Notes: generated by a model not told the origin, from the letters alone. A DNA stretch of 56,433 nt, filler included, from Sphacelaria rigidula (GCA_964200075.2; 3 parts of 3 records of this genome joined end to end with filler, not necessarily neighbours in it), one strand, 5' to 3'; counted from the whole stretch's first letter, positions 1 to 56,433 are shown. Numbers and translations are program-made.

Positions 1-36
<36 letters not shown>
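1..36 (+). repeat. poly-G run
   Basis: 36 consecutive G at the window start. Confidence 0.9.
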
Positions 37-37
<1 letters not shown>

Positions 38-1053
38 GATGTGTAAAAGCTACGAGCTGGGCCCGCTGACAGTGGTTTTTGAATTTTTCCGGGCCCGGCT
101 GTGGGTAATTCGAGAAGTTGGGCGCTGAAATTTTGACACGGCATTTATATCAATACGTACAGCCTCCGGGGGGATGGAACAAAAAAAAAAACAGAAAGTG
201 AGAGCGATTTGAAGTTTCTGCAAAAGATACAGATGTGCAATAACTTCGTGAAAATAACAAGTACGTCGGCATCCCTCGGGTTCTTGTGCGTACTTGTGTG
301 CAGGAGATGCTGGTGCAATTTCGGCCAAAAATACCTCAAATTGGGTGCAGCAGGGAACTTTTGGTGTGGCACCGCTGCGCCCGTTGAATCCAAGTGATAC
401 AGGAGACTGCAGTTATGGAGGTACGACTTTGAATCCCAACGGTTTCCTTTTTTTCGTTCCGTCGGTAAGGTCATACATTATGCAGTACATTTTTTTCAAT
501 TTTTTCTTCGTTCAGTGGCGGTGCCGTGCGTTACCAGGTTGGTCTACAGGTCGCACCAATATACTCAAGTCGGGCTGATTTGGTAAACTTGATAAGTTAT
601 GGTATGACATGCAAATGCGGGATTTACTGCTGGCCCAGCTCGTACTGCACAGAAGGGAAGGGTTCGCAAAAGTGTATTTCGAGGAAATCATCCTTACGCA
701 CAAGCACGGAGAGTGAGAAATGGCGATCAACGCGACCAAACGCAATAGTCAGAGATTTTGCGAAACAGAAGGCCAACGGGAGATTTCACCTGTCGCTTGT
801 CTGATAGAGATTCGCGGTGGAATCGATCACCCGGGAGGTATTCGGAAGTTACCCCACTGCTTGTCTACGCTACTGAACAGGGCATAGCCATACAGTATGA
901 TGTCCTTGCTGGAAAGGCGACCGTTGTACAGGTCATCTCCACTTATGTTGGGGGAACCGTGTGCGCGACGATCTCCGTAGATATTTTTTTTCCAGCCTTG
1001 ACAACCGCTGACGCAATGCAAAAGCTTGCTGCTGCACTGGGCCAAGAACCCAC

Positions 1054-4000
1054 CTGGTTGTCTTGAAATGCGAGAGTCAACCCCAGTCCGTACTTCGAAT
1101 CGAGAGGGAGGACAACGGTCTTCTCGCGGGCAGGAAGTCCCTCGTCCACCACCAATCGTTGGGACGCGTCCGCCTGTGCCCGGCGACTCGGTCGATCGTT
1201 CGAGGACCGTTCCCGGTAGTTCTCGAGCGGGGTCCCACCGACCCCTTTCAGACTCAAGTTCCTCATCGAGTGCGAGAGCGGTCCCGTCAATGAGCCTGTT
1301 GAAGATCCAGTAGGCATCCCCCCAATCGAGCGCCTCTTTACCAGGTCTGCCGCCGGCATGCCGTCGTTCACGTCAAAACGGTCGTCCTCCGCCCCATCCG
1401 CGATCGCTCCATCGTCGAGTTCGAACACGTGCAAGCGAGAACTACCATCGATAATAGCAAGTGCCGGGGGCAAAGCCTCTGCCCCGACCCAATCCGCCAG
1501 CCACATAGCGTGCGCGATGCGCCCTCCGCCTCCGCCGCAGTCGCCACTACCGTCTTCACGATCTTCACGACACGCACCATCGCATGTGCTCACATCGTCG
1601 GCACACTCATCTAGCCGAACATCGCTGCGTCCGCGGCCACTTTGCGTCCCGCTCAAGGAACATCCGACCCTCACCCCAGGAAGCGCGTACGGCACGAACG
1701 ACAGCTCGTCGCCCGACTTCACCTTCGCCGCCAGCTCACCGAAAAGGGGAGCAACGCTTTCCAGTCCTGCGCCGTTCACCTTGCTCTCGCTGGCCAACCA
1801 TCTGTCTGCCAGCATGCCACCGCCGACACTGGCGTCTTCCCCGTCTGTATGCATCAACTCGGCCCCGGCCGTGTGCCCAGGCTCGCCGCGTCCGTGTCCG
1901 CGCGGCTTGCACGGGATGCATTGCAAGTGACTACCGCCGTTAACCCAACTGTGCACTTCCACCTTCCACCCGTCGCCGCCGTCTCCGTCTTCACCACCTC
2001 CAACCCTCCGAACGCGGGCAAGAAGCGGTAGGTTAGGGTGGGGAACGCCGTCCGCATCTTCGCACATCATCGACGCACCCACCGCTTGTTCCCCTCTCTT
2101 CCGAGAGCTCACCCCCGAAGGACGAGTCCCGGCCTCAATACGTTTCGACGGCGCCAGAAAGCTCAGTCCCAACCCTAACGGAAGAACTACAGATCGTGTG
2201 TTCCGGAACGTGAACTTTCCCTTTGCGGTTTCATGGTGCAGTCTCGCGGTAATGACCGCTAGGGCACCATCTGCGGCTCTAGCCACCGCCTGCAGCTCGG
2301 TAGGGGCGCCGCCGGCGCCCTGCGCATCATAGTATCCCACCGCACTGATACGAGGGAGAACCCATCGGCTATCAGCGCTCGAGGAGGGCGCTTGTGTGAC
2401 CGAGCCTGCAAGCCACTTGAACGTGAGAGAGGCGACCTCCAGCAGGCCGGGCGTGGTCCGGCCGTCGGGCAGCGGCATATCTTGTAGACTCCAGAGAAAT
2501 AGCCTGCTGTATCGGGGGGGAAATGTTTCATGTGTAGTTGCATATGCTCAGGTGCGACAAAAAAACGCGTTGTGGGTGACTGGGAAGAAAAGGATCTACA
2601 TGAAGGTGAGTGCCGATGATTCACGAGCAATTGCCAACGAGTAGTTTGTAGGAAAACCTACTGCTGCCCCAAGTCCTTCATATTGACGTTATCCACGAGG
2701 TTCGAGTCTACCTCCCCTTGACAGGAAAACGTTGAACTAAGTGGTGGGGGAGTATCACCCATCTCCTAGCACGTCAACAAAATAGCGCGTGAAACAAACG
2801 GACCTGCCATCTTGACCGCACCCAACCACGCAGTTGTCACTTCGGACAGGTCGTGTTCCCCCCTCCGCCTCCTGCTCTTGGCGGTGTACCAGGTGATAGG
2901 CGGAGCCCGGCGCCCTACCCTGATCAAGCGCGAGGTCTTTACCGTGACTGCCAAAATACGCCCACTTCACGAATCCAATGCTGTCCAATCTGAGGTTTGC
3001 ATTTTGGGCAAAACAGACGCAAGAGACGGGACAGGACGGGGGAGTGGAAACATGCACGCAGCATTTATATGTTCATCATATGGCACAGCGATCGGGTCGT
3101 TTAAAAACTTTGTGGCCATGAGGTAACGTTGGAATGGGGGTGGTACTAGCCATTATCGTGACGGGGGGACGCCAACCAGAACGTTAGACGCAGCCCATGA
3201 GCAACCGTGGCGTAGAGCTGAAGGTGGGACTGTGGGCCGATCGAGGTTGGGATCGCAGGGCGAAGCCAGGGTGTAACCAGCTACTGCACCACGCAGAAAA
3301 AATTTAGGTCTAGGGGGTGAGAGCACACCGATAGCGCGAGAGAGGTTCGCGATTCGCGAACTCCTATACCCTTTTGCGAACCTGGCAGGCACACGTACAT
3401 TACACGAACGAAGTCGCACCTTAATCGGCGTCCATACCAAGACTTGATGGACGCTGCCTGGAGAAACCTTATTGTTCCCGTTTCGGTGGCTGGCGAATCT
3501 CTCTCCTGCCATCCCTGCTCCACCCACACGCGAGCGCTGGGACACAGCATGATATGAGCACGGTGGCCAAGGAAGAAGGCAACGGAAGCGTTACGCAATG
3601 ACGTATTGCACGTTTCCCGCGCATTAGACGAAGCGCATCGGTGCCACTGGATGTCAACAGACGAAGCTATAAATACTGCCCTGGTGAGATACTTTTCGGT
3701 GACACATATGCTGCGTGGATATCCGTCACCAAGAGTAGCGGAAATCGCTTTTATCCGGACCGGCAGTGATAATTTCATCTCCGGTGCAATGACGTTCCGC
3801 TTCTCGAAACATACATCAAACCCAGGCTATCGTGATGAATTTTCTGATGCAGGTTTTTTTGTTACCTGCTTTTTTGCGTTGAGGGCACCGAACACGTGAA
3901 ACCCCACCTCAAAACTAAAAATGAGCGATTTTGCATTTATTTTGACACTCAGGGCTCAAGACAACGGAGTAGCAGATGAAAGGGGCGTCGGTGAATAAAA

Positions 4001-7000
4001 AGCCTGCGATAAAGGCTTCCAATCACGACTTGGGGTGCGTACTGCAAATCGCCACCCCATGTGGTCTACAAAACTTGACACAATGGAGGGTCGGTTGTGC
4101 TTGATCACTATCCATTTTCTCTCTATTTTCTATACAACCACGTCATCTCTGCCGTGGAACCGGTGCTACCCCTAGCTTGTGATGAGTACCCACACGACGA
4201 GCTCGGCTGCGTACAACTCTGCTCATGGCATGAAAAGCTGTGACATGGAATCTGCGCTGCATGACATGCTGTAGAAAGGCCACGACGCAATGACGATGAC
4301 GTCATACCGGTTCATGGTACAAACCCCCTGTACAAAAAAAGGAAACCGTAGTCGAAGATTAGTCCCGTGCCGCTATCACTCGAAAACAGTCGATTACTTT
4401 GCATGAGAAGCAGCCAGTGACAATCTACTCGAATAACCGGCCAAAACGAGCGTAAATTACTACTCGTTGGGACTCCGGCGATACGACCATTTTCCTGGCT
4501 AGTACTACGACATACTCGGAATAAAATAAAACAAAACACACACAGAGGCAACAATCGAGTGAAGAATACTCACTTTCCATCCTCCTCCAGCGTGAGCAAG
4601 TAATCCTGCTGGTTTCCTGGTCCCCGACCCCAGGCCACCTGGACAAGGGCCCCCTCATGCGCAAGCACGGTGGCCGGCTGAAAGTCCCACGCATCCGCGG
4701 TAAGACCCGCTGTCGCGAACGTGGTGTGGGGTCCTCTCGTGCTGGTCATCGTGCGCGTGCTTTTCCCAGTGACGGCCGATACCGACCCGGAACCTACACC
4801 ACTGCCCCGGGAACGCATTTCACCATCTTGAGAACGAGAAGCCAGGTTGCTACGCCGAAGCCAGATGATAACATCGCTGGCGCCTTCGCAAGCTGCCGCA
4901 AACATGTACCCACAGGGGGATGTGGCGAGCGCCTTGAAATAGGGAGTGTGATCCTTCGTTTTATTCCCTCGTTGATAGGCGCCGTCCAGTGGCGGTGAAG
5001 AACCTGTGGCGGATTTTCGTGCCCATTTTCGCTCCAAACGGACGGAGTTGCGGTAAGTGGGGCGGGAACGGCGGGGAGGGAGGGCGGAAGTGGTCCCCGT
5101 GCCGTTTGAGGTTTCTTCCGACTCGTCATCATCCGAGGAAGTTCCTTCGTCGTCGGACTCCCCGTCGGATGACAGGGAGTTTATTGTGTCGCCTGGGACA
5201 GACCGGCTGTTGCTCCACACGCTCAGCGCCTGTTGGTGGGTTTGTGTATGTAGTGCAAAGTTGTGTGGGACAACGTGAGAAAGCAAACAGTGGTGCCTTC
5301 TAACTGTGAAATCGTCCTAGACCAGGTGCACGATGATATAGTTGCTGGTTGGAGGTTAAAAAATGAGAAAATGGCTTTGACGGCACTCGAGATCGTTGCA
5401 AAAGGTCTGACTTTGTCACACGTTCCTCGGTTTGGTCAGGGAAGTGCGTTATGGTGCGAATGAGACACGACGCGATGGATACATTCGATACGAAGCAGTT
5501 CGTGAGAGAAAACTCTATACCCTTCGGAGCTTCATGAAAGAAAACAAATGAAAACGGATTGAGAATTCCTGCAGGAAAAACAAGAGATTTTTTTTGGCTA
5601 ATAACCAATAATTTTGGTCTAGTGTGTTGAGGGGGGGGAGGGGGAGGGGGTGTACTCATGATCTTGCAGACCATAGCCTTGCGGTCCCCCTCGTGGGCTT
5701 CATATTATCCCAAGTTTTCAGCCGGTGTATCTTCTCCTGAGCGGGAGTCCTCCCCGGTGGGTGTGCTGGTGCCGGCTCAGACTCTCTCGCACCCGCGTGA
5801 TCTAAAGTGTCGCTGCTGCGATTTGCTGCGTCGAGTACATCGCCGATGGTCTCCATGGTGGGCGGGATTTGCACTCTGGCGTGTCCTCTGCGTCCCTGCG
5901 TGCGCTGAAGTGTGTCCTTCAGCCCAGGACTGCTGCTACATGTGTGTTTTGTACTGTCTGTTGCAGCCGCCTGTAGCAGATGTAGCCGGTAACGGCTTAT
6001 AAAGCCGGTAACGACAAATAATGGTTTGAAACCAGTATCCAAATTTTCCATGTAACCATTACCATTGTTACCACTATAGTGATAATGGCCAGTTATAACT
6101 GTTACCATTCCCGAGCTCTATAGGACAGTCTATGCTGGATGTCGTCCGTGTAATCTTGTACCTCAGTTCAGGTCTGGGCACGCAGCGTATTGCGAACAGC
6201 CGTCGTAATGATTTACAGACTGCTCACGCACTCAAGCCTTGTAGAGACAGGTCCGGACTGACAGTACACACAAGACTGTAAGATAGGTGGTGCTGCTACT
6301 GTAGTACATCCAACGCATACAACACAACAGTAGTGCCTGTACTGTTGTCCGTGCTGCTCGTACAACCGGGTACTACAGTGCAGCGAACTTGCAGCTCAGT
6401 TCAGATCTGTGCATACAGCGTGTTGCGAACAGACGTAGCTCTGCCGTACAGACTACCTACGCACTCAAGCCTTGTAGAGAGAGGACCGTACTGACAGTAC
6501 ACACAAGACTACGAATAGTGCTACTGTCCTAGTACTACAGTCGATGCATGCAATACAGCACTTTTGTGTGTACTGTTGTCCGTGCTGTCCTTTCAGTCAA
6601 GTACTCCCGTGCAGTGAAAAAGCACAACCGTCACTTGTACAGTCAGTTGGTACAGCAAGGCGGTGTTCTTATTGATCGTCTTGCATCAAGCAGCCCACCA
6701 TGTATTGCTCAGGCAATGTATCACAGTAGTACAGACAACAGTCAGTACGGACCGTACACCACGACAGAACAGCAGAGTGCTGCGTCTCTCTCGCGGGCCC
6801 CAGAATTTTAAATGATGCCTGCACACCTCATCGAAAATGATGAATACTGCGTTTTCAATGTTGATAGTGCGTCGATCACGTAAGAAGGGCTACTTTGAAA
6901 AATTCTGTTGAAAAACGTGCTGTTGAAAAACGTTTTTTTCTGATGACAGGTTTTCTTATACATAGGAAGTAGCCCAACTCTGCGGTGCCTTTGGTACTCG

Positions 7001-8927
7001 GTTGGAAACCCTTCGCTATATTCATCCGACGTGGCGGCGTTTTCTTCCCGATATTATTCAGCTCGCGCCAAAGTTTCCTGATCTCGTCGACAGGCAATTC
7101 GTTTTCGCACTCGGCCTGGTTCCCTATGTCGTCGTGGTCCCCCCCACCGCCGCCTGCGCCCAAGGCGACAGACTCGGCAGCAGATTTATGAACATGATCC
7201 ATACATACGAAAAAAAACGCGAATCCTCACAGTACTACAGTACAGTACTCCGGTCGTGCAGCCGTTCACCAGCCCTTTCAGATCCCGTTCAGCATTCCTC
7301 ATCTCGAACAAATAATGAGTTGTACGAAGTATGTGAATTCAACTCAATTCAATCGAGTGATAGAAAATTCTCCCGCTGCAACAAAACACATGTTCCCTCG
7401 GTTGGGAATGTTTCGCATTTCCACTGAAAGGGCTATAACACATGACTGAGCTAACTCATTACAATAGTTGTCCGACGTGTGGAATGTAGCACTCAAGATC
7501 CATGGCGTTTTATTATAGCAGTCGTGCAATACATCTCTCAAAAAACGGCATGACTGTGAAAGCTAATACCAACATAAAAAAACAGTGCCGACAAGATTGA
7601 AACCTCTAACATGTGCTGTAAAAAAACAGGAGGGCGTATGAGAGCAACCGGAGCACTAGTGAGTACGTTGCGTGTCGTTCTTCAGGGTAAAACGGATACA
7701 AAACAAAAACCTTCATGAACAGGTCCAAACGTATGCGCTCATGCATCATATATCTTCCATGTTTTCATGTTCCCATCACACCGACAAGAACAGATGCATG
7801 AATCACCCCCGAGCAAAGGAAAGCTCGAAACGGCAGTGACAGAGAACCCCCAGTCGATGGACACCGTACTCTCGTCGAACAGTGACGCCTACCAACTAGC
7901 CACAGCACACAAAGTTTCCTTCTTACACTGGAGAGGTTTTCCGAGCGAGAACGTTGGATTCTCAAGGGGCCTGGGCTGCGTATCTCTGTTACTGTACTGT
8001 TGGAATTCTGATAGACCCAAGGCCGTTCACATCCTAGCTCTCTCTTCAGTACAAAAACAACTGGGCAGAGCTGATCTCAACCCCGGGCAACCGATGAAAC
8101 CAAAACGCCCGAAGGCGCTCCTCTGCCACTTCCCCAGTCTAGCGGCATATCATACCTGGTCCGCTACAACTAGCGGCCCGCGGCATGACCATGCCAGCAG
8201 GATACGCCCGTCCAGCCCTCTGTGTAGCGGGGAAATCGGGACCCGCGCAGCGCACGACCAGCTGTATCGAACCCGACTTGAAAGATGAACACCGTCGGGT
8301 GTGAACACCGCTAGTTCAGGGGAACCACCTGGGGCAGGGGTGGGTGCGCAACGAGTGTTAAGCAATGAGAATGCTGGCGAAGGAGATAGAGGCTTCACCC
8401 GGTGGACGCTCAACGAGTGCGATCGTGGGAGTGATTCCACGTTCTAAAATTAAGTGTTACTCATGGTTTCGGTTTCGGGTGCGGTCCGGCAGATCCTGGT
8501 GTGTATATTGGCACCCCAACATGTAGTTGCACTTTGCACGTGTGACCGAAGAGGGTAAGCTCTATCCTTGCAAACTCATGTACACATTAAACCACCAATT
8601 CACAGCCATGGACAATAAAACACACATGGATTCACCTGCCGTAACAACAATGCACGCCAAAGCACCCGAACTACAGCCGGTCCTAGCTCCTCCAGGTTGC
8701 CAGGTGACGGCTCTCGGTGCAGAGTCCCCCGTGGGAAGTCGTACCCTTTGAACGAGAACTAGCGCTGAAGAATCGAGGAGCAGTAAAGACGGAGGCGAGT
8801 CTGATGGTATAGCCAGTAACTCGTACCCATCAAAGTGGGTATGGCTCCACTCCATTATCTTGCTCTCCCTCGTGTTCCACCCGTGGGTATCGCTGTTGTT
8901 GCCGTTGTATTTGCCGGGTAAGCGCAC
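1054..8927 (-). CDS. DmX-like / Rav1 (rabconnectin-3 alpha, RAVE subunit) WD40 protein, 5' part. Inferred exons: ~8927-8636, 8328-8156, 5229-4574, 3536-~3435, ~2989-~2817, 2480-1054. Continues past 1054.
   Basis: GT-AG bounded, mostly phase-compatible exons. They encode LPGKYN...LLLLDSSALVLVQRV (cf. Rav1 N-terminus), ALATSPCGYMFAAAC..VIIW, VLAHEGALVQVAW, LLTLEEDGNARVWVE, FLQAASI and IGFVKW, in the order I recall for DMXL/Rav1 N-terminal motifs. The start codon and the exon 4/5 junction are uncertain. Confidence 0.7.
6160..6512 (+). repeat. Diverged direct repeat pair in an intron (~6160-6280 and ~6395-6512)
   Basis: Shared CTCAGTTCAG..CTG, CAGCGT.TTGCGAACAG, ACGCACTCAAGCCTTGTAGAGA and ACTGACAGTACACACAAGACT. 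Confidence 0.8.
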
Positions 8928-11714
8928 AGTTCACGCACTTATTACAGCACGCTGAGTGTTGGTTATTGCGTCATCGACTGCAACGTCCAAGTGGGAACCG
9001 CTCACACCTTACACTTCACTCCCCTATTCAGTGCAGTGGATACCAATTGTAGTGATGACAAGGTCTTGATGATAAGCACCAATGTAGGGAAACAGAATCA
9101 AGCTTACCCGTAACGAGTTGGGTTGTAGCCCAGAGCTGGTGCTACCTGCTATCTCGGCCTGCTTGCAAGTATGGTCCGGTACGGTACACGGCATTTCAGA
9201 ACAGAATCATATGCTTTACGTAACATTCGACCGGATGTGTTCAGTTCCCGTTTGTAGAAGATGTCTAATGGATGGTACCAGTATCTCTCACGCAGTACGG
9301 GAGCACCTCCCAAGTTCTAGATTTAGTTACGCCTGTTTTTCTTTACTCTTTCTTCTCGTATTTTTCTTTCCCCCCTCCACGGTTACAAGTGTCTGGTCCC
9401 AAAGAGTAGGTGCCTCCCTCAAAAAGGTAGGGGACCGAGATTCAGTATAGAGCTACGCGTTGAAAAGTCATACACCTCCGCATCTGTGCCTACATCGCAG
9501 CGCGCGAGCGGGCAGTGCATCCTCTCTGCTGGAGACAAGGCCACATATCCACGGCACAGCACATGTGGGGCGACTGACCACATTTTTTTGCTGTACTGGA
9601 GACGTCCAGATGGAGTTGAGCGAAGAATGGTTTGGTGAGAATTGACACAGTGTTGTGCGGGACTGTTGCATTGTGTGTTGCCTCAAAAAACCGCGTCATA
9701 ATTTCAGATTGCGGGAGAAACGAGTTGCCGCAGTCGACGGGGTGTAACACCCCTCGATGATCACGTTTCCATGTTGAGTTTCTCGCCATCTGAGGCGTTC
9801 ATGCCGCAGATAATTGTGCGGTAGGGTTGCTTTCGTGGATCGCTATTTGTGCACGGCTTTGTAGTAGTTGAAGTGTCCTTTCTCTCGATGAAATCAGACT
9901 GGAAATGCCGTGAGTCGGGTTGCTTGATACTACACGGGCTCATCCGCGATCGCCAAGCCCACTTTTTCGAGATTTGCAAGTTCAACACATGCGAATACTC
10001 ATTGCGAGCCCTAAATTTGATGGATAGCGTTTAATAGTGTATTAACAACATTGATAAGCTTGGATTTGGGCAAAGGGTGCATGGTGGTGCAGAGGACGAG
10101 AAAATAGCCGTCCCCGGGGGGTGGTTCCTACCGTGAGTTTGGGGGTGATATCCACCGTTTTGGTCTGAAGTGTGCGAGTGACAATGCTTTTGGATTATAT
10201 GAAAGATGAAAGTGTTTTTGGGGTGTTGGAAGTATGGCAGAAGGGCAAAAAAAAAAATCATTATCCAGGCATTTCACGCACGCGTCCCCTACCAAAGCAT
10301 CATCACATGGGTGGTGATTTGATGTGTTATACACCAATGGCACTGTAATGCACTCGAGCACAGGAACGCAAAACGCAGACTCGTAGGTAAAACGCTCAAT
10401 CCTTTGGCTGCGAACCTCGCCTCGGAATATTTTCGCCGGCTGACAGTCCAGGGACACCCAGGGGTTTCCAGGGGGGTGCGAGTGGTTTTTGAGGGAGTGC
10501 GTTGGTGCCTGTTCGAGTAACAGCCGGAAAGCTCACGAAGTCGCCATGTGGTTTGGAAATTTCTCGCGGAAAAAATCCTAGTTCGGAACGAGGCCCGAGA
10601 GGAAGAGAGTTTTCTTTTTGATAGTTGTGATTGGTCACAATGGTCACTTTGTTCTCGCCCAGGTGAACTACAGATGAACTACCTCGCAGCAACACCGTGT
10701 TTGATCTCTGACCATTCGGGTAACGACCATTCAACAGTAGAAAACACAGGCAAATATAGTACTTATACTCTGCTCGTGGTCTTTGCCGTCTGCGTGACCC
10801 CTCTTGTGTTGCCAGCATAGCTTCACACCGATGACACGCTGACTATTTATTACCGTTGTATTCGGTCACTGATGATGAAGAAAAAAGTTCGCGTGTACGG
10901 TAGACTTGGAACAGCAGCTGCAGCAGCAATACAGGAAAGATAAAAGAGGAAGCTCACTTGGGGCGATGCGACATGCGTGCAACATTAAATCACGCTCGAC
11001 GTGTGCCAACCCTGCCCCGAAGGTAGACTGTTCCGTGGAGAGCGATGGCACGCTGGTTGTTTCATTACCGTTGTTTTTAGCCGCTGATGACAGAAATTCG
11101 CCATGTATGCACGGTAGAGTAGCAGCAGTACAGACAGTACAATAGGAGGTACAGGTGAGACGATATGACGTGCGTGTAGGCCTAAGACACGCTCGAGGTG
11201 TGCCAGCCCTGCGCCGAAAGCACCAGGACTGCTGCAAAAAGCACAGGCAGGAAGGAGAGGATGTATCTCGTTTGCATATATCGCAAGCGGTGGCAGCTGC
11301 CAGCGTATGTCATTTGCAAACCTTGAAAGCATGTGCCCCATAAAATCGCAGTCTGCTCGGCGAAGGCATACATCGTGACTCTTCGTGCACTTGACTTGTG
11401 GCTCAAAACGGGTCGGAGGTTCTCCAACTATTTCTTGCCAAGTATATGTATATATATATATGTACACCCAGCATTTACATGTTCATGGGAAAAGGCGGTT
11501 TGTCTTTGAAAAACAGCTGTTCTGAACCTCAAATATGATATAGTTCACGTCAGTAAGCGTCCGCGGAGTTCACATTGAACGAGGTTAACCTACAAATATA
11601 TTTCTCCGACCCCCCCGTTTCTCCTCACCCGGGGATATAATCACTCTATCCCCTCCTTGAATGCAGTGTAGGTGTTATCTACCCCTGTGACGAGTTACAT
11701 GTGCGTTCATGCAC

Positions 11715-12430
11715 GAATAATAATGCCCCTAAACACGCGGGACGCATCGTTGGAACGTATCCACATCGTCCTGGTCATGACCCGTTTTCCCCAGGACAAT
11801 GTCGATGCATCCCCCGCCCGAGCAATCTCAGCCAAGGGAATTTGTTATCCGACGCCTGAGCCATTTTTGACGGGACAGCAAAGATTCCGAACACGCGACC
11901 GGTACCAATAGAAAGCCTACACTCAACCATAAGTAGTAATTCCTCTTGGTGTTGTTAACGGGACTCCAGATACGCCGGGGAAGACATTGTTCCGTTCCTT
12001 CTCGAAGTACGCGGTGGGGTTACAATCTACCGTCAGCGCCTGTCAAATACGAATGGCGATGCCCCTGAACGCGCAGGAGGCACCGTTGGACGTACTCACC
12101 CTACCCCTTTAGTACTGCGTTTATGACTCCTCCTGCTCCCCATCCCATTTTCCGGGGAAGGCATCAATGCATGCTCCCCGATTACTCTCACTGCGGAGGT
12201 GTCATTCAACGTTGGAGCCATTTGCGGCCGGACAACAACGCATCTGGAGACGTGAGCGGTATCCATAGAAAGCCTAGAACCTACCCTCAGTAGCGATACG
12301 TTTTGTTTTTCTTGGCCGGACTACGGATAACCTGGGCAAGAGATTGGTTCATCTACCACCAGGGCATGTGCAGTACGGATGGCGAGACCCCTGGACACGC
12401 CAGTGGTCACTAGAACGTATTTATCCTACC
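11715..12430 (+). repeat. Degenerate tandem repeat with a ~330-bp unit (starts at ~11720, ~12058, ~12384)
   Basis: Recurring (T)GCCCCT.AAC.CGC...G.ACGTA, GAGCCATTT, ATAGAAAGCCTA and GGG.AAGA.ATT motifs at ~330-bp spacing. Confidence 0.65.
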
Positions 12431-15400
12431 TGCTGATTTGAAACCACCCTTCCCGCCCTCCCCGACAATGGTGAGACACCGATGAGGCAGTGTGGAATTT
12501 GATCTCTGGACGTGCCGATACCAGAAAATGAAGCAACTCGTTGGAGGCTGTCATCCTCATGCATGATGCTTAGTACGCTTCGGACCGAAGAACCTCGGCG
12601 AGATGCAGCCCACCCTTCATGCGATTGGCCGAACACATCACGGCGCTTCGCGCTTGGTGATTGATTGCGAGCCTGGTCCGGCGAAAACCCGGCGTGCTCC
12701 GCCCCGGCTTTGTAGGGATGCGAGGTCGAAGACCTCACGACTACGGCATGCAAGATCATGAGTACACCCCCCTCCTCGACAATGAGATAGGCATACCTCC
12801 TACTACACACTCTCACTCGGTGGTATCTGACGCATTAGCCAGTTGCGGGCGGCTTGCACGATGCTTATGAACACATGAGGGCTGTTATATATCTTGAAGA
12901 GATTCACACCCCTACTAAGTACCCCTACGATAGTAAGAGACACGACCGTTCGTTTGCGACAGGCCAAAACGGTAGGTATACCCCCTCAAGGTCAGCTATA
13001 TTCTTATCCCTGAAAAAGTCATGGGGTTAACCTCCACATATGACTTCACCGATGCTTCGAAGATGCTTCCTCTATGGTCATTCCAGCCATGCACTAAGTT
13101 TTCGACCCTTGATGAGGTTTTGATTACACCGACACAGCCGAACAAAAGCGGGGCAACACTATCCCGCATCTTGGTCTTCATTCAAATCAAACGGTCAGGA
13201 CCCGTCGGTCCAAGTGCGGGAACTTAATTTGGCGCATTGTCTTTTTCGATAACCTGTCGTGAATACGAGTAACTCGAATTGGTAATATCAAATGTGGAAT
13301 TGCCATCTTCTAGGGAAATGAAGGTCAACATCGCAGAAGGCACCTCGGATTCAGCATCTCCGCCAAACTTCCAGTTGGTGTGTCCATGTATTTTCGGTGT
13401 TTAGACACAATTGTGCCCGCGGGACTTTGGCCTCGATGCCCACGGGAGTGCCTCGCGACCCATCGCTGCATATGAGAAACCGAGGTCGCGGTATTCAAGG
13501 TGGAGGCGAAAGGTCTGCGGGGAGGCGTCACCGCAGATCCTCATGTTGCATACCTCTCGTGTCTAGTTAGTGAGTGGCGGGTACCTTCACCGATTTCGCT
13601 CGCACCGTCTCGCGGTGTGGTATTCTTTTGTTGTACGGTAGATGGTGCGGTGTTGTATGAATGTACCCTGTGCTGCAGACCTCGACAAACGTGCCGGAAG
13701 GGATGCAAAGGACCGCTTCGCTGTGGTCTACACGCGCTGCATACAGTGGCCGTCCGTCTGCAATATGCGCCCTGTGATGATCCACACGAGGACGTTTCAT
13801 TTTACCGCTATCTACATGCGAAACTGTACTCATTGTAGCTGTTTTCTGCACACCGGCACCCCCGTTCCCATAGTGTAACTAACCCGTGTTCCTCGCGGAC
13901 CTGTGCGCATCAAAGGTATGGCACAAGTACTGTAAATTGGCGGCTCACGGAGGCGGCGTCGGTGTGCACGCACCATTTTGTTTGTTTTCCCGATGCGGAC
14001 TACTCTACTGTACCTTATGCATGTTTTTTCGAGGGTTTGCACGGCACATGCTAAGCCTAGGTACGATTGAAGCTCGGCTGAATATTCCAGGGATTGGGCC
14101 AGCTGCTGTAGTACGCACCATATAGTGCTATGGGCCAGTTGACTGAATTGCACTACGTCGAAGTAGGACGGTAAGGACAAGGAATTCGTAGACAAAGCAT
14201 CTGTTCTCGGATTCCCCGCGGGCGAACTTTTTTTTTTTTCTGAGGTATATCATGTATAAATACTGCTTGAACATACTGCTCTTCAAGCGTAAAGTAGGAG
14301 AGGCATTTGTATCGTTTTTACCTAGCGAAAGCTTCATGGACCTCTTGAGAGATGAAGAGCAATGACGTGTGGCAGAGGCTATGTGCTGGGATAATCGTGT
14401 ATCACAGCACCGAGCCACTCTATCTTTCGCCCGAGACGATCCGGATGGACTTTCGAAGAGCTGTCGGAGAATGACATTTTTTCTGGACGGTTTGCGTACA
14501 AGTACGTTGTTGCCGGGTGATGTTTAATTGTCGCAAAATTCTATATCGTGTAGTTTTCCAGGCCGTGCGCTTCTTGAGGCTGAACCTGCTCTTGTCTTCT
14601 GTTGTTGACGCACTACGCAGTATAGAAGTATGCCATGACATTCACCAGCCGAAGGCGACCAGAGAGACAGCTGACCGCTGCGGCTTTCGACACTCCGTGT
14701 CCATGCGTTTAGCCACAGTTGCGCCTATGCAGTCGTTCGTGGCATAGCTGCTCGTTGAGGATCCACTCGTCATGAGTTCGATTCAATTTTTCAACCCTTT
14801 GACCGGCAGGGCGGTTCGTCTGTTGAACCGATATCATTTTCACTTGAATAGTGAGCGGGAGACCCAGATCGCTCACCCTCGTGGTCAAAGGGCCAACGAG
14901 CGCACCCCAAAACGACCAATACTTGTAATCCAAACGATTCCGCGGAGATTCACCTGCTTTTTACTTTTATTTTTTCTTCCTACGCCTAATAACACCCCTC
15001 CCCCCTCCTCGAGACGAGCCCGTAGTCTCAAGGGCAAAACCCATTTCTCCCCTGGTAAGTGCCTGGTATTTGGGTACTGCGTATGGGATGAGCGCTCCCG
15101 CGCCGCGTCAACCCCCGTCAAGCTTTCTTTGCGACTCAAGGCCTCACGTTTCAGCAACGGAGATGAGCTCCTTCCCAGAGAAAAAGCCTATCCGGTGGGA
15201 TTCGCGGCCTCAACTCCGCCCGAGCCGGCTGTACGATGTACAGCACCAGTTGGCCAACTGGTGCGCGGCGAGAATCATGTTTCATAGCTGAGGTGTTCCC
15301 GAAACGACAACAAGCACTTGATCGCCTCCATTGTCGGTGTGCTTACGTCTCACGACTGTAGTTCATTTACGACGTCAAGCGGAAACCGGCAGTACAGATT

Positions 15401-15625
15401 CCCACCTTTCACTTCCTATGCGCCCTTCACGTGCGCTGGAAACTGCTCCCCATGATGGAGTGAGTGGTAGGTGCAAAAGGGGTGATCCAATTCTACCACG
15501 TAGGTTGACATTGATTTCCCCAAACATGTCAAAAAGCCCTCCTTTTCACATTTTCACCCGCTTTATTCCCTTCCATTTGTTTACTACACGCACGTTCAAA
15601 AACCACACCATCATCACGCACACAG

Positions 15626-18561
15626 GGGAAGACTTCGGACAAAAGATCGACCTAACGGTACGCATCCGAGAAATTCTCCGCAACTACCCAGAAGGCACGT
15701 CGATTTTGAAGGAGCTCGTGCAGAACGCTGACGATGCCGGTGCAAGAGAGGTTCGTCTATGTCTCGATTTACGGCAACATCCGAGCCAGGGACTCCCCAG
15801 CCCTGCGCTGGAGCAGTTTCAAGGGGCGTCTCTGCTGGTGTACAACAATGCCGTCTTTACGGATACCGACTTCAGGTACGACTAGCAATATGCAGTTGGC
15901 GGCGTCTGTATGCCTCGTTTTTGGCTGAATTCTGGAATTGAGTACGAACGTTGTTACCGTATTGCAAAGTCGCAAATAATTATCAGCATTTTTTGCATCC
16001 TTTTTTTGTATGCCCCGTCAGTGTGAGCGTTCACCACCTCCGGTTTTCGGGAGTTGGTTTCGAGTTAACTTCAAAAGTCGAAGTATTCGAGCTTGAATTA
16101 ATGGGACAGAGTGGATGCTTGCGACATGCCAACAGGCGGGGTACGGTGTGTACCAACGAGAAGCTGGCCAGCCTACTTCAACGCTCGTGATCTTTCCTAA
16201 TGTCTGCTGTGTACCAACCCATGTTGAATATTTTTGAACCGCTGTACAACAACACCCGCGATCTTTTGTACTTCCTCGGTGGTCTTATTTTTGTTGGTGC
16301 TGTCGATGCCGCCGGTCGCTGTGCACATGCTGGTGTTCGGCAGATCCATCCAGAGAATAGGAGATTCCCTGAAGAAGGACACATCCAAGGGCGGAAAGAC
16401 AGGTAATTCGGCGTACTTACGGCGTATTTCAGTGAAAGAGTCAGTTTATTCGGGTAAACTACACGAGTTCTTCGCGGCATCGAATCCGCACAAGCCGCAC
16501 GCGTGTTCTACAGGGCGTAGATGTAACCCATCCTTTGCGTTTTCAACTTACGTTCTGAACAACACGACCTATAGACAGAACGGGTGCGTGTTTATGCTTT
16601 GGTGGATGACACTGACAATTGACTAGGTTCGTTTTACTTTATGAGACAATCAACCACCATGCTCCCCCCCTCCTCCCCTGCTTGTCGATTGCTTTGTATC
16701 AAAAGGTCGCTTCGGCATCGGCTTCAACTCGGTGTATCATCTCACGGAGCTACCCGCGTTCGTGTCCGCTGGAAAGTGGTGCAGTTTTGACCCCCAGGCG
16801 AAGTTCTTGCCCAACGTTAACCCGTCGAACCCGGGGAAAATGGTGGACTTTTTGAAGCACCGCGAGACGGTCGGACGCTACCCAGATCAGGTAAAGATGG
16901 CTGAACGTTTCGAGTTAGACTAATCGGGTGGATCGTCCGTAGTCTGAGCTATTCTTCGTGTGGGGGTAGCCTTTCAGGAGTCACCGCGGGTCCTAAAACG
17001 ATCTTGTGGGACGCGCATGTTTATTTTTCCTTGAAACACTCGGCCGTTTGTCTGTACACCACGCATACGTGGACCCCGCAAACGTGATGAAAAAGGCTAT
17101 CTCACCTGTTCCAAAAATATTTCCGTACCTGTATCCAGATATGACAAATTCCATGTTTGATGCACGACATGTATTGCCCTTCACGTAATTTTTGCCAGTC
17201 AGCTGTGCTGTGCTCGTGGCTGTGCCTGTGTTGTACCACATGTAGCACGGTGCGTGTGTTCTTTTGCTTCTTTCGTTTTCTGTAGGTTGCGTTCAGTGCC
17301 AGGAGGTATAATTACGCTGCAACCCGATCCAGCTTTTCTCACACATTACTTCACCCCCCCTCTTTCTCCCCTCCATTTTAATTTCTCTCCGTCTCCACGC
17401 GGTATGGCTAACTGCATCTGCGGCAGTTCTCGCCTCTGAGGGCGTTCGGGTTCGACTTCTCGTCCCACTTTCCGGGGACGCTGTTTCGGTTTCCGCTCAG
17501 GACGCCGCAGCAAGCGGCCGTATCTCGGCTCTCCAGGCAGTCGCACGGTGTGGAGTCAGTGCGCACGCTGCTGCAGGCGTTTGCCAAGGAGTCGTCGGGA
17601 ATGTTGCTCTTCTTGAAAAACGTGGAACGCATGACGGTGTTCGAGTGGCAGGCGGGACAGAGCGAACCGGTCCAGGTGTCAAGACGTGTAGTCCGCTGTG
17701 TTTATGCGGGGAAGGGGTTAGAGAGAGGATGAAGGGAGTTGTCCTTCTCTGAGTGTACTTTATGCTTAAAAAATGTTGGATGGATCAAACTGTTCGTACT
17801 GTTTTCAAATTCCAACACGTCGGAACCGTACGAGAACATCTAAATCCTGGGCTTCACTGCCCAAGTCAAAATGTGACTTGATCGACGCTTTCCCCCATGA
17901 TACGGTGATTTTTCACCCTGCGTGATTTTTTCTCGCTACTGTCGTACCCAACTCTTCCTGATCCTGCACCGGAGGGGAGCGGAGAGGTGGTGAGGGGAGC
18001 AGAGCAAGCTTTAATGAGTAGGACGGCTTGCAAACCATCGGTTAACGGTTTGGAAGTACAGCCGTTGCCGTGTGACGTGCATACCGAATTCATACATGGA
18101 TCGGTTGAAACCGCTGTGAGCTATGTTCGACACAAAGACTTACTGCATGAAGCGATGTCAAACCCTTTAGGGAACGGTCAACTTTTTGTGCGTGATCGCA
18201 ACGTCACGAGGCCACGAAGTGATGGAAGCCCACTCTTGGCACACGAGGTTACACGGGGATTGCGTAGGGGGCAAGGGAACGGAGCAAAAGACGATGCATC
18301 CGTGACAAGGATACCATTGTCACAAGTGCGTGATTTGGTGTACTGACCTGGGCCGGTACTCTGGTGATGACTGGTAGCGATCCGTGTTTACCCTCATTCG
18401 TCTCCAACAGATACACGACACGTTCGTACCGAGTCCGACGGCAGCGCTACGCCGATCGCGGGCGTTCGCTCTGTCCGCCACGCCGGAAAAACTCGCTGAC
18501 GGCGGAGCGATCAAGGCTGATTATATTATGGAAATCGTCTCCCAACCGAGCAAAGGAAACG
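15626..18561 (+). CDS. Sacsin-like protein, N-terminal GHKL/HSP90-like repeat. Exons 15626-15875, 16344-16402, 16706-16890, 17427-17675, 18411-18561; possible first exon 15418-15466. Cut by the spacer at 18748.
   Basis: Spliced translation EDFGQKIDLTVRIREILRNYPEGTSILKELVQNADDAGA...YNNAVFTDTDFRSIQRIGDSLK...[23 protein letters not shown]...FDPQ...GTLFRFPLRT...LLFLKNV is the characteristic sacsin repeat. All junctions are GT-AG with matching phases. Confidence 0.92.
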
Positions 18562-18747
18562 GTGAGCTTTTGTCTGTTGAGAGGCCCCGTCGTGAATGTC
18601 GTGGCACGCACTGTAGAATAATCTCCGAATACCTCGAAATGTGTTCGACCGTAACGTTTGGAGGGAAATCCCCCCCGCCCCAATGGTGAGATTCCCAGGA
18701 GGCAGTGTATAAGCCATGGCTGTCTCCGGAAGTGGCGATACCAGAAA

Positions 18748-18847
18748 NNNNNNNNNNNNNNNNNNNNNNNNNNNNNNNNNNNNNNNNNNNNTTAATTAAT
18801 TAANNNNNNNNNNNNNNNNNNNNNNNNNNNNNNNNNNNNNNNNNNNN
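18748..18847. other. Artificial assembly spacer N44-TTAATTAATTAA-N44
   Basis: Exactly 100 bp, symmetric, with a linker giving stop codons in all six frames. Identical to the spacer at 37593-37692. Confidence 0.97.
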
Positions 18848-21049
18848 TGCAAGACAGATATGCCACTTCAGCCCCATATTTTGTATGAACCCCAAAATAT
18901 AAAATCGGCTGTTCAATGCTGTGTGTATGGATAGGTCTGGCGTATTTGGTGGCGTTGATTGCGGTGTCTCTGCCGTTGTATGGTCAGGTGCTGGAGGAGG
19001 ATAGCGTGATTGCACCGGGAGGTGTTGCTGTATGTATGTTCCCGTTTTGCCGTATGTTCCCTCTGAAAAAGCGACTGAAGAACGAGCGTTCGTGAATGCG
19101 CAAGCATCTGTGGGGGCGGAGGATCTGTCGCGATGGTCTAGCGGGGGGGATATACCGTTTAGTGGCGAGCTGAGCGGCTCCAGGAGGGTGCGAGCTGTAG
19201 CTGGACTCATGGCGCGAGGAGCGAGTGCTCGAGTTGGAAAGCTGCTGTACGCTGTGGACGGGTTTGTGGTTCGAGTGCTGTTGTTTGTCGGGAGCTGGCT
19301 GGACGACTATAAAGAAGGCATTACCTGAGGTTCTTGCTGTTGTGGTGAGCGCCGCGTTGGGTGCTGTTGTTGAGGAGCGAGTGCTGTAGTGATTGAGTGC
19401 TTGTTGAGAAGGAGGAAACACATTATGACTGGTATTCGCGAATCGTTTTGAATATGGTTGCAGCTTGTTATTATGTGGTTTGTGGCCATGCTTGCGCATG
19501 AAACATTGTTGTTAAGCGAATATGATCGTATCGCGTGTGCAGGGTAAAACTCTGGCTTTCACGTGGATATTTGGCATCAGTGTGTTGTGCTGATGTGGTT
19601 GGCACGGACGATGCATAGTGGTTGCTGCGAGGAAGGTGACATTGCATGTGCTGAGTGAAATATCGGCATGCATGTGCGGATTTTCATATGCTAAGTGGAA
19701 TTTTGGCAGGTATTTGCGAATGTTTGCTCGAAAGGTACTGATATATATGGTATCTGGTGGTGACGACCCAGGGTGGGGCAGTTTCCAATATACTGCTGTG
19801 TTAGCGTGAAAATGAGCTGAAACATACGAAATGCGTAGGCTCGTCGTATGTGAGCAGGTATGATGCGAGTGCTTCCGGTGGTTGAAGATAAAGATATCAT
19901 GCGCGCATACATGGATGATTTTTGACCGTGGCACGTTTTCGTATGGATTGTCACTTGTTTGAACGAGCACGTGATTGGTTCTTCGTTCATGTCAGAAGGA
20001 GCATGTGGATGTGGGATCCATTTGTTCAAAGAACTGGTGCAGGGGGACTGCAAGAGTGTCGAGGGATTCAATATTTTTACATTTTGGCTGATGCACGTAT
20101 GGGATATGGCGGTCCAAGATCCAAACGAGATATAGAAATGTCTGGGATTTGCTCGACAACAAGAGTTCGAGAACGAGATCACGAGGGGTGATCAATGATG
20201 GCGGAGGTCGAGNNNNNNNNNNTTGGATTAGTATGCATGACTTGAATAGCAGTTTGAGTCATGGCTTTCCTTTGATTTTCTTAATGAAATGATGGCACGT
20301 TGAAACATTGAAGCTTTGACGGCGGGGAGGCATGCGATGCATACGTTTCTCACGGTGTTGCAGAAGCAAGAGGCCAGGTGCGTTTGAGACGTGTTGGGTG
20401 CTCATTTCCTTTTAGCGTGAGGATGATGTATCAGTTGGCTTTTGCACTCCGTTGCGCAGGTGTTGAACTACAAAGAGTGCATTTTGTATTGTGGAAAGAA
20501 CCACCTCTCAGATAAGAGGGACGACGAGTCACGAATGCTCTGGAAATTGACGTTCGCTGACATTTCCGGTTCTGTGCTGTCAAGTCAAGACACTTGTTTT
20601 GGGCGAAAATTTGAGAATTTGGCGCTAGCTATCGCTTTGTAACTCGAAGCGGTGCAAGTAGTGTGATTGCATGTTCATGATGGACGATATTTTCTTGGGA
20701 TCTCTTACTTCGGAAGTGGGGCAAGCTTGTATGGAGCTGTTGTCGAAAGCAGCGGAAGAGATTGCCATTCTTTGCGGAAAACGACGGTACTATCAGGCAC
20801 CAATGATGTCTGAGTTTGTCAAGCTCTGATGTATCTACTTGTTGGTAGTAGAGAGCCTTGGGGGTGCTGTAGACTCTAGCCACTATTGTCCTGTCCTCCT
20901 GTACTATGCTGAGGGTGAATATATGAATAACTAAAGCTGCTGAAGTTCATGTGCCCGTGATGGGAGTAGTCCACATGGCGATCTGATCTTGAGTGACAGA
21001 AGTTTATAAGTCCACATGGCGATCTGATCTCGAGTGACAGAAGTCTATA
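18848..21049 (+). mobile_element. 3' part of LTR element D (internal region, PPT and LTR 20868-21049), 5' end lost at the spacer
   Basis: 18910-20867 is colinear and homologous with ~28390-29909. It ends in PPT GGGGGTGC followed by a TGTAGA...TCTATA LTR. There is a 10-N gap at 20213-20222. Confidence 0.75.
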
Positions 21050-21497
21050 ACAAACGTTCATTAAGTCCGCTGGAAGGCGGTAGGTCCGCTAATAAGCAGC
21101 TGACACATCAGGATGAGGAAGTCTGCAAGCCTGATCAGCTTGCAGCAAAAAAGACCAGCTCTAGGCGTTTTAACGCCACGAGGAGTTTGAGAAGTAGAGC
21201 CGAGGAGATTCTGAGGCAGTGCTAGGGCGGTCTGTGATATCGTCCGTGCGTGAGGTGCGGAAAGCTTCATCGACAGCTGGCGAGCCCGAGAGCGTTCCAG
21301 TAAAAGCGGCGCAATTACTGCCTGGTGGAGCCGGCGAGAGTTGCTCCTTCCACGCTTGGCCAGGTACGGTCAAGAAGAGGAGTCTGAGGACTACAAACAC
21401 GTGGTGAGAACCACGTGAGGAAGAGGTGCTGTGGCCATTGTCGTTGTAAGGTGGTACAGCGCGTCTCGGTGTAAGGAGAGAGTTGTTGTTCCTGTGA

Positions 21498-21968
21498 GTG
21501 GGAGATGACTTCGTTTTTCAAAAAAGGCGGTGTGGAGTGCTGCACTGCTTGCTGACCGAAATGTACGAGGTGCAGGAGTATGTCGGGGTGGACGGCCATG
21601 TTGTTCGTGCACCGCAACAATATGTTGTCATCGATGGTCGCGCTGTCCGTGTACGACTTCTGGATATACCCTTCTACGGTCGCAAGTTCTCAAGTGATAA
21701 ATCTGCTCAGTTTCTGCGGAAGTATGAGAAATACCTTCGTGAGGTGCATGCAACGAACGAGCGTCAAACACGCTGGCCCGTTGTTGAGGGGTCAGCGATC
21801 TCTGACCTCATGCCCGCACATATCGAGGACTGTCTATGTAACACATTTTTGGATGGTACGAATGATGTTGGGCAAGAGAAATTGCTCATTGCGCTGCGCA
21901 AGCATGCATCTTATGCATCGCCGAGTGCGGTGCAAGATAGTCTGAAAGGTAGGCGGCGGTGGAGATAG
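21498..21968 (+). pseudogene. Truncated Gag-like ORF of element C
   Basis: IPFYGRKFSSDKSAQFLRKYEKY...DLMPAHIEDCLCNTFLDG...LLIALRKHA aligns by eye with element A Gag LPEYGRVFSEQASRRFYQRYRDY...ALVPKHIQNCVSDTIFNG...LLQGIARHA. Confidence 0.75.
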
Positions 21969-21989
21969 GCCCGAGATTTTGACGGGTAA

Positions 21990-22239
21990 CGTAGAGTAGT
22001 CTCCACCTACAGTATCCATCATGTAGATATGGGGCGGATCCTGCAGTGATTGTTCGGAGGATGACTATTTGATGCGTAACATATCGTGTTCGTGAGGAAA
22101 GCCCATGAAGCCTCCTACCGGTTCACGAAGACTGCCGTTTGTATAACGGCTTGAAGTCTTGAAGTCTTTGGAGCCCGTGGCTGGGAGGAAGCCTCTGGAG
22201 CAGCACTGTAACCTTGTCCCGATTGCAGGCAGGTTCACA
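21990..22239 (+). repeat. 5' LTR of element A
   Basis: (C)GTAGAG...GGTTCACA, a direct repeat of 27543-27790. Confidence 0.93.
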
Positions 22240-22417
22240 ATAAACGTTTATGCAGGAAACTTGTCGTTTCTGGATTAGGTTTTGGACGTCGCACCCGACT
22301 GTTGGTAAAAAGTGAAGACGCTCACGTTGAATAGCAGGGGGGTGGGGGGAGCGGCGTAGGGGAGGCGCAGGCCTCACGAATCCAAGGCGACTGCGGTGAC
22401 AGGAGGCTGTTGGAAGG

Positions 22418-23410
22418 ATGGCAGCGCGAAGGAAAGGGGGCACCAGCGAGACGGTTGATGAGGTGAAGTTTGCCGTAACCGAATTGACCTTTGGTGGATC
22501 CTTGAAATTGCCCGAATATGGGCGAGTATTCAGTGAGCAAGCTTCCAGACGCTTTTACCAAAGGTATCGCGACTATGAGGAGGCAGTGGGGAAAAGTACC
22601 CAAGGCCGGTCGGTAAAGTGCGCACTCTTGACCATGCAAGCGTTGGTGCCAAAGCACATCCAGAACTGCGTGTCTGACACCATCTTTAACGGGTTGCCAC
22701 TCGACGAAGACGAATTGCTGCAAGGGATTGCACGCCATGCCAAATGCTGGATCGATATGGAACTTGATCTTTCCGAAGCTGCAGCAGGCGTTGAAAAGGC
22801 CCTTGCCGCACGGTCTGAACCAACTGCAATGGGTCGAGTAGAAGGGCAATGGAGTTCATTACAGGAGCACTTTGCGGAAAACGCAGGTGCTGAGTCCGTT
22901 TTCCTCGAATCTGACCGTACGTTCAAGCCTGGTCCAGGACGACTTATTACCAGAGCTATGGTCGCCGGCCTGACCCCACCTGAGTTCAAGAATAAAGTTC
23001 AAAATATAGTTCATATGAAAAGATACTGGAAAGAGAGCCCGAAAGTGGTTTATGAGGTAGCTCGTGACTTGGCGGGAAAATGGAAAACTGTTGAGGAGGT
23101 CGACAAACACCGCCGACAGCAACCGCAACCTAGGCGAAAAAGCGGTTCACAAGGCTCCAAAAAACTGACATCGCACGCCGGCGCCGCCGCTGCGGCCGCA
23201 GCAGCAGGTAGTGGCGGCGCAGGTAGTGGCGGTAAGAGCTCGAAAAAGCCCCACAAACCTGGTCCGAGCTATGTTGGTTGTTTCGAGTGTGGCGATGAGG
23301 GCCACTACAAGAAGGACTGTCCCAAAGAGAGCACACCTGCGGCCGCGGTGAGTGCGTCCGGTGGGCGAGCAAAGTCGTCGCCGCCGCCGCCGCAGCAGCA
23401 GCAGCAGTAG
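22418..23410 (+). CDS. gag: Gag of element A with CCHC zinc knuckle
   Basis: 330-aa ORF with CFECGDEGHYKKDC (CX2CX4HX4C). The TAG stop lies inside a CAG run and the frame continues into the protease, so gag-pol was probably one ORF originally. Confidence 0.9.
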   Translation: MAARRKGGTSETVDEVKFAVTELTFGGSLKLPEYGRVFSEQASRRFYQRYRDYEEAVGKSTQGRSVKCALLTMQALVPKHIQNCVSDTIFNGLPLDEDELLQGIARHAKCWIDMELDLSEAAAGVEKALAARSEPTAMGRVEGQWSSLQEHFAENAGAESVFLESDRTFKPGPGRLITRAMVAGLTPPEFKNKVQNIVHMKRYWKESPKVVYEVARDLAGKWKTVEEVDKHRRQQPQPRRKSGSQGSKKLTSHAGAAAAAAAAGSGGAGSGGKSSKKPHKPGPSYVGCFECGDEGHYKKDCPKESTPAAAVSASGGRAKSSPPPPQQQQQ

Positions 23411-26400
23411 CAGCAACAGGTCCATGGTCAGCGGGGGGGCGGTAAAGGTCCTGCTCCCACACGGGCTGTTTTCCCAGGGGATGGAACGCAAGGGGGTACC
23501 AGTAGTGGGGATAGCATGGTGCCGCCCCAGCCTTCCGCTCCAGCTCCTGCAGCTCAACCCCAACCGGCGGCGGGACCGGCTCAGGAGTGGACGTCTCAGA
23601 CAGTGTCGGTATGGCGGGGTCTGCACAGCGCTGAGGTTGCAGATTTACAGGCTGAGGGTGTAATAGTTGACCGCAAGCAGTGATGCTGCCGGGCAGACTT
23701 GTCCGTTCCTGGTTCCACAGTTAAGAAAGTCTGCCCTGTTACTGCAGTTTTGGATTCGGGGGCTGGCATCACTATCATGTCTGAAAAAGTGGCGGCCCAG
23801 TTGCAAGCAGTGTTCCCTGATGTGTCCGTTGTCACCAGTATGGCTCGTGCACACCCGTTGAAACTAGCTGATGGTAATGTTCGGAGTATGCAGTCGAAGA
23901 CGTGCCTAGTGCGGACCGCTCTACACACCAGCTGGGGGACGGTGGTGTTGGATCCGTGTCACTATGCTGTTATTATGCCAGGTGCCGATGATATGGTGAT
24001 CCTCGGGAGCGGTACGCTTGAAGCCATGGGCATTGACGTGTACAGTGGGCTGGACGTATGCGCACGCTCAAGACACGCGTTGGTGAGAGGTGTAGATACG
24101 CCTGAATCCCGAGAATGTAGGCGTGTGAGCATTGCGATTGAAGCGCTACAGGATCCAGGTGGACAAGAGGAGCTTGTGGATCCCTCCGTTGAGCGATTAA
24201 TGTCGCGTGGTCCCGAGATGGACATAAATCCGGAGGAGGAGCTGGCAGACGTCGTGTTGCACTGGATCATGTAGTACAGGCGGCTGCGGACAAGGGTATG
24301 TCGGCGAGCGGCGTTGATAAGCTTCGGGAGGTTGTTGGGCGCCGTGTCAACGCTTTCCGGCGAGCACTGCGCGGTGATCCGCCTGCTCGAGTAGAGCCAT
24401 TGAAGGTGAGATTCAAACCTGGGGCTAGGGCAGTCAAGGCGAGCCCGCGGGTGTATTTCCCCGTGAAGGCAACGTGGTTAGCGGGGTGTATGGCAACGCT
24501 GGTGGCGCTTGGGCTCGTATTTCGCAGCTTACGGGCGGTGTGGGTGAGTGCGGCCATGGCGACGCCGAAGAAGGGCAGTTATCGACTGGTGAGTGATTAT
24601 CGCGCGGTAAACAAGCAGATTGAAAAGGTTCCGAATGTTATGCCCAACCAAGAGGCGGAGATGATCGATTTGCTGGGCGCTGTGTGTTTTGGTAAGATTG
24701 ATATGCTGCAGGGGTACTGGCAGATGCCGTTGGCGGCTGATGCACAAGAAATATTTATGATCGCGACTCCCGAAGGTCTGTTTACCCCTACATGGGTGCC
24801 GCAAGGAGTGTTGAATGCGACGGGGTACTGCCAGGGCATCATGGCAGGATTATTGACCGGACTTCAGTGCACAGTATGGGTGGATGATATCTTGTGGTGG
24901 GGTAAACATGAGGATGATTGTTGCGTACACTTGACAAGATTTTGGGCCATTTGGAGGATGCTGGTCTTTTTGCGGCTGCGCACAAGTGCATGTTCTACGA
25001 CACACAGATCACGTGGTACGGAAAGGTCTTTTCAGGTGGTCACGTGGCTCATGACCGCGAGAGACTGAGCGGGTTGGCCAGTCTTAGGCGCCCGCGCACA
25101 GCAGACGAGCTTATGCAGTTCCTGTAGGCGGTAAACTGGCTGAGAACGTCCCTACCGCGTCTGGCGGAGGTGGTGGAGCCGCTGCGGGTATTACTGGAGG
25201 AACACATGCAGGGGAACGTGCGCCGTACCAAGCGAGTGGCGTCAAACCGGACAATCGAGGATTCAGCATGGACGTCCAGGCGTGCTCAAGCGTGGCACGA
25301 GGCCCAAGATTTGGTGGCGCATGCCGTCGCTTTGTCATATCCCAAGCAGGGGTACGGGGTGCTCATGTTTCCAGACGCATCGGATCTACACTGGAGTAGT
25401 TTTATTACGCAGGTGCCCGATGATGAACTGGGTGGTACATCGGCGATGGAAGACATGAGCCATGAGCCCATGGGGTTTCTTAGCGGGACGTTTCGTGAAG
25501 CGCAGGTTCGGTGGGCTACGGTGGAGAAGGAAGGCTATGCAATCACTGCTACCCAGAGGCTCGAGCATTGGAAGGCTGTGCTCGGGCAGTATGATTGCTC
25601 CATCAGGCACATTGCTGGTGAGCGCAACTGCTGGGGAGATTTATTGTCAAGGTAGGTAAACGTTCCGGCGGTGTCTGTACGTGCTGCGGCCGTGTTTGCG
25701 GGCGGTCAGCCTGATGAAACGCTGCCGTCGAAGGACGCTATTCGTGAGCCCCAAGAACAAGCTCAGGCCGGGTTAGGAGTGATGGATGCTAGAGCCCCTA
25801 TCTTTGCAGCAGCTGTTGGGCGAGTTTCAAGAGACAGTGAGGGTTTGTTTCGCGTGCATGTAGCAGGGCGGAATGTGTTGTGGATCCCGCCGCGAGCAAG
25901 AGAGCTGCAAACACGCTTGATGGTGTGTGCTCACATGAAGGGGACGATTCATGGGGGTGTTGTGGCGACACTGCAGCGGCTGCAAGAGTATTGCTGTTGG
26001 TTTCAGATGGAAGCTCATGTGACGGATGTTGTGAGGAAATGCTTATATTGTCTGGACTCGAAAGCGGATGAGATGGCCCTGCGGCCATTAGGGGAGACAG
26101 TGCATGGCACACGGCCCGGTGAGGTGATGCATTTTGATTATCTGTACGTTGGCGAAAGTGGACCGCTGGGCGAGAGCGGCCTGGATGAAGGCGACGGGTA
26201 CAAGTAGAGATTTTTATTGATGTATGATCTGTGCAATTTCGCGTGGTTGGAGCCCACCGAATCTTGTACAGCTGCAGCAACTGTGCAGCATCTGCTGGTG
26301 TGGTGCAAGGCGTGGGGTCCGCCCGAGGTCTGGGTTAGTGATGCAAGCATTGGAGAAGGCGCTGAAGCTGGACAGGAGGTTTGCGGTTCCCAACTCGCCG

Positions 26401-27262
26401 TGGTCAAGTGGTACGTGTGAAAGGATGATGCGGGAGGTTGTCCGCACTTGGAAGGCCATGCTGCAAGAAGAGAGGCGCGACGTTCGTGACTGGGTGGGAC
26501 TGGTGCCTGCCGTACAGTGGGCATTGAACACGGCATTCCGCGAGCGCTACGCCAGTACGCCATACCATGTGATGTTTGGACGGGCACCGCGCACAAGGTT
26601 TTCAACCCTGGCATCGTCGACTGGCGGCGAGTGGCGACTTGATGTGCTGGATGAGGACATGCTGTGGGAGAAGGTGACGTCAGTCGTGGAGGCGCAGCAA
26701 GCGTTGCAAAAGGAGGTGGCCCAGCATGTTGAGAAGACTCGTGAACTGCAATGACGTGTAGCTAGTAAGAAACAGTTGCCAAATTTCATGGTGGGTGACT
26801 ATGTGTTGGCTGCGAGGGTTAGGCGCTCAGGTACAACGCCAAAACTCGGAAGTACGTGGACAGGACCGTGGAGGATCGTGGCAGCGGAGCATCAGCATGT
26901 GTACGAGATTCAGAATATCGTCAACGGTGAAATGAAGGACGCGCATGTCTCCCGTCTACCGTACCACGCGGACAAGGAGCTGGCGGGCACTGCGGATCTG
27001 AAGGAAGTGTTCCAGCATGCGTTTGCGCAAGGAGAATTCGAGATGGAGGCGATCGTTGACTTGTCCGAGGCTCAAGACGGCGATGGGTTCGTTGTACACG
27101 TGGAATGGGTAGGTTTCCGCAAGGATGAGAGCTCGTGGGAGCCTCTGAAAACCCTTTTTTTTGGAAGGAGCCCCGCAGTTTGTACGTTCTGAATTGCGTA
27201 AGTTGCGACTAACAAAGCAGGTACGGGCGCGTTTGCTGGCTAAGTATGGGCTCAAGCTCTGA
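23411..27262 (+). pseudogene. pol: Disrupted pol of element A: protease, RT, RNase H, integrase, chromodomain
   Basis: PR AVLDSGA. RT YRLVSDYRAVN, KIDMLQGYWQ, VPQG, VWVDD. RH MFPDAS...EKEGYAI...GERNCWGDLLSR. INT CAH..H...CLYC, HFDYL, WVSD, GTCER, WTGPW. Chromodomain EFEMEAIV...VEWVGF...SSWEP. Multiple stops, frameshifts and deletions. Confidence 0.93.
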
Positions 27263-27542
27263 TTGATTGGGTTTCAAGCTGTGCTTCGCTGTTGGCGTAG
27301 TTCATGGATTCTACTATGCAATTTGGTGTACGTACGTTGAGTATACCGCTTGGTTCCTGTTTGCTTGACATGTTGAAGTAGTTCGTGCTTGTGTGTTAAG
27401 ATTATACTGGGGGGGGCATCGTGATAGGACCTGATGCGGTCTGATAATGCTTGTCTCTTGTTGACATCGTAGGGTATTGTCGGTGTCTACTGTTTTGTAA
27501 ATTCGCTTTTTACTTCAAGTAGTGCAAAGTTTTGGAGGGTGC

Positions 27543-27790
27543 TGTAGAGTAGTCCACGTACAGTATCCATCATGTAGATATGCGACGGATCCTGGATTGA
27601 TTGTTCGGAGGATGACTATTGGATGCGTAACATATCGTGTTCGTGAGGAAAGCCCGTGACCCTCACTTCTGGTTAACGAAGACTGCCGTTTCTATAATTG
27701 CTCGAAGTCTTGAAGTCTCTGGAGCCCGAGACTGGGAGGAAGCCTCTGGAGCAGCACTGTAACCTTGTCCTGATTACAGGCAGGTTCACA
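27543..27790 (+). repeat. 3' LTR of element A
   Basis: TGTAGAG...GGTTCACA, preceded by a PPT. Confidence 0.93.
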
Positions 27791-27978
27791 GCAACAAGGC
27801 GACAAAACATAGGCCTGTCCGAGTGGACAGGCACGACAGCGCTAGAGGTGTCGCCGCTATTGCCGTCAAGGAGCAAGCCGGACAGGAGGTGGCGGCTGTA
27901 GCGAATATTGGTGATACTGCTGCTGCGGTTGGCGATGTTGAGAGGGCGAGGCCTACATGGGCCAATTAGCAAGTACTG

Positions 27979-28602
27979 GTGGGCGGTGATCCAAGTTGCT
28001 TGTTGCCGCCGGACCACCCAGTAGCTGGAAATACTCCTTGCATGCTCGAACCTGCAGGGGGGTGTTATTCGCGTATTGCGAGCGAGCAGGGTGAGCTTGG
28101 AGCTTGCCGTGCTCATGGTCAATCTATCTGCGCCAGTGACATGGCGGGAAATCGTTCAGATGACTCGCAGGGGTGTCTGCTTGAAGGACAGGTGGATGCC
28201 GGGTTGGCGGAATTGCCGCCGGAGCAGCGCGTAGCTGTGGACACGCCTTGTATGATCGAAAAAACAGGGCCGTGTGACCCGCGTGAAGCGGGTACGCAGA
28301 GCGAGCTGCAAGCTCGTGATGCTGCTAGCGATCACAATTCGGACGGCGACGACGAGCATCGCGTGGTGTTGGAGTGGTCGTGTGCACTGCTGTATGCATG
28401 GATAGGTCTGGCGTATTTGGCGGCGTTGATTGCGGTGTCTCTACCGCTGTACGGTCAGGTGCTGGAGGAGGATGGCATGATGGCACCGGGAGGTGTTGCT
28501 GTGCGGGACAGTATGGATGTTCCCGTTTTACCTCTTGTTTCCTCTCAGTATGATCGTATCGCGTATGCAGGTGGAAATTCTGGCGTACGCATGGATATTT
28601 AG
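27979..28602 (+). CDS. Extra ORF of element C with two ~35-aa repeats and a predicted transmembrane helix; function unknown, possibly decayed
   Basis: Repeats LPPDHPVAGNTPCMLEPAGGC..R.A..QGEL and LPPEQRVAVDTPCMIEKTGPC..R.A..QSEL. The hydrophobic segment ALLYAWIGLAYLAALIAVSLPLY is also present in element D at ~18916-19030. Confidence 0.45.
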   Translation: MGGDPSCLLPPDHPVAGNTPCMLEPAGGCYSRIASEQGELGACRAHGQSICASDMAGNRSDDSQGCLLEGQVDAGLAELPPEQRVAVDTPCMIEKTGPCDPREAGTQSELQARDAASDHNSDGDDEHRVVLEWSCALLYAWIGLAYLAALIAVSLPLYGQVLEEDGMMAPGGVAVRDSMDVPVLPLVSSQYDRIAYAGGNSGVRMDI

Positions 28603-31233
28603 GATATGTGTGTTGTGCTGATCAGGTGGCACGGACGATGCATGGTGTCTGCTGCGAGGAAAATGGCATTGCATGTGTTGGGTGAAATGCTGGCATGCAT
28701 GTGTGGAATGTTTGCTTCAGTATGTTACTTGTGCGCATGATATCTGGCAAAGAGTCAGAGTGAGGCACTTTTCAATATGCTGCTTTATGCTGGATGAGTT
28801 GAACCTCGTATATATTCCTGTTCACACAGACACGCGGCGGCGTTCTCTGTGTGCAGTTCGTAGGTACTGACTGTAGGAGATGGTGATTGCTGCTGCTGGC
28901 GTCGAAATGAGCAGTGTCTACAAAATGCGTTGGCTCGTATGTGCGCAAGGAAAAAACGAGTGTTTCTTATGGTCGAAATGAGTGATATTTAGCTATGGAA
29001 GGTCTTCTGATGGAATAGCTCATTTCCGTTTGGGAAGATCATGTGGATGGAGTGTCTGTTTGTCTAAGAGAGCGGTGCAGGTGAGCTGCAAGTCTGTTGG
29101 GAAATGAGCTGCATTTTACATCGCGGTTGATCGACCGATGGGTTATCACGGTCCCAAATCCAAGTTGAGATATTACATCTGGGTGCTTTCTGGGATGTAA
29201 TATCTCGAGTTTGAGAACGACATCACTACGAGTGATAAATGATTGCGGAGGTCGAGGTCCGTTTACCGTTGTTGTGTTGGCATACATGACTCGAAAAGGG
29301 TTTTGAGTCATGGCTTTTTTTTTCAGTATGCTCATGAGTTGAGTGGCGGAAATGAAGCTATGAAGCTTCCTCGAAGAAGAGGTGTGCGATGCATACGTTT
29401 TCACGGAGTTGAACAAGCAAGAGATCAGCTGCATTCTAGACGTGTTAGATGTTCATATGATTCTAGTTTCAGGTATATCACTTGGCTATTGCACTCCGTT
29501 GCGCAGGTGTTGAACGTACGAAAGAGTATTTTGTACGATTAACGGTATCGAATGCGAGAGAAGAATTGTCACAATGTCGTTTGATTTTGAAGTTCGTTGA
29601 CGTTTGAGATTTTTCTGCCGGTTTGGAGTCAGGAGACTTGTTCGCGGCATGGATTTGAGAATTGGGCGTCAGCTATCGCTCCGTGACTCGGAGCGATGCA
29701 AGTAGCGTGATTGTGTGTTCATGATGGACGTCTTGGATCTCTTGCGAGTTGTTCTGACATTGGACAAGCTTGTATGAGTGTTATCGTATACTGCGGTAGG
29801 GATTGCCACTCTTGATGAAGACTGACGGTAAACTTCGGCAACAACGATGTCTGAGTTCTTCAAGCTCTAGGTTGACTACTTGTTGGTGGTAAGCGAAGTT
29901 CGGGGGTGCCGTAGACTCCGGGCAACATTGTCACCGGTACATGAATGCTCTTGAGAAAATGCATAGCAGACATAGGCTGGTTGATGGATCAGGGATCTGA
30001 GAGTATGATCGGTGGACTCCGCGATGCATGATTTTTGCACACGAGGTGCGCAGGTCACTTCTGGTTAACCAAGACATGCTGTATGTATAACTGCTTGAGC
30101 CTCGAAGCCTCTGGAACCCGTGACAGGGAGGAAGCCCCTGGAGCAACACTATGACCTTGTTCTGGTTTGAGACAAGTCTATACGCCACAGTGGCATCGAT
30201 TGCATATTTCAAAAGTAGTCCCGTGCTGCGATCAATTCGACCGTAAATCTACGTGCAGCCAACGGTTTGCTCCTACAAATATTGGAGTTTGCCCGTTTCA
30301 AACTCAAGCTTGGCTAAACAACTCTCTCGTCGAAGCACTGAATTAGTCGTCCCGTCACTCGGCCCTGACTCGTTGCTACTTGACAATTAGTGTATGTTCA
30401 AGTTTGGAGCCACTCTGTATTGAGCGAACCAAACATGGTCTTTTCCTTCCCTCATGGTGGCAATTATATCCCAGCCATTTATCGAGAATATGATAGCTCC
30501 ACATCGTTGCAGCTTTCTACTGATCAACACTAAGAAACGTTTCCAGTAGCATCCATGCATCGAGATGCTGATGAAATTCCGGTAATACTGGTTGAGCGGG
30601 TGACAATCAAAGCACAGCATGAGGCAGCCGGTGAAGCTTCTATCGAACATCGACGAGCGACCGATTGTCCAACGAACCTCGTCTGTCTCTTGAGAAGAAA
30701 TGTCACAGCCTCATAAACCAAAAGTGTTTGAATCATTTATTGTCGCCCGCACATTTGAGACTTAGTCCGTTACAGACGGATCCGTGGCAGTGCAAATCGT
30801 TAATCTGTCGTTCCACGAAGTGCCATTACCAACAAAAATAGTCTTGGGTAATCTCATCACTGTATCTGTAGTACACCCAGAGCAAATACACGTCAACGCT
30901 GTAGCGACAGTCCCTCGAGCAAAATCTGAAGTGCAAAAATTTGATTCGATTTGATGGATTGATTGTCGCACTTCAACTGACCCCCCAGGGTTCCAACCGT
31001 TGTCGCATCAGAGACGTACCAAAAAAAAGCAAAACTGAAACATTCGCTGAAGAAAAGAAGGGACAGAAAAAAGTCGAACAGAACCACATAATACACTAAC
31101 ACGTGAAAAATAAAAAGTCAACAAAAGCAGAGCACAGAAAGAGATGGGCGACCTTAAACAACAAAAAAGGAAAAAAGAGCAAAAAATGGACTAAAATAAT
31201 TAAGAAAGGAAAACACCCAAGGGGTTCAGGGCA

Positions 31234-34200
31234 TATAGAAGCCCTCCTGGACTCAGAACAGGGTCACAAGGGCTTCCTCCCTCACTAGGGCCTGGAGACT
31301 TCAAGACAGTTGTTGTTCATAAACACACAGCCTTCATTATCGGAAGTAACCACATGAGTGAAGCATGTGATGTTCAAGTCCACATAGTCTGCCGATCAGA
31401 CTCGCAAGTCCGTCAACGAATAGAAAACGCCTACAGTAGATTGTTCCAGTTGTAGATCATCATGAGCCTTCACGTACGTGTACTAGAGGTGGACTACTCT
31501 ACAGCACCCCCAAAACACCGCACTACTCGAAGTAGAAAGCGAGTTTGACAAACAGTAGACACCGACGAACAAGTTCATGCTACCTTTGTCCGCCTGTTAG
31601 TGACACATGACCATGCTACGTCATGTTCTCAAAGAAGACGATCATTCGCAAAACGCTGAACATCAACACTTGAACACAGCGTCTCAATCGCATTTAGTGA
31701 AATCAATAATTCATTCAACGGCAATTTCCAGTCGTGGCATGCTCACACAAAGCAAACGCGCCGAGGATAATATCATTTCAAACCGTAGCATTCGATCATA
31801 CCATGCACTCAAAGCTTGATACCGTACTTTGCCTACAACCGTGCCCGCACCTTTTGACTAAGTTCCAACTGACGAACCTTAGAACAAGTATGCGATGCTT
31901 CTTCCAGAAAAATGGGCACACTCTCCACATTGTTTATTTTTCAGATGCGAAACACCATCTATGCACTTATCCAAACAGATGACAAGCCATCAAAGATGTA
32001 CCACAGTAAAAAATCACTGTATTCGCGCACGATTTCTTTCATTGTCAACCTCTGGAAATACTCACGTTATACTTGTTCACATGCAAGCCTAGGTATTTCG
32101 TAGTTTCCGCTCATTTTCACGCCAGCAGCAGCAATCAACATCTCATACAGTCAGTGTCTGCAAACCGCACAAAGATTATTCTACTTTTTGCGCGAACAAT
32201 AATATACTAGCTTTATTACATTCAGCACACAGCAGTGTACAAAAAAACTGCCTCACTCTGACTCTTCATCAGACACCATGCACATCAGTCATATCTGCAT
32301 GCTCATATTTCACCCAGCAGCTTCTTTGCAGAAACCACCATGTATCATGCGTGCCAACCAGCGCAACACAACAGGCACGTCCAGGAACCACACCACCACC
32401 ACCTACAGTCGTCCACAAAACGATTCAGGTATACAAGTCACAATATGCCGTTATCCGCGGCGGCTTGTACTGCCTCCTCCGGCGCAACATCAAGCTCAGC
32501 AAGCTCTCTTTTCCGGGGATATGCTCATCGCCGGACTTCTCAACAACAACCGCTCGACTGAGGAATAAACGAGCTACGCCCGACCTCCTGGTTGCTGTAA
32601 AGCGTCAACCGCGGTACTGACACGCCGACAGTCCGTAAAACCAGGCGCGTTTACACCTCGCACCGAAGTGTTCCTTGGACGTGCACAGGCACCCAAGCTA
32701 CTGTAGACGTCAATGCCCAGCGCCTCCAGCGTAGGGCTCCCCATGATGATCACATCATTTGTACCCGGCATGACCGCGTTTGAACATGGGTCCGGCACAA
32801 CCGGTCCCCAGCTGGTGTGTAAAGCGGTTCGGACAGGGCACGCTTTCTGCTTCACGCGCTCAACATTGCCGTTAGCCAGTGTCACCAGCTGTTCATCAAC
32901 CATCGGTGTGACCACTCGAACATCTGGAACAATAGCTTGTAATTTCGCCGCTACACCCACTGATATCGTCGTAATTCCAGATCCCGAGTCTAAAGTGGCC
33001 TTGACCGGACAAACACCCTTTGCCCCTGCACTCGGGACAGACAAGTCGGCGAGATACCACCTTTCCTTGCTATCTACTTGCAGACCCTCAGATTGAAAAG
33101 TTGACACCTCACCCGCTTTGAGCGGTCTCCATGTTGGCACCGCCTCAGATTTCGAACCCGGGAACGAGTGCGATGACATGGTCTGCTGCACGCCACCAGT
33201 AGAAGCGACCGGTTCTGGTGGCAACGTCGCCCCCCCATTGAAAGACTTTGTCCATCGGCTGAAAAGACAGCCCTTGTAGGGGCGGGACTCGTGCCCCCTC
33301 CGCGAGGTACCTGTCCAGGGCCCTGCGACAGCTGCTGTTGTTGTTGCTGCATGTCGCCAGCCTTCGTCTGCCCACCGTCACTACGTTTTGTAGCAGCAGC
33401 TTGGCCTTCCTGCTTGCAATCCTTCCGGAAATGGCCCTTGTCTCCACATATGCAACATCCTGCATAGTTTGGGCCTGGTGTCGGGTTTTCCCGGAACTGG
33501 CAGTCCCATTTCCACTGCTCGCCGTTTTTCCCCCATTTGGTTGGTGCTTGCTTCCGGAAATCCCGCTGCCACTGCTTTGTTTCAGCTGCGGCTGCTGACG
33601 GTGCTGCTTATCCGCCGCTTCCACAGTCTTCCATGCCTCCGCTGCTTCCCGAGCCGTGTTATACACAAGCCCAGGGTCCTCCTTCCACCCCCCCTTCATG
33701 TTCAACATGTTGAGGACTTTAGTTTTTAATTCGGGGGGGGTCAGTCCATTCAACATTTCCCGAGTTATGAGTTGAGCGGGTCCTGGTTTGAAATTTGCAT
33801 CATCGAGAAACGCACGCCCGGCGCTAGCATTCTCCGCAAAAAATTCCTCCAGGGCACCCCACTGCCCTTCTACTCTTCGCATTGCAGTTTGCTCGTTGCG
33901 GGCCGCCAACGCTTTCCGCACACCAGCAGCAGCAACTGAAGGATCAATCTCTTCATCCTGCCAACATTTCGCATGTCGACCTAGTGCCTCCTTGAGATCG
34001 TCTTCGTCAAGCACGGATCCGTCAAAAATCGTGCGTGGCAAACACGCACGGATGTGCTTCGGCACCAGTTCAGTAACAGTCAGTAAGACGGCCTGCATGC
34101 TACGTCCTTTGTTGTTCATTTTGACCGCCTCTTCATACTCGACGTGTTTCTGATAAAAACGTCGGGACGCATTTTCGCTAAAATGCCGTGCCTACTCTGG

Positions 34201-34745
34201 GGCTTTCAGCGATCCTGCAAGCATAAGCTCAGTAACCTTAAACTTCACCTCTTCGCCTGCATCGTCATCAACCACTTTATTGCGCGTTGCCATAGCTGGA
34301 CGCAGCAGTTCCAGCCAACCTAGCCGTCTCTCTGTCGTCAGCGAGCTCCCTCACTTTACAGAGTGCACACTCCTGTGTACAAAGTCTGATCTAATTCCTC
34401 CGCAGCTGCCCACAGCTGAAAAACCTCTTCCAGAAACCAGCGGGTTCCTCTTAATAAACGTTTATTATAGAGCCCTCCTGGACTCAGAACAAGGTCACAA
34501 GATTGCTCCAAGGGCTTCCTCCCTCACTGGGGCCTGGAGACTTCAAGACAGTTGTTATTCATAAACACACAGCCTTTGTTATCGGAAGTAACCACATGCG
34601 TGAAGCATGTGATGCTCAAATCCACATAGTCTGCTGATCAGACCCGCAAGTCCGTCAACTAATAGAAAACGCCTAGAGCAGATTGTTCTACTTGTAGACC
34701 ATCATGAACCTGCACGTACGTGTACTGGAGGTGGACTACTCTACA
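31234..34745 (-). mobile_element. Non-autonomous Gag+protease LTR retrotransposon (element B), 3.5 kb
   Basis: LTRs at 34466-34745 and 31234-31503, TSD GGCA/GGCA (31230-31233, 34746-34749), PPT at 31504-31511, palindrome at the PBS position. Encodes Gag and PR but no RT, RH or INT. Confidence 0.92.
32574..34293 (-). pseudogene. gag: Disrupted gag-protease of element B
   Basis: MATRNK...EEVKFKVTELMLAGSLKAPE*...VPKHIRAC...GLTPPELKTKV is homologous to element A Gag. PR has ATLDSGS...VRTALHTSWG. There is an internal stop and frameshifts around the zinc knuckle. Confidence 0.9.
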
Positions 34746-34749
34746 GGCA

Positions 34750-37049
34750 GCAGAGTAGATACAGACGCACACCAGTGGGCACCGCAGAGCCACCGACTAA
34801 GGACATAATCAACAACCGATATGAGCAGACAGGATTCTTTGATTGGCGGCCCTCGATGCAGCAGCCTGTGATGCTTTTAGGAGACAACAGCTAGCTAGAC
34901 TATTGACCAGTCAGCAGTCTGAATCTCGTATATCCGCGCGTCGCCACGTTTCCTCAAACTCTTCCGCTCTTTTTCGACTCCAATCAGCCGCTTGTCCATG
35001 TTCTTCGCCGCAGTGACCCAATCGTATGCATCGTTGACCTCTACGCCGTAGACGAACAACTTCCGTCGGGCTCCTTTGTGCGGAACAGCCCCTAGCGCAC
35101 GCATGTTCTCCTGTAGGGTACCCTCCCATTGCTTGAGGGGGCGGCCGGTCTCCTTGGGTCTTCGTGTGGAAAGCCGACCGTTCATGACGCGCTTGGGAAG
35201 GCGTGTGTCCTTCTGCCCAACAAGGGCTCCCTCGATTCAGAGTTGACGTTTGCGGATACTCGTCTCGATAGGTTCGCAGTTGGTCATCTCGAGCACCGCT
35301 CTGTATGAAATGGTATTTTAGCCATTTCGATCTTTCCTGCGGAATCCAACCCCTCGCAGCAAGAGCTTGTGATGGGCAGCCAACAAACCGTAGCGTCCAT
35401 GTGGCACATCCATGCAACAGAGCTTCTGACACCTCCGCTTTAAGCAGTCGAACTCTCAAGGATAGCTCGTCGTTGGGTCAGTCGTAGAGTTGGGAGCTAT
35501 ATTTTCGGATACACGCCCACGCCGCATTGATACGGCGCTTGATTTCGATGGACATTTTCGCATCCGAACTGATAGCTTCACCAAGGTAGGTGAACTTCCC
35601 AGTCCGCTTGAACTGTTAACCGGTAGCTTTGATATCCAGGGTGGCCTCCGTGGAACTGGGTACTGACCAAAGGCGCATGGACTCTGTCCTGCTCTCGGAG
35701 ACCATCAGCCCGAATTCCTGGTAGGTCATCCCCGTCACGGGGCTATGTCGGCGTCGTCGGCATTAAGCATTACCCACATCGCGCGTCGCATCTTTTTCAG
35801 CGATGTCTCTTCGACGGGTTCATCCCTGTCACCTTTCGGCGCATCACCTAGAAAGTCCAAGTCTATGACGATGGCTGGGTCCGCCGCAAACCGCTCAACG
35901 ATCACTTCCACCGAGCCTGCTCCTAAGATGTCGAACAACAACGGAGACGAAACACAATCTTGTTTGAGTCCCTTACACACATGTAGCCACGCTGATAGTT
36001 CGCCACTATCTAGCTGTACCCGAGCTCGCATGCCGTCGTGAAACATAACGATGATCGCGATCATTCGCGACGTGACTCCGAACCGAGCAAGCACTTCCCA
36101 CAGGAGCGTGCGGTCAACAGAATCGTAGGTTTCTGCAGATCGATAAAGCACATGTTTCTTGGGACGTTGCTCGCCCGTCCTAACTCCTGTAGTCGGCGTA
36201 CTACAAACATCATATTTGTGATCGATCTTTGGCGCCTACATCCACACTGCTCTTCCGGGAAGATATCTATTTCCTCACAAAACTTGCTGAGCCTGTTGGC
36301 TACGATTTTGAGGAGAACCTTAGCGGTATGTGCCACAAGTGAAATGCCTCTGTAGTTACTACAGTGGGACCTATCTTGTTTCTTGAGTAGCATTCTGATG
36401 GTGACATCTTTCCATTCTTGCGGCATCTCGCCAGATGTTCAAACCGCAAAGATGATGCACTGGAAGTGGTACAGAATATCTGACGCCTCCCCGTTAAGTC
36501 CAAGCTTCAGGATTTCAGCAGGAATATCATCCGGACCGGTTGCTTTGCCGTTTGACATAGCTCTCAGAGTCTCCTCAGTTTCTCTTGGACCTGGCGGGTC
36601 TCCTAGTGACAGCGCTGTTGGTCGTTGAGCAATCGTCTCGATGACGGTGAGGTCGATAGTTGCCGATATGGCGTTCAGCTATGTCGAGAAGTATCGTTCC
36701 CATCTTCCACTGATCAAACCTTCGTTCGTCCCACGGTAAACTGCCGTCCTCATCTCGAATGTACTGTTCACTCTCGATTGGTCGTCCAGACAGTCTCCAC
36801 CCTCCGTTGAGTTAGATGTCTGTGCCACCCCCTCATGTCCCCCGCTCGATTATACTCCTCTAGTTCTCTAGCATACACATCCATATATTTGTCCACCCCA
36901 ACTTGTATCACTTCTTCGACCTTTTCGCATGCTGCTCGCAATGTGCGCCATGCGGGTTTATCTCGAGATGATCCCAGTCTCATCATTGATCTCGCCCTTT
37001 CCCTCTCAATCCAGGCCTGTTCGAATTATGATTACGTAGCTTCCGGGTC
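34750..37049 (-). mobile_element. Decayed RTE-like LINE (RT domain, C-terminus and 3' UTR); 5' part cut off by LTR E
   Basis: EWKDVTIRMLLKKQDRSHCSNYRGISL, EEQCG.RRQRS, CFIDL.K.YDSVDR, GLKQ.CV.SPLLF, MLNADD and EALLHGCATWTL, spread over frameshifted ORFs. No endonuclease domain is visible. Confidence 0.9.
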
Positions 37050-37510
37050 TGTAGACTTGTCTGAAATCAGGACAAGATCACAGTGCTGCCTGCTCTAGAG
37101 TCAAGCAGTTACACAAACAGCTGTCTTCATTAAATCAGAACTGACCCTTGTTTTGATCTCTTAAACAAAATGCTACGCATTTAATATTCATCCTCCACTC
37201 CATTGTCACAAGATCCAAGCTGATATCCATATGCTACCGTACTCCTCATGTCAGAAGTGTTACTGTACCGTCTCTACAGCACCCCCAAGCTACGTTTTAC
37301 TAAACGGTAGAAAAACGAGCTTGATCATCAGTAAACACCGAGAATCACAGTCATGCTTTCTTTGTCTGCCTGATTGTGACACACGACCATTCACTGTCAT
37401 GTGCCAAAAGTGAAATAATAATTTGCACAACCCTGAACATCGACTCGAAGACAACGTCTCAATCGAACCCAGTGAAGTCAATAATTCAATGTCATTTTCC
37501 AGTATACTCA
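37050..37510 (-). mobile_element. 3' end of another family member (element E): LTR 37050-37278, PPT and adjacent internal region
   Basis: TGTAGA...TCTACA termini. The LTR end matches the reverse complement of the element C 3' LTR. PPT at 37279-37286. 37290-37510 resembles 31510-31730 of element B. Confidence 0.8.
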
Positions 37511-37518
37511 CTAATACT

Positions 37519-37592
37519 GCCCCGGTGGCTCAGTTGGTAACCTCGTAACCTTCTGATGGTTGAGTTGGGGGGTTCGATTCCCGGAGCGATCT
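37519..37592 (+). mobile_element. tRNA-derived SINE head, truncated by the spacer
   Basis: GCCCCGGTGGCTCAGTTGG (A box)...GGTTCGATTCCC (B box), matching 46492 onward. Confidence 0.8.
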
Positions 37593-37692
37593 NNNNNNNN
37601 NNNNNNNNNNNNNNNNNNNNNNNNNNNNNNNNNNNNTTAATTAATTAANNNNNNNNNNNNNNNNNNNNNNNNNNNNNNNNNNNNNNNNNNNN
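37593..37692. other. Artificial assembly spacer N44-TTAATTAATTAA-N44
   Basis: Same structure as 18748-18847. It interrupts a SINE copy. Confidence 0.97.
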
Positions 37693-38725
37693 ATACTGTT
37701 GTACCTTACCTTGACTTGGTGTATCTTACTGGACACCGCAGGCCATCCTACGAACATCGCCCGCGCTAATTGAATTAACAATTATGTCCCGGTACATGAG
37801 GTTATGGTTGACACATTTTACAACTACCGCTAACCCGAACCCGAACCCGAATCTCGAACAGAACTTTGTACAGATCTTCAATGTTGGTCGTGTGCCGGTT
37901 TTGAGCGTTCGGCCATAATCTCGCTTAATTCATCCATATTGAGTTACCTCCATCTGTGTGTGGGAGGTATGCCTTGGATCTTGGGTTGCGGACTTCGCCC
38001 GCAAATAAAATCAAGATTTCTGTTCCGGTCCGTGAGGTGGGTTAATCGCAGGGCTACATTCTATCCATGGTTGACTCATTTTTTCAACTTTCACTAACCC
38101 TATATCCTCGACCCCAACGCAATGCATGCCACCCTCGGACACGGGAGGTGCATAGTGTTCAGCCTGGGGTTCCCTGTGTAGCTGGAGCGCCACAGGAGAC
38201 GCCACACATTTTTTTATCCTCATTTTGGCTATTTCCATCAGACCCGCAGTTACCTCGGGCGTGATGAAGTTGACGTGTAATGACTAATAATGGTACGATA
38301 CCCACACACAAAAAAAGAACGCTGCGGGGAGAGAAAATCTACACGTAAGCCGAAGTGAAAAAAAGCCGAGCACGACGTTTGGGGGGTCTTTTTCGCCGAT
38401 GTCCCATATAAGGCGCTTCATCCAACCTGAAATAAATCAGTCATGCATGCGCTGTACTCGTATGTATGACCATGTTTTTCGTGACAGTTTTTCGCTAGTT
38501 TTGGGGGTAGCCCATCGTATTGTAGCATTGGTCTGATGCGTCCCGAAACACGCCCAGTAAGAGATTCATGAGCTCCTCCTCTTTCACGCTCAATCAATTG
38601 TATGTACGAGATTCAAGGTTCCAAGATTCCCGTCTCCTGTCCCAGAGACGACGTGGTTCATCCCACACTTCTGCAAACAGCAAATTATAAATACTAATAA
38701 CGACCTACTACATAATACGCTGGTC

Positions 38726-39070
38726 GCCCCGGCCCGGCTCAGTTGGTAAGCTTAACACCTTCTGCCAGTTGGGTCGTGGGCTCAAACCTCAGAGCGCGAT
38801 CTGGGATTTTTCTCACACCATGCCCAATAGTTGAGAGCGACTATGTCGTGGGTATACACAAAATTCGACTTGACGGTCGACGAGGGAAAGGGAGTGCTGA
38901 ACCTCTCTCGCAATAAAAAAAATAAAAGTCAAGCACCGCAGTAGGAAGGTGGGGCACTAAAAAACAAAAAGAAAAACAAAAAAAACTCCTGTGTCGACCG
39001 TTCTCCTTTGTGAACCCGGCTGATGCGCTCACATATAGCGACCAGAGTAGATAGGACGTCAACACACACT
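38726..39070 (+). mobile_element. tRNA-derived SINE, diverged full-length copy
   Basis: Colinear with 46492-46848: A/B boxes, GAGAGCGACTATGTCGTGG, CACAAAATTCGACTTGACGG, and a CA-rich tail. Confidence 0.85.
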
Positions 39071-39409
39071 CAATAACGTACATCAAAATCATGCCCTCCT
39101 CACACTCCTCCTGCCTCCCATGAAAACGAAGTCTAGCTCACGTTACAACCCTTTCGCTCTGTCATACATCGAATGGAATTCCCATCACGATCATTCGTAT
39201 TACGTGTGTTTTCCTAGTACTCCCTCCCGCCGCAATGAACAAGAAGAGCAAGCCAGCAGAGATGGACAACGAGTATGTGAAGGCCAAACCAAGCAAATAT
39301 CCGGCGAAAACAAACCTATCTTGTATTTTTCTGGTCATGCTCTATTTTGAGGCCCTGCAAATATGCTGTGCGATGTCGCTCGCTGTGCCTGTGCTATGCC
39401 CCGACGGTC

Positions 39410-42400
39410 ATGACGCCTCCTACAAGTACGGCTTCTGCGCCTAAAGTCGACAGCGACGAGTTCGCTCGTGTTTTGACGAAGCAGGTGACTCCACGTAGGG
39501 ATTTTCTGCAGATTCGAAGTGGTGTTCGCGTTTATGTTTTTCGTCCCACATCCTTTTTTTCACCGTTGCGGAGAGCTTAGCAGGGCTGGCTGCCTCTCGG
39601 CTATGAGAGGGTTGGTACTTTGCCGCACCGGATAGGACGGGACTCATGGGGTGGTGATTCTATATACATATGGATTTCTGTTCCCGCTGTGGATGTTGGA
39701 CTTTGTCTGTGTCTATGTCTGGGGGACTACATGGCAGCTTGGGCTGTGCCGTGCGCGTCCGCTGTCTTGTTTTTGTCCTTCGATTTGTTGTTCCCGAAAC
39801 TTGACCGCGCCGGAGATTTGACTTCCGTCACAAGAGCAGTTCGTCGCTGCACCGAACGGACCCCCGTGCCGTGTTTCTGGGCAATAGCTGGCAGCATAGT
39901 TTCTGTCTGTGGGCGAAAGAGGGTTTTTAACGTAGTATGATCGCCGTTTCTCCAGCTCGTACGGCGAAGCATTCTTGTCTTGTATGTGGTAGATGTCTGT
40001 TGATCTCAACGAACAGCTTCTGTATAGCTGAGACTGTACTGAAACCTGAAAGCTGTGAGTGCTGCCTATACGGCTTGTGCTCAATTATCCATTCGCGTAT
40101 TCTCCCTCTTCGCTATTGTAGACGGTGTGTTTGGTTCCTGTTGGGATGACCGGTGGGCCATTGTGGACCCCGCGCACCCTGCTTTACCCAGCACCGGTGT
40201 ATTGTTTTTGCGCGGTGAAGCTGTGTGTGAAGCATTGAATATCCCATGTCTATACGGGTGCCCGTCACCGCCCCAAAAATATGCAACAACGCGGTCCAAC
40301 AGACGTGATGTTTTGGGGCTGCACAGATCAGATCTGCCTTGGATCGGGGTTTGGCGACGTGCATTTTTCTCCCTTTTTTCAAAAATCTCTCCGTTGCGGC
40401 CCAACACTGACTAAAACGAACGAAAGCGGGCGATGGCACCGCGCGGTACCAACCACGTACCTCACTGCCTAGACTGAAGGTGGCCGCTGTTGTACTGCGC
40501 ACTACTGCCATCTGCTGCGAACTGCAACTGTCGGTGTTAACTGGTCTGAACAACACCAAAAATTTCGTTCAGTACCACAGTCAGTAACTACGGAGTAATA
40601 CTGTCTGTATTACACCAACAGCCAGTACAGACTAGGGTGAACAAGCGCGTGTCCTCGTACTCATTGCCTGTGGGCCTCCGGACTCTTCTAATAATACACG
40701 TGTCCGTAGTATAATAGCCGGTCTGAGCTTAGAAAAGTGACGGTCATTGCTCGAGCGCAATACAGGGTGTAGTGCAGTACAGCGGCATTTTAACACTGCT
40801 GCGTTGGCACACAGTTTAGTGTTTTGGAACGTGACATCAGCAGCACTTGAACATTTTCCCCGCCCAAAGTTCATCCCTTGTGAGGGTGGAGGACGAGAAT
40901 GTTTGCACCCATTGCACCAGCAGTGTTCACGGACAGTTAAACACTGTGCTGAGACCATCCACTACCGCTCAGTCGACAAAAGTTAAGCGTGTCTGCAAGC
41001 TCATGAGGAGACGCTCTTGAATCTGTTTGTTGCTATCAAGTTTATCACTCCGGGTGGTGGCATGTTTACATTTGCCGCTGACAGACCGTCTAACTCCAGC
41101 CCCCATAACTAGCTTTGAAGTTCGGTATATGCCCTACACAGTACCCCATTTAGGGGCGAGGCTACCACGTTGTGTCAGTCGTTCGGGCAGGGTTACTGTT
41201 TGCGACTCAACAAATTTGGGGCTTGCCGACACATGATTTGTTCGTTTCAAGCGCTCATTTATGTTGCTTAACGTATCGTACGTTTGTTGCCCCTACTCTG
41301 CGGGATAACCCTATGCTACTTCGATCTTCTCGGTGCCTGTTGGGCATGGGACTCGGGGGGGGGGGGGGTTGGGGGGGGCTACCAGGCGGCGGCACACGTA
41401 TGCGTTGCGTTAGGATTCACAGCTACGACAGCTGGCGCGCTTGAATGCCTCACAGATGTGGTGAGTATTTGCCGCGGTCCAGCAGCCGTGGTGTGTCCGT
41501 GAAATGAGTACGGTTGTTTTGACGTCACTCCTGTGTGCGATCGCCGTCGTCCTTTTCGGAATAATTTATCCTTTGTTTACTTCGTATGGTGTTGGTATAT
41601 CAGGCGTCGTATATGTCCTTCTCGGAACAGCTTTATGTGATGGCCATTCTATGCTAGAGAGAATGGTTGTCACGCGAATCCGCAGTGAACGAGCGAGAGG
41701 ACAGGCGCCGAGGTCACCCCCTGTATCAGTGGGTTGCAGACAGAACTTACTTACTGCATCCACATCTGCTGGCCTCACACTGATGGCATTGAATCATATG
41801 CTGCCGTAACATGACACGTGCCATGCGGGGCGCATAGGCGTAGGCAGATTCGCACCGGACATCATCCACACTGTTTTATAATAGTTCATATGCTTGCTTG
41901 TGGGCCGCCAGGACTACACTACTGGTGAAAGTTTTTGCCAGGTACGTGGATTTTGTGTCATCGCTCTACCAACGTTCGTGTTCTTTTCGCTGGTTTTGCG
42001 CCGTGCGACCCAGGACAATCACCTTCATTTCCCCCAATTTTGTTGCGCACTCTGTGTCGTTTTGATTCGTTTTTGACTTCGGTGTCATTGGTCTTCATTC
42101 GTTTAAGTAGGGCACACTCCTCCTCGCGGCTGGCAGAGGCACCCCTTCGAACTTCCACAGTGTCGTCGGTATCTTCCTGTAGTAGAGATAATATTCGGTC
42201 ACGGGGTTGAACTTTTTTGGACGGAGCAAAACGCCTACACAACTGATTCGTTTTCAATCCTCGTAGCTTTTTTCACGACCACGTCTGGTATCAGTAGTCC
42301 ACGTCTGTTTGGTATGTAAGTTGTCGTCGAGGTACACCCTCTAAGCATCTGCGTTTTTCATCGTTCTAGGTCTACCCCCTCGAGGACACGAGACGTGAAG

Positions 42401-43158
42401 AAATTGATTGACCTGTACCTAAAGGTGCTCCGCTGGTGGCGTTTCATGTTGCCTTGAGTCCAGTCGTGGAAGTGAACCGCACGACCTTCTCAAGCTGGTG
42501 ATCACCCTGATGAAGCATGAACTTACGAGGATTGCCCACTCACCCCGATACGGAGTAGTATATTTTTGTGAGTTGTACAGCCAACGAACTCCGCATCTTG
42601 TATTTCTGCTGCTGTTGGTGGGCACTATCCCCTGCAAGGGTTTAATATCCGCTTGTCGGTGTCTTCAGGATTTGAACGCTTCTCCTATATTGTACAAGTA
42701 TTACATTGTTGGTGAGCCTCACGTTAGTGTGGCCTGAGTTAGGGTTTCGAACGCACCATCTGATGTGAAAAGCTTACAAGCGATGCTGTGGGCCCCGTCG
42801 GTTAAATTGCCCCCACGCCTACCGAAACGAGACTCGAGATCAACTCAAAACTGTCTTTGGTTGAAGCCATTTTCGTTGTTTGTAGGATTGTTTGCAGTCG
42901 CAAAGTGTTCCCAAAAGTACACTCCGCGGCCATGACACGGTGGAAAATGTTTCGTGTGGAACGCGTCGCTGGAGTGTCACGACCTAGTGAGACAACATTT
43001 TGACGATGTGTGCGAGTAGCGTTTATGTGTCGTGTTTGGTTGATAGTTGTTCTCGAAAGATGTGTGCCCCTAATACCGTACCGGAAGAGTTACGATCGAG
43101 TTGTCAACAAAATTGTCGAGCTTCCCGAATTTTGTCAAGGAGCATCACTCGATTTTTC

Positions 43159-43208
<50 letters not shown>

Positions 43209-46200
43209 CTGTCGAACAAATGTTGGTTGCGTTCACGTTTGTTGGCAGGTGCAACGATATCTGGAGGATATGGCAAAGCGAACGATGGAGAACACGTACC
43301 GAGCTGGGAGGACGGAAGCGAACGTTGCCGACGTGCTACAAGGGTTTCAGCAGATGGTGAGGCATCATCTTCACATTTTTAATTTCCAGTTGCGCTTTTG
43401 TTCAGAAGCCGCCTTTGAAACGAATCGGAGAAAGTGAGTTTGGGCTAGACTCCTCTCAACGAGGTGATGCATGGTGTTCGAGACACATGATGGCGATATT
43501 TTCCGTTTTGGTATTGAAAACTGTCAGATGTCTCAAAACTGAAGAACTCGGAAAAAAATCCTCATGAACGGTGGTCAAATACATGCCTCATGAAGATTCG
43601 ACCATTCACTAGCCCACAACAGACTCTTGAAATTGCTAGCTGGTAGTTCAAACGTTTCGAGGATGGAGTTCTTGCGGTATGTAATAGCTGGCATAGCTGT
43701 AATATCTATTTTCAATTGTTCGAAGCATGTAACATGCTGTCATCGTTTTACATGCTATTTTTCGCGGCGTCGGGTGAGTTCATGGCCGATAACCTCCCCC
43801 GCAAGATGAGGCCCCCAGCAAATCGTAAAATCCAGAGTATTCAAAGATCCGAAGCACTTTCTATTCCAAGCATTGTGCGAACGTGATATTACTAGCGTGG
43901 CGTGGCGGTCAACACTCGTCGGGAGGGCTTCTCTGCTGATGCTAGACCGGCTATCGATCACAACAGTCAGCAACACACGTGCAACGCACATCCATCATCT
44001 CCACCATAGGCCAGTGTCCGTATCCGCTTATATGCACCGCCCTCGCTGCTGTTTCCCCCTCTAAGCTTGTCTCCTTTCCGCTCTGCGCCCTCCGTATTCT
44101 CGGGCCCGGCCGCTTGAAACAGCCCATACCTCTCAACTGGAGAGAACTGAGAGATTTCGCCTTCAGCGAGGAGGGTTACTCGACCGGAATAGACACGGCC
44201 AAACGCAAGAAAGCCAGCACCAGCAGAAGCAGCAGTCACGGCCTGGACGGTGGAGTCGGGGTTAGTAGCGGCGGTAGTGGTAGTGGTGCTAGTGGTGAGG
44301 ACGGTGGTGATGCGAAGGAGCAAGGGAAGAGAAAAGGAGACGGAGACGGAGAGGGGGAGGACGAAGAGGAGGGGGAAGAGGAGGACGGAGAGGAGGAGGA
44401 GCGACCGAAACGATGGGATCAACCGTTTCATCATGCCGTGCCGGCGTTCCCTATGCCTCGAAACGCTACCCCTTGGGGTGGTGTTGCCGGAGGGCAGACA
44501 AGCGTTATGGACGATGGAGAAGCATGCGAGCGGGGAGGTGAGAGCAATGCTGTTGATCAATAGTGCAATACATACATCATATTGTTCAAACAGGATGTAG
44601 CCCAGACCTTGAACGTCGGATAATGGTCGTGGATAGAACTTGCGGTATGAAGGACCACATTCTAACATTTCGAAGGCTGGCAGTACTACACTATACTCGA
44701 AGGGGGAGCGGGTCGACACAAACATTACAGACGTAGCTCACTACTACTAAGTACGTAGATTAGGTGAAGACCTAGGCTCTTTATTTTTTGTTTTCCTCAT
44801 TGTTCGAGTAAGGATTTGGCACCTCGAAAACGGATCTTACTTGAAAGCCTCACGCCCTCTTCGTAGGCAACGTAGTAGGCAACAATACAGTTCAACATGT
44901 GCGTGATTGGTAACGTCAAGCCTTGGCCAGATTTCACCTTTAGAGCTAGCCTCATTCTTGACTCCCAGCCACTCTGTATCGGGCGTTGTGGTCAACATTA
45001 TCTTGAACCTCCTTGTCTGCAGTGATCGGTTCAGGGGGGCGATCTTTCACATTTCCGCGCCTCATCTCTAACGGCGCCGTTTCAATGTGCTGATATCTTG
45101 ATATTGGTGATCGGGCGAGCGACTGATTGATTGATTGCGCTACATACTCCTGAATCGATCTAAAGATGGCCATGCAAAAGTCATCCCCGGGACAGATGAA
45201 GTATGTATGATACCTCCAATGTAGTCTAATGGTGCAACTGGCACCATCGGGCGGGGGGAAATATGGGTTCAATTCCCACCAGGTGCGTGTACAAGGTAGA
45301 TGTTCTCAAGGTGGAACAAGCTGGTCACTAATGTACCTTTTCCCTGTGATTTTACACGCGTATGGAGTAGAGGCCAAGTGATATCGCTCTCCCTTCAGCC
45401 TTGAGTGTGCGCACGAAACAACGGGTACCAACGTGAAGTCGACGAGGTATGATGGCAAGTAGTACCTCCGCCTCTCGCCCTCATACCTCTGTTGCAGTTC
45501 ATGAATAGGACAAATGATAGCCAAGCAACGCGAAAGTTTTTTTTCCACACCCTGGACGATGACAATATAATACACAGTCATGAATGTGCTGCGTACAGTA
45601 TCGACTTTTGCGCCTGTCGCAATAGACGAAAGATTCCACACTGTACGCAGGACATTTTTTTACAGTATAATATTTTGTCCAGGGTGTGCTGTGAACTGAA
45701 ACAGTTTATACTGGCTGTTAAACTGTAACTCGAGTTTGACTGGAACTGGTGATGAGGACTCCAGTGTATCCAGTTTGTTTGAAGTTTGCCGTTACCGGCG
45801 ATGTTCATACCAATATTATAATAGTATGGTGACTTTATAACAAGGATGCTTACATTATCACGAACAAAATGACAGTAGACTTGGGGCCTGCACCTGACAG
45901 CAGTACAAGTACAGATAGTACTCGTGGTACGAGCCGGGCCAGCCTAGAAGCGGATTCGGAGGTTGCAGGCCCATTCACAATTTAGTACTTGGAGTTGGAC
46001 CCTAAAATTTGGTAAGAACAATCCATAGGGCACACTCGTAACAAGAAGAAGTATGTGGTCGCATATGACATCGGAACTTCGAGGGCTAGCAGTAGAGTTT
46101 TTTCCTCTTTTTTTTTTTTGGTTTTTTAGTATTTTTTAGTATTTTTTTAAATCATTTTGTATCGCGTCTGTGTAAGTTGTTTTGGGTCTAATTTATTTTA

Positions 46201-49200
46201 TGATTTGTTTTTTACCTAGCTTGGGGTAGTCAGCCTGTGAACATGGAAAGAGTCCGCATCAGGTGTTCAGTACAGAGTACTGCGCAGATATCGGAACGGT
46301 TTTAAATATGAAGACAACAACATGCATGGACCCTTTTTTTCATGGTTTAACCGCATTTTACTAGAAACCTTGAAAGTGATTATTGCCTTCAACTCATAAA
46401 AAAAAACTCTTCGGGTTCACGCACAACTGTTTTTATCGTGCCCTATTGACTGTCCATACCGGCTTTTAGAGTCCACCTCTAATACCCGGTCGCCCCGGTG
46501 GCTCAGTTGGTAACTTCGTAACCTTCTGACGGTTGAGTTGTGGGGTTCGATTCCCGGAGAGATCTGGAATTTTTTCTTACACCATGCCCGACAGTGGAGA
46601 GCGACTATGTCGTGGATACACAAAATTCGACTTGACGGCCGACGAGGGAAAGGGACTGCTGAACCCCTCTAGCGATAAAACATAAAGGCAAGCACCGCAG
46701 AAGGAAGGTGGAGCACTATAAAGAAAAAAATCCTGTGTTGACCTTCCTCCTGTGTGACCCAGGCTGATGCGCCCACATATCCCGAAAAGGGTAGACTGGC
46801 GCCCAGAATAAATGGGACGACAACACGCACACACACAACAACACACACTCTAAGTATTAAATTGCGAACGGGCCGTTCAAAAATCGGGTCGGTAATATTC
46901 GGAACATTATTTTGCGGGCCACTTACCGGCTCACGTTTGGTGTTTGTGTATTGAATTTTTGTGTGGGACGTCGCTAGAGCATGATGAACTATGGAAAGTG
47001 GGTCAGGTCGTTTTAGTATGGTATCGACCATTTTTTTACGATAACGCCCGAACCTCTCCAAAGAACAATAAAATGAGGGCCATTTTTATTATTATCCAGC
47101 ATACCTTATCGCCGCGTGCTGCCAGCCTTGGCTTTTTTGCATCCTTGTCTCCTCACGGAGCGTCTGCTGCTGCATATTACAGATGAATGATTTTCGAATC
47201 ACTCACCCCTTTCAATGGGATCTGAACGTCATCCAAGACTTTCAGCTCCTCAATGTGAGGGGTCACATTTTCTACAATTTTTTACATTTTTGGAGGAAAA
47301 ACAAGCCACAACTAACAGCAAATAAGGCATTTTTTCTCACCTCCGGTTTGCCTCCGGCGGCGCTCCCGCGGAGCCTCATCACCATACGGGAGGGGACGTT
47401 CGCAGCTCGCGGCTTCGCCGCGAGCCGCCGATGTTTTTCCAGTTAATCGGCGAAGCCGATTAACTGGAAAAACATCGATGTACTGGCCGCTGGCGCGCCC
47501 AGTTTGAACTTAATTGGCCAAGGCGGCCAGTTCACAGCCCTTTTTTTTCATGTTTTGGAGCCTTCAAGTCGCGAGTGCACCAACAGAAATGCCTTCTATG
47601 GATATAGCGCTTGAAGAGAGCTCTTCAGCATGGCTGTCAGTGCCCACGTTGCGGTCGCGCAACCTAAATTACCATAGAGTGCCTCGACAGGGGCCTGACT
47701 TCCGTTTTGTGAACACACTCAAAAACGCACCTAACTTGTACCTCCACCACCCTGCTCCGATGTATTCAGTCACAAGTATGATGACGGAAGGAAAAATACT
47801 CTCAAACAAGCAGAACAAGAAGCGCGCGGCGCGGCTCAATCCTGTCGACCACGAAAATGTTGGCATCTTCATTGTTGGGGCCATCAACTGTATATATGAA
47901 AATTCAGAACACAACGAATGCAGGCGGGGATAGTTCCGTCATTCTCCAGGTGCCCGATGCAGATGCAACAGGTGAAAACCCCTGAGCTGTGAAACGGTCT
48001 CAGCTTATTCCCGCTGCTCGCCTTACCGTCGGCGTGCTTGGTTCAAACCCCATCCTGATCGACACACAGGGCCGGGAATCAGACCACCGCATATTCCGGA
48101 TTTCACGCCGCCGTTACCGCCGGGAATCGGATTCAAGCGGAGCAGGGAACAGGCTGCCAGATCGGGGAGAAGTGCAGCAGAGGTGAGCCTCGAAAAACAG
48201 TGAAGGGTCGAGGGAGCTTTTGATCGCGCCTTGAGCACGCGAGTCAGTGTTGCGAGTCTTCATCGAGAGAATGTGAATGAGTCTGTCCCGTATCGACTCC
48301 ATGTCTGGAGTGCTCGATGCTGTACACACGAGCCCGGTGTGTCATGGACGAAGGCAGGCTGCCGACCCTGTCGCAACTGCGGCTCCACCCAACCTGCACT
48401 GGTGGAGAGCAGTGCGATGTGCGCGGTAACCACGGCGCTCTGCAAGTGCGTTGTCGCGAAGCTCCGAGGCGCAAAATGTTCTCTTCCTCTTCCAGGGAAC
48501 TATACTAGCACCCACTATCACGAAACTAAGGTGACGGAAAACGTTGCTGAGACGTCAGAGAAATACTGGCGTTGTCAACTGCGTTCAGCGTCTGCCTCGA
48601 GTTACCCGAGGCATTCCGAAAATGAGGACGAGTCCGAGTAGAGTTTTACGATCATTTGCTCGGAAATACGAGAATGAGCTTGACTCATGCCTTTTTAAGT
48701 GACATCGCAGATGAGCCCACCAACAAATCCCGATTCGTCGGCGAGTGAGAGTAAATTGTTGTTATGCAACTCGTGGACAACTGTAGAACCGCTCGTCAGG
48801 GAACAACCCGAAAGTCTTGCTTGTGTGGGATGAACGTTATCGCAAAAAATACCTGTCCAACGTGTGTCGATTTGTATATGGTGAAACAAACGTAGGAGTC
48901 TTTCGAGTTCGGAATCAAAGTGCGCTGATACATTGTGTTTGTGTCAGATTTCCCCACGAGAGTACGAAAAAATGTGCAACACGTTCCGCTTCGGGTGTCC
49001 CGGACTTGAAAAACGATATCGGTAGAACCTGTGTGTGCTGGGCAGCTCTGTTCTTCAGGCGCAACGTGATCCGACGCCTCAAAGCTTGGTGATTTGTTTG
49101 TGGCTTTCGTCCGTACCGTTCTAAATCTTACTTCAATCATGAAGAGGCTTCCTCCATGAGTTGCAACGATGCGTCTTGCTTGTTTCTCGTTCGAGTCACC

Positions 49201-50129
49201 CCCCCACACAAGCACGCACCGCGTTGTTTCGCGCGCAGATCCGACCGGAGCGATTGAAACGACAAAGGCAGGGCGAAGCGGCACTCCGAAATCTGGGCCC
49301 GCCCGTCGCCGCGCCCCCGTACCCTTCGATAGCCACCGCAGCCGCCGCCGTCGACGTCGACGTCGACGACAATAATCATCGACACGATCACGATCACGAT
49401 CGCAAAACCACCGCAGTAGCGACTTCCACACCAAAAAGTTCTTCGTCAGCCCCAAGTTCAAGTTCAACCAGCAGAAAAATCAAGATCACGTCGAGCGCAT
49501 TGCGAGACGGCCGAGAAGGGAGCGGTAGCGGCGGTAGCGGCGGAAAGGGGAGCAGCGCAGGAGAGCACCAGAGAAACGGAGCATCCCCGATCCGAAAGCT
49601 CAAGCTGTCCACGGGAAGCCTGGGTAGCAAGAAGAGTTCGATGGGAAGCGGGGGTAGATCTGGGGGTGGGTCGGGCGGGGTTCACTCTTCATCTTCGTAT
49701 TTCGTTCCGAAAAAATCCAACGGCAGCGGTTCCTCTTCTTCAGGCAAAATTTCATCGTCGGCACATCGAGGAGGCGTTTTGAAAGAGGGGCGGGGGGGGT
49801 CAGGGGGAGGACGGGACAGTCCGAGAGTGGGTGCAGTGTCTGGTGGTGGTAGTAGTGGTGGTAGTAGTAGTAGTGGGAAAAGCAAAAACGGAATGGTCGC
49901 GGGGGCGGGAGGGTCTGCATCCGGCGCGGGAAAGAGGGGCGGCTTGCCGAAGATGGGTTTTAGAGCGATAGCGCCGGCGGCTGTGAGTGCGAAAGCGTCA
50001 GCGGCGGCGGCAGCGAACGTTCCCGGAATGGCGGCCGGACTGAAGCGGCCGAAGGGTGGGGTAGGCGGGGGGGGCAGGGGTGCGTTTGGTAGACTGAACG
50101 ACTCGTCCAGGGAGGACCGAATTTTAGAG
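39410..50129 (+). CDS. TAF8: TFIID subunit 8-like protein (bromodomain-associated histone fold plus TAF8 C-terminal motif). Exons 39410-39484, 41386-41460, 43249-43356, 44123-44537, 48070-48182, 49239-50129; last exon not located.
   Basis: Spliced translation DEFARVLTKQ|AAAHVCVALGFTATTAGALECLTDV|VQRYLEDMAKRT...AGRTEANVADVLQGFQQM|...QPFHHAVPAFP...|RPPHIPDFTPPLPP...|IRPERLKRQRQGEAALRNL. Junctions are GT-AG and phase-compatible. The start codon could lie further upstream. Confidence 0.85.
43161..43206 (+). repeat. (GT)n microsatellite
   Basis: Pure GT run near the 3' end of an intron. Confidence 0.95.
45546..45688. mobile_element. Older copy of the same palindromic MITE
   Basis: TIRs CACACCCTGGAC/GTCCAGGGTGTG. 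The right arm is highly similar to 52079-52147. No TSD is retained. Confidence 0.8.
46492..46848 (+). mobile_element. tRNA(Arg-TCT)-like SINE in a TAF8-like gene intron
   Basis: Pol III A box TGGCTCAGTTGG, loop CTTCTGA, B box GGTTCGATTCC, a ~280-bp unique body and a (CA)/(CAA) tail. Three copies occur in the window. Confidence 0.85.
47405..47477. repeat. Two adjacent perfect hairpins: 9-bp stem with TTC loop, and 23-bp stem with GAA loop
   Basis: GCTCGCGGC-TTC-GCCGCGAGC at 47405-47425. CGATGTTTTTCCAGTTAATCGGC-GAA-GCCGATTAACTGGAAAAACATCG at 47429-47477. Confidence 0.95.
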
Positions 50130-50589
50130 GTGAGTGTGAGGGAGCTAGGCATTGGTTACGTCCGTACGGTGGGGAGCAAATGTGTGTGTGAGTTTGTATT
50201 CAATATGTTTTTAGAAGGTTTTTAGAAGTGTTTTTTTTTGGTTCCTTGTGACATTACTTCAGACACGAAAAATAAAATTGTCGACCCCTTCGTAACGAAG
50301 ATCGATCTAGCGTCAGCCGACGCTGAAGTTGTCGGTTTTCTGTAGAAATGCGCTCCGCTACGTTATATCAGGATATCCGCGCCGGAACAAAACGAAATCC
50401 GGTGGAGGGATCCGTTCATCCTCCGGATTAGTGTTGCCGTTGGCAATCCGTTATCCGGCTGGAACAAAGCCCTCCATCCGGAGAAAACCGCCGTCTCATA
50501 GCCTTTCCTTGGCCGGTAGTAGGGATAGCCGCGTAGGTAGCATAATGGATGATGACACCACGGAAGAAACTGAGATGAAGCTCAGGTAA

Positions 50590-50755
50590 TGGGCGACGGA
50601 TGGACCCAAGTACAAGTTCTCACACTCGTTGCGCACGTCGCTTGTAGCGCGCGAGTTGTTCCGGCATCGTCAGGTCTAGTGATGACTCAGCGTCAACACA
50701 GACTCCATCCAGAGCGAGTTGAAACGCTCATGGCCCTCAAGGTTTCTTGGGTCAA
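50590..50755 (+). pseudogene. hAT transposase C-terminal dimerisation-domain remnant
   Basis: ARVVPASSGLVMTQRQHRLHPERVETLMALK resembles the hATC motif ERxFS.aG.v.t.rR.rL....ve.l..lk. ATCCGG-rich subterminal-like repeats lie upstream at 50370-50480. Confidence 0.6.
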
Positions 50756-52009
50756 CGGCTCCGGGAGTGATTGTGTTTGGTCCCCAATGAACTGAGACAA
50801 CAGGTAGCCTGGCTGAAGGCTTTTCGTGATCTATTTTGCCGTATTTCATGACCTACGTTCTTGGTTCTTGCAGTATAATAAGTGGACTGGAATCGTCAGG
50901 TCGGAAATACTTGTAAGCTCGATTCCCTCCAGGTAAAAGCTTTCAGTAGTTTGGATTTTTTCTGCGATCTGATTTCCCGTCGTTGAATGCTTCACGACGT
51001 GAGTCATGCAGGGCTCTCCGCCACGGATAGCCCGGTCAATCAGGGGTACTGCAGAAGCTATAATGGTGTATTTGTGACGTAATCCACGGCTCTGCTTCAT
51101 CGTTAAAACCCACGCACGTTCAGTTTAGGGGGCGCTAAAGGGCATCTTCCTTTCTTGATTCTATTCGCCCTCCGTTCGTCATTTCATGCTCCGGATATGC
51201 GCCAATTTTTGCAATCCGCGGAGTTTTCCGAAGGAGACCGTCCAAAACCTTTATCCGCTCCCGAGCGTTCTTTATGTCGCGGAGCACATCTTCAGTTTTT
51301 TTTCTAGTCCTCGTTGTAGACGGGTGTGTCGGTTGAGGAGGCAGGCGCGCTTGGGGGAGGCGGGGTTCTAACAAGATGTTTTTTTGTCGGTGTTTTGCGA
51401 CTTCCCGTCGCTTGCGTGTGAGCCAGGCCGGCTTGAGGTGCTGATGGCTAGCTCCCGCTACCAGCGACACTGTTGAGAAATTCTTGTCGTGAGTCGGAAG
51501 GTTAAAGAAAGGTTCACTCTCAGACCGCGAGGGTAGTTTACCCGGATCATGCATACTTTTTTCAACTGAAATTTATGTCGATTCAACAGATGACCTACTC
51601 TTGCGATCTAAGGGCTAACGGGGTCGGTTTCATGGTTTTGCTCCAGAGGTCGTGAGTGCACTGACACAGCATTCATGTACGCAGGTGGGGTGGCACAGTG
51701 ATGCTGCGTGCGTTTGGCTGTCTTTTGTTCTGTCATTTTCGTCAGACGTCACATATTCGAGGTGAGCCCGACCCTCACTCTGGACGATTTCGCAGACAGT
51801 CAGCCCCCATGCGGGGCGAACCTCCTCCCCCCGCTAGACCGTGCTTTGGATCATGACCATGGTTCGTTTCACTATACTTTCTTGCTATTCCTACCCTGTA
51901 CGATCCTGTGAGGGGCAGCTCCTCGCTCAGGACAATCGTCCCGATCAACACCGGCAAATTGGATGTCCTATCTAGCCACCACCCCTCCCGATCCGACTCT
52001 GCTGTATTG

Positions 52010-52147
52010 CATACCCTGGACAAAAGAATACACGGTAAAAAAATGTACTACGTACAGTATGGAATCTATTGTCTATTGCAATAGACAACAGATTCCATAC
52101 TGTACGCCGTACATTTTTTTACCGTGTATTCTATTGTCCAGGGTATG
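52010..52147. mobile_element. Fully palindromic hAT-type MITE
   Basis: Two 69-bp arms that are almost perfectly complementary (about 4 mismatches) with no spacer. Termini CATACCCTGG/CCAGGGTATG. 8-bp TSD CTGTATTG at 52002-52009 and 52148-52155. Confidence 0.88.
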
Positions 52148-53145
52148 CTGTATTGAGTAAACCGCTGGTATCGTCGATGCTCGGGAATTTCAGTACTTGT
52201 GTTTTTTCAGGGGAGGGTGTTGAGCTTGATCTATTGAAAGATGTTTGGGGCAGGGTGTCCTCTAAAGGAAACGTACGCCGGGGTACCCGGAATTTTCACA
52301 GTTTTTAGAGTGCTCGAGACTCCAGGGTATGAAATGCTTCAAATACCCAGTACTCTGGGATATGCCCAGTACCGACTGCCGAAAATGCTCGAGTACCTCA
52401 TGGTATCTCGGGTATTCACCCCGCGAAGTTACCTGTGTGGTATCCAGAGTACTGGGTCCTGGTACTCAGTACCCCAGATACCTTGGTACTGACTGCCGAT
52501 GATATTTGATATTTTCAGGGTACGTATGGTACTGGATGTAAACTCAAGAGCCTGACGAAGTATCTCTGGTTCAAAAACCCACATGACATTACGATATCTG
52601 AGGCCTGATTGCTTGAAAGAGGAGGGAGAAGTTGTCCGTGAGTCGAAAAGGTCTCCACATGAAGTTGACGCTATTCGACGTGCCTGGGGCGCGCGTATCT
52701 GGGGTACAACGCCGAAAACAAAGCCCCAGGATATATTCTACACTAAAAACAAGTAACATTTAGACGAATCATTATTCGTCTGACCCTTGGAATGTTCACA
52801 ATACTCAGTATTGTACTCAGTATTCCAGGACACTCAGGGTATCAACAGCCCAAGATACCCCGCGTTGTGCGCTGCCCTACCCAGTGCACCTTTTGGATCC
52901 TTCCTGGCGACAGGTTTTTGCGACTGCAATACAGGGAAAGTTGAATTTTCCCCCCTTGGTTTTTCCGGGTAAGGGATTGATAATTTGGAATCTGGGCTAG
53001 TCACGTGTCCGTCTGTCTGTATTTCGCACCTCAAGCATGACGCACCGCGCGTCCCATGCATTTCACCTCCGATAGGGCGAAAGCCCTTCGGGTGCCTAGA
53101 GGTGGTCGCAGGAATGCTGCGCAGACCAAATCTAGTCTCCGAAGT

Positions 53146-53147
<2 letters not shown>

Positions 53148-53186
<39 letters not shown>
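53148..53186 (+). repeat. (GT)n microsatellite
   Basis: Pure TG/GT run. Confidence 0.95.
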
Positions 53187-53190
<4 letters not shown>

Positions 53191-55969
53191 GGCTCGCGCA
53201 AGGTTCGCTGTGCCTCGAAGGTATTTTCCCGAAGTTTACGCAACTGTTACGCTGCTAGAAGCGACCGTGATGCGGGTCGTCCGTGGCGAGTGCCGAAATA
53301 TGGAATATTCAGAAAGCCCTACAATGGTCGCGTGCCTACTGACTCACGATGGCGCCTCACGCGCAACTGAGTTCAGCTTGTGATGAATGTAGATCCACGT
53401 GTCACGGTTTCATGTGTAACGGTTTTTTGTTCTTCCTTGCTCTCCATGATTGTCGTGTTTCATAATTGTGTTGGTTTCGTGAGGAATTAAAGAGGGGGAG
53501 GGGGGGGGGAGCGTACTCATTTGTTGCTTGCCTTAGTCATTTGACCATTGACCACGCATCCCTTTCGAGACGGAGCATCAAAAAGGGGGGGGGGGGGTTC
53601 AGAAGTGCGTGCTGTGTGTTTTTTTGTTCAATGCCTAGAGATACTGTGTAATCATCGTAGTCGGCGAGGGTTCCATGCTGTTGGAGGATGACCAGAGTGA
53701 TGAACGCGTGCTGCATTGTCACCTGGGGACAGGTCGCTTGGCTTGATGGCTCGACCGGCTGAGGGGCAAAGAGTGCTTGGTTAGTGATGCAGACGTTTTT
53801 GAACAGATTCATCTTCGTACAAACTGCATCGTGGGTCTGTTTCCGCCGAATACACCCGATAGTACTTGGATTTGTCATCTCCACCAACAGCAATCGATCG
53901 TTGACGTGCTGGATACAGACCGCTTGTGCACCGCTAGAACTTTTCCAAGCACTCATTTCGGTGTTTTATCGCCTTGGGTATCTCTCATGTCATGATGACC
54001 ATATTTGCCGAGTATCAGTGTATGAACTACGACCATCAATCAAACGTACATGTTTTAATATTTGTCTCAATAACAGCACACCCCCTCCCCTTATTGATTC
54101 TCGATCCGTCGTTTCTACGGATGCTTTGAGTTATATTTTTGTAAACGTTCACCTCGAAACACTCGACCAACAACTAACTATACACACAACACACGCTACG
54201 TTTCATTGGGGGGATTGCAGGGCTTGGCTCCAGACGGTGGCGGCGACATGGAAGCAGCCGTATAGCACAAGGCCCTCGCCCCAACTGTGGATAAAGCGCA
54301 TTGATGAAGCACTCCTTTTTACTAAGATTTCTTTCTATCGTGGCGTGCGGGGACACCTGGAGGAGAGGAGAGTGGGGGAAGGGGGGGGGTTCACCGTTGA
54401 TTGACTACCTTTTGTATCCTGTGATGGTCGCGCCTTCAGAGGTCTTTCGGTGGGGGTTGCGACTGGCTCCGCTCATGTGTTCGTCTCAATGAATGTTGAC
54501 GCAACTGCGGATCTCTACTGTGGGCCGGTCTCTCAAGTCCAAAGCGCTCGAAGGTGGAAGATGGACCTTCATCGCAGGAGCACTTATTTTGGTGTTGGTC
54601 GCCGGTGCATCCGGGAGATCTTTGTGGGATACAGGAGCGCAGGATGAGGGATATCTTCGAGCAGAGTACAGGACGGTTCGCCGGTTGCCGCCCGAGTTGT
54701 GTTTTCTATATCCACAGTACTACCCTTCAGGAGTAGAGCTGGAATCGATTGCGATCACACACGTAAGGTAGGGGATCTTCCAAGTCTTCACTCGGTATCC
54801 ATCGTTGTCATCATCCATCGACGGTCAAGAAATTTACGAAAAGGATGCACTTGATTCGTTTTTGGCCTCGAATGTATATGTCACGACTCAACAATGGATT
54901 GCACGGCAGATGCTGGTATATATCGTACCATATGAAAGCTACATATGTTTGTATGTACTGCCCCTTCCGACCGCTAATATTACGAAGTGAAGAATTTGTG
55001 TGGGCACAACGTGCGCGAATCAGTGACCTGTTTCCTTATACATATTTCAGCTCGAAAGTGGCAGACCGGGGCACGCGGCTGGAATGCAGGAACGACTCAA
55101 ATTTGTACTTCCACATCCAACAGCGGCGTCATGGCTTCGGAACAAAAACACCACCTTGCGCATTTCGCTGGTGAATGACGTTCGGGGAGGGGGGGATGAT
55201 GGGTAGGGAGGGGGGGGGAGGGAGAGGGGACGAAAAATCATCGCGGGTGGTTGTGCTTGTGAGTTGCGTGCTTGAGCTTCTTAGGCGGAGAGTTGTAGCT
55301 CTTTTTGCCTTATGTTTTCTTCGTTTGTAGTACTGTCAGGAGCTTCAGCTGGGTTTTTCTTGTCTACTGTTGTGAACAACGTGAAACGCATTATTATTCT
55401 TATCTTATTATCATCATATTATTATTCCAACAAGGTTGGTCCTGCTTGGGCGAGTCACATGTCCAGACGCGGTTGAGACTATGAGACTGCACATACATTC
55501 CTGTGCTGCTTCGCAGAGTAATTGCTGGGTTCATGCTTGCGGGCAGCAGCAGGAGCAGTAGCTGGCTGGTTGTGTCTCTACTTACGGCTACTCTATTCCT
55601 CTTGGGTAATAACGTGGTGGCCATTGCGTACCACCATCACTGTTGTTTGGTGCATCACCGTCCTCACCTGTTATTTCTTGTGGCAGCTCTCTACTGTTCA
55701 CGTCTGAAATGATACGTATCACAAGTGTAATGACCTGTTCGCCAGATTGAGTGTCTAGCGTTTGATTGGGTTTAGCTCTTCAATCCATCTTCACTTGGAA
55801 AAAATTTACTGCTTGACCCAGATTGTGAACCCTGGCGGCCCCTGAGGGTTGTCAACATTCACATTCCGAAGACTTCATTGCTATGGATACGTAATCCGAG
55901 ATTAAACGAACACAAACATTCCGTTTTTTGGGATCACGGATATTTAACACCCTTTACTCGCATTCGAAA

Positions 55970-56433
55970 TATTAATCCGAAGGAGACCTTTGGAATGCTC
56001 GTCATTATCTGCGACGCATGATTGAAACCTGCTGGATGTAGAACAACGTTTTCGTCGAGATTGAGAGTAGAGCGCTGATTGAGAGCGGCTTTGATCGTTC
56101 TCCTTAACGTAGCCATCGTTCATTCTGCGCGTGCTTTTCTTTCCCTCCATCATTGGCGTGTGCTTACAGCTACACGTCGATATCCTACTCAGGGATATCA
56201 AGGACTTCAGTGGCCAGTTACTACAGAAAGCATATCGGGTCTCGTTCGTGGAGTGGCATTTCGGAACTGAAACGATTCATATAAAAGTTGATCGCTTTTC
56301 ACCCTTTATTAATCCGAAGGAGACCTTTGGAATGCTCGTCATTATCTGCGACGCATGATTGAAACCTGCTGGATGTAGAACAACGTTTTCGTCGAGATTG
56401 AGAGTAGAGCGCTGATTGAGAGCGGCTTTGATC
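55970..56433 (+). repeat. Exact direct repeat, period 337 bp (55970-56096 = 56307-56433), running off the window end
   Basis: Identical 127-bp segments starting TATTAATCCGAAGGAGACC. Confidence 0.92.

Follow-up and report, generated by a model that had tools for sequence, protein, structure and literature searches.

A perfect 12-bp palindrome is located immediately after the 5' LTR of two diverged retrotransposons in the brown alga Sphacelaria rigidula. It lies exactly at the position of a primer-binding site, and no TGG is found there. The most likely role of this motif is that of a primer-binding-site equivalent for tRNA-independent priming; in other words, a tRNA 3' end is probably not what starts reverse transcription in this family. 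As for the primer, the element's own RNA, acting in cis or in trans, is the leading candidate, to which we give a probability of roughly 0.4. The palindrome itself is a real feature and more than a chance occurrence. In the following, the window means the whole stretch of DNA that was analyzed (56,433 nt, filler included).

Few LTR families fit none of the three recognized primer types. If the palindrome itself supplies the primer, this would be a new replication mechanism; if a host RNA primes, it would be a new primer class. Either way, these abundant elements would be scored wrongly or overlooked by annotation pipelines that require a tRNA site, and in brown algae they may include the centromere-associated ones.

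Organization of the elements and their LTRs

The window contains N44-TTAATTAATTAA-N44 linkers at 18748-18847 and 37593-37692. This means that three or more separate contigs have been joined in it, and genes on the flanking pieces are not shown to be neighbors of the retrotransposons. The elements are on a separate 18.7-kb piece, 18848-37592, which is made of retrotransposon sequence. On the first contig, three open frames at 15322-17729 (+) match consecutive parts of the Pfam Sacsin domain (E values from 4e-25 to 5e-17); judging from these matches, they are a split or intron-containing host gene.

Seven LTR copies, named A5, A3, B5, B3, C5, C3, and D, were recognized (Table 1). Their limits were determined by self-BLAST, a MAFFT alignment, an nhmmer profile, and the 4-bp target site duplication (TSD) TGCC around element B. 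The TGCC duplication flanking B fixes the LTR limits to the base. The termini are TGTAGA...TCTACA; in some copies, TCTATA or TTCACA is found as a decayed form of the 3' terminus. A polypurine tract (PPT) ending in GGGGGTGC or GGAGGGTGC precedes every 3'-type LTR. The region 27479-27557 comprises the conserved pre-LTR block and the start of the LTR; it aligns over 80 nt with the corresponding block of B at 89% identity.

Table 1. Positions of the LTRs, internal regions, and junction motifs in the window
Feature	Position	Strand	Remarks
A5, 5' LTR of element A	21990-22239	+	First base C instead of T; ends ...GGTTCACA
A3, 3' LTR of element A	27543-27790	+	90% identical to A5; followed by GCAACAAGG, not by the motif
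B5, 5' LTR of element B	34466-34745	-	Self-BLAST, MAFFT, nhmmer, TSD
B3, 3' LTR of element B	31234-31503	-	92% identical to B5; TSD TGCC outside B5/B3
LTR C5	20867-21049	+	Degenerate; preceded by PPT CTTGGGGGTGC; 42-nt tandem duplication
LTR C3	29910-30182	+	Preceded by PPT; no motif after it
LTR D	37050-37278	-	Perfect termini TGTAGA...TCTACA; preceded by PPT; no motif after it
Conserved pre-LTR block ending in PPT TTTTGGAGGGTGC	27479-27542	+	Self-BLAST, MAFFT
Element A gag-pol, frameshifted	22400-27192	+	Pfam matches
Element B internal region	31504-34451	-	Deleted relative of A
12-bp palindrome ATAAACGTTTAT, element A	22240-22251	+	Starts directly behind the 5' LTR
16-bp palindrome TAATAAACGTTTATTA, element B	34452-34467	-	Core 12-mer ATAAACGTTTAT at 34454-34465
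Degenerate motif copy ACAAACGTTCAT	21050-21061	+	Directly 3' of LTR C5
LTR block CGTTTGT, A5	22136-22142	+	97 nt before LTR end; 7 bp (1 G-U) with motif bases 1-7
LTR block GTGTTTAT, B5	34561-34568	-	95 nt before LTR end; 8 bp (2 G-U) with motif bases 1-8

The domains of element A are in the order CCHC zinc knuckle, aspartic protease, reverse transcriptase (RT), RNase H, integrase (IN) zinc domain, and chromodomain, in a reading frame broken by frameshifts and stops. The chromodomain match in this decayed copy scores 21.5 bits, which is below the Pfam cut-off of 25.1; PF00385 is found on four of the 26 listed proteins (P0005, P0011, P0023, and P0024). On the basis of the domain order, the direct TG...CA LTRs, the PPT before the 3' LTR, and the short TSD, A is classified as a decayed Ty3/gypsy (Metaviridae) element with a chromodomain. 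Element B is 61% identical to A in the part comprising gag, protease, and early RT, and has lost the RT-RNaseH-IN part. It must therefore use the enzymes of a relative, which explains the shared cis signals.

A 292-residue frame bearing the RT matched polyproteins of approximately 1650 amino acids at 55-65% identity, and two named Ectocarpus proteins are among the matches. The family is highly repeated in the contigs of four sequencing runs. The preliminary description had taken the elements to be LTR retrotransposons of one family group, and the LTR pairs, the domains, the PPTs, and the TSD all agree with this assignment.

The elements at 18848-30182 (+) are in tandem, with LTRs shared between neighbors. 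The order is an internal part, C5, a 940-bp unrelated internal part with a PPT-like end, A5, element A, A3, a 590-bp stretch, another internal part, and C3. The internal parts at 18910-20866 and 28381-29909 are 73-91% alike. C5 carries a 42-nt tandem duplication (95% identical) at 20968-21050, which covers the end of this LTR. Just downstream of LTR D, an RT fragment of another retroelement was found at 36064-36438 (-) (Pfam RVT_1, E value of 4.6e-6). Within 18000-38000, the GC skew changes sign at 30 kb: it is strongly positive before this point (18-30 kb) and negative after it (30-38 kb), following the orientation of the G-rich sense strands of the elements.

The palindrome at the LTR/leader junction

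In all three junctions at which an LTR is followed by leader-type sequence (A5, B5, and C5), the motif begins at offset 0 from the LTR end. The first bases after these 5'-type LTRs are ATAAAC in A5 and B5 and ACAAAC in C5. The motif is absent after the four other LTR ends (27790, 30182, 31234, and 37050). In element B the palindrome extends to 16 bp, and its outer TA is formed by the final two bases of the 5' LTR. In C5, approximately 30 nt after the motif align with the leader of B (ATTAAG...CCGCTGG). The preliminary description had reported the motif at these three positions, its location in place of a primer-binding site, the lack of TGG, and its absence after the LTRs ending at 27790, 30182, and 31234. 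All of these points were reproduced, and the end at 37050 behaves likewise.

The exact 12-mer occurs in the window only at the junctions of A and B, against a chance expectation of approximately 0.003 per window by simple arithmetic. When up to two mismatches were allowed, six matches were found in the whole window, compared with 1.52 expected; this number was reached in one of 100 shuffles. A given 12-mer is perfectly palindromic in approximately 1 of 4096 cases, again by arithmetic.

As had also been claimed in the preliminary description, the motif is kept in diverged surroundings. Between A and B, the identity is 60% in the LTR, 70% in its last 60 nt, and 59% in the 60 nt that follow the motif, whereas the motif itself is identical at 12 of 12 positions. 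It should be mentioned that equally conserved blocks of 10-13 nt are also present elsewhere in the LTRs of A and B. Accordingly, what distinguishes the motif is its exact primer-site position together with its perfect dyad symmetry, and not its conservation alone.

The sample of junctions consists of two well-supported ones (A and B) and one degenerate one (C5), and all copies are old and broken. Little weight can be put on C5, since its LTR is degenerate and the following 940 bp have no match in either A or B. In addition, one read contig has a C3-type LTR end that continues directly at position 22237, three bases short of the motif of A. This shows a third LTR type adjoining the motif region, at the level of the junction and not of the motif letters. 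Among the variants listed, another read contig has ...TCTATA, then CTTG, and then ACGTTTAT.

Compensatory changes that keep the palindrome had been suggested as a check, and the few variants available so far do not support them. The two substitutions in C5 break the pairs 2-11 and 3-10, and ACGTTTAT breaks the left arm; the full palindrome is thus kept in neither of the two variant copies (C5 and one contig among those listed). Both might simply be dead copies.

With junctions as few as two or three, the conservation might also be a chance or passenger effect, the motif being just one of several conserved blocks that a few related dead copies have in common. The equally conserved blocks described above fit such an effect, and a 12-nt run has a probability of approximately 0.002-0.014 per position at 60-70% background identity (arithmetic). 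This explanation is nevertheless very improbable, because palindromy and the exact primer-site position are jointly unlikely by chance and because a third LTR type adjoins the motif region at 22237.

The symmetry of the motif would also agree with a function at the level of DNA or the transcript, as the binding site of a dimeric host factor or as a poly(A)-type signal. Dyads with a central ACGT, as in this perfect dyad, resemble the sites of dimeric DNA-binding proteins. In addition, (A)ATAAA spans the junction between LTR and leader, and in B AATAAA is formed there on both strands. However, neither a factor site nor a poly(A) signal explains the offset of 0 in three diverged copies, and with a poly(A) signal immediately behind U5 the genomic RNA would end prematurely. 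A role of this kind has little probability. The exact abutment on U5 is a need of a priming site and not of a protein-binding site or a dimerization site, which argues for the involvement of the motif in priming. The identity of the motif amid diverged LTRs and leaders was counted in the same direction, and so was the similar conservation of other reverse-transcription signals, namely the LTR termini and the PPT block.

At 30951-30995 there is a short repeat of very high copy number, with a summed word depth of up to approximately 118,000 in the sequencing runs. Elsewhere this repeat continues ...GGTCACATGATAAACGTTCC, which contains nine bases of the palindrome.

Candidate primers

Priming by fragments of host tRNAs is the type found in copia, Ty5, and Bianca. 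LTR retroelements are recognized to use three types of primer, namely whole tRNAs, half tRNAs, and self-primers, the last being cut from the 5' end of the transcript (PMC6317226). Priming by a tRNA 3' end does not agree with the junctions described above, none of the three 5'-type LTRs being followed by TGG. No tRNA gene was detected in the window by ARAGORN, and no Rfam match was obtained in the window or at 21900-22500. The leader contains a TGG-bearing block (TGGATTAGG / TGGAAGAGG); as a displaced tRNA site it was rejected, since it differs between A and B and is at least 30 nt from the LTR. With up to two mismatches allowed, the iMet-type motif given in the GalEa paper had chance-like matches only.

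A host RNA other than a tRNA 3' CCA end could also bind at the motif. Candidates would be an internal or half-tRNA fragment, an organellar tRNA, or a small RNA ending ...AUAAACGUUUAU-3'. The site is identical across subfamilies whose LTRs and leaders have diverged, as a fixed primer would give; in the established retroviral scheme, plus-strand synthesis recopies the site from the primer in each cycle. Since self-primed families can co-vary primer and site, this identity fits a host primer better. A length of 12-13 nt is usual for such sites, as is that of the stretch shared by B and C, which reaches 18 nt if two transitions are allowed, and half-tRNA priming is a known precedent (PMC6317226). 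Furthermore, B has ATTAAGAG 9 nt downstream of the motif, which is identical to nt 1-8 of the FunCo1 site, a tRNA-Lys-type site said to match an internal region of tRNA-Lys (PMC5445492). This match, however, is short, does not adjoin the LTR, and is absent from A. A perfect 12-nt palindrome would be unexpected for a site merely mirroring a host RNA. The motif is also AU-rich, unlike the stems of cytosolic tRNAs, which are not. The negative ARAGORN and Rfam results speak against a host RNA as well, and the tRNA-like heads of a SINE-like repeat in the window (see below) showed no complement by eye. Taken together, a host primer is possible, with about half the weight of the element's own RNA.

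In Tf1, the site is matched perfectly over 11 nt. Self-priming of this type requires a site matching the 5' end of the transcript (PMC4600332). The preliminary description saw no full complement of the motif inside the LTRs. This is correct: Watson-Crick complements within the LTRs, either to the 12-mer or to the first 18 nt, reach no more than 5-7 nt, as they do in shuffled LTRs, and the 5' LTRs of these decayed copies have no perfect complement corresponding to the first approximately 11 nt of the transcript. RNAduplex gave no pairing that was consistent between A and B. What had been overlooked is a partial complement of the Tf1 type that includes G-U pairs.

This complement appeared when G-U pairs were allowed and pairing was required to start at motif base 1. 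The only anchored runs of at least 6 bp were then 7 bp in A5, 8 bp in B5 and B3, and 7 bp in D, and all are in one homologous LTR block. In the LTR A5, CGTTTGT is the sole site that pairs over 7 bp with motif bases 1-7. B3 has the same block sequence as B5, and D has TGTTTGT. The differences among the blocks of A5, B5/B3, and D are transitions that preserve the pairing. Each of these runs has a P value of approximately 0.05-0.09 against shuffles, and the best anchored run is only 4 bp in A3, C3, and C5.

When the RNA of B was begun at this block, the minimum-energy and centroid folds both paired GUUUAU with AUAAAC, whereas the RNA of A begun at the same block folded in a different register. 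The start of the RNA in these folds was chosen by the analyst. The energies of the folds comprising the leader and the LTR block were no better than those of shuffles. The pairing predicted with the G-U block is thus a hint of self-priming in cis and not a demonstration.

A 7-nt match of TCCTGCA at LTR position 49 of A with TGCAGGA just after the motif was rejected, as it is not found in B and has a P value of 0.13. Right after the palindrome, a hairpin of 6-7 bp can be drawn in A (22252-22273; AGGAAAC..GTTTCT) and in B (34432-34453, minus strand; AGGAACC..GGTTTCT). It contains one compensatory change from A-T to C-G, and the minimum-energy folds recover it inconsistently.

For the 20-mers at the junctions, homodimers were predicted at -12.3 kcal/mol in A, -16.1 kcal/mol in B, and -5.3 kcal/mol in C5, and the monomer folds are close to 0. 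These values would also suit a signal for dimerization or packaging only, like a retroviral dimer initiation site, with priming elsewhere or via an unrecognized site. Palindromes in retroviral and Ty leaders act in this way (PMC5445492), and the small hairpin with one compensatory change that follows the motif in A and B, as seen by eye, might belong to such a signal. However, known dimer sites lie in hairpin loops beside a primer site (PMC5445492), and the palindrome here is not predicted to be in a loop. No other candidate primer site is present: TGG does not occur next to the LTR, and the TGG blocks farther downstream are not the same in A and B. A dimerization site, in addition, has no need to abut exactly on the LTR end. 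We regard a function in dimerization alone as unlikely.

The element's own RNA has to be considered in two possible arrangements, both of which place the start of minus-strand DNA synthesis at the palindrome; priming at this site, the partner RNA, and a cut are what we infer. In the cis route, which would resemble that of Tf1, a transcript starting at the LTR block YGTTTRT, approximately 95 nt upstream, would fold onto motif bases 1-7 or 1-8 and be cut. In the trans route, the self-complementary 12-mers of two co-packaged genomes would pair with each other, a cut would leave a 3'-OH, and this end would copy U5-R of the partner. Intermolecular pairing followed by cleavage, as put forward in the preliminary description, would be coherent as a mechanism of this kind. 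The cut might be made by the RNase H of the element at the edge of the RNA duplex, and the resulting 3'-OH would copy the U5-R of the partner as minus-strand strong-stop DNA. Such a trans mode would be a fourth mode of priming, needing neither a tRNA nor a complement in R, and it is a long shot.

Several observations point to priming by the element's own RNA. Palindromy, together with the predicted homodimer and the nearly unfolded monomer, was counted in its favor. So was the chromodomain, since Tf1/sushi and Tcn1, which have no tRNA site, are chromoviruses whose self-priming has been either predicted or demonstrated (PMC6317226, PMC4600332), and so was the confinement of the anchored G-U runs to one homologous block in A5, B5, B3, and D. 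The weakness of the LTR complement, with its short Watson-Crick runs and the P values given above, was counted against self-priming, as were the other register of the A fold and the fold energies equal to those of shuffles. The loss of the palindrome in both variants among those listed, the age of the copies (90-92% identity of LTR pairs), and the presence of only two solid junctions also stand against it.

Comparison with known systems and further copies

The closest precedent, by analogy of position and form, is the palindromic "Conserved Hairpin Site" of the fungal GalEa Copia elements (PMC5445492, 2017). These elements have no tRNA site, and a 9-bp box, CTGATCAGT or CTAATTAGT, directly follows their 5' LTR; when the final A of the LTR is included, the box becomes a 10-bp palindrome, ACTGATCAGT or ACTAATTAGT (PMC5445492). 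A second, inverse-complementary box is located 12-41 bp downstream and forms a hairpin with the first (PMC5445492). The authors report no LTR complement and no fitting model, and they propose that the box replaces the primer-binding site (PMC5445492).

The present family is like GalEa in having a conserved palindrome directly after the 5' LTR, without a tRNA-type site, which is kept across diverged copies. The palindrome of B takes in the end of the LTR (its last two bases), as in GalEa, whereas that of A starts after the LTR end. Unlike GalEa, which are Copia elements of ascomycetes, the elements here are Ty3/gypsy, with the order RT-RNaseH-IN and not IN before RT. The palindrome is also longer, 12-16 bp instead of 10 bp. 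No second box was detected, as no 7-mer of the motif recurs in the leaders of A, B, and C and no such hairpin appeared in the folds. The non-canonical nature of the site, as put forward in the preliminary description, agrees with its position and with the lack of TGG; a precedent exists, however, since a palindrome occupies the same place in GalEa (PMC5445492). The present family is a second, unrelated case of a perfect palindrome exactly at the primer site, here in Ty3/gypsy elements of a stramenopile alga. If the trans mode is true, it would also explain the palindromic site of GalEa, and it would have arisen at least twice. It would then serve an abundant brown-algal lineage of chromodomain Ty3 elements, possibly a centromere-associated one. 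A bivalve TRIM paper also notes features similar to those of GalEa (PMC6934838). The published full texts that were searched yielded no report of the motif, nor one of brown-algal or Ty3/gypsy elements with a palindromic primer site.

The family shares with the self-priming chromoviruses Tf1 and Tj1 (PMC4600332), sushi, and Tcn1 (PMC6317226) the chromodomain of Ty3/gypsy type, the lack of a tRNA site, a site abutting on the LTR, and a partial complement in the LTR (7-8 bp with G-U pairs). Unlike in these elements, there is no perfect complement to the first approximately 11 nt of the transcript, and the site of Tf1 is not palindromic (PMC5445492). Tcn1 chromoviruses are related to Tf1/sushi, and self-priming has been predicted for them in plant surveys (PMC6317226); one Tcn1 element was reported without any recognizable site (PMC2864245). 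With retroviral dimer initiation sites, the motif has in common that it is short, perfectly palindromic, located in the 5' leader, and able to pair two genomic RNAs. Those sites are in a hairpin loop beside the tRNA site (PMC5445492), whereas the palindrome here occupies the position of the primer site itself.

ECR-1 and ECR-2 are centromeric Ty3 retrotransposons of Ectocarpus and other brown algae (PMC11541908; preprint 10.64898/2025.12.07.692804), and the ECR-1 lineage has been reported to be outside the chromovirus clade proper (PMC11541908). The present family resembles them in the polyprotein of its relatives, approximately 1650 amino acids with a C-terminal chromodomain, and in its own 4-bp TSD (PMC11541908). 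In ECR, intact-type and degraded families share a block of approximately 64 bp that includes the polypurine tract; the corresponding alignment here is the 80-bp one with 89% identity. This likeness is at most indirect evidence of membership in the ECR or an ECR-like lineage. Among Ectocarpus proteins, the closest share 55-57% identity with the RT fragment. Of the passages retrieved from the ECR papers by term look-up (PMC11541908; 10.64898/2025.12.07.692804), none concerns the priming of reverse transcription; PMC11541908 has no mention of tRNA, and the preprint none of primers or palindromes.

Further copies were looked for in several collections. A conserved LTR 20-mer gave one match in metagenomes, which was dismissed as a chance match in a gene-like stretch of a 96-kb contig. 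A scan of genome contigs with the polyprotein alignment found two short contigs, contaminants of bacterial MAGs, neither of which has the 5' end. The same MAGs contained a gag-protease contig cut at residue 43 and more distant elements, and no LTR/leader junction of the family. The motif search in the MAGs gave fewer matches than its reversed-pattern control, none of them related. In viral contigs, the protein search gave no match, and the three AT-rich contigs found with the LTR end plus the motif are unrelated.

One of the contaminant MAG contigs (L016; 7292 nt; positions 2556-2985) represents a circularly assembled, more distant Ty3/gypsy element with 25-30% identity. Its PPT resembles that of the family (GGGGGGTGA directly followed by TGTAAA), and it likely has an ordinary site (...CCACA T TGGCGTCGAATCGG), the LTR limits being putative. 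This suggests that a lineage related to the palindrome family may use a tRNA 3' end.

Two further repeats were observed in the window. A SINE-like repeat is present in three copies, 82-95% identical, at 37519-37592, 38713-39036, and 46480-46780. It has a tRNA-like head (GGCTCAGTTGGTAA...GGTTCGATTCCCGG), which was called by neither ARAGORN nor Rfam, and an A-rich tail. Judging from this architecture, it is probably a tRNA-derived SINE. At the end of the window, a 127-nt direct repeat (55970-56096 and 56307-56433) is 100% identical between its two copies, which are 337 nt apart.
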